DNA from: Thermoflexales bacterium | Lineage (GTDB): Bacteria; Chloroflexota; Anaerolineae; B4-G1; SLSP01 | Reading direction: 5' to 3' | Assembly: GCA_007125545.1 (NCBI GenBank) | Contig: SLDA01000197.1 | Location: 1-52,885 of the forward strand | Length of the DNA stretch: 52,885 nucleotides | In this document: in pieces, positions 1-52,885 of the stretch | Position numbering within the stretch: the first letter of the stretch is position 1 | How the letters are laid out: the number at the start of each line of letters is the position of its first letter | Translations under genes and position numbers: made by a program | The notes under the pieces: model-generated | The model's database searches: none | What the model was told of the DNA's origin: nothing | Seen by the model: the letters and a program-made list of their open reading frames with translations, nothing else

Positions 1-2
1 GT

Positions 3-572
3 ATGGGAGACATCAGTAGTGAGGCTGTCGTCAACCGTTTGGAGCAGCGCATTCGCGAACGCGAGGAGGATGAGCGTGATGAATGGCCGGAGGAGGATGC
101 TGTACCGCCGGCTCCTGAGATTGAGACGACCGGCATTAACATCCGTGGGACCGGGGGTGTGCTTACGCACCTCGCGCAGTGCTGCCATCCGCTACCCGGC
201 GAGGAGATCATTGGGTATATCACACGTGGACGCGGCGTGACAATCCACAAGCGTGACTGTCCAAATGTTCTGAATATGCCGCAGTCCGATCAGGACCGGC
301 TGATTGAGGTGGCCTGGGGTGAAGAAGAGCGTACCTTCGCTGTACAAGTTACGATTATGGCTTACGATCGTTCAGGCTTGCTTCACGATATCTCTGGGGT
401 GGTGGCCGAGCGGAAGATCAATATGACAGCAGTCAGTACCGGTAAGCGTGATCGTTACAATATCATTCCGGTCTTTATGACGCTTGAGATTCCTGACTTG
501 AGAACGCTGGCGCGCATTTTGTCCAAGATTGAGCAGATACCGAACATCATCGACGCGCGACGGAGCGTCTAG
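3..572 (+). CDS. rel: RelA/SpoT-family (p)ppGpp synthetase/hydrolase, C-terminal fragment (5' end lies outside the window)
   Basis: The ORF is open to the window start. It has the conserved Cys/His block HLAQCCHPLPGEEIIGYITRGRGVTIHKRDCPN, followed by an ACT/RRM-like block VQVTIMAYDRSGLLHDISGVV typical of long RSH C-termini. Confidence 0.85.
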   Translation: MGDISSEAVVNRLEQRIREREEDERDEWPEEDAVPPAPEIETTGINIRGTGGVLTHLAQCCHPLPGEEIIGYITRGRGVTIHKRDCPNVLNMPQSDQDRLIEVAWGEEERTFAVQVTIMAYDRSGLLHDISGVVAERKINMTAVSTGKRDRYNIIPVFMTLEIPDLRTLARILSKIEQIPNIIDARRSV

Positions 573-606
573 CGCTGCCTTCACGGGTTAGTATGAAGAA
601 CAAAAA

Positions 607-640
607 ACCGGGCCCTGGAAAGGGCCCGGTTACTGTTTTC
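607..640. terminator. Bidirectional rho-independent-type terminator between convergent genes
   Basis: A 9-bp GC stem accgggccc/gggcccggt with loop tggaaa. It is preceded by aaaaaa and followed by tactgttttc, so a U-tract is available on either strand. Confidence 0.7.
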
Positions 641-666
641 GGTGTATATATGGGTAGGCAAATACG

Positions 667-1863
667 CTATCGGGTTACGAGCGCTGCTTGCCAATCCAGA
701 TATTCGGCATGCTCGGCCTTGGCCCTCTCCAGCCAATTCTCGTAAGCTTCATCTCCAGCCTGAGCAACGAAATCCTGGCTCAACTCTCGTACCTCGCGTC
801 CACTTACATAGACCACGTAGTATCGGCCATCCTGGCCTCGAACTACCGTCGACGCCCTACCCACTGACGTATTGAACGCGGCTTTCTCGACGTCGATGCC
901 TACTTGCGATGATAGGTAACCCGCTGGAAGCCAGGGAAGGGAGTAGGCCGCGGTGGACGGATCTTCGTCCATAAGGAATTCCTCCCCAAGTTCCTCCGGA
1001 TCCTCATTGTCCTCGACCAAGCGAATTCGCGCAGCCTCGGCGGCTTCTTCGGTTTCGAGACTGAACAGGACAATTTCTACCTGTTCCTGTTCCAGTGGTA
1101 TACCCTCTGCCATTTCATTGCGCAGTTGCTGGCGGAGTATGCTGGCTCGTACCATGTCGCGGAAATCCTGCTCGGCAAAGCGGGAAGGCTGCAGCACATT
1201 GGTCCTGAACTGCCGGTAGATGTCGTTGAAGTCCTCCACCGGTGCCAAGGGCGCGACAGGGTCTGTGAGGGTGTCCGTGTCGGTCAGGGGATTTGTGGGA
1301 TTGGGATCGTAGCCGAGAAGGAGCTGAATTTCCTCCTCCATCCGCTCATCCGATATGGTGAGGCCGCGTTCCGCGGCTTCCTCACGTACCAACGTCTCTT
1401 CGATCATACGGTCGAGAACTTGCCCGCCGAAGACTGGTGCCAGGTCCGGAGAGAGTTGGCGTTCGAGACTGCCTAGCTGCAGTTGAAGTTGTTGAATAAG
1501 GGAGGCGAGCCCTGGATCGGCTTCAGGATCGTCAGAGTCAGGTAATAGTCCCGCCGTCTGTTGGGCTGCCAACTGGGACAGGTAACTCTGGTACTGAAAA
1601 ATCTGCATCTCGGTCATCCACCGTTCATAGCTTTGGCGTGCCCGATAATCCTGTGTGGTGATAACCGTGTCACCGACCTTGGCGACAGGTCGTCGTGCCT
1701 TGATGAAGACCTCGGTGACGACACCGTAGATCAGGATGGCCAAGATCACGACGCCCAAGCTGCCCGCAATTATGGTGATGAGGCGCTGTGCACGAAATTC
1801 CTTTTCTCGGCGTGCAACCTGGCGACGCGTTAACTGCTTCTCGGAGCGTTTTTGCTTTGCCAT
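667..1863 (-). CDS. Membrane-anchored SurA/PpiD-like chaperone-domain protein (no PPIase motif seen)
   Basis: 398-aa ORF. It has a basic N-terminus, one TM helix (LITIIAGSLGVVILAILIYGVV), then VAKVGDTVITTQDYRARQ, typical of SurA N-terminal-domain proteins. It lies downstream of rpsR on the same strand. Confidence 0.55.
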   Translation of the reverse strand: MAKQKRSEKQLTRRQVARREKEFRAQRLITIIAGSLGVVILAILIYGVVTEVFIKARRPVAKVGDTVITTQDYRARQSYERWMTEMQIFQYQSYLSQLAAQQTAGLLPDSDDPEADPGLASLIQQLQLQLGSLERQLSPDLAPVFGGQVLDRMIEETLVREEAAERGLTISDERMEEEIQLLLGYDPNPTNPLTDTDTLTDPVAPLAPVEDFNDIYRQFRTNVLQPSRFAEQDFRDMVRASILRQQLRNEMAEGIPLEQEQVEIVLFSLETEEAAEAARIRLVEDNEDPEELGEEFLMDEDPSTAAYSLPWLPAGYLSSQVGIDVEKAAFNTSVGRASTVVRGQDGRYYVVYVSGREVRELSQDFVAQAGDEAYENWLERAKAEHAEYLDWQAALVTR

Positions 1864-1892
1864 ACTTACTTGGTTTCCTGTATATAACTAAG

Positions 1893-1922
1893 CATCGGGC
1901 ATAGGGATCCCTATGCCCGATG
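1893..1922 (-). repeat. 30-bp perfect palindrome (intercistronic hairpin) between rpsR and the SurA-like gene
   Basis: catcgggcataggga/tccctatgcccgatg is perfectly self-complementary and centred on GGATCC. No U-tract follows on the transcribed (minus) strand. Confidence 0.6.
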
Positions 1923-1937
1923 ACTGGTAACGGTAAC

Positions 1938-2189
1938 CTAACGATCGAGCTCTGCCACGAAGGGCAGAAGGGCGATGTGTCGCGCTCGCTTGATTGCGAC
2001 AGCCAGTCTGCGCTGATGCTTGGCGCAGGTACCGGTCTGGCGACGTGGGCGTATCTTGCCCCGGTCACTAATACTACGTTGCAAGAGAGAAAGGTTCTTG
2101 TAGTCGATATCGGCTGCATCTTCAGTGCAGAATTGGCAAACTTTGCGACGGCTGGGAAAACGCCGGCGTCGGCGTCTATAATCGCTCAC
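1938..2189 (-). CDS. rpsR: 30S ribosomal protein S18
   Basis: [64 protein letters not shown] matches the S18 signature. It occupies the classic S6-SSB-S18 position. Confidence 0.95.
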
Positions 2190-2227
2190 GCTTATGCTCT
2201 CCTTAAACTATCTCTTTTTCTATCGTA

Positions 2228-2617
2228 CTAGAATGCCTCAACGGCATCGAGTTCATCATCATAGTCCAGACTCTCCGCACTGTCCCTGCTGTCGAGGAAA
2301 ATCAACTCCTGGGCAACCAATTCAGTTCGGTAGTAATGCTCGCCGTCTGGTCCGTCCCACGAACGCGTCTGCAATCGTCCCTCTACATAGACCTGCGAGC
2401 CCTTGTGAAGGCGCTTCTTACAGAGTTCGGCCAGCCCACCCCACGTAACTACATGAAACCACTCGGTCTCTTCCTGCCGTTCGCCCTCGATGTTAGTCCA
2501 CCCTCGGGTGGTAGCGACGCTGAAGGCAGCCACCGGACGGCCAGTAGAGGTGAATCGCATCTCGGGATCGCGCCCCAGATGCCCGATGATCATTACTTTG
2601 TTGAGACCGCGTGTCAT
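2228..2617 (-). CDS. ssb: Single-stranded DNA-binding protein
   Basis: MTRGLNKVMIIGHLGRDPEMRFTSTGRPVAAFSVATTR is an OB-fold signature. The acidic C-terminal tip is DYDDELDAVEAF. The gene lies between rpsF and rpsR. Confidence 0.93.
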   Translation of the reverse strand: MTRGLNKVMIIGHLGRDPEMRFTSTGRPVAAFSVATTRGWTNIEGERQEETEWFHVVTWGGLAELCKKRLHKGSQVYVEGRLQTRSWDGPDGEHYYRTELVAQELIFLDSRDSAESLDYDDELDAVEAF

Positions 2618-2659
2618 AGACTAGACCCCTAGGTGAATGATCGACTCTGCAAATGGCGG

Positions 2660-3067
2660 CTATTCTTCATCATCCTCGTCGTCATCGTCAAGATCGTCAT
2701 CTTCGTCATCATCATAGTCGTCGCGTCTTGTGGGGAGCGTCGGCAACTCGACCGGTTCAGCCCCCGTGGGGATAGGACCTTCCGTACGGGTGATCAAGTG
2801 CCGAAGGATCTCTTCAACGATGCGAAGATTTTGATCCAGATCGTTGATCGCCTCGGGGTCTGCTGCGAAGTGTACTAAGTAGTAACGACCTTCACGCTGT
2901 CCCTTGATTATGTAGGCCAACCGCCGCATTCCCCAACTCTTAAAGCTGAGTACCTCGGCGCTTATACCTTCCAAATACCGCTGAACACGCTCGACTAGGG
3001 CCTCAAGCCCTTCCTCGCTTAGTTCAGGACTAGCAATAAACATCAGTTCGTAGTTTCGTGTTTCCAA
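2660..3067 (-). CDS. rpsF: 30S ribosomal protein S6 with an encoded poly-acidic C-terminal tail
   Basis: The sequence contains RNYELMFIASPELSEEG...WGMRRLAYIIKGQREGRYYLVHF. It has a TTG start with GGAGAGGAGG about 13 nt upstream. The last 22 residues are almost all D/E. Confidence 0.93.
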   Translation of the reverse strand: METRNYELMFIASPELSEEGLEALVERVQRYLEGISAEVLSFKSWGMRRLAYIIKGQREGRYYLVHFAADPEAINDLDQNLRIVEEILRHLITRTEGPIPTGAEPVELPTLPTRRDDYDDDEDDDLDDDDEDDEE

Positions 3068-3174
3068 GACGGTTTTGCCTCCTCTCCATGGGTTTACCCC
3101 TGATCCTATGTCAGGGGCAGAAAGCCCGTCTCATGCATACTGGCGAATCATACCACAATTCAGGGGATAAACAA
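3068..3174 (-). promoter_or_regulatory. rpsF operon promoter (TTGTTT-16-TGgTATGAT) plus a ~70-nt structured leader
   Basis: On the minus strand the -35 TTGTTT is at plus 3169-3174 and the extended -10 TGGTATGAT is at plus 3147-3155. The leader contains hairpin cccctga/tcagggg (3097-3117). S6:S18-binding leaders are known upstream of rpsF, but I cannot verify the motif by eye. Confidence 0.45.
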
Positions 3175-3185
3175 GGTAAAGGCGA

Positions 3186-3697
3186 TGGGCCTGAGTCGGT
3201 CTGTAAGCCGGATTCTGTTGACCACTGCGGGTTCCTGACCGGGGTCATTCACCCAGTGGCCCGGTGATCATCTATCTAGGAGAGCAGTCACCCGCTCTCT
3301 CCAGCAGCCTACCCGAAGGTTGCTTCCCCCTCTGAGTCCGATGACGTCACACTGTGACGACATCATTCGCAGACATCGAGGAAGAGGGCACGGGCCGCGC
3401 CCCAGCGTATAGCTTTCCCCTCTGCTTGGCCTTGCTCCCGGTGGGGGTTACCTGGCCGCACCGGTTACCCGGCACGCCGGTGGTCTCTTACACCACCTTT
3501 TCACCCTTACGTCGTCCTGACCATAGCCCTGCTGTGCAGGGAAGGGAGTGGCGACGCGGTCTGTTTCTGTGGCCCTATCCGCGAGTCACCTCGCCCGGGA
3601 ATTACCCGGCACCGTACCCTGTGGAGTCCGGACTTTCCTCGCCTTGCACGGGTTACCCCGCCAAGCCGCGATCCCCCGACCTACTCAGGCCTTCACT
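3186..3697 (-). ncRNA. rnpB: RNase P RNA, bacterial type A, unusually long (~510 nt)
   Basis: The minus strand reads GAGGAAAGTCCGGACTCCACAGGG (P4 5' strand), ACAGAAACAGACCGC, AGGGTGAAAAGGTGGTGTAAGAGACCACCG, GGAGCAAGGCCAAG, GGGTAGGCTGCT and ACAGAATCCGGCTTACAG, in the same order as E. coli M1 RNA. The ends pair as P1: GGCCTGAGTAGGTC with GACCGACTCAGGCC. End coordinates are accurate to about 5 nt. Confidence 0.9.
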
Positions 3698-3704
3698 AAT
3701 CCTT

Positions 3705-3732
3705 ATCTTACCGTATACGGCACTTTCGTCAA
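3705..3732 (-). promoter_or_regulatory. Putative rnpB promoter TTGACG-16-TAAGAT
   Basis: On the minus strand TTGACG is at plus 3727-3732 and TAAGAT is at plus 3705-3710. This places the transcription start about 7 nt downstream, at the start of the predicted P1 helix. Confidence 0.5.
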
Positions 3733-3741
3733 CCAGAGCCG

Positions 3742-4959
3742 TCAGGAAAGGGGCTTTAGATGCCACAAGATCGCCTCAGGCGGCGCGAGAAACCGAGCGC
3801 GCGGCGCGCCCAATCCCTCGAGTCCCAGTCCTCGGGAGATGTAGAGTAGGATGCCGTCTTCGAGATATCGTCCCTGCTCATATCGCTTGCCCCACCGTGA
3901 GCTTGTCGCGACTGCTCCGAAAAAGGGCATCCGGATCTGACCGCCATGTGTGTGCCCGCAGAGGTACAGGTCTAGGCAGAGCCCTCCCAAGAACGGCATA
4001 AGGTCTGGTGTATGGTAGAGTAACATCCGCGGCAAGCCAGGAGGCGCCGCCGCCACTAGCGCTTTCACTGTGTTCACATCCCGCTCGATCCGGTAGGTGC
4101 AGTGTACTCCGGCTAACCAGAGCTCGTGCTTGCCAACACGAACAACGGTGGTCTCGTCGTCTAGCCACCGGATCGGCAGATCTGCAAAGATCGCCGGAAC
4201 GATATTCTCCCGGTCCACGACAGGACTTCCCCCGATGGCGTAGACGCCGGCAGGGAACAGCGGGGCTAGTTGGGCCAATAGGTCGCGTACACCCTGTTGC
4301 GCTTCAGGATCGTAAACTGAGGACAGGCTCATATAGTCGCCGGTCAGCACCAGCATATCCGCCGGATGTGCCTCAACCAAGTCCAGGAGTCGCGCCTCGC
4401 GGAGCGAAGCACGCTCAAAGTGAATATCTGATAGATGCAATACGCGGACCCGCTCGCTGCCTGCCCAATTGGACACGCCATATTCCTGCTCGGTGAGCTG
4501 TATGCGGAAAGGCTCGATCCAGGTGGCGTAGATGGCAAGTGCGGAGATGCCGAGATTGAGCAGAGTGACCGCTCCGAGAGAACCTGGCCCAGAAGTGAGC
4601 ATCCCGGTCGTCCAGAAGCTGGCACAGCGGATGAGTGTGAGCCCCATAAGTGGCGGTGTCACTGGCCCCCAAGAGCGCTTGGTAACCGGCAGAAGGGACA
4701 GCATCAGCACGTCTGAGGTCAGAAAAAGCCCAAATACAAGGCCCGAGGCGAGACGCAGCTCTGCCCAGGGCCACGCCGCAACCAGCGCAAGCACAATCCA
4801 GAGCGGTGTAAGAAAGACGGGGGAGACACGGCCTAGCCGACCGGTGATCACCAGGGCGTGGTGCACCCACGAACGGCTCCCATCCTCCCGGTCTGGTGGG
4901 ATCTCGTCAAGGTTCAAGTCTTGAGCTTTGCGGGATTGGCGTGGCGACAAGCTGATCAC
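3742..4959 (-). CDS. Membrane-anchored metallophosphoesterase (calcineurin-like, YaeI-type)
   Basis: The N-terminal half has several hydrophobic helices. The catalytic motifs LHLSDIHFE, LVLTGDY and GHTHGGQIR are present. Confidence 0.85.
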   Translation of the reverse strand: MISLSPRQSRKAQDLNLDEIPPDREDGSRSWVHHALVITGRLGRVSPVFLTPLWIVLALVAAWPWAELRLASGLVFGLFLTSDVLMLSLLPVTKRSWGPVTPPLMGLTLIRCASFWTTGMLTSGPGSLGAVTLLNLGISALAIYATWIEPFRIQLTEQEYGVSNWAGSERVRVLHLSDIHFERASLREARLLDLVEAHPADMLVLTGDYMSLSSVYDPEAQQGVRDLLAQLAPLFPAGVYAIGGSPVVDRENIVPAIFADLPIRWLDDETTVVRVGKHELWLAGVHCTYRIERDVNTVKALVAAAPPGLPRMLLYHTPDLMPFLGGLCLDLYLCGHTHGGQIRMPFFGAVATSSRWGKRYEQGRYLEDGILLYISRGLGLEGLGAPRARFLAPPEAILWHLKPLS

Positions 4960-5028
4960 TCGCTTGATGATAGACGGACAGGGTCAAACGCGTCTGCCGT
5001 CCGGGATGCCCACCGCCCCCCCCCGGTT

Positions 5029-6078
5029 TCACGACGTTCGCTCGAAAAGCCGCGCGATCTCGTCCCGGGTAAACTTAGGCAGAGCGCGAGTACCCTTGGT
5101 GTCCTGTAACAGCACACCCGGCTGCTCGCGGAGGGCACCAATCTTGACCGCGGGAATGCCGGCGGCTTGAAGCGCCGCCAGAATGTCCACGGCATCTCCC
5201 GGCGGCGACGCAATGAGCAGCGATCCGGATGCGATAAGGCCCAACGGGTCCAAGTCGAGGAACTCGCACAACGCCCGCGTTTCAGGATAGTATGGTAGCG
5301 CCGCAGCCTCGATCACGGCACCCAGCCCCGCTGCTTCGGTCAGCTCGTGGATGCCGGTAGCCACGCCACCCTCCGTCGGGTCGTGCATAGCGTGTACCCG
5401 ACCCGAGGAGGTTGCGATCCTGGCCTCTTTGACGACACTGATGCCTGGCCTATGCAGAAAATCCGCTACCCGGTCGAGCATCGCTGGCGCGAAATGGCCG
5501 GCCAGTCTTTCGCCTAGCTCGCGTGCAATGATCGCAGATCCCTCTACGGCGATGCCTTTGGTCAGGATCAGATGATCGCCTGGCTGCCCGCCGTCAGAAC
5601 GCACCAGCTTGTCCGGAGCAACGTCACCGAGCATCGCGCCCACGGCGATGGGCCGGTCGATAGCATGTGTGATCTCGGTGTGTCCTCCCACAACGCTGAC
5701 ACCCAGCTGTTGTCCGGCTTCGCGGAGTTGGTTGAACACGGTCTCGACATCTAGCCGGTTTGTTTGACCCTCGGGCAGCAGAAGGGTGATGATGAACCAG
5801 CGCGGAGTCGCGCCCAGACAGGCGACATCGTTCGCATTGATGTTCATCACATACCAGCCGATATTGTCGGTTGCAAAGGTGATAGGATCGGTCTTGGCAA
5901 CGAGATAGCGCTCGCCGAAGTCGATGACCGCTGCGTCGCGTCCAAGGCCCGGTCCGAAGATAACGCTGGGATCGCCGTTTGGAAGAGCACGCCCCAATAG
6001 CTCGATTAAGTCTGCCTGGGGCAGTTTTCCAACTGGATAGGGCTCTTGTGGATTTCGACGATTTGGTTCTCTATCCAT
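5029..6078 (-). CDS. AIR synthase-related protein (PurM/ThiL/HypE superfamily)
   Basis: GKLPQADLIELL...GLGRDAAVIDFGERYLVAKTDPITF...NINANDVACLGATPRWF...VSVVGGHTE is the PurM-like fold signature. There is no C-terminal PRIC motif, so it is not HypE. Confidence 0.75.
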   Translation of the reverse strand: MDREPNRRNPQEPYPVGKLPQADLIELLGRALPNGDPSVIFGPGLGRDAAVIDFGERYLVAKTDPITFATDNIGWYVMNINANDVACLGATPRWFIITLLLPEGQTNRLDVETVFNQLREAGQQLGVSVVGGHTEITHAIDRPIAVGAMLGDVAPDKLVRSDGGQPGDHLILTKGIAVEGSAIIARELGERLAGHFAPAMLDRVADFLHRPGISVVKEARIATSSGRVHAMHDPTEGGVATGIHELTEAAGLGAVIEAAALPYYPETRALCEFLDLDPLGLIASGSLLIASPPGDAVDILAALQAAGIPAVKIGALREQPGVLLQDTKGTRALPKFTRDEIARLFERTS

Positions 6079-6114
6079 GGTAGGCTCCAGTTCTGTATAG
6101 TCCTCTTCGTCCGC

Positions 6115-7389
6115 TTACTCGCCTACGAGAATCGCGATCTCATGAATAGCGGAGCTATAGGTCCAACCCGAGGCGTAAATCTTCACTTCGCGCACCGCCG
6201 CTGGATCGATCCCTCGTTCGCGCAACAAGGGGAGGAGGTTCTCCGACTCGTAATCATACCAGGTATCCGTCGGCACTTTGATGTGGCGTGCTTTCCATTC
6301 GCACGTCTGGCAGTAGGGGATATCCGTACCCTCGCGTGTGTAAAAACCCTGGAGCCACTCCCGGATGCCACCAGTCACCTGGTCCACAAATTCAATGCGA
6401 ATCATAATCGGACACTCTGTCCCCACTGAGCCGCAAACCGGCAGCGTTTGGGTACCAATACGGATAAAAGCCCGCACTTGCAGCGAATCAACGCCCCGCA
6501 GATCCAGATTGACCTCTTGCCTGATGCCCGTCTCAGCATGACTTTGGCCCGCGCGCTCAAACTCTACGATGCGGCTTCCGTCTAGCAGTGGAACTTGCAA
6601 GACGCTACCGCCGTTCTCAGCCGGGTCAAAGTGGTCGCTATACGTCATCCAGTACCCCGCGGCTTCTGACGTACGTCCGATATCTTGACGGAAGTTTCCG
6701 TTACGATTCTGCAGTATGTTGCGCTCGCCGACGTAGATCTCTCCCAGCCCGCCTGTTGTGAGGCTGGTCCGCTGCAAAGGCACCAAGACGAAGGCTTGTC
6801 CGCTAGAGGGATCCGAAATCGTGGCGCGTCCCAAACTGACCTTGAGCTCCGTTTGGGACGGCTCGACGACTAGTTTGAATGAGCCTTCTTCCAGATTAAT
6901 GGGACCCTGGGGAGTGAGCACCTGGAACTCCACATCACGTCCATTACCTGTTACTGTTGGGCGCATGTTGACCGCATCGGCCACGTCCAATTGTACGCGA
7001 TAGGGGGCTTCGCTTATCGCGAAGCGTGGAGAGCGAGCATTGCTGATGGAGAGGCTTGTATTGCCGTAAAGCTGAACAGTACCGATTGGAATCTCCGTAT
7101 CATCTGGATGGTAGAAAAGTAGGAGAGCATCACCGTCCTCTGCTAGCCTGACCTTGCCTCGGGCACTAATCTGCACCGGCCTTCCCCTATCGATCACCGT
7201 CCGCGTGCTGTTGTCGGTCGCTTGATAGGTAATGGTGCCCTCACGGCTCTCCAGCACAATAACAAGCGGGCGTGTGCTGTTCTGCAGGTACCAGTTAGCT
7301 GCCAGGGGGATGCCTGTCGCGAGCACGATGCAGGCCGAGAATGCGAGCAGGAGGACAAGCCAGGCCAGACTTTCGGTCTTTCTATACAT
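6115..7389 (-). CDS. Hypothetical N-terminally anchored extracytoplasmic protein (possible FecR-like beta domain; Cys-containing C-terminal domain)
   Basis: 424-aa ORF with a signal-anchor (LAWLVLLLAFSACIVLATGIPLA). The rest is beta-rich. The C-terminus carries four Cys (PVCGSVGTEC...PYCQTCEW). I recognise no family with confidence. Confidence 0.5.
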   Translation of the reverse strand: MYRKTESLAWLVLLLAFSACIVLATGIPLAANWYLQNSTRPLVIVLESREGTITYQATDNSTRTVIDRGRPVQISARGKVRLAEDGDALLLFYHPDDTEIPIGTVQLYGNTSLSISNARSPRFAISEAPYRVQLDVADAVNMRPTVTGNGRDVEFQVLTPQGPINLEEGSFKLVVEPSQTELKVSLGRATISDPSSGQAFVLVPLQRTSLTTGGLGEIYVGERNILQNRNGNFRQDIGRTSEAAGYWMTYSDHFDPAENGGSVLQVPLLDGSRIVEFERAGQSHAETGIRQEVNLDLRGVDSLQVRAFIRIGTQTLPVCGSVGTECPIMIRIEFVDQVTGGIREWLQGFYTREGTDIPYCQTCEWKARHIKVPTDTWYDYESENLLPLLRERGIDPAAVREVKIYASGWTYSSAIHEIAILVGE

Positions 7390-7401
7390 AGATCATGTCG
7401 A

Positions 7402-7704
7402 TCAGTGTCGAATGCGGAAAGTACGATCTTTGCCGGTAGGTTCAGTCCAGTCGAGCTCTACGCGTTCTACTTCGCCATGGCCGGGACCCTGACGAACCTT
7501 TTCGATGAAAGAGCGGAGCCGATTCTCCTTACCCTCTGCCCAGATATCCACAGCGCCGTCGGCGCGATTACGCACCCAGCCATAAACGCCCAGCCGCTGG
7601 GCCTGGGTCCGCGTGAAATACCGGAAGCCAACACCCTGCACACGTCCGTGTACGGTCATTGACACAGCTTTCTGCTCGCTTGTCACGTCATCTGATGTGC
7701 TCAT
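7402..7704 (-). CDS. acyP: Acylphosphatase
   Basis: VHGRVQGVGFRYFTRTQAQRLGVYGWVRNRADGAVDIWAEG is the acylphosphatase signature. The true start may be the internal Met at MTVHGRV. Confidence 0.9.
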   Translation of the reverse strand: MSTSDDVTSEQKAVSMTVHGRVQGVGFRYFTRTQAQRLGVYGWVRNRADGAVDIWAEGKENRLRSFIEKVRQGPGHGEVERVELDWTEPTGKDRTFRIRH

Positions 7705-7856
7705 AGGTTAACCCCTTCCCTTACCTGCCATGATTCTAGCCAACTCCGCGTGGCTGGCAAGTCACAAGCCGCGGTCCAGTAGCGTGCTGTTTGCTCTTGC
7801 GCCTCTGGGACTGCCAACCGACCGAGTCTTTTGTCAGGTATCAGAAGCTGGCTATA

Positions 7857-9104
7857 ATGGACAGCCATATGGACGCACACAGTCCTCTGGTGGTGTTCAA
7901 TGCTCACTTGCTTGCTCGCGACGCTTCGTACCGAAGCGCCGGTATTTCCGTTTATATCGAGAGCTTGCTGCGTGAGCTTAGCGGCGCTGATTACGGCCTG
8001 CGTCTTCGCGTCTTGCTGGGCAAGGATGCCGGACCGCTTGAATTACCTGTCGGCCTCGGGACTCCGGAGCAGCCGACCATAACCGCTGAGACGAAGTCGC
8101 GACTCCCTACGGGGCGTGCGTGGCAGCGGGTGCTGTGGGAGCAGACCGTTTTGCCTGTGCGACTGCGACAGATGACCGCCGACCTCGTGCATGCTCCTGC
8201 TTTCATCAGTCCTCTGGCGGCCAACTGTCCTGTGGTCGTTACCGTACCCGATCTCAGCTTCCTGCGCTATCCGCAGTTCTTTCGCCGTGGGAATCGGCTC
8301 TATCTGCGGACTTTGACAGGCGTGGCATGTCGTCGCGCTGCCGCTGTCATCGCCCTTTCGAAACACACCGCGCAGGAGGTGCATCGTCTGCTGGGGATTC
8401 CGGAGTCGCGGATCTTTACCGTATATCCCGGTGTGGCGCCCCGCTTCCGCCGGCTGCCGGCTGAGCAGGTAACGCGTTTCCGGCAGGAGCGTGGGTTGCC
8501 CGATCGTTTCATTCTCTATCTTGGGACGCTTGAGCCGCGCAAGAATCTGATCCGGTTGGTGCGGGCCTTTTCCCGGCTCCGTGACCCCGATCTCCATCTC
8601 GTGCTGGCTGGAGCAAAGGGGTGGTTCTACGAATCGGTCTTTGCCGAGGTTGAACGGTTGGGGCTGGGCGCACGCGTGCACTTTGCCGGCTATGTTCCGG
8701 CTGAAGAGCAGGCTTTCTGGTACAATGCGGCCCATGCATTTGCCTATGTTTCCGTCTATGAAGGATTTGGGATGCCGGTTCTGGAAGCATTGGCTTGCGG
8801 TATCCCCACTGTCACATCGACCACGACCTCACTCCCAGAAGCTGGCGGTCCGGGCGTGATGCTCGTCTCGCCCGACGATGAGGTTGCACTTGCCGACGCC
8901 TTGAATAACGTACTTAATGATGCTTCTGCACGCGACGCGCTGCAGGAAGCTGGCTTGCGTCACGTGGCAGGATTCACCTGGGAGAAAGCGGCACGTCAGA
9001 CGGCGGATGTGTACCATCTTGCACTGGCCCGGTCTCGCACGACGTTCCGTCGTCCGCCCGCTCTTGAGCCAAATCCTGATGATCCGATCATCGAAACGAG
9101 GTAG
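7857..9104 (+). CDS. Glycosyltransferase family 4 (GT-B, RfaG-like)
   Basis: LGTLEPRKN ... YVSVYEGFGMPVLEALACGIPTV is the GT1/GT4 EX7E region. I prefer the ATG at 7857 (MDSHMDAHSPLVVFNAHLL) over the track start at 7791. Confidence 0.85.
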   Translation: MDSHMDAHSPLVVFNAHLLARDASYRSAGISVYIESLLRELSGADYGLRLRVLLGKDAGPLELPVGLGTPEQPTITAETKSRLPTGRAWQRVLWEQTVLPVRLRQMTADLVHAPAFISPLAANCPVVVTVPDLSFLRYPQFFRRGNRLYLRTLTGVACRRAAAVIALSKHTAQEVHRLLGIPESRIFTVYPGVAPRFRRLPAEQVTRFRQERGLPDRFILYLGTLEPRKNLIRLVRAFSRLRDPDLHLVLAGAKGWFYESVFAEVERLGLGARVHFAGYVPAEEQAFWYNAAHAFAYVSVYEGFGMPVLEALACGIPTVTSTTTSLPEAGGPGVMLVSPDDEVALADALNNVLNDASARDALQEAGLRHVAGFTWEKAARQTADVYHLALARSRTTFRRPPALEPNPDDPIIETR

Positions 9105-9110
9105 GCTGAC

Positions 9111-10532
9111 GTGAGAGCAAATCATCGAGATAGCGCCCCCTGGTGGGTGATCGTCCTAGATATCGTCATGGTCAACTTGGCGATGGGATTGGCCTATGTG
9201 CTGCGTTATCGGCTCCAGTGGTTTCTTGACGTTGTCTTTGATGCTCCGTTCGTCGCCTACCTACCCTTTAATGCGATTTTCTCGATTAGCGTGCCTCTCG
9301 TCCTGTGGGTCACCAAGTCATATCACAACTGGCGTGGTCGTGTGTGGCTGGAGCACGTGTTCCAGGTCGTGAACGCCGTCGCCATCACACTCATCCTGGC
9401 GTTGGCGTGGTCTTTCCTGGTACGCCCCCTGGTCTACTCACGGCTGCTGTTGTTAGAAGGTGCGATATTCATGATTGGGCTAATCTCACTGGATCGGTTT
9501 GTGGCTCAAATGGTGCAGACGCAGTTGCGCCGGCGCGGTATAGGGCTCAAACGGATCGTGATTGTCGGCGCCGGGGAGGTGGGGCGGCGGGTGATGCGCA
9601 CGATAGTAGCGCGCCGTGACTTGGGCTATGAGGTGGTGGGATATGTCGATGATAATCCGGACAAGGGTTATGGCAACATTGGACGCTTCTGCGGGTTGGG
9701 CTCCATCGACAATCTCTCCAGCGTCATCGATGACGAGGGTGTCGATGAAGTCATTATCACCCTCCCGTGGAACTACCATCGGCGTATTCTGAGCGTGTTG
9801 CGTGCTTGCGCGCGCCGGCAGGTCAAAGCCCGGTTGGTGCCCGATCTGTTTCAGATGAGCTTGAGCCGGGTTGAGGTGGGAGATTTGGGTGGCTTACCTC
9901 TGATTGAGATTCAAGAGATTGCCTTTGGCCCCTTGGAGCTGACCATCAAGCGTATCATTGATATGGTCGGGGTTGCAGCCGGCGTTTTTCTGGCTTGGCC
10001 TCTTTGGGCATTGATCGCGGTCCTGATAAAGTTGGATTCGCCTGGTCCCATTCTATTCAGCCAGGAGCGCGTTGGGCAGGGCAACCGTCTTTTCCGTATC
10101 TACAAATTCCGAACGATGCGCGTCGGTGCGGAATCGGAGCTAGAGGGGCTCCGCGGTTACAACGAAGCTGACGGACCTTTGTTCAAGATTCGCAATGATC
10201 CTCGAGTTACCCGTGTCGGTCACTTTCTCCGCCGGACCAGTCTGGATGAGCTTCCCCAACTCATCAATGTCCTGCGAGGAGAGATGAGTCTCGTAGGCCC
10301 TCGGCCACCGCTGGCTGCAGAGGTGGAGCAGTACCGTCCCTGGCATCGCAAGCGCTTGAGCGTGCCCCCAGGCATGACCGGCCTTTGGCAAGTTAGCGGA
10401 CGCAGTGAGCTTACCTTTGACGAGATGGTCCTGCTGGACCTATATTACATCGAACACTGGTCTCCTTGGTTGGATGTAGTCGTACTCTTACGAACGGTAC
10501 CGAAGATTCTCGCGTGGGATGGCGCTTACTAG
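9111..10532 (+). CDS. Polyprenyl-phosphate glycosylphosphotransferase (WbaP/EpsB-type sugar transferase)
   Basis: There are N-terminal TM helices and a central Rossmann-like region. The C-terminus reads [26 protein letters not shown] ... [21 protein letters not shown]. It has a GTG start with GAGGTAGG upstream. Confidence 0.9.
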
Positions 10533-10540
10533 GAGTAGAT

Positions 10541-11728
10541 ATGGTGCGGTGGGAGTTGACGGAGGCGGAACGCCAGTCGTTGCTCGCGTTTCTTCAGGCC
10601 CTGGTCAGGACGCCGAGCATCTCCGGACAGGAAGGTGCCGTGGCGGCGTTGATCATGGAGGAGATGCGGCGGCTTGGCTATGATGAGGTCTGGATGGATC
10701 GAGCCGGCAATGTGATAGGCCGGATCGGCACAGGTGACGCGCCTATCTTGATGTTCAATAGTCACATGGATACCGTAGAAGTCACCGAGCCTAAAGCGTG
10801 GGCCACGGATCCACTGGAAGCGGTAGTGCGGGATGGGCGTCTCTATGGCATAGGCGCGTGTGACATGAAGGGTGGGCTCGCCGCCACAGTGTACGGTGCT
10901 GCTGCAATGACGCGCCATCGTGCAGGACTCTCCGGTTCCGTTGTTGTCGCCTGCGTCGGATTGGAGGAACCCTCTGAGGGTACCGGTACGCGGGCGCTCT
11001 TCGAGGATGCCGGGATGCATCCGGATTGGGTCGTGATCGCCGAACCCTCTAACCTCCAGGTGGTACGCGCGCAACGTGGCCACGTTGAGATGCTCTTGAC
11101 GGTCGAGGGGCAGGGTGCGCACTCCTCTGCTCCGGAGTTGGGCCACAACGCGATTTACACGGCGGCTCGGCTCGTCTTTGGGCTGGAACTCTTGGCCGGC
11201 CAACTGCCGGAAGATCCCTTCCTTGGACCGGGCGTCCTCGCAGTCACGGAAATTAGTTCTCGTGCGGCCAGCCGAAACGCAGTCCCCGACCGTTGCGAGC
11301 TATTTATCGACCGGCGCTTAACGGCAGGAGAGACTGAGGCCATGGCCGTATTGGAGGTTCAGCGTGTGATTGCACGAGAGGGCGTGCGGGCTGAGGTGCG
11401 GGTGGTTGAGCAAACTGTCCGCACGCACACTGGGCAGCTACTGAACGCGCGTCGGGTTTCGTTGCCATGGGCGCTGGATGAACGGCACTCCCTTGTGCAA
11501 GCACTGCTCCGTGCAGCGCGCGAGACGGGTTTGCGTCCGGGTGTCACGCAATGGCCTTTTGCTACCGAGGGTGCTTACACGGCTGGTGTGGCCGGTGTCC
11601 CGACTATCGGGTTTGGACCGGGCGACCCGGCAGTACTGCACTGTGTTGATGAGCATGTGGACGTTAAACAGATCTACGCTGCAGCCGAGGTCTATGTAGC
11701 CCTGGCAAAGCGGCTGTTGCTCTCATGA
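10541..11728 (+). CDS. M20-family metallopeptidase / deacylase (ArgE/DapE/YgeY-like)
   Basis: PSISGQEG...FNSHMDTV...GACDMKGG...EEPSEGTG are M20 metal-binding motifs. I prefer the ATG at 10541 (MVRWELTE), 9 nt after the upstream stop. Confidence 0.8.
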   Translation: MVRWELTEAERQSLLAFLQALVRTPSISGQEGAVAALIMEEMRRLGYDEVWMDRAGNVIGRIGTGDAPILMFNSHMDTVEVTEPKAWATDPLEAVVRDGRLYGIGACDMKGGLAATVYGAAAMTRHRAGLSGSVVVACVGLEEPSEGTGTRALFEDAGMHPDWVVIAEPSNLQVVRAQRGHVEMLLTVEGQGAHSSAPELGHNAIYTAARLVFGLELLAGQLPEDPFLGPGVLAVTEISSRAASRNAVPDRCELFIDRRLTAGETEAMAVLEVQRVIAREGVRAEVRVVEQTVRTHTGQLLNARRVSLPWALDERHSLVQALLRAARETGLRPGVTQWPFATEGAYTAGVAGVPTIGFGPGDPAVLHCVDEHVDVKQIYAAAEVYVALAKRLLLS

Positions 11729-11753
11729 TGGCGTTACCTGCAAGGTCAATGCT

Positions 11754-12665
11754 ATGACTGTGTCCTTGGGGCAGACGGTCCAGGCGGCGCAAGCACAGGG
11801 CTTACCTTTGGTTGCCCTGGAGTCGGCGCTCATTACGCACGGCTTTGCCTACCCCGCAAATCGAGTCATCACACGGCGTATGGCGGATGCTATCCTCAAG
11901 GGCGGAGCCCTGCCTGCAGTGATCGGCATGTGGCAGGGTAGGCCCCTTGTCGGTCTGAACGACGAGCAGATTGAAGCGCTCGCTGCGGACGATGCTGCCG
12001 TGAAGGTGAGTGTCCGCGACCTGGCGTGGGCCGGGCTGCAGCGCGCGCACGGCGGGACGACCGTGGCTGCAACGGCCCTGCTCGCCCACCAGGCCCGCAT
12101 CGGCGTGTTTGCCACGGGAGGCATCGGCGGGGTACATCGTGGCCATCCCGAAGATGTCTCGGCGGATTTGCCGGTGTTGGCGTCAACGCCGATTGTGGTC
12201 GTGTGCGCGGGAGCTAAGTCGATCCTGGATCTGCCGCGCACGCTGGAATATCTGGAGACGTGGGGTGTCCCTGTGGTTGGATGGCAGACAGACGAGTTCC
12301 CCGCCTTCTACAGCCGTTCTTCTGGCCTTCCGGTGGATGTCCGGGTGGACACTCCGGAAGAGGTGGTCCACATTTTCCGTAATCAACGGTCTTTGGGGCT
12401 GCCGCAAGCGCTGTTGGTCGCCGTACCTGTTCCCGCTGAGGACGAGGTACCTCCGGCGGTGGTCGAACCGCTGGTCGAGCAGGCGATCGCGGAAGCGACG
12501 GCAACGGGGATAGTGGGTAAGGCGCTGACGCCCTTCATTCTCGACCGCATGGTCACACTGAGCCAACATCGGACCCGTCGCGCCAATGAAAGTCTTCTCG
12601 TTCAGAATGCCTCGGTGGCAGCTCAAATTGCGCGTAGCATGGGGGATGGGCCCCGGATTGTGTGA
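11754..12665 (+). CDS. psuG: Pseudouridine-5'-phosphate glycosidase
   Basis: LPLVALESALITHGFAYPANRV ... GGTTVAATALLAH ... VFATGGIGGVHRG ... DVSADL is the characteristic PsuG/IndA signature. Confidence 0.9.
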   Translation: MTVSLGQTVQAAQAQGLPLVALESALITHGFAYPANRVITRRMADAILKGGALPAVIGMWQGRPLVGLNDEQIEALAADDAAVKVSVRDLAWAGLQRAHGGTTVAATALLAHQARIGVFATGGIGGVHRGHPEDVSADLPVLASTPIVVVCAGAKSILDLPRTLEYLETWGVPVVGWQTDEFPAFYSRSSGLPVDVRVDTPEEVVHIFRNQRSLGLPQALLVAVPVPAEDEVPPAVVEPLVEQAIAEATATGIVGKALTPFILDRMVTLSQHRTRRANESLLVQNASVAAQIARSMGDGPRIV

Positions 12666-15277
12666 CGGTGGTGATCAAACCTGCCGGCCCGACCTCTATT
12701 GCCTTTGCGTCTGATCGGCTCACGATTGACGGGCATCCGGCCTTGATCCAGGCAGGGGCCATCCACTATTTTCGCCTACCTCATCCGGATCTCTGGGCGC
12801 CTGCGCTGGCACGGATGCGGATGGCCGGCTTGAATGCCGCATTCGTCCCGCTTCCCTGGGGTTATCACAGCCCAGCGCCCGGTTTTTATGATTTTACCGG
12901 CCCGCGCAACCTGGGCCGGCTCTTTGATGAGATCGAACGAGCCGGACTTTGGCTGATTCCACATCTCGGTCCCTGGATAGGGGTGGACCTTGATGCCGGC
13001 GGTGTGCCGGCCTGGATTTTACGTACGCCGGGCTTGGTGCCTGCTTGCACCAGTGGTGTGCCGCCGCGACCCGCTACGGCCTTCCTTCGTCAGGTCGCCG
13101 CTTGGTGGGAGCATCTCTTCCCTCTCTTGCTCGCCAGGCCGAACCTCTTGATGCTGGCGATAGACCCGGGTTATTGCAAGTTCGAGGGACCGGCAGCCGG
13201 CGACGATGCAGGATGGCTGCACCGATATCTGAGACCGTTGCTGGACCTGATACGGCAGGCGGGGTTTGAAGCTCCGTGTGCTATGCCACAGCTCGCCTAT
13301 CTTCAGGCTGCGGATCTGGATAGCGATGCAGACAATGGGGCGCCCTTCTTCAACCTACCGGCAGAAGGAGAGGATCTGCCTACGAGACCACAAACCGCCT
13401 ACGCAGGTCTCGCTCTGCTTGACCTCGCCCTTCCGCCCAGTTCGGTTGCGGGTCGTGCGCCGTCGATTAGCCGGATCGGTGGAGATACTGATCCGCGACT
13501 TCGTATGGCGGGAGTCGTGGCAGCAGGATCTACCTCTGTCGTTCTCTCACCCGCTCACACGGGCGTTCGCTGGGGACGCTGGTCCTCTCCTGGCGGAAGC
13601 GCTCTTTCTGGCTATGGCGCGCCTATCTCCGGGAGCGGCACTTTGTCCGACAGCTACTACGAAACCCGCCGGACGGCGCTGACGGTCGAGAGCCTGGGTA
13701 ATGTGCTGGCCGACGGCGAACCGGACCCGGGTTTCCGCATGCTTCCTCCCTCTTCGCTGCACGCTGCGCTCAGCAACGCGGCGGGCGCGGTAGTGTGGGT
13801 CGGAGGAGTCGCGGACGGAGATCCATTTGCCCAGCTTCTCGCTGTCGATGATCAAGAGGGGAGAGTTAGCGAGGAGGTCTCTCTCCTGGAGGATATTCCT
13901 GCCCCTCGCGGCTCCATAGCCCTGCTTCCCTATGCGTGGCGCTTGTATGAGGGCCGGTTATTGGCTACGACGCTCGAGCCCGTGCTCCATACCCTGGTCG
14001 CGGGGCGGGAATTGCTGATTTTCCGCAATGAGGTTGGGGGAGACGTCTACCTCCCCACCGCTTTCCGATCTCGCAGCCGGCGCGGCCCGATATTCCTTGA
14101 GTCCGGCGAGAGTGGACTGAGCATCCATTTCGACGCTGCTCGCGTGGCTTCACTTGTCCTTGATGGACCGACAGGGACCTTACAGCTACTCGCTCTGGAA
14201 CCGCGCCTCTCCGGGCGCGTCTGGCCTCTGGATGATGCCTGGCGCAAGACGCCGTTTTATCCCGCATCTTGGCATGCGGCACCAGAGGAACCGGCGCGCG
14301 GGGTTGTCATTGGACCTGATTTTGTGCTGCCTCGTGAAGATGGAGGCTTCCGATTTCTGGCGTCCGCGCGGGGTTTTGGGTATCGCTGGGGTCCTTGGCG
14401 GGGAAGCGACCCACATACGTGGTTGGCGCCTTTTACGTGGGCCGGACCGGATCCGGTCAAGCTGCCCCCGCTGACGTGGGAGTCTCGCCCAGGTGCGCCG
14501 GAGGTTCTACCGGAGTATGACGATCGAGATTGGCGTACGGTGCAACCCGGTTCGCCACTTGATATGGCCCCCCATGGCCTTGACCATGGATTTGTCTGGT
14601 ACCGCGCTAGGATTACAGGAGCGCCTGCAGCGGTAACCGTAGCTTGTAGGCACGCGTGCGATGTCTTCCTCAACGGAGCCCATATCGCCGCCCTTAACCC
14701 CCCGCCCGATTATCGTGAGCCTCGTCCACAAACGCTACCCTTGCCGGTACGCCATCTACGCAGCGACAATAAGCTGGTGATCCTGGTGGAAAATGAGGGA
14801 CGCTCCGCCCCCTGGAATGAGGCGATAGCTCCGCATGGCCTGCTCCGTTGCGACGTGCAAGGTGGAGAGGTCCAGAGTTGGCGGATCCGTGAAGGACTGA
14901 CAGGCGAGGCGCGAGTTCAAGGATTTCACGGCTACGCAAAGTGGGAATTGCTGGATGGTGCTGAAGGGTATGCTATAACGTGGCATCGAGCACTGTTCGA
15001 TCTGAAGATTCCTTCAGATCAGGTTGGGCCTTTATTTCTGTATCTGGACGAGGCGCCGGCGCGCTGCTATGCTTACCTCAATGGTCTCTTGGTTGCGCGA
15101 CTTCGCTATCCCAAGGACCTGCAGCGTCGTTTCTGGCTCCCCGACGGTCTGCTGCACCGGTCGGGGACCAACGAACTCCTGCTCGCGCAATGGACACGGG
15201 GTGCCCGACCGGGCATTGGCAGGGCGTTCCTGGAGATGCAAAATCCTCTCGTCTGCCGCAGAGAAGCCGGTGACTAG
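12662..15277 (+). CDS. GH35 beta-galactosidase-like protein with degenerate catalytic motifs
   Basis: AIHYFRLP, WGYHSPAPGFYDFTG and GPWIGVDLDAGGVPAWI resemble the GH35 barrel, but the ENEYG acid/base motif reads IDPGY. The GTG start overlaps the psuG stop (GTGA). Confidence 0.6.
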   Translation: MTVVIKPAGPTSIAFASDRLTIDGHPALIQAGAIHYFRLPHPDLWAPALARMRMAGLNAAFVPLPWGYHSPAPGFYDFTGPRNLGRLFDEIERAGLWLIPHLGPWIGVDLDAGGVPAWILRTPGLVPACTSGVPPRPATAFLRQVAAWWEHLFPLLLARPNLLMLAIDPGYCKFEGPAAGDDAGWLHRYLRPLLDLIRQAGFEAPCAMPQLAYLQAADLDSDADNGAPFFNLPAEGEDLPTRPQTAYAGLALLDLALPPSSVAGRAPSISRIGGDTDPRLRMAGVVAAGSTSVVLSPAHTGVRWGRWSSPGGSALSGYGAPISGSGTLSDSYYETRRTALTVESLGNVLADGEPDPGFRMLPPSSLHAALSNAAGAVVWVGGVADGDPFAQLLAVDDQEGRVSEEVSLLEDIPAPRGSIALLPYAWRLYEGRLLATTLEPVLHTLVAGRELLIFRNEVGGDVYLPTAFRSRSRRGPIFLESGESGLSIHFDAARVASLVLDGPTGTLQLLALEPRLSGRVWPLDDAWRKTPFYPASWHAAPEEPARGVVIGPDFVLPREDGGFRFLASARGFGYRWGPWRGSDPHTWLAPFTWAGPDPVKLPPLTWESRPGAPEVLPEYDDRDWRTVQPGSPLDMAPHGLDHGFVWYRARITGAPAAVTVACRHACDVFLNGAHIAALNPPPDYREPRPQTLPLPVRHLRSDNKLVILVENEGRSAPWNEAIAPHGLLRCDVQGGEVQSWRIREGLTGEARVQGFHGYAKWELLDGAEGYAITWHRALFDLKIPSDQVGPLFLYLDEAPARCYAYLNGLLVARLRYPKDLQRRFWLPDGLLHRSGTNELLLAQWTRGARPGIGRAFLEMQNPLVCRREAGD

Positions 15278-15290
15278 CTGATAAGCTTGT

Positions 15291-16235
15291 TCAGACTTCG
15301 AAGAGGGGCGTACTGAGATACCGCTCCCCGGTATCCGGCAATACCACAAGAATCTGCTTCTCGGCCCCCAAGCGCTCGGCGACCTGCAATGCGGCAAGAG
15401 CAGCTGCGCCCGATGACATCCCGACGAGAAGTCCCTCTTGTCGAGCCAGCCGCCTTGTCATCTCCCAAGCATCGTCGCTGGTGACCTGAAGCACCTCATC
15501 GACGACGCTCATATCCAGTACCGGGGGCAGGAATCCCGGTCCCATACCCTGAATGCGATGGGACCCAGGCTCTCCGCCGGAAAGGACAGGCGACGTTGCC
15601 GGTTCGACGGCAAAGATCTTGACGTGGGGTGCTTCCTCCCGCAGGCGCCGTCCGACACCGGTTATCGTGCCGCCTGTGCCTACCCCGGCTACGAATGCGT
15701 CAAGGTCGGGTACTTGCGCGAGGACTTCTCGCGCTGTAGTCTGGTAGTGAACCTCGGGGTTCGCGGCGTTCTCAAACTGATTCGGCATAAAAGCACCGGC
15801 TTCTTCCCGAGCTATCTCTTCGGCTTGAGCAATCGCGGCTTTCATTCCACCCTCGCCTGGCGTCAGGACCAGGTTCGCGCCATAGGCGTGGAGTATCTGA
15901 CGGCGCTCGACGCTGACGGAATCGGGCATAACTAGGATCAGGCTATAGCCTTTGTACGCTGCGACCATCGCCAGGCCAATGCCCGTGTTGCCGCTGGTTG
16001 GTTCAACAATCAGTCCGCCGGGCTTGAGTATCCCTTGTCGCTCGGCAGCTTCGATCATAGAGAGCCCAATGCGTTCCTTGACGCACCCGCCCGGATTTTG
16101 TCGCTCTAGCTTGGCCCAGACGATACTCATACCCGCTGTTACCACCCTAGACAGGCGTACCACCGGCGTCCGCCCGATGAGGTCCAGGACGCTATCCGCC
16201 ACGGCTCCCTGAAAGGTCTCGGGTTTCAGCGCCAT
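15291..16235 (-). CDS. cysK: Cysteine synthase A (O-acetylserine sulfhydrylase)
   Basis: [13 protein letters not shown]..., [20 protein letters not shown] and SSGAA are PLP-fold type II motifs. It overlaps cysE by 10 nt. Confidence 0.93.
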
Positions 16236-17068
16236 CTCTCTACCTCTTCTTCAACCACTCGATCCGCTGCAAAATCATTCTGGTCATCGTAGACTCTAAC
16301 GGCTTCTTCGGCACGCGTCTCCAGGTTTCGGAGTTGCGCTTCCAGTGCTTCAATACGCGCGTTCAACTGCCGAAGCCGGTCGGTCACGATGTCGGGCAAC
16401 TCCTCGTGGCGCAGATCCGGCTTGCGCGGGCATGCAATGCCGTTAATCCGAACCACTTTGGCGGGCACACCGACAACGGTCGCTGACGCGGGTACTGGCT
16501 TCACGACTACCGCTCCCGAGCCTACCTTACTGTGCGGCCCGATTTCAATCGGACCCAGTATGACTGCGTTTGATCCGACGACCACACCATGCCTGAGTGT
16601 CGGATGACGTTTCGTCTGCTCGAGGGAAACACCGCCCAACACCGCGCCCTTGTACATCAGCACATCGTTTCCGATCTCAGCTGTTTCCCCGATGACCACG
16701 CCCATACCGTGGTCGATGAAGAACCGGCGTCCAATCACGGCGCCCGGATGAATCTCTATGCCGGTCAGCCAGCGCCCAATATGGGAGATAAAGCGGGCCG
16801 GGAAGCGTATCTTGTGCAGCCACAAGAAGTGAGTCAGGCGGTGTATCCAGATAGCGTGTAGCCCGGGATAGCTGGTCAGCACTTCGATCGTGCTCCGCGC
16901 TGCTGGGTCTTTGCTGAAAACGGTCTCGATATCTTCTAGGAGTCGCTGAAATAGGTTCGGATTTTGAAAGACGCGTACATCTTCGGGCAGGCATTCACAT
17001 TCCCCGCAGCACGTGCCGCAGGTAGGGCAAGCTTGCTCTGCACATTCACGCGCCTGTTTTTCGGACAT
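16226..17068 (-). CDS. cysE: Serine O-acetyltransferase with a Cys-rich N-terminal extension
   Basis: [27 protein letters not shown] is followed by hexapeptide repeats ([28 protein letters not shown]...). The N-terminus [19 protein letters not shown] has 7 Cys in residues 9-26. Confidence 0.9.
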
Positions 17069-17234
17069 AGGCTCAACCTCGCTCGCAGTGTAGTCTTCAA
17101 TATCGTCAATTGATGTCTAAAATATTCTACCTGAACATTCCGTTCTGTCAAAGGTCTCGTGTTTGGTGACGCTTGGCACGTGGTATTGCACTTGCTAATC
17201 ACTCCAGAATGATTATGATAGAAAGAACAGCCTC

Positions 17235-17261
17235 CCCCAAGGCTGGATCCCAGCCTTGGGG
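17235..17261 (+). promoter_or_regulatory. 12-bp-arm inverted repeat just upstream of the histidine kinase RBS (operator or 5'-UTR hairpin)
   Basis: ccccaaggctgg-atc-ccagccttgggg has perfect arms. It ends 7 nt before the GAGGAG Shine-Dalgarno of the 17284 ORF. No upstream gene terminates here on either strand. Confidence 0.45.
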
Positions 17262-17283
17262 CTCCGCTGAGGAGTAAGCCCAT

Positions 17284-20200
17284 ATGCACATCGACCTAAT
17301 TCGGAAACCGGGAGTCCTGAGCCTCGAGCTTCCACAGGCGATTCCCAGCCTCTTGCTACTGCTGGGCTATTTGCTCTGGATGGGCTGGATTTTGTGGCAA
17401 GCGCGCAAGGGCTTCCGCAAGCTCACGCCCGCCTCTGTGGCCCCCTTCCTCGTTCTGCTCACCGCGATTATGCCCCTCTACCGGCTGCTGGCGGTGAGTT
17501 CGGGCGGTGATCTCGTAGTACCCCCTGGACCGATCAGCGTATTGCCGCTGGTCTCCGCGCTCTCGATCCCCGGATTGGCGCTGATCGGGGTAATCGCCTA
17601 CATCTATGGTCCTGCGCCCGGTTTGATCGCGGGCTTGGTAGGTAGTATCGCCTGGGCACGCTATACGCCGCTTCTGCTGACCGACGGACTGGCGCTGGCC
17701 AGCTGGGGATATCTCGCCGGCACCCTACTTCATCAGCGCTTCCGGGGGGATGTCTTCAGGATTATCAGGCAACCGGTGATCGCCTCCCTGCTTGCGTCGT
17801 TGGCTACGGTGCTGCAGCTCTCACTCAGCCGGTTGTTGGCTGCGCCTCCAGCTAACAGCCTGCTGCTGATTGACTACGTTGTCATCCTCTGGCGCAACGA
17901 ACTGCCTGTCTGGCTCCTCGGAGGCCTTGTCATCGGTAGCGCCGCGCAGTTAGCGTTGTTGATTAAGCCCGCGTGGCGATTGCCCGTGAGAGGAGAGGAA
18001 TCCTCCGTCTACAGCCGATCACTGTCCGTTCAGTTTATGGCGTTTGTCGTACCGCTGGTCATCCTCAGCGTATTCTTCTCGGTGCTCGCTGTGACGAGCC
18101 GAAGTGTCGCACTCGCGCGCGAACAGGCGGTGGATCAGATGGCGCGGAGTGCTGCCGTAGCCAATGACGGCATTCTCAAGTTTCATCTGACGGGACGCTC
18201 GCTTATAGAGGCTTTCGCGGAAGAGCCACGGCTTATGAGTCCTGATCTTGAACAACAGTTGGATGCACTGGGCATCACATTGCGCGTGACGCCCTATTTC
18301 CGCCAGATGCTGCTGGTCCGCGCCTCGTCAGGCGATTTCGCGATGCTCGCAGGAGTTCCCACGCAAGACGAAATAGCCGGCCTCACCATAGATGAGCTGG
18401 AGGCCTTGCGAGCGATTGAGATATTGGGCACGGGTTCGCGAGAGACGGGTGTTTCCGTTCTCCCGATCGGAGGATCTCCCACGGCCAAGGGCTATAGCCT
18501 TGTGGCCCCGGTAAAGCCCGGCGATCCGTCCCAAGATTCGACGTTGGGATGGTATCTGGTGGGTCGGGCTAGTTTCCAGGGACAACTGGATCTTGGGCCA
18601 TCTCTATCTGCATTACAGGCATCCGGCTCGGCACCGGCGGGCGCTTGGGCTGACAGCTATAGAGGCTTTGTCGTAGATGCGTCCGGATTGGTCGTTATGG
18701 ATCCCCAAGAGAATCTGGGCCAATCCCGGCGAGCCTTTGGCGAAACCGACGGACAGTTATTCGGTGTTGTGGGTCGCGAAGGGGCTTACGATGCCTTCAC
18801 ACCTGAAGGTGAGCGGGTCCTGCAATACATCCGCAAGGTCGAGTCTCTACCTCTCTGGGTGGTCCTGGAGCTTCCTTATTTGGATGTCCTGGCAACGGCG
18901 AGTCATACAGCACAGTCGATGGTGCTCGTGCAGATCACGTTCGGGTTAGCATTGCTGGTACTCATTCCGTTTCTAGCCACCCGCATCACCCAACCTCTTA
19001 ACACTTTGGCGCAGGCAGCCAACCGAATCGCGCACGGCGATCTGCAAGGGCAGATCGCGATCGCAGGTGATGATGAAGTCTCTCAGCTTGGCGATGCCCT
19101 GGAGCAGATGCGCGTCCGGTTGCAAGAGCGGCTCAACGACTTATCGTTGTTATTGGACATCTCCGGCAAGGTATCCGCTACCCTCAATCTGGAGAAGGGT
19201 ATAGGACCGATTTTGGAAGGGGCGTTGATCGAAACGTCGGGCGTCGTAGCCCGTTTTATAACGCTGCGGGAGGATGGGAAGCAGCTGCAGCTCTTCACGG
19301 CTGGCCAGGCCACCGGGGATCTGGTGCATCTGGACCGGGCGCTCACCTCAGCGGTGGCGCGGCGCCACGAGCCTTTGGTTTATCCTGATTTGGGGCGTGC
19401 CTACCATAATCTGCATCGAGAGACGGCGCTTCGCAGTGTGGCAGCCATTCCGGTTCGGTCTCAGGGCCACACAGTTGCGATATTCTGGGTTGGCGCCGAG
19501 CACCTGAATGCATTCGATGATGCCCGCGTCAACTTCCTCACGACGTTGGCGAGCCAGGCTGCCGTCCTGATCGAAAATGCACGCCTCTTTCAGACCGCGG
19601 AAGGTGGTCGTCAGCGGCTCGCTGCCATTCTCGCCAGTACGCGTGATGCAATTCTGGTCGTAGACGGCGATGGTCACTTGCTTCTAACGAATCCCGCTGC
19701 CCAGCGGCTGTTCAACATCGATCGAAACGTCGTGGGACAGCCCGTTACCAACCTCAAGCTTCCGGAACCGCTTGCACAGTCGCTGCGGACTCAGACGACG
19801 ACGGCGCGGCGCATGCGGCGGTATCAACTGGCTCTGCCCAAGAGTCTGCGATCCTCAATGACGGGCAAAGAAGATCCGGAGTCGCTTGCACCGGTGGAGG
19901 TGCCTTTTGACGATGGTCGTACGTTCTACGCGAGCATGGCTCCGATTACAAGTGATGAAGGGTTGATGGTAGGGGTTGTTGTTGTATTGCGTGACGTCAC
20001 TCATTTCAAAGAGCTGAATGAGATGAAGTCCGAGTTCGTTGCTACCGTATCTCATGATCTCAGGGCTCCGCTGACCTTTATTCGCGGCTATACGACGATG
20101 CTGTCAATGGTCGGCGATCTCAATGACAGGCAAAGAGACTACATGCAGCGCATCCTCGACGGCATCGAGCAGATGAATGGCCTGGTGGGTGATCTACTCG

Positions 20201-20730
20201 ACTTGCGGCGAGTCGAGGCAGGAGTGGGCATTCGCCGGGAGTCCTGCCGGTTGGGCTTGATTATGGTTGAGGCAGTCGAAGCGATGCGTGCTCGGGCCAT
20301 GACCAAGGGTGTAGATCTGCGGATGCAGCCTTCTGAAGGTTCGCCGTTGGTGATGGGTGATCGGACGCTGTTGCGCCAGTCGATCAGCAACCTTGTGGAT
20401 AATGCCGTGAAGTACACACCCTCGGGAGGAGAGGTCGTCGTCAGTCTGGAAATCACCGAAGATACAGCGACGGTTCGGATTTCCGACACCGGCATCGGCA
20501 TTGCCCCTTCAGACCAGATGCGGCTCTTCGAAAAGTTCTATCGCATCAAACGACGTGAGACAGGCAGCATCCAGGGGACGGGTCTTGGCCTAGCTTTGGT
20601 TAAATCGATCGTCGAACGCCACGGTGGGCAGGTGGGGGTAGAGAGCGCACTCAACCATGGCAGTACTTTCTACATTCAGTTGCCGCTCCCCCCCGATGAT
20701 GCTCCAGGGTTATCATCGGTGAGCGCTTAG
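17284..20730 (+). CDS. Multi-domain sensor histidine kinase (polytopic N-terminus, extracytoplasmic region, HAMP, GAF, PAS, HisKA, HATPase_c)
   Basis: The first ~290 aa contain about 7 hydrophobic helices. HAMP-like: TQPLNTLAQAANRIAHGDL. H-box: EFVATVSHDLRAPL. N/G boxes: DNAVKYTP, DTGIGI, GTGLGLALV. Confidence 0.9.
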   Translation: MHIDLIRKPGVLSLELPQAIPSLLLLLGYLLWMGWILWQARKGFRKLTPASVAPFLVLLTAIMPLYRLLAVSSGGDLVVPPGPISVLPLVSALSIPGLALIGVIAYIYGPAPGLIAGLVGSIAWARYTPLLLTDGLALASWGYLAGTLLHQRFRGDVFRIIRQPVIASLLASLATVLQLSLSRLLAAPPANSLLLIDYVVILWRNELPVWLLGGLVIGSAAQLALLIKPAWRLPVRGEESSVYSRSLSVQFMAFVVPLVILSVFFSVLAVTSRSVALAREQAVDQMARSAAVANDGILKFHLTGRSLIEAFAEEPRLMSPDLEQQLDALGITLRVTPYFRQMLLVRASSGDFAMLAGVPTQDEIAGLTIDELEALRAIEILGTGSRETGVSVLPIGGSPTAKGYSLVAPVKPGDPSQDSTLGWYLVGRASFQGQLDLGPSLSALQASGSAPAGAWADSYRGFVVDASGLVVMDPQENLGQSRRAFGETDGQLFGVVGREGAYDAFTPEGERVLQYIRKVESLPLWVVLELPYLDVLATASHTAQSMVLVQITFGLALLVLIPFLATRITQPLNTLAQAANRIAHGDLQGQIAIAGDDEVSQLGDALEQMRVRLQERLNDLSLLLDISGKVSATLNLEKGIGPILEGALIETSGVVARFITLREDGKQLQLFTAGQATGDLVHLDRALTSAVARRHEPLVYPDLGRAYHNLHRETALRSVAAIPVRSQGHTVAIFWVGAEHLNAFDDARVNFLTTLASQAAVLIENARLFQTAEGGRQRLAAILASTRDAILVVDGDGHLLLTNPAAQRLFNIDRNVVGQPVTNLKLPEPLAQSLRTQTTTARRMRRYQLALPKSLRSSMTGKEDPESLAPVEVPFDDGRTFYASMAPITSDEGLMVGVVVVLRDVTHFKELNEMKSEFVATVSHDLRAPLTFIRGYTTMLSMVGDLNDRQRDYMQRILDGIEQMNGLVGDLLDLRRVEAGVGIRRESCRLGLIMVEAVEAMRARAMTKGVDLRMQPSEGSPLVMGDRTLLRQSISNLVDNAVKYTPSGGEVVVSLEITEDTATVRISDTGIGIAPSDQMRLFEKFYRIKRRETGSIQGTGLGLALVKSIVERHGGQVGVESALNHGSTFYIQLPLPPDDAPGLSSVSA

Positions 20731-20823
20731 CAGCATCAGTTCACCGCCTGAAAGTTAACACCACTCCTATCAGGAGGATGACCTCAGATCCCCTCGGCGT
20801 GCGGTTAGTGCTGGATTTATGCT

Positions 20824-21552
20824 CTACAATCGAGCAAACCGGGGACCGATGGCAGCAGTCGCACTCTCATCGGCTTGTGGACAGCAGTCGCTTATGATCT
20901 TTCGCAATTGATGTATATTGTGTTGCTTCATCGGATACCGTTGGCGGTGAGCTGTCTTGGTGAAGTAGCGGTGCTGATGCATAAACTCGAGTTGCTTCGA
21001 ATACCATACTGCATCCGATGTGGTGACTCCCGCTTTGGACATCTCGACACGCAGGGCTAGATTGCGCGAGAAGAAGTCATTGCGACCCAATACGTCCAGA
21101 TCAGCATCCGCCAGTATCTCCTCCAGGTGATTGCGAGGTCTCTGGGGCACTCTGGTCGCCAGGATCATCCCCTGCACTAGGCTGATGTGAGCCGGGTTGA
21201 AACCGTATTCCGGCAGAATCTCTGCTGCGATCCGCGCGCTAACTGTCTCGTGGTCACTGGAGTCAAGCATAAATCCAATGTCGTGGAAACAAGCTGCGGA
21301 GCAGATCAGTTGCTGTACCTCTGGTGACAAGCCCTCGTATTCGGCCAGCCACCTTGCACGCAGTGCGACTTCGTCTCTGGTGTGCCAAAGTGAGTGGTAG
21401 CAAAGCGAGGGGGTGAGATCTCTCTCCAAGCGTTCGAGTGCATAACGTTGGGCGCCCTGATAGTCGGGCGAACTGGTAGTTCGGTGTACCACTATGTCGT
21501 CCATCCTGATCTTTTTCGCATAGGGCTCCATTCTAGTATCTTTTTCGGTCAA
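20824..21552 (-). CDS. HD-domain metal-dependent phosphohydrolase family protein
   Basis: YHSLWHTRDEV ... AACFHDIGF ... ADADLDVLG gives the H...HD...D pattern. GC is visibly lower than in the neighbours (about 52% over five 60-nt lines counted by hand). Confidence 0.7.
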   Translation of the reverse strand: MTEKDTRMEPYAKKIRMDDIVVHRTTSSPDYQGAQRYALERLERDLTPSLCYHSLWHTRDEVALRARWLAEYEGLSPEVQQLICSAACFHDIGFMLDSSDHETVSARIAAEILPEYGFNPAHISLVQGMILATRVPQRPRNHLEEILADADLDVLGRNDFFSRNLALRVEMSKAGVTTSDAVWYSKQLEFMHQHRYFTKTAHRQRYPMKQHNIHQLRKIISDCCPQADESATAAIGPRFARL

Positions 21553-21718
21553 ATCAAGGATGAAATTGGCGATTTCCTACGCTGAATCGTGTGCAAAATC
21601 ACTGATCCGGTGAGTTGCGCAAACCTGCAACTCACGTATACTCGAACCATAGACCGGTGAATCGTCCCTGATTCCGCGTTGTCGCACTTGTTGATTCAAG
21701 GCGTACTATGAGACCACG

Positions 21719-24700
21719 ATGATTGGAAGACCGACCGAACGCACCTACCTGGCCGAGCTTCGTCGCATACTGGTGCAGCGCTTCAGCATCAGCGAATTGC
21801 GGACCATCTGTTTCGATCTTGGTATCGATGCCGAGAGTGTTACTGTGGGTGACTTCGGCGGCGGACCGATCAAGCCCAATTTGGTGCACGGCATGCTTGA
21901 CCATCTTGAGCAGCGCCGTCGCATCCCCGAACTCGTCACTTACATTCGCGGCGTGCGATCAGATCTGCTGACTGAGCTGGCTGCTTATGATAGCAAGCCG
22001 GTGGGTCCCAGCCCCTCCGCATCCCCTGGTGGTCACGCGGCAACACCGCTCTCTGATGCGATCGAACGGGATAATCGGCTCTTCGCGAAGCAGTGGCCGG
22101 AACTTGCAGTCCCATACTCGCCCCAGGGCGGGTTACCCGAGCCCGAGAGAGCGTGGTCGTTTGACATGCCTGGACAACCGATGGCTGCCCCGGTGATTTT
22201 GGGCCAGACTTGCCTGGTGGCTAGCCAGGAGTCGGGTCGGCGTAGCCGCGGTGCGGCCCTGCGGGCCTTTGACCTGGCTCAGGGCACCGTTCTTTGGGAG
22301 CATCGCTTTGAAGACGCTGTGGTTGCCGGTCTAACGCGCGCTTCTGAGACTCAAGCTCTTCTCAGCCTGCCAAGTCTTGGAGGAGATCTCCCTGCGTCTC
22401 TTGACCGGGAACAGGCGTCGTCCGATAGTGCGCTGGTGGCGGTGAGCCCGGCTGGGCAGCTCATCTGGTACAGCGAGTTGGATGCTCATCAAATCTCGGC
22501 ACCCGCCGCAGGTGGAGGACTGGTCGTCGTCACCGGGAGTCGTCGCGATGTGCTATTGTTCGACCTCGGAACGGGACACGAACTCGCGGCGGTGGAACTG
22601 CCGGTCGATGTGGCGCTGGTAGCGCCGGCTTGCGACCGTGAGGGTGCTTATATTCCCTGCCGAGCACCGACACTATTGGCGATCGACTGCCAGGGTGATC
22701 TCCGCTGGCGTTATGATGTCGAAGGTGTACTTGCGGGGGTACAGTTCAACCAGACGCCACTTCTCGTCTCCGAGCTTGTCATAGCAACCCTGAGTTCGGG
22801 TACGGTCGTGGCTCTCTCCCGTGAGACTGGTGCCCTTGTCTGGGAAGCCCGGGTCGGTCCACGGAGCAAGCAGTTGACTGTGCCGGTCTCGGATGGGCAA
22901 CGTGTGTATGTTGGTGCGCGCGATAGCGTTGTCGCGCTCGATCTAGCTACCGGCCGCCGAGTGTGGACCTTTCAGACCGGTGTTTATGTGACGGCATCGC
23001 CGGTACTTGCAGGAGATTGGCTGTGCATTGCCGGTCACGACCGGCACCTCCACGGTCTAGCTCATCATACAGGTACGGTGGCTTGGAGAGTCGCGCTGCC
23101 CCAGGAGATCAAGACGGCGCCGGCCTTGGCCGGTGGCGATCGAAATGGGCCCTACGCCGTTGTGGTGGATTGCACAGGTAGCGTGACTTCGTTTGCTTAT
23201 CCTGTTCCCGCATACGAGCACGAGCTAGCGAGACGATGGGAGAAGGCTGCTGCCGCGTGGGTTGCGGCAGGAGATGCCCGCCGTGCGGCCGAATCTTGGA
23301 TCCGTTGCGCCGAGCACGCTGCTGCCGATGCGGCTAAGCATCCTACTGAGCAGATCGTTGACGCTCAAGCTCGGGCTTGGATGGCGGCGGCGGAGCTCTT
23401 TGAGACGGCAGGGGCGGTAGGTGAAGCGGCACAGGCGCGTCACCGCCATACGGAGCTGCTGGGGTTGCCCGACATTGTGGCCGAGGTGCGGCATGATGGC
23501 CTGGCCTTGAGTGCGTGGTCCACGTTGGTTTTCACGGTCCGGAATAGAGGCTACGGAATAGCCCGAAATCTGGTCATCCGCCTGGCAGGGGAGCAGTTTG
23601 CATGGGAAGCCGGCGCGCCATCGACCTTAAGTGTTGAAATAGCAGAGATGCCGGTACTCGGGGCTCTGGCTGCAGGCCAGGAGCACACACACCGGGTGAG
23701 TGCACAACCCCTCGCTCATGGCGACCAGGTGCCTCTCGCTGTTCAAATCACGTATCTGGATCGGAATGGTGAGCCTCATCGCCAGGACGAAACGCTCTAT
23801 CTAAGAATCGCCCGGGATGCAGTCCAAAGTATTCCCGAGATCTTGCCCTTCGCTCCCTATGCCGGGATGGCTCCCATCGTGTTGGCCGACACGGCAGAGG
23901 TACGCCGCTCGGACTGGGGAATGAGTCTCTCCTCCGGCCTTCCTCCGGTCCTTGATCTGGAGATCCGGGTTGGACGGGGTTCACAAGATTACTCGGTGGA
24001 GTTGACGTTAGGCCGCGGCGCCGGATTTCCGCTACAGGTCTTTGATGGGTCACATATGCCGCTCTCTATCGTAGAGTGGCAGCCCAGCGGGGATTTGGGG
24101 CGGGATGGCCGAGAGCTTTTTGAGGCGCTTTTTCGTGATGCGGCTGTTCGCAAGGGATGGCACGTGGCTCGCGGGCAGGCCGAATTTCGTGATGCCGTGC
24201 GCCGGATTCGGCTACGCATTGATGATGCAGCGTCTGAGTTGTGCCGCTTGCCCTGGGAGTTGCTCCATGAAGACGAAGTGATGCTCACTGCCGGTGCCTC
24301 TACACCCTTCTCCCGTTACATCCCGGTAGACAAACCCTGGGGGCGCTCGGTGAGCACCTGGCCTATTCGCGTCTTGGGCGTCGTCGCCAACCCCCGAGAT
24401 CTCCTGCAGCGCTACGACCTCGCCCCGATTGACGTTGCCCTGGAGAAGTACATTCTGGCGCGGGCGTTTGCCGGGATCGATGGACGGCGTATCAGGCTCG
24501 ATTTTCTCAAACCGCCGGTGACACTGGAGCGGTTGAGCCGCGCGATGTTGCGCGGGGGCTACAACTGGTTGCACTTCATTGGGCATACCCGACTTAACAC
24601 CCGCCAGGCTCGGGTGGATCTGCTGATGGAGGACGATCGGGGTGCGACGCGTGCCATCGCCGACCATCTCTTCTGTCGCATGCTTGCGCATCAGGGTGTC

Positions 24701-25009
24701 CAGCCGCAGTTGGTCTACCTGTCGGCCTGCCATAGCGCGATTGGGACGGGTGACAAGAGCTTGGGAGGGCTTGCGCCGAAGCTTGTTGAGATTGGCGTCC
24801 CTGCTGTGGTCGCGATGCAGGGCCGGGTACCTGTTCGTGTCGCGCAACGGGCGGCGCACATCTTCTATGCGGGGCTCGTGGACCACGGCTTCGTCGACCG
24901 TGCTATGAACGAGGCGCGCGCTGCGCTGCTAGCAGCCGAGCTTTCAGACGTTGCTGAGCCGGTCCTTTACATGCGACTACCCTCCGGTCGTCTATGGGAT
25001 GAGGCCTGA
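21719..25009 (+). CDS. EAD-like adaptor / PQQ beta-propeller / Ig-like / CHAT caspase-like protease fusion protein
   Basis: The N-terminus reads ERTYLAELRRILVQRFSISELRTICFDLGIDAESV. At least six propeller-blade motifs are present (GTVLWEHRF, GQLIWYSEL, GDLRWRYDV, GALVWEARV, GRRVWTFQT, GTVAWRVAL). The C-terminal CHAT dyad is LHFIGH(955)T and VYLSAC(1004)HS. There is no signal peptide or TM helix. Confidence 0.75.
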   Translation: MIGRPTERTYLAELRRILVQRFSISELRTICFDLGIDAESVTVGDFGGGPIKPNLVHGMLDHLEQRRRIPELVTYIRGVRSDLLTELAAYDSKPVGPSPSASPGGHAATPLSDAIERDNRLFAKQWPELAVPYSPQGGLPEPERAWSFDMPGQPMAAPVILGQTCLVASQESGRRSRGAALRAFDLAQGTVLWEHRFEDAVVAGLTRASETQALLSLPSLGGDLPASLDREQASSDSALVAVSPAGQLIWYSELDAHQISAPAAGGGLVVVTGSRRDVLLFDLGTGHELAAVELPVDVALVAPACDREGAYIPCRAPTLLAIDCQGDLRWRYDVEGVLAGVQFNQTPLLVSELVIATLSSGTVVALSRETGALVWEARVGPRSKQLTVPVSDGQRVYVGARDSVVALDLATGRRVWTFQTGVYVTASPVLAGDWLCIAGHDRHLHGLAHHTGTVAWRVALPQEIKTAPALAGGDRNGPYAVVVDCTGSVTSFAYPVPAYEHELARRWEKAAAAWVAAGDARRAAESWIRCAEHAAADAAKHPTEQIVDAQARAWMAAAELFETAGAVGEAAQARHRHTELLGLPDIVAEVRHDGLALSAWSTLVFTVRNRGYGIARNLVIRLAGEQFAWEAGAPSTLSVEIAEMPVLGALAAGQEHTHRVSAQPLAHGDQVPLAVQITYLDRNGEPHRQDETLYLRIARDAVQSIPEILPFAPYAGMAPIVLADTAEVRRSDWGMSLSSGLPPVLDLEIRVGRGSQDYSVELTLGRGAGFPLQVFDGSHMPLSIVEWQPSGDLGRDGRELFEALFRDAAVRKGWHVARGQAEFRDAVRRIRLRIDDAASELCRLPWELLHEDEVMLTAGASTPFSRYIPVDKPWGRSVSTWPIRVLGVVANPRDLLQRYDLAPIDVALEKYILARAFAGIDGRRIRLDFLKPPVTLERLSRAMLRGGYNWLHFIGHTRLNTRQARVDLLMEDDRGATRAIADHLFCRMLAHQGVQPQLVYLSACHSAIGTGDKSLGGLAPKLVEIGVPAVVAMQGRVPVRVAQRAAHIFYAGLVDHGFVDRAMNEARAALLAAELSDVAEPVLYMRLPSGRLWDEA

Positions 25010-25090
25010 TTCGGTTGTTGTAGGTTTGCTCTCTAGCCGAAACCCCGCTTAAGTTTTCATCCCTGTCTAAACAGCGTGATTTGGCCGCGT

Positions 25091-25118
25091 TTGCGTCGTC
25101 CGTACCCTGTGATAGAAT
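25091..25118 (+). promoter_or_regulatory. Putative promoter TTGCGT-16-TAGAAT (with TGa extended -10) for the 25275 gene
   Basis: ttgcgt is at 25091-25096 and tagaat at 25113-25118, preceded by tga. This implies a ~150-nt 5' UTR. Confidence 0.45.
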
Positions 25119-25274
25119 GCGTCTCGGTCGCGCTTGTTCGCGCGCAGAGCTTTTCCTTGCTGGTCCCGTGATCACTGTCCGCAGGAAAACTGCAGTCTGA
25201 GTCCGGCTGGTACTGAGCGTTACTGCTCGCTTCCAGGTTGGATTATCAGTGAGAGACTAGATTCGGAGGTCCTA

Positions 25275-28200
25275 ATGAGCGACGAATATCAACCTGACGA
25301 AGTCATGGAATCCCTACCCGAACCGGATGTAATGCCTGCCGAGCCGGTCGAGATTGGAGCACCCAAGTCCCAGGAGCCAACAGAGCCTGCAAGCTCTGTG
25401 CCGGCCTCCGCGGAATCTGCTGTCCCCAATATGGCATCTGGGAGCGTTGCCACCGCATCGCGCTCCGGGGGGGCGACCACTGTAGTAGCTGCGCCGGGTG
25501 CCGAAGCGGCGCCAGGACAGTCTTCCCGAGTTGGGGAAGTGGCAGATGAGGAGTTTGGGAATGGCAATCACCGCGGTGTGGACGATGGCCATGTGCTTGA
25601 GCCGAGAGTCGCAGCGGCAACGTCCGCGGATTCTACCCAGGCAGGTTCTTCATCCGTTGTCAGCCTGGCCGATCTCGAGAAGCCGCGACGCGAGTCGGTC
25701 AGTCCGGAACGAGTTCGTCCTGAGAAGGCAGAGAGCGAGCAGAAGCCGCCTGTGTGGTCGAGTGCGCTCGCTACTGCAAGATCGTTCTTGTCGGGGCGGG
25801 TCTGGATCGTTGGCGCCCTGATCGGAGTGCTGCTAATCATCTTACTCTTCGTGCCTCCCATTTCACTGGGTCAGCGCTTGGGTGCAATCGGGGGTGGCTA
25901 TACCACACTCGATAACCAAACACCGTCGGTAGAACATCCTGATGGGCTACGCGTTACCCGCACCGATACCAATGGCGCGCGAGTACGCATTAAATTAGCA
26001 TCGATTCCGCGTGCCGATTTTGTTGTGGGCAGCGTGTCCGAGGCGCTCGAAGCCGCAGTTACGACGATGCCGGACTATCTCGTTTCCAAAAGCCCTTACT
26101 ATACCCTCGATATCAGGGCCGACGGACCGGTGCCGGGTGTGATGACGGTGATGATTCCTAATGAAGCTGAACCGTGGGAGATGTTGGATCTCTATGCATG
26201 GGATGGTAGCGCGTGGCGTTGGTTGCCCACTCAGCTGGATCGTGAGGCTGAAACTCTCGTGTCCTCTGTCGACGCACTCCCTGAATCCGTAATAGTGCTG
26301 CAGAGCCAGACAAGTGGTCGCCGGGTTGCTGCCGAAACCGAGGTTTGGCCGGTTGAGGGTCTGGATGGGATAGCAGCTGAAGTCGGCATACCCGGCCTCT
26401 TGATCGGCACGATGGGTGGGACCACGGGGCAGGTGGGTGCCCTATCCTCCGACGGTGAGGGCACGTATGCCACACTAATCCCAATGATCCGTAACTGGCT
26501 GCCCGGTCGCGAACCGAACTGGGCACTAGTTAGTGATATGCTATCGATGGATACAGACCGGCAAGCACACACGACGAATCTTGTGAACCTGACGCAGCAA
26601 GGCGGATATGAGGGGCTGGTTGTTGACTACCGGCAGGTGCAGCCGCAAGATCGTGCAGCGTATGCTCAGTTCATCTCGGAGCTGGGCGCGGCCTTCAGGG
26701 CAGCCGGGCTTCGGCTTGGTGTGGTCGTCGATGCCCCGCAGCCTGTCGGGGACGGGACTTGGGATACTGGCGGCTATGACTGGGTTCGTCTTGGCGCTGC
26801 GGCGGATCAGCTCCGGGTCGTAATGCCCCTTCTGCCGGCAGCCTATGTGCCCGGCGGCGAGGTGGAGCAGTTGATGGAGTGGGCGGTCGGCCAGGTCGAG
26901 CGCCACAAGTTGATGCTAATCTATTCCACGCTGAGTTACAGCGGCGAGGAAGCGGTTGGCCTTGATAGCGTGTTGGCATCTGTTGGTGACCTACAAGTCA
27001 CCGGGACGCTGACCGAAAGTGTACTGCCCGGTACCAGGGTGGAGCTTGCCCTAAACGGCGCGGTAGCTATGGAGATTAACCCCATTACTGCGGCCACCCG
27101 CGTGAGCGCTGGCGGACAGGATTACTGGCTTGGTACGCCTCAGTGGTTGGGTGCACGTATGAATGTCGCCAATCGCTACCTGCTGGGTGGCGTTGTGCTG
27201 CGCGATCTATTCGATGCGCGCAATGTCGGGGATCATATGTCTGCGGTGTCGGCCTATCAGGATGGAGAGCTTGACGGTGTAGAGGATGCATCTGCTATCC
27301 TGGACCTGACCACCATTCTCTGGGCCGTAACCGATCCCCAAGGTCAGACCTCCGAGGTCCAAACGGACCTGAGCCGGCCCAGCTTTGCGTGGACCGCCCC
27401 CGAAATTACCGGCACCTATCGCCTGGCGGCAACCGTTGCCGGACTCGACAGAGGTTCGCTCGATATCACGGTCGCTGCGCCATCTCCCGTTGTGACGGAT
27501 ACGATGGCGATAGAAGAACCCGGCGGACCCGACGAGACAGAAGCCGAAGAGGGTGAGACAGCAGACGCCGCAAATCTGAGGGCCGCTTTCGTGGCCGACG
27601 TGACCGTGCCCGATAATACTCGCTTTGAGAAGGGTGAGGAGTTCGTCAAGACATGGCGCTTGAGGAACAGCGGCACCGGTGACTGGCCTGAGGAGATGGT
27701 GATGGCCTTTGTCAGTGGTGCGGAACTCGGCAAGGTCACCGAGGTCGAGGTCGGTGCGATTAAGGCCGGGGATACGGTTGATATCAGCGTTGATATGCAG
27801 GCGCCGGAGGAGGATGGCAGCTACAGGAGCGTGTGGGAGCTTCGGAAGGGGACGACGGGAGTCACCGGCGGTGGGGTGTTTGTCCTGATTCAGGTAGGTG
27901 AGCCCGTCGCTGCGGATCCGGAGACCCCTGCGGCAGCACCGCCTCCAGCGCCGCGCCCCGTGGCGTCCGGCGCCTTCGAGCTGGGTGGACACATTCGCAA
28001 CCTTGGCATCCCATATGCCGAACAGATGCGCCATTCTGGCATGACCTGGGTCAAAATACAGACTCACTTCGGACAAAGCGCCGCCAGTGCCATCGCCACA
28101 GCTCATGCTATGGGGTTCAAGATCCAACTGAGCGCCATCGGTGGACCCGGTATGGTGACCCAGCCGGGTTTTGAGGATAACTTCGCCGCCTGGGTGGGCC

Positions 28201-28892
28201 AGTTGGCAGCAGAGGGCGCTGATGCGATTGAGGTCTGGAATGAGCCCAACATCGACCGCGAGTGGGCGATCGGCCACATTAGCCCACAGGCTTACACGAA
28301 CTTGCTCTGCAAGTCCTATGCCGCTATCAAAGCCGCGAATAGTCGCACGGATGTCATCAGCGCGGCGCCCGCACCGACCGGTTGGTTCGGTGGTTGCGGA
28401 CCGAACGGCTGCGATGACAGACCCTGGATGCAAGGGCTTTACAATGCAGGGGCTGCCAACTGTATGGACTACATCGGTGCGCACCACAACTCGGGTGCAA
28501 CCTCGCCTTCAGCACGCGTTGGGCACCCTGCGAACCCAGGTGATACGCACCATTCCTGGTTCTTCCTACCGCAGACGGAGCTCTACTACAATATCTTCCG
28601 CGGCACCCGCAAGATCGTCTACACCGAGATGGGGTATGCCTCTCAGGAAGGTGTGCCCGGCTTCTCCGACCAGTTCGCGTGGGCGCGGGGGACCAACAAC
28701 GCACAGCAGGCGGCTTGGCTGGCGGAGGCGGTCCGTTTGAGCATCAATACCGGGATGGTTCGTGTCCTCATCGTCTGGAATATCGACTTCGGGCGCTTTG
28801 GCTACGACCCCCAGGATGGGTTCGCCATCATCCGTCCCGGTGGCGGCTGTCCCGCATGTGATACCCTGCACGGGGTACTCGGACGCCGGTAA
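25275..28892 (+). CDS. Membrane-anchored extracytoplasmic multi-domain protein: acidic/Pro-rich cytoplasmic N-terminus, one TM, GH18-like barrel (degenerate), NBR1/Ig-like domain, clan GH-A glycosidase-like domain
   Basis: I prefer the ATG at 25275, with GGAGGT 4 nt upstream. The TM helix is VWIVGALIGVLLIILLFVPPI. GH18-like: GYEGLVVDYRQV. NBR1-like: FVADVTVPDNTRFEKGEEFVKTWRLRNSGTGDWP. GH-A motifs: EVWNEPN and VYTEMGYA. Confidence 0.65.
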   Translation: MSDEYQPDEVMESLPEPDVMPAEPVEIGAPKSQEPTEPASSVPASAESAVPNMASGSVATASRSGGATTVVAAPGAEAAPGQSSRVGEVADEEFGNGNHRGVDDGHVLEPRVAAATSADSTQAGSSSVVSLADLEKPRRESVSPERVRPEKAESEQKPPVWSSALATARSFLSGRVWIVGALIGVLLIILLFVPPISLGQRLGAIGGGYTTLDNQTPSVEHPDGLRVTRTDTNGARVRIKLASIPRADFVVGSVSEALEAAVTTMPDYLVSKSPYYTLDIRADGPVPGVMTVMIPNEAEPWEMLDLYAWDGSAWRWLPTQLDREAETLVSSVDALPESVIVLQSQTSGRRVAAETEVWPVEGLDGIAAEVGIPGLLIGTMGGTTGQVGALSSDGEGTYATLIPMIRNWLPGREPNWALVSDMLSMDTDRQAHTTNLVNLTQQGGYEGLVVDYRQVQPQDRAAYAQFISELGAAFRAAGLRLGVVVDAPQPVGDGTWDTGGYDWVRLGAAADQLRVVMPLLPAAYVPGGEVEQLMEWAVGQVERHKLMLIYSTLSYSGEEAVGLDSVLASVGDLQVTGTLTESVLPGTRVELALNGAVAMEINPITAATRVSAGGQDYWLGTPQWLGARMNVANRYLLGGVVLRDLFDARNVGDHMSAVSAYQDGELDGVEDASAILDLTTILWAVTDPQGQTSEVQTDLSRPSFAWTAPEITGTYRLAATVAGLDRGSLDITVAAPSPVVTDTMAIEEPGGPDETEAEEGETADAANLRAAFVADVTVPDNTRFEKGEEFVKTWRLRNSGTGDWPEEMVMAFVSGAELGKVTEVEVGAIKAGDTVDISVDMQAPEEDGSYRSVWELRKGTTGVTGGGVFVLIQVGEPVAADPETPAAAPPPAPRPVASGAFELGGHIRNLGIPYAEQMRHSGMTWVKIQTHFGQSAASAIATAHAMGFKIQLSAIGGPGMVTQPGFEDNFAAWVGQLAAEGADAIEVWNEPNIDREWAIGHISPQAYTNLLCKSYAAIKAANSRTDVISAAPAPTGWFGGCGPNGCDDRPWMQGLYNAGAANCMDYIGAHHNSGATSPSARVGHPANPGDTHHSWFFLPQTELYYNIFRGTRKIVYTEMGYASQEGVPGFSDQFAWARGTNNAQQAAWLAEAVRLSINTGMVRVLIVWNIDFGRFGYDPQDGFAIIRPGGGCPACDTLHGVLGRR

Positions 28893-28945
28893 TCGCGATA
28901 CTTTTTTCCAGGGACCGGGTGAACCGGTTTCCAGCGTGATGTAGT

Positions 28946-28979
28946 GATGCTGCCCGCGAGAGCTCTCGCGGGCAGCATC
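28946..28979 (+). terminator. 34-bp perfect palindrome / terminator-type hairpin after the 25275 gene
   Basis: gatgctgcccgcgagag/ctctcgcgggcagcatc lies 54 nt after the stop codon. No clear U-tract follows. Confidence 0.5.
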
Positions 28980-29036
28980 GCGTTCCAGACGTCATCTCAT
29001 TGACTTTAGCGCCCCTGAGTGTAAGATAAGTGGGTT

Positions 29037-30314
29037 ATGTTCTATGATCAAGTAAAACTTCATGTAGTAGCCGGGCACGGTGGCAAGGGTGCAGTGGCAT
29101 TTCGCCGGGAGAAGTACATACCCTTTGGCGGGCCTTCAGGCGGGGATGGGGGTAAGGGCGGAGATATAATGTTTTTCGTCAATCCACATCTCAACACGCT
29201 CTATCATCTGGCACATCAAAAGGAGTTTAAGGCGCCGGATGGACAGCCTGGTGGTGTCAAAGATATGTATGGTGCAGCGGGTGAAGATCTGCGGATCGCC
29301 GTTCCTCCTGGCACGCTAGTCATCGACGACGAAACGGGCGCTATTGTGGCAGACCTGACGGAGCCGGATGAGGAAACCGTCGTCGCACGCGGAGGACAGG
29401 GTGGGCGGGGCAATATTCGCTTCGCAACCCCGACTAACCAAGCCCCGCGCATTGCCGAGCGTGGTGATCCTGGTGAGGACCGCTTATTGCGTCTCGAGCT
29501 CAAGCTGCTCGCTGACGTCGGTTTGGTTGGCATGCCGAACGCCGGTAAGTCGACACTACTTTCGGTGACGACGGCGGCGAAACCTGCGATCGCGTCTTAT
29601 CCCTTTACGACGCTCCAGCCCAATCTCGGCGTGGTGGCGCTTAGTTCCGACAGCACCTTCGTCATCGCCGACCTACCCGGCCTTATTGAGGGGGCAAGCC
29701 AGGGTAAAGGTCTCGGGCACGAGTTTCTGCGCCATATCGAGCGCACGCGTGTCGTGATCCATCTCGTCGATGGTCACGCCCTCGATCCAATCGAGGACTT
29801 CGATACTATCAATGCCGAGTTGGCCGAGTTTGGTCACGGGCTCATCGACAAGCCGCAGATCGTGGTCGTCAATAAGTTGGATCTTCCCGGTGTGCGCGAG
29901 ATGATGCCCGAGTTTGAGGCGGCCTTTCAGGCACGCGGCTACGATCGGGTATTGGGGATTTCGGCGATGACACGCGAAAACACACGCCAGTTGATGGGAA
30001 TGGCCTATCAGCTTGTCCAGGAAACGCCCGAACCCGAGCTGGAGCGTCCAACCCCCGTGGTTGTCCGTCCGAACGTGGACGAGGATCAGGTCACGGTGAC
30101 ACGTGAGGCGGAAGACACCTGGCGGGTGCGTTGTGGTAAGATCGAACGCGCGGTGGCGCGTACGCGTACCGAATATCACGAGGCGCTGCTGCGTTTGCAT
30201 CACTACCTTGATAGCCAAGGCGTGTTGTCTGCGCTGCGCAAGGCCGGCGTGCGTGAGGGCGATACCGTCCGTGTAGCCGACTACGAGTTTGAGTGGGTCG
30301 AGTCCGAGTACTAG
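29037..30314 (+). CDS. obg: GTPase Obg/CgtA
   Basis: The Obg fold is MFYDQVKLHVVAGHGGKGAVAFRREKYIPFGGPSGGDGGKGGDI. G motifs are GMPNAGKST, DLPGLIEGA and NKLD. A C-terminal OCT-like domain is present. Confidence 0.95.
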   Translation: MFYDQVKLHVVAGHGGKGAVAFRREKYIPFGGPSGGDGGKGGDIMFFVNPHLNTLYHLAHQKEFKAPDGQPGGVKDMYGAAGEDLRIAVPPGTLVIDDETGAIVADLTEPDEETVVARGGQGGRGNIRFATPTNQAPRIAERGDPGEDRLLRLELKLLADVGLVGMPNAGKSTLLSVTTAAKPAIASYPFTTLQPNLGVVALSSDSTFVIADLPGLIEGASQGKGLGHEFLRHIERTRVVIHLVDGHALDPIEDFDTINAELAEFGHGLIDKPQIVVVNKLDLPGVREMMPEFEAAFQARGYDRVLGISAMTRENTRQLMGMAYQLVQETPEPELERPTPVVVRPNVDEDQVTVTREAEDTWRVRCGKIERAVARTRTEYHEALLRLHHYLDSQGVLSALRKAGVREGDTVRVADYEFEWVESEY

Positions 30315-30398
30315 ACCTCGGTCGACATTCTCGCGTACGGCTCTTGCTCCACGCGGGGTTTGTGCTTCACTATTAGATCACGTAGAGATTTTGCTGAC

Positions 30399-30430
30399 AA
30401 GCGCGGGACCTGGTCATCGGACCCGCGCTT
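30399..30430 (+). terminator. Possible obg terminator hairpin
   Basis: aagcgcggg ... cccgcgctt is a 9-bp stem with a 14-nt loop, followed by tgtgatg (weak U-tract). Confidence 0.35.
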
Positions 30431-30456
30431 TGTGATGTCACTGCGGAGGGTGTAGC

Positions 30457-31656
30457 ATGGATGGCTCGGGCGTAGGGTTTATCCTGACCTTGCTCATCAT
30501 CGAGTTCATCGATGAGTTTATCTTTGGTGCGCGCGAGGCTGCCTGGCCCCTTATCCGCGACGATCTCGCCCTTAACTATGCGCAGATCGGCGTGCTGCTG
30601 GCCGTACCCACCGTGGCCTCAGGGCTCGTGGAACCATTTCTCGGGATTCTTGGCGATATCTGGAAGCGCCGCGTCCTGATCCTGGGCGGCGGCGTCCTCT
30701 TCGCACTGGCCTTGTTGTTAACCGGGATCAGCCGGAGCTATCTGTGGCTGTTGGCTAGCTTTATCCTGTTCATCCCCTCGTCGGGAGCTTTTGTCAGCCT
30801 GTCGCAGGCCAGTTTGATGGATGCGGATGGTGCCCGACGTGAGAAGAATATGGCCCGCTGGAGTTTTGCCGGCTCATTCGGCGTTGTCTTGGGTCCACTC
30901 GCCCTCGGGCTCTTGCTTGCGCTGAACTTCGGATGGCGTACTGTCTTTGTGGCGACAGCGGGCCTCACGCTGCTCGTTGTGATGCTCGCAGCACGCCTCT
31001 CGTTTGAGAATGGGGTCGAGGAGGGGGTTGACCCGCCGGGTTTTGCAGAAGCGGCACGTGGCGCCATCGCAGCCCTGAGAAGCAGTGAGGTTCTACGCTG
31101 GCTAGTCCTGCTGCAGTTCTCCGACCTGATGTTGGATGTATTGCTGGGCTATCTGGCGCTCTACTTCGTCGATGTTGTCGGGGTTTCGGTCGGTGCAGCA
31201 TCTGTCGCGGTTGCGGTCTGGACCGGCGTGGGGCTGGTCGGCGATTTCCTGCTAATCCGGCTGCTGGAACATGTTGAGGGACTTCAATATCTTAGGATCA
31301 GCGCGTTTTTGGAACTGCTCCTCTTCCTGGCATTCCTGCTCATACCCAGTTTCGTCATCAAGCTAATGATCCTGGCCTTGTTGGGACTCTTCAACGCGGG
31401 GTGGTACTCCATCCTTAAGGCACGTCTCTACGGTACGCTACCCGGACGGAGTGGGACTGTGCTTGCAGTTTATAACATCTTCAGCCTAGGTGGTGCGCTG
31501 TTACCTTGGGCGCTGGGCTGGACCGCCGAGCGGGTGGGTCTGCAGGTAGCTATGTGGTTGCTCGCGCTGGGCCCCATCGCCCTGCTCCTGGGGCTTCCGA
31601 GAGCCCATCTGCCGCGTCGCGGCCCGGTCTGCAATCGAATGCGTCGTGGTCCTTGA
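30457..31656 (+). CDS. MFS transporter
   Basis: 399 aa with about 12 hydrophobic helices. There is a GILGDIWKRR-type loop between TM2 and TM3. Confidence 0.8.
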   Translation: MDGSGVGFILTLLIIEFIDEFIFGAREAAWPLIRDDLALNYAQIGVLLAVPTVASGLVEPFLGILGDIWKRRVLILGGGVLFALALLLTGISRSYLWLLASFILFIPSSGAFVSLSQASLMDADGARREKNMARWSFAGSFGVVLGPLALGLLLALNFGWRTVFVATAGLTLLVVMLAARLSFENGVEEGVDPPGFAEAARGAIAALRSSEVLRWLVLLQFSDLMLDVLLGYLALYFVDVVGVSVGAASVAVAVWTGVGLVGDFLLIRLLEHVEGLQYLRISAFLELLLFLAFLLIPSFVIKLMILALLGLFNAGWYSILKARLYGTLPGRSGTVLAVYNIFSLGGALLPWALGWTAERVGLQVAMWLLALGPIALLLGLPRAHLPRRGPVCNRMRRGP

Positions 31657-31707
31657 ATGAAGAGCGGAATCGGTTAGAATCAGGACCATTTAGAGTAAGG
31701 AGGGTAT

Positions 31708-33153
31708 ATGTCCAAAACGAAGCACAACCAATCAAGAAAGCCTTCACCGAAAGCCGGCAGGGACGGCAGGCAGCCTCTGGGCGATAGAGGGAGACCTCCC
31801 TTGAAATCTTCGGCCCAAAAGGCAAGTGCGCGTCCACCTTGGGGCCTGATCGTGGGCGGCATTGTCTTGTTAAGCGTCATCATCTTCCTGGTGATCGTGG
31901 GGTTGCAGCGGAACCGCGGGCCGGCGGATCTTCCGCTTGATCCCGCCCTGGCCGAAGTCGAACCAACCGCCGCGGCGCCCACAGAACCCCTTGATGCAGG
32001 GGTAGCGCCGGTCAGTGGAGATATGCCCGAGGATCCCGCGGCGCGGAACGGCATGTACACCTCTCCCCCACCAGTCGTGATCGATCCCGAAAAGGTCTAC
32101 GTGGCTACCTTCAATACCGACCACGGGGAGATGGTTATTGAGCTGTTTGCTGATAGAGCTCCCAATACAGTTAACAACTTTGTCTTCTTGGCCCGTGAGG
32201 GCTTCTATGACAACACGACCTTTCACCGCGTGTTGCAGGACTTCATGGCCCAGGGAGGCGATCCCACGGGCACCGGTAGCGGCGGTCCCGGTTACGTCTT
32301 CGCTGACGAGTTTCATCCCGACTTGCGCCACGATGGAGCCGGCAAGCTGTCGATGGCAAATTCCGGACCTGGTACCAACGGGAGCCAGTTCTTCATCACC
32401 CTCGGGCCGGCGCCCTGGCTGAACGGAGGACACACAGTCTTCGGTCAGATCGTCGATGGGTTTGACGTGTTGGAGCAGATCAGGCTGCGCAACCCGCAGG
32501 ACCCCGCTGACCTGGAGACCCCCGGGGACAGCTTGATCGCCGTCACCATCGAGGAGCGGGAAGACTCACTGCTTCCGCCAGAGCCCCCTGTGGCTACGAT
32601 TGAGCTGGGGGAGGTTCCCATGCCCCAAGATCCAGGTGCCCGCGATCAGATGTACGAAGGACGACCTGCCATGGTGGTAGATCCCGCGACACACTATGAA
32701 GCGACCTTTGAGCTCATGTCTGGTAAGCTCGTGGTGGAGTTGTTTGTGGACAAGGTTCCCACCCTGGTCAATAATTTCGTCTTCCTGGCACGCGAGGGCT
32801 TCTATGACGACACGGCTTTCTTCTATGTCGTGCCGGAGCAAGTTGTGCTCGGCGGCGACCCTACCGGGATGGGGATGGGTGGCCCTGGATATTACCTCCC
32901 TGCTGAGTTCCACCCCGAGTTGAGCCATGATGTGCCCGGTGTCTTGTCGCTCGTGAACTTGGGACTGAATGACGTGAGCAGCCAGTTTCTCTTCACGTTA
33001 ACCGAGTTCCCGATGCTGGATGGTCAGTACAGCGTCATCGGTCGTGTGACCGAAGGACTCGAACTCCTTGAGGAACTCGAAGGGCGCGACCCCAGCACGG
33101 CTGGTGGTATGGAAGATGGGATCATCAAGACAGTCACGATTCAAGAGAAGTAA
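31708..33153 (+). CDS. Membrane-anchored tandem cyclophilin-type peptidyl-prolyl isomerase (first domain canonical, second degenerate)
   Basis: It has a TM anchor ([22 protein letters not shown]). Domain 1 reads [25 protein letters not shown]...[17 protein letters not shown]...HTVFG. Domain 2 reads [25 protein letters not shown]...[17 protein letters not shown]...YSVIG. RBS is AAGGAGG. Confidence 0.85.
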
Positions 33154-33179
33154 GCTTAGACGAGTATAAAGGAGATAGC

Positions 33180-33710
33180 ATGAAAGAAGATCCTCAAGCA
33201 CGAGATGGTATGTACGCCGCGCCGCCCGATATGCAGATTGATCCGGAAAAGGACTACACGGCGACCTTCAAGACCGAGAAAGGTGATTTCGTCGTTGAGC
33301 TCTTTGCGGACAAGGCGCCGAAGACCGTCAACAATTTCGTCTTCCTCGCACGCGAAGGGTTCTATGACAATACGACCTTTCACCGCGTGATCGCAGACTT
33401 TATGGCGCAGGCGGGTGACCCAACCGGAACCGGACGGGGTGGCCCTGGCTACCGGTTCGCTGACGAGTTCCATCCCGAGCTTAAGCACGACAGCCCGGGT
33501 GTGCTTTCTATGGCGAATGCAGGCCCTGGAACCAATGGCAGCCAGTTCTTCATTACCTTTGCTCCCACTCCCTGGCTTGATGGACGGCACACCGTCTTTG
33601 GTAGGATTACCGAGGGTTTGGATGTGCTCAAGAAGATTAGTCTGCGCGATCCCCAGACGGCGCGCACCCCTGGCGACCGGATCGAGTCAATTGAGATCTC
33701 GGAGGCCTAG
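33180..33710 (+). CDS. ppiB: Cyclophilin-type peptidyl-prolyl cis-trans isomerase (cytoplasmic)
   Basis: [31 protein letters not shown]...[18 protein letters not shown]...HTVFGRI. RBS is AAGGAG. Confidence 0.92.
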
Positions 33711-33720
33711 CTGCAACTCA

Positions 33721-33750
33721 AGTGCTGCTGCGGTTCACCGCAGCAGCACT
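33721..33750 (+). terminator. ppiB terminator hairpin
   Basis: A 13-bp perfect stem agtgctgctgcgg/ccgcagcagcact with loop ttca, 11 nt after the ppiB stop. It is followed by tcctgg (short or weak U-tract). Confidence 0.6.
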
Positions 33751-33971
33751 TCCTGGTACCAGTGCACACTGATTCACCCCTGAAACTCGCCTCCCCTCTC
33801 CAAGTCCTCTTGTTCTTCGGCCGCGAGTGTAGAATCCCTATGGTCGCTAGAGTTCCACGGTAGTATAAATGTAGGTCGCCTATTGCCATCCTGTGGGTCG
33901 CGTACCCGCCGTTGCCCCAATTCCGTCACGATCACGTTCTCTCTCAAAGTCACACCTCTTCGCCGTTTTTC

Positions 33972-33999
33972 TTGCGTCATTCGGCAACGTGTATATGAT
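33972..33999 (+). promoter_or_regulatory. Putative promoter TTGCGT-16-TATGAT for the PP2C gene
   Basis: ttgcgt is at 33972-33977 and tatgat at 33994-33999, about 85 nt upstream of the ATG at 34086. Confidence 0.4.
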
Positions 34000-34085
34000 A
34001 GGTGTGGACACTGGCAATAGCCCTGATCGGAACGGCTGTTGCGCTCTCCCGATGCTCTGTGTCACTCTAGCTACGAGGGGTTAGC

Positions 34086-36149
34086 ATGCGGCCTATTTGG
34101 AGACGGCTTTGGCTTGTCACAGCGATTGTGTCTTTAATTGCCCTACCGGCAGGGTTAGCCGGTTTCACGATGTTGCTCTCTCTCTTCCAGAGGATATTTC
34201 CCTCTCTGTCAGCTGACCACATCTCGACTTCTCTCGGGGTAATCTCAGTCGTGGTGGGTGGGGTGCTTGCCTGGAACGCTAGGGCGGCCCCGGAAGTGGA
34301 TCGCCTTCCGATGCAGCTCCTCGATGATGTAAACTTCGTGCAACTCGTGGCCCTGGTGGCCCTTGCTGTCCTCTTTTTCGTGCTTACAGCGGCCATTGTC
34401 TATCTCCTGATTCGCCGCGGTCCCCGAAAGCATCAAACGGAAACCAAAACGGAAACCAAACGCGAACCCGCGTCCCCCGTTGTGCATAAGACGGGTACAG
34501 TGTTGAACGAGGGGCGCTATGTAATTCTCGGTCCGTTTACCCGAGATACACCTCTTCGGAAGACTGAGAGCGGTGCTTACGAAGTGCGGGCGACGACGTC
34601 TTTGAGTATCTGCCCGCGGTGCTACAGCTTGGTGGGGCGACACCTAGAGGCCGGTGCTGCTGAGTTCTCGCCGCTCTGTCCCGACTGCGGCGGGATCTTG
34701 TCTTATACGGAGGTAGCCGCTCACTTACAGATGCCGGCGAACAGTCCATCGGAGGAACCGACGTTGATCGCACGTGAAATCTCGGCCGAACGATTTGCAG
34801 CGCTCTCACAGCTGTTGGCTCGCAAGCTTGAGCACCGGGCCGTGGTGATGCCGCTGGATGCTTTCTCGGTTGCCGCGCCCGATGGCCCACGCTACTATCA
34901 GATCGAGCCCGCCATCTCCCACACCGTGGCATCGGAGATCGATATCCCTCAGGCCCTCGAACACCTTCTGGGGTGGGGAGAGTCCCTCGCTCATGGCCTG
35001 GCGTACCTGCATCATCATCAAATTGTCCTGCAGGCCGGTGCGCTGGCTTCGGGTGAGATCGGCGATCCCGCCGCGGCGGAGCAAGCCGCGAGTATGATCG
35101 TGGCTGACGGGTCTGAAGCCCGCTGGCTCTGCTTCGATAACGTTGGGCCAATGGTGCCCGATAACGAGCCCGAACTCCTTCGTATCTCTCGGCAGAATGT
35201 GCGCGCTCTGGCGGCATGTCTGCTGAAGCTGGCTACAGGTGAAACGGAGAGCGGCGCGTTGGACCGGTTGCCGGACCCCGTCAAGGTAACGCTCGGTGAG
35301 GCACTGTCGCACGACACGGTAACATCTGCAGCCGATTTCGCCACCCTTCTCGCACAGAACCGCCGGGAGCTGGCTTATCAGGAGCCCGTTCGCCTGAGGA
35401 TGGGAGCTCGATCAAACGTGGGGCGTGTGCGCAAACTGAATGAAGATAGCATGCTTGCCAAAGATTACTCTGACGTCTTTGGGGCGGTCAACCTCACGGT
35501 TGGTCTCGTTGCGGTCGCGGATGGAGTTGGCGGTAACTCCGCCGGGGATGTTGCAAGCCGCTTGACAGTCGAGGCTCTGGCCGATTTCGGTGACAGTTTG
35601 CGTCAAACCTCTGCGGAAGGGTATATGCCCGATCCCGAACCCTGGATTTCGCAGGCCGCAGCGGCGGCCAATCTTGCTGTATACCGGGAACGTCAAGCCG
35701 TCTCCAGCGATATGGGCTCTACCCTGGTGACTGCGCTTGTCGTCGGTAGCTCCGCTACGCTCCTAAACGTGGGAGATAGTCGTGGCTACCGGCTTGGACC
35801 TCAAAGCATTGAGCAGATCACCACGGATCACTCACTGGTGCAGCGCTTGATCGACATTGGGCAACTGACCCGTGAGGAAGCACGCCATCATCCTCAGAAG
35901 AGCATCATCTACCGCGTTATCGGGGATACGGCCGATCTCGCCTACGACACCTATGACGTGATTCTGCAACCGGGTGAGGCGCTTCTGCTCTGTTCGGACG
36001 GGCTCACCGATATGGTCGAGGACCACGTGCTGTGGCACGTATGGCGTACAGCGGCTTCGCCCGATGAGGCGTGCCGGCGTCTCGTAGGCCTGGCGAATGA
36101 AGCCGGCGGTTATGACAACATCACCGTTGTGATTGTACAGATTGCATAG
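34086..36149 (+). CDS. Membrane protein with pseudokinase-like domain (Zn-ribbon insert) fused to a PP2C Ser/Thr phosphatase
   Basis: There are 3 N-terminal TM helices. Kinase-like blocks lack the catalytic residues (LAYLHHHQIVLQAG in place of HRD; LCFDNVG in place of DFG). CPRC...CPDC forms the Zn-ribbon. PP2C motifs are GRVRKLNEDS, VADGVGG, GDSRGY, LLCSDGLTD and GGYDNITVVIV. Confidence 0.8.
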   Translation: MRPIWRRLWLVTAIVSLIALPAGLAGFTMLLSLFQRIFPSLSADHISTSLGVISVVVGGVLAWNARAAPEVDRLPMQLLDDVNFVQLVALVALAVLFFVLTAAIVYLLIRRGPRKHQTETKTETKREPASPVVHKTGTVLNEGRYVILGPFTRDTPLRKTESGAYEVRATTSLSICPRCYSLVGRHLEAGAAEFSPLCPDCGGILSYTEVAAHLQMPANSPSEEPTLIAREISAERFAALSQLLARKLEHRAVVMPLDAFSVAAPDGPRYYQIEPAISHTVASEIDIPQALEHLLGWGESLAHGLAYLHHHQIVLQAGALASGEIGDPAAAEQAASMIVADGSEARWLCFDNVGPMVPDNEPELLRISRQNVRALAACLLKLATGETESGALDRLPDPVKVTLGEALSHDTVTSAADFATLLAQNRRELAYQEPVRLRMGARSNVGRVRKLNEDSMLAKDYSDVFGAVNLTVGLVAVADGVGGNSAGDVASRLTVEALADFGDSLRQTSAEGYMPDPEPWISQAAAAANLAVYRERQAVSSDMGSTLVTALVVGSSATLLNVGDSRGYRLGPQSIEQITTDHSLVQRLIDIGQLTREEARHHPQKSIIYRVIGDTADLAYDTYDVILQPGEALLLCSDGLTDMVEDHVLWHVWRTAASPDEACRRLVGLANEAGGYDNITVVIVQIA

Positions 36150-36309
36150 GCCGTGTGGGGACGTCGGATGACGAAGCCGGGCGGCGGGTAGGTTCGCTCG
36201 TTCGTGTCTAACCGGAGCTCTGAAGAGTCTAGCACGGATCGCGCTGATCTTTGAGACATCATACGTAGTTACAAGAGAGCCCAGGCGGAGTAGAGGGAGG
36301 GGAGCGGCG

Positions 36310-38106
36310 ATGCTTGAATTCGGTTATGTGGTGCAGGAGCGCTATCGTATCGTACGGCTATTGGGACAGGGCGGAATGGGAGCTGTATACCGGGCCTGGG
36401 ATCTACGTCTCAACGTACCTATCGCTCTCAAGGAGCTGCGACCCCAGCCTGGCCTCGATGATGAAACTCTCGCCGGCTTGCGCCGGCGGTTTCAGCAGGA
36501 AGCCTCTGTCCTGGCACGGTTGATTCATCCCAACCTGGCGCGTGTTACAGACTACTTCGAGGAGCAAGGTAATGCCTATCTCGTGATGGATTATATCGAT
36601 GGGCGAAGCCTGGCTCACGTGATCCTCCAGGATGGCGCGCAGTCCGAGAGGAGGACAACGGAGTGGGCGCGACAGATCCTTGAGGCCTTGGCCTACTGTC
36701 ACGCCGAGGGGGTGGTGCATCGAGACATCAAGCCTCAAAACATCATTGTCCAGCCGAATGGCACGGTCACCCTCGTGGACTTCGGGCTCGTCAAGCTGTG
36801 GAATGAGGACGACCCTTCAACGCGTGCTGTGATGCGCGATATGGGGATGCCGGAGTATGCGCCGCCTGAGCAGTATGGCGTTAGCCATGACCACACTGGG
36901 CCGCCGAGCGATATTTATAGTTTGGGCGCCACACTCTATCATCTCCTTACAGGGCGGGCGCCTGCCACCGCCACAGAGCGGATGGCCAATCCGGAGGCTT
37001 TTGTGCCGCTGCGTCGTGTGGCGCCGCACGTGAGCGATCGGTTCGAGCAGGTGATTATGCGCGCGTTGGCGCTGTCCGTCAGCGACCGTTGGCAATCGGC
37101 ACGTGAGATGCTGGCACAGTTGGTCTCCGGACCGCTTCCTACATCCAGCACGGACGCCTACACACCTTCCGCGGTGAGTTCTCCAACACTACTGGCGCCG
37201 CCGGCAAGCCCACCCCTTGCAGGGCCTTCCCCTGTTGCAGGGCCTTCCCCTGTTGCAGGGCCTTCCCCTGTTGCAGGGCCGCCTCCTGCTGCAGGACCTC
37301 CTCCTGTTGCAGGACCTCCTCCTGTTGCAGGGCCGCCTTCTGTTCAGCCACAGGTGGCGCGGACTTCGTCTCCGCGTGCTCGTCGCTCGTCCCGCGCCTT
37401 AGTCCCGCTTTTCATCGGCGCCGGTCTGCTTGTCTGTCTCTTCGTGGCGTGCTTCGGCTTCTTCGTCGGTGCGCCGCTGGTCCAAGACTTGTTTGCGGAG
37501 CTTCCGGTGGCTGTGACACCATTTTCCGAGGATGTGTCGGTGACGACCTCGCCGGTAACATCGACACCCATCGGTGCGGTAGAGGCTCCGGTGGACGCTG
37601 ATTTCACGATCACGCTCCAGAACGATTCTCCGGACGAGGTGTGCTTCGTTCAGGTTTCGCCATCTGACAGCGACCACTGGGGCGAGGACTGGCTAGGGGA
37701 GAACATCACCATTGCCCCCTTGGGAGGGTTTTTCCACTTCGACTTGACGGAGGGGGTCTACGATGTTCGCGCGCAGCGATGCGATCTGACCACGATGGCG
37801 ACCTGGTGGCGTCTTGATCGCGATTCGAAGCTGCAAGTCGGAGCGACCGGGGCAACCGTGCGACTGCTCGTTCAGAATGATACCGGCGCGCAAATCTGTT
37901 ACCTCTATGTTTCACCCACGACAGCAGATACCTGGGGGCAGGATTTGTTGGGCGACATCGAGTCACTTTCATCTGGCAGCGCCCGTATCCTGTACCTGCG
38001 GCCCGGCAGCTATGATCTTCAGGTATCAGACTGCGACAACTACGTCCTCGCGGAAGAATATGGGGTGAACCTCGGGGAAGACACGACCTGGACGGTGTCA
38101 GACTGA
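36310..38106 (+). CDS. Ser/Thr protein kinase (Hanks type) with Pro-rich repeat linker, one TM and a duplicated extracellular domain
   Basis: Kinase motifs are GQGGMGAVYRA, IALKEL, HRDIKPQN, DFGL and EYAPPE. The (AGPSPV)n/(AGPPPV)n linker is followed by TM LVPLFIGAGLLVCLFVACFGFFV, then two ~85-aa repeats. Confidence 0.9.
   Translation: MLEFGYVVQERYRIVRLLGQGGMGAVYRAWDLRLNVPIALKELRPQPGLDDETLAGLRRRFQQEASVLARLIHPNLARVTDYFEEQGNAYLVMDYIDGRSLAHVILQDGAQSERRTTEWARQILEALAYCHAEGVVHRDIKPQNIIVQPNGTVTLVDFGLVKLWNEDDPSTRAVMRDMGMPEYAPPEQYGVSHDHTGPPSDIYSLGATLYHLLTGRAPATATERMANPEAFVPLRRVAPHVSDRFEQVIMRALALSVSDRWQSAREMLAQLVSGPLPTSSTDAYTPSAVSSPTLLAPPASPPLAGPSPVAGPSPVAGPSPVAGPPPAAGPPPVAGPPPVAGPPSVQPQVARTSSPRARRSSRALVPLFIGAGLLVCLFVACFGFFVGAPLVQDLFAELPVAVTPFSEDVSVTTSPVTSTPIGAVEAPVDADFTITLQNDSPDEVCFVQVSPSDSDHWGEDWLGENITIAPLGGFFHFDLTEGVYDVRAQRCDLTTMATWWRLDRDSKLQVGATGATVRLLVQNDTGAQICYLYVSPTTADTWGQDLLGDIESLSSGSARILYLRPGSYDLQVSDCDNYVLAEEYGVNLGEDTTWTVSD
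37219..37344 (+). repeat. Seven tandem 18-bp units (in-frame; encode AGPSPV x3, AGPPPA, AGPPPV x2, AGPPSV)
   Basis: gcagggccttcccctgtt occurs three times perfectly (37219-37272). It is followed by gcagggccgcctcctgct, gcaggacctcctcctgtt twice, and gcagggccgccttctgtt. Confidence 0.95.
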
Positions 38107-38146
38107 GCGTGAGCCGAGCACGGTGATGCTCCTCGGTAGCTCTGCC

Positions 38147-39811
38147 CTACTCTGGGTCTCGCTTGTCGGCCTTGAGTCGCTGCCGCAGCGCAGCGGCATG
38201 TGCTGCGGCAGCCTTGATCTCTTCTGATGTGAAACGATAGGTGCTGTAGCGCGCTGCGACGAAGGCTTCGGTCAGGCTGTCCAGCGCCTCCTGTTCCTCG
38301 ACCAAGTTCAGCATCAGCTTCTCGCGGTACTCGTAGGGGGTCTCGGTCGGGCGACGCCCCACGCCCCGTTCCTGCGCCTGATCCAGGGTTGTCAGATAAT
38401 GATAGATGATCTGCTCTCGCGGACTCCGACCTCCAGTTCGCGGTGTCCTGCCTTTTCCTCTGGATGCTGCGCTTCTCAGCCGTTGTACTAGCGCTGGCAG
38501 CGCGCCGGGAAGTTTGCTTCCCATCGTGCTCAACCAGTCACGGATCCCGCGCCAGGCCTGGTGGAGCCATTGCCAGGGCGCGAAGCGGCGGATGGTGTCC
38601 ATAAATCCGGGTCGGTCTCGGATATAGCTGCGGATCAACACGATGACGACGATGACCAGTGTGACCCAGAAAAGCACCGAACGTATCACGGCCCACCACG
38701 GACTTCCTTCCGCGCCCGCAGCCTCGGGTGGGGGGGCGAAGGGAAATTCCTCCATCTGCGGTGGTGCCATGCCTTCTGAGTTGCCCATAAAGAGTGAGAG
38801 CAGCATAATGAATGGCCAGAGCAGGATCAAATAGAGCAGCGTCGCGAGATAGCTGATCAGCATCAGGGCCATCGAGACTAAGTCCATAATGCCCACGGTG
38901 TAACCGGTGGGCAGCAGGAAAGCGATCAACGCGGCAACGGCTACAAACAGCAGAGTGAAACGCAGCCATGTGGGCGCCAGATTTGGGGGCATCCCCACTT
39001 TTTGGCGACTCCAGAGCGTCGTCAGCCGCAGCCACTGCAAGTGTCCCAGCATCAGAACCCCGAGGAAGAAGTAGAGGAGCACGTTCCCCACTGGCGTGCT
39101 GATGCGGGCGTGCGTCATCTGTAAGAAGCTTTCGACGTTCACCCGGTTCAACGCTGTGAAGATGATGAGAATCCCTCCCCCGAGGAAGTAACGGTTCACG
39201 ACCCGCTCGCGTGGATCGGTCTCTCCACTTCCTACTCCCATGGGGTCGATGAGTTCATCCATGTCGCGTGCCGTCATCCCCGCAGCTAACCAGCCCACCA
39301 CGCCTATACCATAGGCCACTAGCGAGCGGGCATCGAAGAAGGTCAGGGGGGAGTTGGCCCAGTTCTGAATCGCTTGTAGTAGTTGCGGCAAAGTGTCGCC
39401 AAGGTGGTTGAGCAGTTTGACGCCGAAAAATAGCAACGCCAGTTCGATAAGGCGTGCTCGCGTGGCATCGCCGCCACTGAAGATCCGGTTCTTCGCGAAG
39501 GGTCCGTGAAAACGGCGCTGTGTCTTGAATCCCACAAACGTCATCAGTATGGAAACGGCCCACACGAAGAGGGCCACGCCGAGTGGATCAGTCCCTTCGG
39601 AAACGATCAGGGGTGCGCTCAACTGCGCGACCGACCAAGTGATGCAGCCAATGAGGACCGTCACGATGGCAGGCTGAAACAGAGTGTAGACTAAGTTGTT
39701 CGGCGGTTCCTTTTCCTCCTCCTCTTCGCCTCTGCGGTTGAGGTAGTCATCGGTCTCCCGTACAACGACCCGGGATCCGCCAAAACGGGATCTATCTTCC
39801 TGCGGACTCAT
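38147..39811 (-). CDS. Polytopic membrane protein with C-terminal DUF4129-like domain
   Basis: 554 aa with about 10 hydrophobic helices. The C-terminus EQIIYHYLTTLDQAQERGVGRRPTETPYEYREKL...AFVAARYS resembles DUF4129. It is the last gene of the MoxR-DUF58 operon. Confidence 0.6.
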   Translation of the reverse strand: MSPQEDRSRFGGSRVVVRETDDYLNRRGEEEEEKEPPNNLVYTLFQPAIVTVLIGCITWSVAQLSAPLIVSEGTDPLGVALFVWAVSILMTFVGFKTQRRFHGPFAKNRIFSGGDATRARLIELALLFFGVKLLNHLGDTLPQLLQAIQNWANSPLTFFDARSLVAYGIGVVGWLAAGMTARDMDELIDPMGVGSGETDPRERVVNRYFLGGGILIIFTALNRVNVESFLQMTHARISTPVGNVLLYFFLGVLMLGHLQWLRLTTLWSRQKVGMPPNLAPTWLRFTLLFVAVAALIAFLLPTGYTVGIMDLVSMALMLISYLATLLYLILLWPFIMLLSLFMGNSEGMAPPQMEEFPFAPPPEAAGAEGSPWWAVIRSVLFWVTLVIVVIVLIRSYIRDRPGFMDTIRRFAPWQWLHQAWRGIRDWLSTMGSKLPGALPALVQRLRSAASRGKGRTPRTGGRSPREQIIYHYLTTLDQAQERGVGRRPTETPYEYREKLMLNLVEEQEALDSLTEAFVAARYSTYRFTSEEIKAAAAHAAALRQRLKADKRDPE

Positions 39812-39875
39812 ACTGTTCGATGGCTCATATCCATTAATGACTCAGACCTGTTGATAGCTTACCCCCATGGGTCAT

Positions 39876-41141
39876 CTAGACCAAACGGATCTCCTCCTCA
39901 CGCCAGACGTGATGGACTCGTAGGCCCAGTGCTGCTGCGTGCGCGCGGCCTTCCGGATCGGGGGGCGCGGGCATAACCAGGATAAGGGCTACGGCAAGTC
40001 CCTGCTGACGCAGATAGAGAAGCGCGTCGTAGAGCTCGGGTGTCTCCTGACCCGTGATCAAAATGGCGGTCCCTCCCCACGATAGCTGGGTGCTGTCGCG
40101 TCGGACCAGATCGATGAGGTCGAGGTCCTCGCCTTCCGCCGGCATCGGTTGACGAGGTTTATCCGTCGGAGACACCTTCTCCGACGGAGACTTTGTCTCG
40201 GGTCGCTGACCGTAGGTCTCTACCCTGGCAAGTATCTCGAGGATACCCATCAGGTGAGCGCGCTCGCGGCGTGGGGGAAGGCAGAGTGTCCTGATTTGCT
40301 CCTCCTGAAGCGGATCGATTCCCTGGGTTGTCAGTCCGACCGCAAGGCCCTCCCGGAGCACGATATGATTGGCGAGGGACGCTGCGGTCACGATGGCCAG
40401 TTCTGACGCCGCAACCATACGCTGGATGGAATAGCTCGCCTGATTCAGGTCGAGGAAGATCATCGTTTCGCGAGCGATGGCGGGTTGGTACCGCTTTACC
40501 AACAACTGTCCCGCACTGGCGCTGGCTGTCCAATGAATGCGACGTGGCGAGTCACCGACTTGGTACTCGCGGACACCTGTGACGCGCGTTGGGTCTTCAA
40601 AGAGAGGGGCTGGAGCCGGTAGTTGGGCTAATGGGGAGCGGGTAGGCAAACCCAGCGATTCGAGCGATACAACGCGTGGATACACAATGATATATTCCGA
40701 CTGCTGGTGACCGGCTTCCTGTGGCGTGAATCCTAGCAAATCTCCCGTTCTCCAGATCATAGGCCCGATGACGTAATAGCCCCGCTTATTACACGACAGT
40801 GTGTACTCGAATGTTTGTTCCTGGTGTGGCATCAGGGTGATGACCCGCCGGTAGTAGGGAGGAGAAATCAGGTCTACGGGCAACGAGTCGTGCATCTCGA
40901 CCCACGGGACGGGGAGCCAGCCCTCGTTGGATACTCGTAATTCCACCTGAATCTGCTCCCCGGGAAAGGCGCGATTGATCAGCCGCCGCTCGGTGAGGAG
41001 CTGGCGCATACTTTGGCGGGACCAGGCACGACCGAGAAGGTAAACGGCTGCGAGAAGGTAGACGAGACTGAAGTAAGTATCGATGCGCAAGAGTGCCGCC
41101 AGAAGGAAGAGCCCGATCAGGAGGGGGATCAGATTGGGCAT
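39876..41141 (-). CDS. DUF58 (vWA-like) domain protein
   Basis: It has two N-terminal TM helices. GVREYQVGDSPRRIHWTASASAGQLLVKRY is the DUF58 signature. It lies immediately downstream of moxR. Confidence 0.85.
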   Translation of the reverse strand: MPNLIPLLIGLFLLAALLRIDTYFSLVYLLAAVYLLGRAWSRQSMRQLLTERRLINRAFPGEQIQVELRVSNEGWLPVPWVEMHDSLPVDLISPPYYRRVITLMPHQEQTFEYTLSCNKRGYYVIGPMIWRTGDLLGFTPQEAGHQQSEYIIVYPRVVSLESLGLPTRSPLAQLPAPAPLFEDPTRVTGVREYQVGDSPRRIHWTASASAGQLLVKRYQPAIARETMIFLDLNQASYSIQRMVAASELAIVTAASLANHIVLREGLAVGLTTQGIDPLQEEQIRTLCLPPRRERAHLMGILEILARVETYGQRPETKSPSEKVSPTDKPRQPMPAEGEDLDLIDLVRRDSTQLSWGGTAILITGQETPELYDALLYLRQQGLAVALILVMPAPPDPEGRAHAAALGLRVHHVWREEEIRLV

Positions 41142-41163
41142 AGCGTCTTCATGCTGCCACCGG

Positions 41164-42174
41164 CTAAGCTCGCCTTGGCGCTTCTTCTAGGGTCAGCGCC
41201 GCGCGTTCCAGTATCTCACTTACCAGGTTTTGGGCGCTCCGCCCCCGGAGCTGGCTCTCAGGCTTGAGAATCAGCCGGTGGCTGAGCGCGAGGGGAGCAA
41301 GGATCTTGATATCATCCGGAAGCACGTAGTCTCGCCCGTGAATCGCTGCCCGGGCTTGACCCATCTTGTAGAGGGCGAGCGAACCCCTGGGACTGGCGCC
41401 AAGCGCGATGTCATTGTGCTCACGCGTCGCGCGTACGAGGGTGAGGATGTAGCGCTCCACTGTCTCGTCGACGTGCACGTCGGTGAGCGTGTCGCGTAGG
41501 CGTAGGAGCTCATTGCCGTCGACCACCTGCTCGATCGCTTCAATGGGATGCTGCTTACGCTGGTTGCGCAGGATCGCAATCTCATCCACGGCCTCTGGAT
41601 AACCGAGCGAGATCCGCATTAGAAAGCGGTCGAGCTGCGCTTCAGGAAGTGGAAAGGTCCCCTCGTATTCAATAGGATTCTGCGTTGCCAGCACGACGAA
41701 GGGAGCCGGTAGCTTGCGCGTTATGCCACCTGTCGTCACCTGACCCTCCTGCATCGCTTCCAGGAGCGCTGCTTGTGTGCGGGGGGTCGCGCGGTTGATC
41801 TCGTCGGTCAGCAGGATATTGACAAACACTGGCCCCGGCTGGAACTCGAACGCATTTGTCTGTTGGTTGTAGATCTCCACGCCGGTGATGTCATTCGGTA
41901 ACAGGTCGGGTGTGCATTGTAGCCGTTTAAAGGTTAGGCCCATACTTACTGCTGTGGCGCGCGCGAGCATCGTCTTCCCCGTGCCCGGTACATCCTCGAT
42001 CAGCACGTGTCCCTGACATAGTATGGCGACCATAAGTAGCTCCAGCTGCTGGCGTTTTCCTACAATGACACGCTCCACATTCGCCGTGATCTGGTCGCTA
42101 AACGCAGCGACCTCGGCCAATGCGTTGTTCTCTGAACTCACTCGCGTAGCTACATCGGGTCGCTTTTCCGTCAT
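41164..42174 (-). CDS. moxR: MoxR-family AAA+ ATPase
   Basis: Walker A is EDVPGTGKT and Walker B/sensor is LLTDEINRATPRTQAALLEAMQE. The typical ~330-aa MoxR length fits. Confidence 0.92.
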   Translation of the reverse strand: MTEKRPDVATRVSSENNALAEVAAFSDQITANVERVIVGKRQQLELLMVAILCQGHVLIEDVPGTGKTMLARATAVSMGLTFKRLQCTPDLLPNDITGVEIYNQQTNAFEFQPGPVFVNILLTDEINRATPRTQAALLEAMQEGQVTTGGITRKLPAPFVVLATQNPIEYEGTFPLPEAQLDRFLMRISLGYPEAVDEIAILRNQRKQHPIEAIEQVVDGNELLRLRDTLTDVHVDETVERYILTLVRATREHNDIALGASPRGSLALYKMGQARAAIHGRDYVLPDDIKILAPLALSHRLILKPESQLRGRSAQNLVSEILERAALTLEEAPRRA

Positions 42175-42318
42175 GGATTCGTCTCGTCTCCCTAAAAAAA
42201 AGAGTCTCTCACTGTGTACGCTCGCTGCGCCGACCGATCGCGTTCATTGTAGGTCAAATGATTCCCGGGACAAGTACCGGCCTCGGAAGAAGGCCGGCTA
42301 GCGTACTGTGCCGGTTGT

Positions 42319-42346
42319 TTGCTCGCTTGCTAACTTGATGTATGAT
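42319..42346 (+). promoter_or_regulatory. Putative gdh promoter TTGCTC-16-TATGAT
   Basis: ttgctc is at 42319-42324 and tatgat at 42341-42346. A duplicated AAGGAGG sits upstream of the ATG at 42416. Confidence 0.4.
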
Positions 42347-42415
42347 CTTCTGTTGAGCCCCATTTGATCTCAGTGACCGGAGACCAAGCCAAGGAGGCGC
42401 ACAAGGAGGAGCACA

Positions 42416-43666
42416 ATGACCGACGAACTGAACCCCTTTGAGATTGCACAGAGCCAGCTCGACACGGCTGCGGAGTTAATGCAATTGGAGCCCGCGATTC
42501 ATGAGTTCCTTCGCTGGCCCGTCCGTGAGCTTCACGTGACGCTTCCCGTCCGCATGGACGACGGGACTACTGAGATCTACCACGGTTTCCGCGTCCAGTA
42601 TAACGATGCCCGCGGGCCGACGAAGGGCGGTCTACGTTTTCACCCTCACGAGACGATTGACACAGTGCGAGCGCTGGCTGCTTGGATGACATGGAAGACC
42701 GCCGTTCTGGACCTACCGCTGGGGGGCGGAAAGGGCGGCGTCATCTGCAATCCAAAAGCAATGTCACCAAGCGAGCTTGAGCGGTTAAGTCGTGCCTACA
42801 TTCGCCAGGTGGGCCGTATACTGGGCGAGGATATGGACGTCCCTGCGCCCGATGTCTACACAACGCCGCAGGTTATGGCGTGGATGATGGATGAGTTTTC
42901 GTTTATGCGAGGCTACACCGTGCCGGGTATGATCACCGGAAAGCCGTTGCCGCTAGGAGGCTCAGCCGGACGCGGTGACGCCACGGCGCGTGGAGGTATG
43001 TTCTGCATCCGAGAGGCCGCTGCCTTAAAGGGTTTGAAGACCGAAGGTGCGACGGCTGCCGTTCAAGGATTCGGCAATGCTGGGCAGTACGCGGCGACGT
43101 TGGGATCGTCTCTGTTGGGGATGCGTATCGTGGCTGTATCTGATTCGCAGGGCGGTATCTATAATCCTGCCGGCTTTGATGCTGAGGCGCTCGTGGCCTA
43201 CAAGCTACGGACCGGCTCGGTCGTCGGCTTTGAGGCCGCTGACACGGTCACCAATACCGAGTTATTGGAGCTTGATGTCGACGTTCTCATCCCTGCTGCC
43301 CTGGAGAACCAGATCACCGCTGTGAACGCGAACAAAATCAAGGCGCAGATCATAGCCGAGTTGGCCAACGGGCCGACCACCCCGCCGGCCGACGAAATCC
43401 TCTATGATAAGGGTACCTACGTCATCCCTGACTTCTTGTGCAATGCGGGTGGTGTTACGGTCTCTTATTTCGAGCAAGTTCAGAATGCTTACAAGTTCTA
43501 CTGGAGTGAGAAGCGCGTCAACGATCTCCTGGATGAGATGATGACGGCAGCATTCCACTGCGTCGCCGTCGCTGCTACAGAGTACGGCGTTCACAACCGG
43601 ATGGCTGCATATACCGTGGCGGTGGGGCGCGTCGCGGAGGCCTGCAAGCTGCGTGGTTGGGTCTAG
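42416..43666 (+). CDS. gdhA: Glutamate dehydrogenase (Glu/Leu/Phe/Val dehydrogenase family)
   Basis: [21 protein letters not shown] and VQGFGNAG (Rossmann). 416 aa. Confidence 0.93.
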
Positions 43667-43694
43667 ACGAGAAACAGGTCCTTGATCGCGCGAT

Positions 43695-43718
43695 CCGGTT
43701 CACCATCTAATGAACCGG
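43695..43718 (+). terminator. Possible gdh terminator hairpin
   Basis: ccggttca/tgaaccgg is an 8-bp stem with an 8-nt loop, 29 nt after the stop. It is followed by gttcgatg. Confidence 0.3.
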
Positions 43719-43821
43719 GTTCGATGCTGGAGAGTTCAGCAAGACGTAAATGACGCGCGACGTTCTGCCTGCGGACTACTTGACAGTGGGACGCTCGCGG
43801 AACGTTGCGCGTTTTGCTTTC

Positions 43822-46248
43822 TTACCGGTCGCTGCTCTTCCTGAGGGGCTTGAGGTAAGCCACGGCGCGTTGCTGCTCGTCATTCATCACGATCTCGATG
43901 TGACGTCCCCCGGTGACTGCCGGAACGTCTATGACCTTGACATATTCACTGTACTCTGCATCTGCGGGCAAGAGGGCTGAGAGCCGATTAGGAGCGCGAT
44001 CCAGGAAGTCAGTGTTGAGACTTACGCCACGGTGCCCCAACGGTACCGGCAATGGGAAGATCCCGGCTTCCACAAGGTCCTGGAAGAAATGCGTGCCATA
44101 GGACGGTTCCCCACCCATGCCCGATTCCGCTGCGGCGACCTCAACGAGGACACGTGCATTGAAAATATCGGCATAGGTAACCTTGACGCCCAAATCGACA
44201 TCCGAGCTGCCCCAGCGTCCCGGGCCGATCAGCACGAAGACCTCATTACGTAGCTTCTCGTTTAGGCGCCCGATCACACGCGCGATCTCCAACTTGACCG
44301 TGCTCCCCACGGAAGCTGAATGGTTCGGTGCCCGATGGTAGCTCTTAGCATCGACGTAGACGACGTACCGCACGTCTGACACAACACCCTGAGGGACCAT
44401 CTCCGTCGTCTGAAGGATCAGATCCTGCGGTGGGATGGGCTCGGGAATATCCACCGCTGCTTGTTGTTTCCGGCTGACCATCGGTCTGCATTGGAGCAGG
44501 TGGATTGTGTATGTAGCATGTGGATGGCCCGGTTCGATGTCGACGGTGAACTCGATGTCGACGGGCCAGCGGTGCCCTCGTTCCAGTCGGCTCAGCATCG
44601 CTTTCATCAGGTCAATAAAGGCCGTGTCCTCCACGAGCCGGTCGAAGGTCAGCAGCAGGCTCCCCCGTTCGTTCCCACTCAGGCGCGCGAAGATGGGGAC
44701 GAGGTAACCATCCTTATCCATAGAAGCGAGGTAGCGTAGAGCCGGGTAGTCGTGTTGCAGCACCTCGGCGACCGGCAAGGTTTTGATTGTATGATCGTTG
44801 AGGTCCAGTACATCGATATAGCGCTGGGCATGTTTGCGCGTCTGCTCAGTGCCTATGAAGGGTCGGAGCTTAGGGTGGCTTAGCGCGACCAGGCGCGGAT
44901 AGTCATTGGCGACACGCTCCACTGCGCGGGTACCGAAGCCGGAGACCAGGCGTAGGAATCCGTCCTCGCGTCGAATCTTCGGATTCCAGCGAATTGGGTT
45001 GCGGCTGTAGCCCACTCCCGCAACCGTCGGGAAGAGGTAATTGCGGTAGCGCTTACCCTCCACTTTCTGAATGAGCACGGCCATGCGCTCGTCGTAGTCT
45101 ACCAAGCCCATCTGCTGCCGGTAGAGTAGTGCGTCGGGGCTCAGCGTGCTGGCGTAGACGCGTCCGATTGCCTGCAGGAGGTCTCCCAGATTCTCGCTGG
45201 GCGTGCCCTGGTTCGCACAGAAAACGCTTTCGTACTTGCCCGCGAGTGCCGCACCGAAGTGGACCTCGAGCAAGCTCGATGATCGCACGATGAGCGGGCT
45301 GTTCCCCACGTCATCGAGCAGGGCTCTGAGCCTTTGAACGATATCCACCGGGAAGCGCCCCTTTTGGTACAACTCACGAATGCGGGGGTGGTCCGCGATA
45401 ATCTCCTCGCTTCGGCGGTACTTCTGGTCCATAAAATGCGAAAATCCATTAATGGCCATAAAGTCGTAGAAGACATCGGCTCCGATGTAATAGGAGTCGG
45501 GGATCTTCACATAGCACGGAATGCTTGTCCCATCGTCGGTCATAAGCGTGTTGCCCTCGTCATTCCCGCCTTCTGCGTGCAGCATCTTGCGGGCCAGCAA
45601 CAATCCGGCGGCTTTGCCTCCGATTTTGCCGTGACCGATAAGGTTGCGGCGCACTTCTTGTAGATCCTCGATAGTCAGAATCTCCTTGGCAATGCCAACA
45701 TATTCCAGTTGGTCACTCAGCATACCTTTGATCAGGACAACGATGATCTCACGGAGGTGGTGTTCTACAAACGCCAACTCCGATGACGGCAGGGCGGCAT
45801 AGGCCTCTCCCTGCGCGAAGAGCAGGTCCATAGGAGCGAGCTCCGGGTTGAAGTCAAGCACGCCCGGGTGTTGGTCCATTGTCGCTGACTCCGAGAGCCC
45901 CTGGTGAATGACCTCATCAAGACGCTCCGGCGGGAAGTTGTAAGCAAAGTAGAAGTCGGTGAGTTGATCGCGGATAACCGACATGCGGTGGTGCCAGACT
46001 GCTGCCGACTCCTGTCCGTAAGGGTCGGCGAGCCCCTCGCGTGCCTGTGAGGCAATGGCTTTCTGCCGGACCTCGGCTTCGAGCGCCGCTGGGGTCAGTA
46101 TGCCGGCAGAGAAAAGTGCCCGGCGCATCAACTCCCGGATGCGGGGAGCCAGGATTGGGTATTGCGCCAGGCGGATGTGGATGCCATAGACCTCATGGAG
46201 TTGTTCGTGGTATGCACTGCTGCCGATGATCCATTCTACATCGCTCAT
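43822..46248 (-). CDS. PEP/pyruvate-binding (PPDK_N, ATP-grasp) domain protein lacking a recognisable phosphohistidine swivel domain
   Basis: GHGKIGGKAAGLLLARKML ... RSSSLLE ... matches the PpsA/PPDK N-terminal nucleotide-binding domain. No GGxTSHAA motif occurs anywhere in the 808 aa. Confidence 0.7.
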   Translation of the reverse strand: MSDVEWIIGSSAYHEQLHEVYGIHIRLAQYPILAPRIRELMRRALFSAGILTPAALEAEVRQKAIASQAREGLADPYGQESAAVWHHRMSVIRDQLTDFYFAYNFPPERLDEVIHQGLSESATMDQHPGVLDFNPELAPMDLLFAQGEAYAALPSSELAFVEHHLREIIVVLIKGMLSDQLEYVGIAKEILTIEDLQEVRRNLIGHGKIGGKAAGLLLARKMLHAEGGNDEGNTLMTDDGTSIPCYVKIPDSYYIGADVFYDFMAINGFSHFMDQKYRRSEEIIADHPRIRELYQKGRFPVDIVQRLRALLDDVGNSPLIVRSSSLLEVHFGAALAGKYESVFCANQGTPSENLGDLLQAIGRVYASTLSPDALLYRQQMGLVDYDERMAVLIQKVEGKRYRNYLFPTVAGVGYSRNPIRWNPKIRREDGFLRLVSGFGTRAVERVANDYPRLVALSHPKLRPFIGTEQTRKHAQRYIDVLDLNDHTIKTLPVAEVLQHDYPALRYLASMDKDGYLVPIFARLSGNERGSLLLTFDRLVEDTAFIDLMKAMLSRLERGHRWPVDIEFTVDIEPGHPHATYTIHLLQCRPMVSRKQQAAVDIPEPIPPQDLILQTTEMVPQGVVSDVRYVVYVDAKSYHRAPNHSASVGSTVKLEIARVIGRLNEKLRNEVFVLIGPGRWGSSDVDLGVKVTYADIFNARVLVEVAAAESGMGGEPSYGTHFFQDLVEAGIFPLPVPLGHRGVSLNTDFLDRAPNRLSALLPADAEYSEYVKVIDVPAVTGGRHIEIVMNDEQQRAVAYLKPLRKSSDR

Positions 46249-46285
46249 ATTGCGCTCCCATCTATCAATGCCAGGATCTGAGGCT

Positions 46286-46294
46286 ATTGTAGCA
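46286..46294 (-). promoter_or_regulatory. Extended -10 element TGcTACAAT upstream of the PEP-binding-domain gene
   Basis: The minus strand reads tgctacaat about 38 nt upstream of the ATG at 46248, with GGGAG as RBS. Confidence 0.35.
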
Positions 46295-46328
46295 GATGCC
46301 CGTCACGCGGGTAGCAACCAACTCATAC

Positions 46329-46361
46329 CAAGCGCGATCCTTACACGCCGGATCGCGCTTG
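46329..46361 (-). terminator. Hairpin after ecfT
   Basis: caagcgcgatcc/ggatcgcgcttg is a 12-bp perfect stem with a 9-nt loop, 47 nt downstream of the ecfT stop on the minus strand. Confidence 0.5.
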
Positions 46362-46407
46362 GGTAACGTGCCAGCCGGGTAGGTCGCGTGATGGACCAGA
46401 ATCGGGC

Positions 46408-47226
46408 CTACAACATCAGGATCAGGGCCGCGGAGGCGAGAGCTAGCAGCATCGCCAGCATATCTGCCCCCTGGTACCGCAGCTCGATGAGGGAGGTTCG
46501 CGGCTCTTGACTCCGATAGCCGCGAGCCTCCATCGCGAGAGCGAGATTCTCGGCTCGTTGCAAGCTCACAAGAAAGAGCGGTACGATGACCGGCAGCACC
46601 TGGCGGGCGCGGCGTAGAGGCCCCCCCCGTCCCGTGCCCCATTCGGCACCGCGAGAGGCCTGGGCTTTGGTAATCCGCTCGGCCTCCAGGGCCAGGAGCG
46701 GCAGAAAACGGAGAGCCACTTGCACCATCAGCACGAAGTCCTGGACGGGAAGACGAAGCTTGACCAGCGGGTGCAACAGGGCTTCCAGTCCGCGCACGAT
46801 CTCCGTCGTGGAGGTGGCCGCCGAGAAGGCTGAAATCAGCAGGATCAGGGCCGGGAAGCGCAGTAGCAGGCTAAGGCCGCTGAGCAGGCTGGTCAGCGAG
46901 ACGTTGAAAGGCCCCCAGTCCCAGATCAGGTCCGGGGCCGCGCCGGGGCCGAAGAGAGTTTGAATCACGGCGAGGATGAAGATGAAGGGGAGGGGGGTAA
47001 GCAGCCCCTTGAGAGTATACGAGAGCGGGATGCGCGCTAGAAGAGTGATGGCAAGTGCGCCGGCAAGCGCGAGGACCAGCCCCACCCATTGCTGTGTCAC
47101 GGTGGTCGCTATGAGGAGCAGGGTCACGCCGACGAGCCGGGTCCGGGGGTCGAGCTTATGGACCGGCGAGTTTGTCGGTACGTACTGGCCGATGGTAATG
47201 TATCGCTGAAATTCGAAGCTCTCCAC
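46408..47226 (-). CDS. ecfT: ECF transporter transmembrane (T) component
   Basis: HKLDPRTRLV..., multiple TM helices, and C-terminal ALAMEARGY (the conserved Ala-Arg-Gly coupling motif). Confidence 0.88.
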   Translation of the reverse strand: MESFEFQRYITIGQYVPTNSPVHKLDPRTRLVGVTLLLIATTVTQQWVGLVLALAGALAITLLARIPLSYTLKGLLTPLPFIFILAVIQTLFGPGAAPDLIWDWGPFNVSLTSLLSGLSLLLRFPALILLISAFSAATSTTEIVRGLEALLHPLVKLRLPVQDFVLMVQVALRFLPLLALEAERITKAQASRGAEWGTGRGGPLRRARQVLPVIVPLFLVSLQRAENLALAMEARGYRSQEPRTSLIELRYQGADMLAMLLALASAALILML

Positions 47227-47229
47227 AGG

Positions 47230-49029
47230 CTAGCACTCCTCTTGTCTACAGCAGCGTGCGAGATGCTCGACCAACTGGCCTGGCTCCACCAGATTGTCCG
47301 GTAGCGTCCATCCTCGTTCCCGCAGGGCTGTGGCTACTTGTGCGGCAACGGGTTGCTCCAGTCCCCAGGAGAGCAACTCCTCGCCGCGTGTGAAGATTTG
47401 CCTCATAGGGCCCGAGGCCACGGTGGTCCCGTCTACCATAACGGTGAGTTCGCTGACAAGTTGGGCGACATCCTCCATCTGGTGTGATGAGATTGCCAGC
47501 ACCATTCCCGAATGCTGCAGTGCGGTAAGGTGATCGAGGATCTCGACCCGCGAAGCCGGATCGAGACCCGCAGTGGGTTCGTCGAGCAAGAGAGCCCGCG
47601 GTTGCAGGGAAAGTATAGCGGCGAGCGCTACCTTGCGCTTCTCGCCGCCGCTCAGGGCAAAGGTGTAGCGGTCCTTGAAGGCCTCAAAGTCCAGTCCGAC
47701 GAGGGCCATGGCCCAGCGGACCCGTTCGCGCAGTGCTTCGCCTGTGAGCCCGGCGAGGCGGGGCCCGTAAGCAATCTCGTCGCCGACATACTGCTCGAAG
47801 ATCTGGGACTCCGGCGTCTGAAAGACGAGACCGACCGATCGGCGAACGTGCCGAAGATCGACGTCCGGATCATTGAGATCGTAGCTACCGACCCGAACGT
47901 TGCCTTCTTGCGGTCGCAGGAGCCCATTCAGATGCTGCAGCAACGTGGACTTGCCCGAGCCGGTTGCTCCGATCAGCCCATGGGGAAGCTCGTCGCGTAT
48001 GGCAATCGTAGCATCACGGAGGGCCAGGTGGGCGAAGGGCGTGCCCGCCATATAGGTATGACCTAGCCCGGTGGCCTGGATCAGGGCCGGACTGGAGGCG
48101 CCCACGCCGTCCTCAGAGGACTCGATGCTCTCCTGATCGGGAGGACAGTCAATCACCCGGCGAGGTAGGCGGTCGAGAGCTGTAACGAGGTCGGAGACGC
48201 TGAGCACTTTATTGATCGCAGCAGCTGCGGTGTCTGAAACTGGGATCGTGTCCAGAATCTGACGAGCTAGGCGCGCAGCGGGCGGGAGATCAAGGCCAAA
48301 GGGGCGCACTTGGTCCGCGTCCGTGAAAATCTCATTGGGTGGACCCTCAAGCGCGACCCGGCCCTTATGGAGGACGACGATGCGGTCGGCATCCAATACC
48401 TCCTCCATCAGATGCGTGATGAGGATCAGCGTCAAGCCCTGTTCGTGGAGCTCGCGAAGCAGAGCGCGCACGGCCCGCCGCCCTACAGGGTCCAGCATAG
48501 CGGTGACCTCGTCGAAGATGATGCAGGCGGGCCGCATCGCGAGCACGCCCGCCAGCGCTAAGCGCTGCATTTGACCCGCTGAGAGCATATGTGGCGGGCG
48601 ACGGCGCTCCTCCCAGAGATCGAGTCTGTGCAGGACTTCATCCACCCGCGTGCGGATCTCGGCGGTCGGCAATCCCATATTCTCCAGTCCGAAGGCCACA
48701 TCGTGCTCAACGAGGGTAGCGACGGTTTGATCCTCGGGACGCTGGAAGACCATCCCCACCATCCGGCGAATCTCCGGATGGTTTCGCGGGTTCCGCGTAT
48801 CAAGTCCGCCAATGGTGACGGCGCCCTGGGTAGGAACGAGCAGGGCATTGAGATGTCGTGCCAGCGTAGTTTTGCCCGAACCGTTTGCGCCGACGACCGC
48901 CACATACTCGCCCTCCTCTATTTGCAGCGAGAGTTGAGCCAGTGCCGGAAGTGGCCGGTCTACGCCCGCCTGTCCAGGCGTTCCACTATAGGTATAGCTA
49001 ACTGAATCGACCCGTATGAGAGGTTTCAC
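47230..49029 (-). CDS. ecfA: Fused ECF transporter ATPase (EcfA-EcfA' in one polypeptide)
   Basis: There are two complete ABC cassettes: GANGSGKTT ... LSAGQMQRLALA ... IIFDE, and GATGSGKST ... LSGGEKRKVALA ... LLLDEP. I place the start at the GTG at 49029 (VKPLIRVDSVSYTY). The track ORF continues to 49815, but that stretch is antisense to the S-component gene. Confidence 0.85.
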   Translation of the reverse strand: MKPLIRVDSVSYTYSGTPGQAGVDRPLPALAQLSLQIEEGEYVAVVGANGSGKTTLARHLNALLVPTQGAVTIGGLDTRNPRNHPEIRRMVGMVFQRPEDQTVATLVEHDVAFGLENMGLPTAEIRTRVDEVLHRLDLWEERRRPPHMLSAGQMQRLALAGVLAMRPACIIFDEVTAMLDPVGRRAVRALLRELHEQGLTLILITHLMEEVLDADRIVVLHKGRVALEGPPNEIFTDADQVRPFGLDLPPAARLARQILDTIPVSDTAAAAINKVLSVSDLVTALDRLPRRVIDCPPDQESIESSEDGVGASSPALIQATGLGHTYMAGTPFAHLALRDATIAIRDELPHGLIGATGSGKSTLLQHLNGLLRPQEGNVRVGSYDLNDPDVDLRHVRRSVGLVFQTPESQIFEQYVGDEIAYGPRLAGLTGEALRERVRWAMALVGLDFEAFKDRYTFALSGGEKRKVALAAILSLQPRALLLDEPTAGLDPASRVEILDHLTALQHSGMVLAISSHQMEDVAQLVSELTVMVDGTTVASGPMRQIFTRGEELLSWGLEQPVAAQVATALRERGWTLPDNLVEPGQLVEHLARCCRQEEC

Positions 49030-49036
49030 GCTAAAG

Positions 49037-49064
49037 AGTATAAGAGGGGATGGTGTGGGGTCAA
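49037..49064 (-). promoter_or_regulatory. Putative ecfAA'-ecfT promoter TTGACC-16-TATACT, positioned for a leaderless or near-leaderless mRNA
   Basis: On the minus strand TTGACC is at plus 49059-49064 and TATACT at plus 49037-49042. Only 7 nt (ctttagc) separate the -10 from the GTG at 49029, and there is no Shine-Dalgarno. Confidence 0.45.
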
Positions 49065-49101
49065 TGTGATTAGGCTTTGATGCTGCAGTTATGCGAGGTT
49101 T

Positions 49102-49110
49102 TGGTATAAT
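49102..49110 (+). promoter_or_regulatory. Extended -10 element TGgTATAAT for the S-component/cofD/cofC operon
   Basis: ttggtataat is at 49101-49110, 56 nt upstream of the ATG at 49166. RBS is GGAGAAG. Confidence 0.45.
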
Positions 49111-49165
49111 CCAACGATGATGGCTCTTATCATTCATCTTAGGTATTCGCACTGGAGAAGATATT

Positions 49166-49879
49166 ATGGCAAGTGATCGAACACGTAAAATCGTGATTGC
49201 AGGGGTCTTGGGTGCCATTTCCGCACTCCTTGGCTGGACACGTTTGGGCTTTATCCCGTGGTTCACAGGGGCCTCATTGACGATTATGCACGTACCCGTG
49301 ATCATCGGCGCGATACTGGAAGGGCCGGTGGTTGGCCTGGCAGTGGGCTTGATATTCGGCGCGTTCAGTATGTTGCAGGCAGCCATCGCTCCCGCCGGAC
49401 CCGCCGATGTCTGGTTCACCAATCCCCTGTTAGCAGTGCTGCCCCGCTTGTTCATCGGTCCCGTCGCTTGGCTGGCGTATGGGCTCCTGAAACGTCGTCC
49501 CCGTTGGGGAGTGGTGATCGCTGTGTTTGCCGGACCACTTTTCGCGCTCTCGTTGATCGAGCTGGTCGGGTACAGCTTCTGGCTGGCGTTCGGCGTGTTT
49601 TCGCTGGTGAACATTCTCCTGGCGCTTTTCGTCTGGCAGACTATGCTGGAGAAACCCGAGACGGCGCTTGTCGGCGCCGGCATTGTCGGCAGCTTAACCA
49701 ATACAATCCTGGTTTTGGGAATGATTGGGGTTCTGGGACTGCTCCCTTGGTCATTGCTGCCGCCCATCGCATTGATCAATGGCTTACCCGAGGCTATCGG
49801 TTCCGCTCTGATCACGGTGGCCGTGGTAGGGGCTTGGCAGCGGATTCAGATTGGCTCTCGGAGAGGTTCGAAGCTGTAG
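49166..49879 (+). CDS. ECF transporter substrate-specific (S) component, substrate unknown
   Basis: 237 aa with about 6 TM helices. [55 protein letters not shown] is the typical S-component N-terminal pattern. It is divergent from ecfAA'T. Confidence 0.75.
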
Positions 49880-49885
49880 GCATTT

Positions 49886-50911
49886 ATGGGACGACATGGC
49901 TCTTCGATGCCTGCAGCGGGGTCTACCGTTGTCGGTGACCTGCATATCGTAGCGCTCGCGGGTGGCGTGGGGGGTGCCAAATTGGTCCAGGGACTGGCCC
50001 ATCTCTTGCCCCCCGCGCAGCTGCGCATCATCGTGAACACCGGTGATGACTTCGAGCATCTGGGGCTCTCGATCTCTCCGGACGTCGATACGGTGATGTA
50101 TACTTTGGCGGGGTTGGCGAACCCTGAGACCGGCTGGGGGATCGCGGATGAGACCTTTCACTGCCTGGAAACGCTGACTCGGCTAGGCGGACCTGCATGG
50201 TTTCGCCTGGGCGATCGAGATCTGGCGATTCATCTGCTGCGGACCGAGAAGTTGCGTGCTGGGATACGGCTCACCGAGGTGACGCATCAGCTCGCCACAG
50301 CCCTCGGCGTCCATCATGCGCTTCTGCCGATGACTGATGACCCGTTCCGCACGATGGTGGTGACACCCGGCGGAGAGCTTTCCTTTCAGGAATACTTCGT
50401 TCACCAGAAGTGTCGCCCTATCGTCCAGGGCTTTCGATGGGAGCATAGCGACAATGCCGGTCCCACCCCCGAGGTCTTGGCTGCCTTGGACTGGGCGGAT
50501 GCCGTCGTTGTTTGTCCCTCGAACCCCTACGTAAGCGTTGACCCGATTCTCGCGTTGCACGGGGTTCGGGATGCGGTACGGGCGAAGCCGGTTGTTGCTG
50601 TCAGCCCCATCATTGGTGGCGCGGCAGTTAAGGGGCCCGCCGCCAAGATGCTGCAGGAGTTGGAGGGCGGGGCTTCGGCATTAGCTGTGGCAGCCCATTA
50701 TGGGAACCTTCTCTCCGCGTTTGTTCTGGACTCGGTCGACGCTTCGCTGGCACCTGCAGTCCGCGACTTGGGGGTCGAGGTCCTCGTGGCTCAGACGTTG
50801 ATGCCGGGGCTGGAGGAGCGTGTCGCGCTGGCACGGGTGGTGTTGACCTTGGCTGCTTCCGTGGTCGATGGGACTGCACGTTTCACGGCCTGTGCGCGCC
50901 GGCGCGACTAG
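49886..50911 (+). CDS. cofD: 2-phospho-L-lactate (LPPG/EPPG):Fo transferase, F420 biosynthesis
   Basis: [16 protein letters not shown] ... [29 protein letters not shown] ... GWGIADETF ... [15 protein letters not shown] is the CofD/FbiA signature. The start is 6 nt after the S-component stop. Confidence 0.9.
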
Positions 50912-50913
50912 CT

Positions 50914-51537
50914 GTGGTGCAGAAAGCACCAGGGAGACAGTCCGTGGAGATCTGGGCTCTTATCCCGGTCAAGCCATTGGCCGAATCGAAGACGCGGTTG
51001 GCCCTCGCCCTCAAGCCTCCTGATCGGGTGAAGTTGGTGCGTGCCATGCTTCATCACACGCTGCAGGTGCTTGGTCGTGTCAGGAAACTGGGCGGAGTCG
51101 CGGTTGTGACACCCGATGTTGCCGTGTCGGCGCTCGCGATCGAGTACGGTGCCCGTGTGTTGCACGAACCTTGTGCTCCGGGGCTGAATGCATCCCTCTC
51201 CTGGGCGACGACCCATCTCCGTGATGCCGGCGCCGGAGGCGTGCTTGTCATACCGGGCGATCTGCCTTTGCTCCGCGAGGAGAGCGTTGAGGCGCTGCTC
51301 GCGGCGGCGACAAGCCCCGGTGTGGTCGTTTCGCCCGACCGCCACCGCCAGGGCACCAACGCACTGTTGGTTGCGCCTCCGTCATTGATCCCCTATCGCT
51401 TTGGCAGGGATTCGTTCCAGCGTCACCAGGATGCCGCAACAGCGGCGGGCGTCAAACCCGTGGTAGTTGAGACGCCGGACCTCGCGGCGGACGTGGATTT
51501 GCCTGAGGATCTGAGTGTGGTGGAGGCGATGCGCTAG
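50914..51537 (+). CDS. cofC: Phospholactate/phosphoenolpyruvate guanylyltransferase, F420 biosynthesis
   Basis: IWALIPVKPLAESKTRLA ... GLNASL ... VLVIPGDLPLL ... GTNALLV ... FGRDSFQRH is the CofC/FbiD signature. The GTG start is 2 nt after the cofD stop. Confidence 0.88.
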   Translation: MVQKAPGRQSVEIWALIPVKPLAESKTRLALALKPPDRVKLVRAMLHHTLQVLGRVRKLGGVAVVTPDVAVSALAIEYGARVLHEPCAPGLNASLSWATTHLRDAGAGGVLVIPGDLPLLREESVEALLAAATSPGVVVSPDRHRQGTNALLVAPPSLIPYRFGRDSFQRHQDAATAAGVKPVVVETPDLAADVDLPEDLSVVEAMR

Positions 51538-51590
51538 GTCGCACCATAAGCCGTCTTTGATGAGAGTGGAAAGCCAGGGGGACCATAAGG

Positions 51591-52885
51591 ATGGTTGATG
51601 CCAGGGCAGAGCAACTGCCCCCGGTGCGTTCATCGGATATCCTGTTGGAGGGCGGCTGGCTGCTAATCGCCGTGCTTATTCCCCTCTGGGTAAACTTGTG
51701 GGCCGATCAGCCCTTCGAGCTCTCCAAGGTCCTGCTCTTTCGCTCCCTGGTTTGGTTGCTTGCCGCTGCCTGGCTTATAGACCTGTTCCGCAACGGACGC
51801 CTTGGATTCTCTTCGCTTGAGCGGAACCCGTTGCTTGTGCCGGTCGGGATCCTCGCAGCTGTGGTAGTGCTTTCTACCGTCTTTGCCTTTGACCCTGCGC
51901 TGAGTCTGGACGGCAGTTACGTGCGCGGGCAGGGCTTACTCACCTATCTTAGCTATCTGCTCCTCTTTCTGATCGTGACGTATCGGTTGCGCACGCCACT
52001 GCAAGGTCTGCGCCTTGTTGCCGCCATTGTCCTCACAGCTGTTCCCATGGTTCTGCTGAGCCTATTGCAGGCGATAGGACAGGATCCCCTTGGAATGGTC
52101 AGTGATGCGCGCTCGCCCATCTACGGGACGTTGGGTCGGGCGAACTTCGTCGGCGCCTATCTGGCGCAGGTGTTGCCCCTAACGCTAGGCCTGGCATGGC
52201 TCGTGCCGCAGTACCGGCATCGCCGGCTCCTGCTCCTATTGGCAGGAGCGCAGGTGGCCGTGATCGCGTGGACACTCACGCGTGGCGCTTGGCTCGCGGC
52301 AGCTATGGCTCTGACACTCTTCAGCCTGCTTTTGGTCTGGCCGCGTCTACCGCTCCGGCTCCGCCCTGCAGTGGTTGCCACAACTGCCGCGATCGGGGTC
52401 GCGGGCCTTGTCGTGGGCGGCTACATCTTGCTTGGGGCCGAGACCGGCTCCATACTTGCCCGCCGTACGATCTGGATCTCGGTGTGGGGCCTTGTGCGGC
52501 AGCGGCCTCTGCTGGGGTATGGCCTCGACGCCGTGGAACTCGTATTTCCGCGCGTATATCCTCCCCAACTTGTCTACTATCAGGGCCGTCAGGTCTTCGT
52601 GGATCGCGCCCACAATGTGGTGCTGGATTGGATAGTGACAACGGGCGTCGTTGGTGCGCTGAGCTTTTTGCTCGTTGTTACACGATTTTTCATCCTGGGC
52701 TGGCAACGCGTAATAAGTGCCGGCGGGAGGCAGCGCATCCTGGTCATCGCCGCTCTGGCGTCGGTTGCCGGCAATCTCGCCGGCAACCTATCCGGCTTCG
52801 ATGTGACGGCCACCGCCGCGCTCACCTGGCTCCTTATGGCATTGGTTGCGTCGCCCGCTATGGCATCGCGTGCGACACCAGAGGA
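51591..52885 (+). CDS. O-antigen ligase/polymerase-like (Wzy_C-type) polytopic membrane protein, 3' end outside the window; absent from the supplied ORF track
   Basis: My hand translation from the ATG at 51591 gives 431 codons with no stop up to the window end. It shows multiple hydrophobic helices, WTLTRGAWLAAAMAL, and LLGYGLDAVELVF...VDRAHNVVLDWIVTTGVVGALSFL, typical of the O-antigen ligase family. Confidence 0.75.
   Translation, partial: MVDARAEQLPPVRSSDILLEGGWLLIAVLIPLWVNLWADQPFELSKVLLFRSLVWLLAAAWLIDLFRNGRLGFSSLERNPLLVPVGILAAVVVLSTVFAFDPALSLDGSYVRGQGLLTYLSYLLLFLIVTYRLRTPLQGLRLVAAIVLTAVPMVLLSLLQAIGQDPLGMVSDARSPIYGTLGRANFVGAYLAQVLPLTLGLAWLVPQYRHRRLLLLLAGAQVAVIAWTLTRGAWLAAAMALTLFSLLLVWPRLPLRLRPAVVATTAAIGVAGLVVGGYILLGAETGSILARRTIWISVWGLVRQRPLLGYGLDAVELVFPRVYPPQLVYYQGRQVFVDRAHNVVLDWIVTTGVVGALSFLLVVTRFFILGWQRVISAGGRQRILVIAALASVAGNLAGNLSGFDVTATAALTWLLMALVASPAMASRATPE

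Follow-up and report, generated by a model that had tools for sequence, protein, structure and literature searches.

In the EAD-coupled, NTP-dependent conflict systems of multicellular bacteria (Kaur, Burroughs, Iyer and Aravind 2020, 2021; PMC7159879, PMC8195603), components are joined by homotypic Death-like adaptors, the core component bearing one copy of an adaptor and the effectors, sometimes encoded elsewhere in the genome, bearing the others; caspase/CHAT effectors are among those coupled in this way. In bacterial CARD-protease/NLR-like gasdermin systems (Wein et al., PMC10312443), an N-terminal CARD-like domain on the protease is essential for protease-mediated effector activation, and one such system, LypABC of Caulobacter (PMC13236601), has been co-opted for a host function. 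Two further systems employ CHAT proteases: HetF of Anabaena belongs to the divisome and cuts PatU3 after Arg117 (PMC9457339, PMC8406250), while Craspase TPR-CHAT (Csx29) of type III-E CRISPR (PMC9729208) joins a helical-repeat regulator to CHAT and is switched on conformationally when a signal binds.

The protein described here shares with the EAD-coupled effectors a terminal EAD7 on a caspase-superfamily effector; its host is of a filamentous Chloroflexota lineage, and its relatives use bDLD1, EAD8, EAD11, and TCAD2 of the same published network. However, no VMAP, iSTAND, GAP1, or STAND core is found nearby, a propeller-TPR-Ig module lies between adaptor and effector, the gene does not vary between relatives but is fixed, and in most relatives the sensor module itself bears the EAD and thus behaves as a core. 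The main texts of PMC7159879 and PMC8195603 contain 0 occurrences of "PQQ", the propeller type found here in such a role. The protein resembles the CARD-proteases in carrying an N-terminal domain of predicted CARD-like fold, but the gasdermin systems and LypABC use trypsin-like proteases, leave sensing to a STAND ATPase that has repeats and is distinct from the protease, and consist of several genes in an operon, which is often found in a defence island. With HetF it has in common a CHAT protease, a His/Cys dyad, and a filamentous host, whereas HetF is anchored in the membrane and lacks EAD7 as well as the propeller and the Ig module. Csx29, by contrast, is activated through Cas7-11 and target RNA and lacks EAD, Ig, and propeller modules; a PDB sequence search with our protein did not retrieve it. 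Hanks-type Ser/Thr kinases of the AfsK type (PDB 7eq5) carry propellers of the same PQQ type; although our protein has no kinase domain of its own, one relative (P0165) fuses a kinase to the propeller-TPR-Ig sensor, and kinase genes adjoin or overlap the sensor genes at four related loci (L083, L009, L010, and L093). Finally, the components of the Apaf-1/caspase-9 apoptosome have their counterparts here: an adaptor predicted to be a CARD-like bundle of six helices, a sensor with a beta-propeller, and a protease of the caspase fold. Our protein, however, lacks an NB-ARC NTPase, carries a propeller of the PQQ/BamB type rather than WD40, and has protease and sensor on one chain; this resemblance is functional, and no homology is claimed.

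On balance, we consider it fairly probable that this is a cytoplasmic, single-chain, ligand-gated, NTPase-free sensor-adaptor-protease of the EAD/Death-like network that has been domesticated. As such, it is a candidate for a bacterial switch in cell death or immunity that operates independently of nucleotides.

Domain Architecture of the Protein

The features identified are listed in Table 1. An upstream stop precedes the ATG at 21719, which is the first start codon of the ORF, and no alternative ATG, GTG, or TTG is present 5′ of residue 14, where the match to EAD7 starts, in agreement with the first-pass annotation, which had taken this ATG as the only possible start. Because its N-terminus is the EAD7 domain, the protein has no signal peptide; a Kyte-Doolittle scan found no TM helix, with a single borderline window of 19 residues, at residue 348 within the propeller, so that both parts of the earlier claim of an ORF free of signal peptide and TM helix stand. 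The putative TACTAT hexamer is located 9 nt before the ATG, where it had been placed before; a promoter scan called no σ70 site at this hexamer, and the upstream regions of orthologues presented no common hexamer at a fixed distance from the start.

Table 1. Features of the EAD7-propeller-TPR-Ig-CHAT locus.
Feature	Coordinates	Residues	Strand	Basis
TACTAT, putative -10-like hexamer	21704–21709		+	Read from sequence
Complete ORF, EAD7 - propeller - TPR-like stack - Ig-like sandwich - CHAT	21719–25009	1096 aa plus stop	+	
EAD7 adaptor, predicted six-helix CARD/Death-like bundle	21740–21982	8–88	+	Pfam, AF2, Foldseek
Variable linker 1	21983–22153	89–145	+	Mean pairwise identity 24%; indel-rich in orthologue alignment A1
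PQQ/BamB-type beta-propeller	22154–23203	146–495	+	PQQ_2 87.4 bits; blade motifs
TPR-like helical hairpin stack	23210–23461	498–581	+	AF2 model, pLDDT above 90
Ig-like (E-set/CARDB-like) beta-sandwich	23474–23851	586–711	+	AF2 model, Foldseek
Disordered variable linker 2, sensor/protease junction	23861–23950	715–744	+	pLDDT below 50; 26% mean pairwise identity
CHAT (caspase-like, clan CD) protease module	23951–24997	745–1093	+	PF12770; paralogue alignments
Predicted catalytic His956, motif GH(G/T)R	24584–24586	956	+	Invariant in orthologues
Predicted catalytic Cys1004	24728–24730	1004	+	Invariant in orthologues

The N-terminal module, previously read as an EAD/Death-like domain, matches EAD7 (PF19960) over residues 14–77 with 34.2 bits, above the Pfam gathering cut-off of 32; orthologues score higher on this model (e.g., 54.4 bits for L007), and a deeper EAD7 HMM built in this analysis gives 76.9 bits for the protein itself. 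The AF2 model is a small, non-enzymatic, all-alpha N-terminal domain of six helices (pLDDT 82.8), and its best Foldseek match in the PDB is the caspase-9/Apaf-1 CARD (probability 0.97, TM 0.58), followed by the CARDs of CARD8, caspase-1, NLRC4, and ASC and the FADD DD. Nearly all of the top matches are to CARDs or DDs, with TM scores of 0.55–0.62 over 82–89 of the 90 modelled residues and E values of 0.3–7, which are not significant; it is the Foldseek ranking and the TM scores that suggest a Death-fold likeness of EAD7. A module lacking both profile and structural similarity to EAD/Death-like folds had been named among the outcomes that would refute the hypothesis; the Pfam match and the CARD-like prediction run counter to this.

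PQQ_2 is the strongest Pfam match of the protein, and a PDB sequence search retrieved BamB and PQQ-like propellers. Strict G-x-[LVI]-x-W blade motifs occur five times (residues 189, 246, 326, 371, and 452), as compared to a mean of 0.48 and a maximum of 4 in shuffled sequences, and a sixth, relaxed motif (GRRVW) is found at residue 412; the PQQ/BamB-type propeller of the first-pass annotation is thus retained, while its count of at least six motifs becomes five strict and one relaxed. Motif spacing, W146, and a degenerate GHELA at residue 286 would together fit eight blades. Databases name such proteins "PQQ-binding-like beta-propeller repeat protein" or "outer membrane protein assembly factor BamB", but a role as a BamB-like outer-membrane assembly factor or as a PQQ-dependent dehydrogenase-type propeller protein is extremely improbable. 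The protein stays well short of the equivalog thresholds for BamB (TIGR03300, 91.3 vs. 285.2; NF008351, 55.8 vs. 423) and of that for PQQ-dependent dehydrogenases (PQQ alcohol dehydrogenase, TIGR03075, 24.9 vs. 480), two thirds of the protein consist of other domains, an intact protease among them, and neither a signal peptide nor a lipobox precedes the EAD7 domain; judged from membership scores and architecture, this reading is already refuted.

The AF2 model of residues 490–745 has a pLDDT of 92–98 over most of its length. The helical segment that had been proposed to follow the propeller is predicted to form hairpins (helices H9-14 to H78-92, numbered within the modelled fragment), with weak SNAP/TPR Pfam matches both here and in relatives. 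An Ig/CARDB-like sandwich, earlier placed at residues ~585–700, is likewise recovered, and its Foldseek matches include TRAP-beta, RhoGDI, the AP2 appendage, and CARDB (3idu and 2kl6). No P-loop NTPase domain was found within the protein with Pfam, NCBIfam, and PADLOC profiles; a STAND/NLR-like sensor (Avs, bNACHT, or NB-ARC) was rejected since the central P-loop NOD NTPase is absent.

The CHAT domain (PF12770) is matched over residues 797–1073 with 73.4 bits (gathering score 24), and alignments of the module with its paralogues start at residues 743–746. The dyad had been reported as intact with Cys1004, which is correct, and with His955; nucleotides 24581–24583 encode Gly955, and the histidine is residue 956. 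Loss of the dyad among orthologues had been named as a finding that would speak against the hypothesis, but neither residue varies in any of the 15 orthologues or of the 24 wider sensor-CHAT representatives, from which CHAT is predicted to be catalytically intact and active. Among paralogues of the module, those nearest to it are fusions of CHAT with SIR2 or with STAND-TPR.

A Propeller-TPR-Ig Sensor Family with Interchangeable Outputs

A core profile was built from alignment A5 (TPR-Ig core), which has the corresponding segment of our protein as its first sequence, making it a member by construction. A search with this profile yielded 672 representative clusters at E ≤ 1e-3, including 90 at E ≤ 1e-30; one orthologue (P0006) scored 336.8 bits. 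Among the top 148 representatives, whose architectures were assigned with local HMMs, the commonest form carries EAD7 C-terminally on the propeller-TPR-Ig sensor (33 representatives plus 13 fragments), and the propeller and core are followed by CHAT in 21 (plus 3 fragments). The layout of our protein, with an N-terminal EAD7 plus a C-terminal CHAT on the sensor, is rare among these sequences (3/148). Every combination of the three parts is on record: sensor-EAD7 (P0017–19), sensor-CHAT (L009 and L010), EAD7-CHAT (L051), and EAD7-sensor-CHAT (L007). Tails of other kinds were found in 50 of the 148 and include Mrr_cat, TIR_2, Trypsin_2, bDLD1+EAD11, and TCAD2, as well as the caspase-bearing combinations bDLD1/EAD8+Peptidase_C14 and EAD7+Peptidase_C14; one N-terminal Pkinase fusion and one vWA fusion were also seen. 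A search of PADLOC-DB v2.0.0 gave for our protein only a marginal SAVED_CHAT match (E 0.0065, 13.4 bits) and for sensor-only relatives no matches, the sensor being uncatalogued there.

One sensor module with interchangeable outputs is a hallmark of a conflict system. The polymorphic death effectors and Death-like adaptors that the sensor carries in these sequences thus lend independent support to reading the protein as a conflict module.

Conservation and Genomic Context

Fifteen full-length orthologues were found at 49–62% identity, and a block comprising GH35, CysK, CysE, HK, HD, our gene, NBR1_IG, Obg, MFS, and PPIase recurs at their loci. The gene is single-copy, lies among housekeeping genes rather than in a defence island, and has a normal GC content with no composition anomaly; by these comparisons, it is a fixed, vertically inherited chromosomal gene in an Anaerolineae clade. 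All domains are evenly conserved (mean pairwise identity 53–67%), and the propeller, with a mean identity of 59%, is on par with the others and lacks the hypervariability expected of an arms-race sensor. Being fixed in a housekeeping block and evenly conserved, the gene looks less like a rapidly evolving defence gene than like one that has taken on a domesticated role. In this clade it probably descends from a conflict system that was domesticated ("institutionalised"), and is probably not a mobile defence gene.

The same observations also fit a different reading, in which the protein is a housekeeping or developmental protease of filamentous Anaerolineae that acts like cyanobacterial HetF, its targets in normal growth, division, or differentiation being a single specific regulator or a few of them, and has no conflict or death role; the propeller-TPR-Ig module would then serve substrate selection or localisation of the enzyme, and EAD7 would be a docking site. 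HetF is the best NCBIfam match of the CHAT module, and LypABC provides a precedent for co-option of a CARD-NLR-like system for a host function. However, HetF is matched no further than at the level of a domain: as a member of the HetF equivalog (NF045509), the protein was rejected with 75 bits vs. 1200, and the alignment covers the CHAT part only, with HetF itself having the TM-anchored anatomy described above. The outputs of the sensor relatives (TIR, Mrr nuclease, caspase, and trypsin) and the CHAT-SIR2 and CHAT-STAND paralogues belong to a network typical of conflict systems. In addition, the architecture is restricted to one clade (Anaerolineae MAGs), and hence cannot serve a general housekeeping function; a widespread architecture with a known housekeeping role, which the first-pass annotation had listed as counting against its hypothesis, was not found, and no such role is known. 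We therefore regard a purely HetF-like protease as unlikely and prefer a domesticated conflict module.

Search for EAD7 and NTPase Partners

No second EAD7 was found in the window (the whole 52.9-kb stretch of DNA analysed) or in the 10 kb on either side of the gene at 13 related loci (262 kb in total); the further copy on a core component that the EAD principle predicts is thus absent locally. The window contains no STAND NTPase either, as had been noted before, but it is not devoid of NTPases, since a MoxR AAA+/DUF58/DUF4129 operon is located at 38147–42171 on the minus strand; its MoxR is of the AAA_3 type, with a bpMoxR match at 36.5 bits. A MoxR-vWA ternary system was rejected for our protein, as the MoxR, DUF58, and DUF4129 genes are 13–17 kb away, on the opposite strand, and non-adjacent, and none carries an EAD. 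The closest kinase gene of the window is 11 kb away.

These data bear on a further explanation, by which the protein is a non-autonomous, EAD7-tagged effector that docks on a separate EAD7-bearing NTPase core (STAND/NB-ARC or MoxR-vWA-type), with NTP-dependent activation and the propeller module serving substrate recognition or secondary regulation. [quoted passage not shown] However, EAD7 is found on no protein of the MoxR operon and on no other ORF in the 262 kb, and adjacency of EAD7 and MoxR was seen in only one of the five EAD7 contexts sampled. Sensor-CHAT proteins without an EAD are common (the 21 representatives, in addition L009 and L010, and a syntenic orthologue in L006 from which EAD7 is absent altogether), suggesting that the sensor-protease unit works without docking; from these sequences, EAD7 is dispensable. 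Because EAD7 is most often carried by the sensor itself, the sensor appears to be the core rather than cargo. Docking on an NTPase is thus a real but minority possibility beside the NTPase-free switch that we favour; "NTPase-less" would apply to the protein itself and is putative for the system as a whole, with EAD7+NB-ARC and EAD7+MoxR units occurring in relatives.

Proposed Mechanism and Implications

In the NTPase-free switch, the propeller-TPR-Ig unit would be the receptor and regulatory module of a family that has no NTPase domain and whose members, across metagenomes, are coupled to death effectors without an intermediary (CHAT, C14 caspase, trypsin, TIR, or Mrr nuclease) or else to adaptors of the Death-fold kind (EAD7, bDLD1/EAD8, EAD11, or TCAD2). 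In our protein, the sensor would be tied to an intact CHAT by the disordered linker, with the CARD-like EAD7 on a variable N-terminal tether. The trigger, oligomerisation, substrates, and biological outcome, as we infer them, would be as follows. At rest, the sensor would keep the protease inactive; a ligand or partner protein binding to propeller-TPR-Ig, or phosphorylation by an associated Hanks-type kinase, would release it. Homotypic clustering through EAD7, with itself or with other EAD7 proteins, may then activate CHAT by induced proximity, a step borrowed from caspases, followed by cleavage of cellular substrates, probably after a basic residue if HetF and other enzymes of clan CD are a guide. 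As a result, the cell may stop growing, die, or undergo a developmental switch.

A bolder version, which we consider quite unlikely to hold in full, is that propeller-TPR-Ig represents a new class of nucleotide-independent intracellular receptor whose death effectors are activated via polymerisation of CARD-like EADs, and that our protein is a single-chain, apoptosome-like switch domesticated by a filamentous Anaerolineae clade for programmed cell death or developmental control. If true, this would represent a bacterial death-fold signalling route without need for a NOD or AAA+ NTPase.

Domain Architecture of the Target Protein

The open reading frame at positions 21719–25009 of the forward strand was confirmed as real; it encodes 1096 residues, and the ATG at 21719 is its sole possible start, as this is the first start after the upstream stop and none other is found before the first domain. 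All five domains proposed in the first-pass annotation (an effector-associated Death-like adaptor domain [EAD], a PQQ/BamB-type propeller, a helical linker, an Ig-like sandwich, and a CHAT domain) were upheld by either a profile match or a structure model. By curated Pfam thresholds, the target is a member of EAD7 (PF19960; aa 14–77, 34.2 bits versus a gathering score of 32), PQQ_2 (87.4 bits), and CHAT (aa 797–1073, 73.4 bits); it is below membership for BamB, PQQ dehydrogenases, STAND, and any PADLOC system. The database label of BamB/PQQ protein is refuted by these family scores and by the architecture, and we consider it very improbable.

An AlphaFold2 model of aa 1–90, built on an alignment of 65 diverse EAD7 sequences, presented six helices (pLDDT 82.8). 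Nearly all of its best PDB matches were Death-fold domains, with E-values of 0.3–7 that are not significant alone; the caspase-9/Apaf-1 CARD ranked first (prob 0.97, TM 0.58, 89 columns), followed by the CARDs of CARD8, caspase-1, NLRC4, ASC, and CARD9 and by the FADD DD. The terminal adaptor of the target is accordingly predicted to be CARD-like, and its tether is flexible. A second AlphaFold2 model, covering aa 490–745, reached pLDDT 92–98 across most of its length and resolved a TPR-like stack, a sandwich, and a linker (see the table below); in structure matching, the sandwich resembled Ig-like/E-set domains of a generic kind, among them the PF1109 CARDB domain. While at least six propeller blade motifs had been proposed, five were recovered with the strict pattern (0.48 strict motifs are expected by chance) and the sixth with a relaxed pattern only; the motif spacing suggests eight blades. 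For the CHAT domain, Cys1004 had been placed correctly as a catalytic residue; however, the codon assigned to a catalytic His955 encodes Gly955, and the invariant histidine is His956 (nt 24584–24586). With this His956/Cys1004 dyad, the clan CD active site of the target is intact. The absence of a TM helix and of a signal peptide was also borne out, and the protein is cytoplasmic. A PDB sequence search with the target matched the propeller alone and did not find a solved CHAT relative.

The hexamer TACTAT is located 9 nt ahead of the ATG, as initially described, and the target mRNA may be near-leaderless. A sigma-70 scan did not call this hexamer or any promoter upstream of the target start, no similar element at a fixed distance was common to the orthologues, and a terminator scan identified none 3′ of the target gene.

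Features located in the window and in the modeled central region of the target protein
Feature	Position	Strand	Remarks
RNase P RNA, bacterial class A	3188–3687	−	258.7 bits; occupies the place of the EAD7-NB-ARC pair of locus L090
N_BRCA1_IG membrane protein, 1205 aa	25275–28892	+	Directly downstream of the target
PP2C phosphatase (687 aa) and Hanks-type Ser/Thr kinase (598 aa)	34086–38103	+	9–13 kb downstream of the target
MoxR-type AAA+/DUF58/DUF4129 operon	38147–42171	−	In the window
Helical-hairpin stack	about aa 498–581		Model of aa 490–745
All-beta sandwich	about aa 586–711		Model of aa 490–745
Disordered linker	about aa 715–745		Model of aa 490–745

A Putative Sensor Family with Interchangeable Outputs

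Several relatives present only some of the target's parts. Three proteins (P0017–19) combine the propeller-TPR-Ig module (hereafter, sensor) with a C-terminal EAD7 and lack CHAT; two loci (L009 and L010) encode sensor-CHAT proteins without EAD7; one (L051) encodes EAD7-CHAT only; and one (L007) encodes the full set, EAD7-sensor-CHAT. These parts are therefore separable. A search with a profile of the TPR-Ig core (aa 490–715) against 1.84 billion representative proteins identified 672 clusters at E ≤ 1e-3, including 278 at E ≤ 1e-10 and 90 at E ≤ 1e-30. Among the top 148 of the 672 clusters, which were typed with local HMMs, the classes were propeller-core-EAD7 (33 representatives and 13 fragments), propeller-core-CHAT (21 representatives and three fragments), the target's own type, EAD7-propeller-core-CHAT (three representatives), and propeller-core with another tail (50 representatives). 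A Pfam scan of the tails left unassigned by the local HMMs identified Mrr-type restriction endonuclease (P0159 and P0173), TIR (P0238), trypsin (P0170), bDLD1+EAD11 (P0169), bDLD1/EAD8+C14 caspase (P0187), EAD7+C14 caspase (P0162), and TCAD2 (P0280) tails, as well as an N-terminal Ser/Thr kinase fusion (P0165) and a vWA fusion (P0293). Among the sensor-CHAT representatives covering both catalytic positions, 24 of 24 retain the dyad.

Family-wide and across metagenomes, the propeller-TPR-Ig module is the constant element that carries the attached outputs. Previous studies have described a constant module with interchangeable toxic effectors or Death-like adaptors as a hallmark of conflict systems (PMC7159879, PMC8195603); judged from its domain composition, the sensor family is organized as such systems are defined. 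Both the domain calls and this modularity support the initial interpretation of the target as a candidate conflict or programmed-cell-death module. The sensor module itself was not recognized by PADLOC, which matched the effector tails alone, and the family members are named BamB or hypothetical in the source databases.

Kinase genes, often fused to FGE-sulfatase, were also found near the sensor gene in non-syntenic relatives; they directly adjoin it in L083, L010, and L093 (with a 4-nt overlap in L093) and are one gene away in L009. Together with the kinase-sensor fusion P0165, these neighbors point to phosphorylation control of the family.

The closest Chloroflexota CHAT paralogues are of the CHAT-SIR2 (most common), SIR2-CHAT, and CHAT-STAND-TPR types. 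In the three paralogues scanned for domains (L012, L017, and L024; ~680 aa), CHAT is paired with SIR2_2 in either order; about 30 further paralogue loci encode proteins of similar size, and some MAGs contain two ~680-aa copies (L019 and L020). To our knowledge, the CHAT-SIR2_2 fusion has not been characterized.

Orthologues and Genomic Context

Fifteen full-length orthologues with the same five-part architecture were identified (49–62% identity), and those with source names are from Anaerolineae MAGs. His952, His956, and Cys1004 are invariant among the 15. The domains are evenly conserved, with 53–67% mean pairwise identity, and the only variable parts are the two linkers (aa 89–145 and aa 701–744; 24–26% identity). 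The target is part of a block that recurs across the orthologue loci in the order GH35, CysK, CysE, HAMP-GAF-PAS histidine kinase, HD protein, target, N_BRCA1_IG membrane protein, Obg, MFS, and PPIase, and its GC content is unremarkable; the locus is not a variable defense island. This fixed synteny and the even conservation argue that, in this clade, the core genome has absorbed the module to serve a regulated function directed at the cell itself. As an alternative, the target might be a HetF-like protease with a housekeeping role only, which we regard as improbable; the score of the target against HetF is below membership.

One syntenic orthologue (L006, 1370–4204) begins at the propeller and lacks EAD7 and the first linker; an unrelated GH130-like gene is located upstream in place of the HD gene. 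The adaptor was naturally lost or never acquired at this locus, which makes EAD7 dispensable to the lineage concerned. At two other loci (L088, 7001–9045, and L008, 9953–13049), frameshifts split the orthologue into an apparent EAD7-only piece and other pieces; some standalone EAD7 database entries are therefore assembly or pseudogene artefacts, and the apparently standalone EAD7 match P0084 is a fragment of the frameshifted orthologue at L088.

The true start of the downstream N_BRCA1_IG gene is the ATG at 25275, which is preceded by a GGAGG Shine-Dalgarno sequence, and not the TTG at 25134. Along most or the whole of the protein, its product shares 55–63% identity with its counterparts at nine of the syntenic orthologue loci that were compared, among them L081 and L006, whose upstream neighborhoods differ. 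Although it always adjoins the target, we rejected this protein as an operon partner; a 265-nt gap separates the two genes, a separate Shine-Dalgarno sequence and a TGTGATAGAAT-like element belong to the downstream gene, synteny extends over the entire block, and no specific functional link to the target emerged. P0222, a remote member of the family, unites N_BRCA1_IG, five copies of EAD7, and the sensor core in one polypeptide.

EAD7 Partners and Other EAD7 Contexts

EADs have been described as small adaptors at protein termini that draw effectors toward a core component through homotypic binding, and EAD7 has been reported at the N-terminus of STAND-FGS and TRADD-N proteins (PMC7159879, PMC8195603). 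A deep EAD7 HMM, run with no filters on 262 kb that comprised the window (52.9 kb) and the surroundings of 13 related loci out to 10 kb, identified no second EAD7, and an EAD7-only profile searched against a 5.8-billion-protein database matched short proteins (64–138 aa) alone, with no multidomain EAD7 partner. One locus (L087) contains three EAD7 genes. At another (L090, 7001–10209), an EAD7 gene (117 aa) is directly followed by a gene encoding a 942-aa protein with NB-ARC, TPR, TM, and FN3-like regions; this pair is inserted after a SurA-SSB-S6 run that is also found at the left end of the window (667–3067, reverse strand), where RNase P RNA follows. In this lineage, EAD7-STAND units therefore behave as inserted accessory elements, which the target does not. 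That the target is an effector still reliant on a distant EAD7-bearing NTPase, a reading that overlaps partly with the one we prefer, is possible but rather doubtful. A 215-aa open reading frame (3354–4001, forward strand) overlapping the RNase P RNA is spurious.

The MoxR protein of the window scored 208.7 bits for AAA_3 and 36.5 bits for bpMoxR (cut-off 27). In an Anaerolineaceae genome (L086), a standalone EAD7 gene is located directly upstream of MoxR-DUF58-DUF4129; however, this adjacency was found at L086 only and is absent from four other EAD7 contexts, and it was rejected as a general rule and kept as a weak lead.

The sole viral EAD7 match is a 141-aa protein (83.9 bits; L095, 4989–5414) with a hydrophobic C-terminal helix (TM tail), encoded on a contig classified as viral (IMGVR_UViG_3300035136_000050) between genes for a small TM-rich protein and a Peptidase_C39_2 protein. 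Its role could be that of a phage decoy or of an adaptor linked to lysis, and it is reminiscent of the CARD-only proteins with which phages inhibit the gasdermin system of Lysobacter (PMC10312443).

Proposed Mechanism and Significance

We favor, as the probable reading, a ligand-gated, NTPase-free sensor-protease of the EAD/Death-like network that has probably been domesticated in this clade. The propeller-TPR-Ig module would act as both receptor and autoinhibitory part and would be freed by phosphorylation or by the binding of a ligand or partner protein; EAD7 may then bring copies of the protein together or join it to different EAD7-bearing proteins, and the CHAT domains, switched on by proximity, would cut cellular targets. 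In its working, the target is most akin to the EAD- and CARD-coupled proteases of the Aravind/Sorek type, and it matches the parts list of the apoptosome minus the NTPase. In known Death-fold and EAD signaling of bacteria and animals, the hubs are NTPases (STAND/NLR proteins, Apaf-1, and MoxR-vWA systems), whereas the hub here appears to be a propeller-TPR-Ig module without an NTPase. The EAD concept, EAD7, and EAD-caspase fusions are already published; an NTPase-free core formed by the propeller-TPR-Ig module, with outputs that are polymorphic, and the fixed single-chain variant of this core both appear to be new, although the architecture may already have been tabulated.

In practical terms, the members of this family currently carry wrong annotations, as BamB or as PQQ-binding proteins. 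If the module is a real receptor, it would represent a new sensor class for bacterial innate immunity, and the target would provide a minimal one-protein model of the cooperation between a sensor, a CARD-like domain, and a caspase-like protease. As for the Anaerolineae orthologues, they would exemplify the fixation of a conflict-type module in a multicellular bacterium's core genome, which bears on the institutionalization of programmed cell death.
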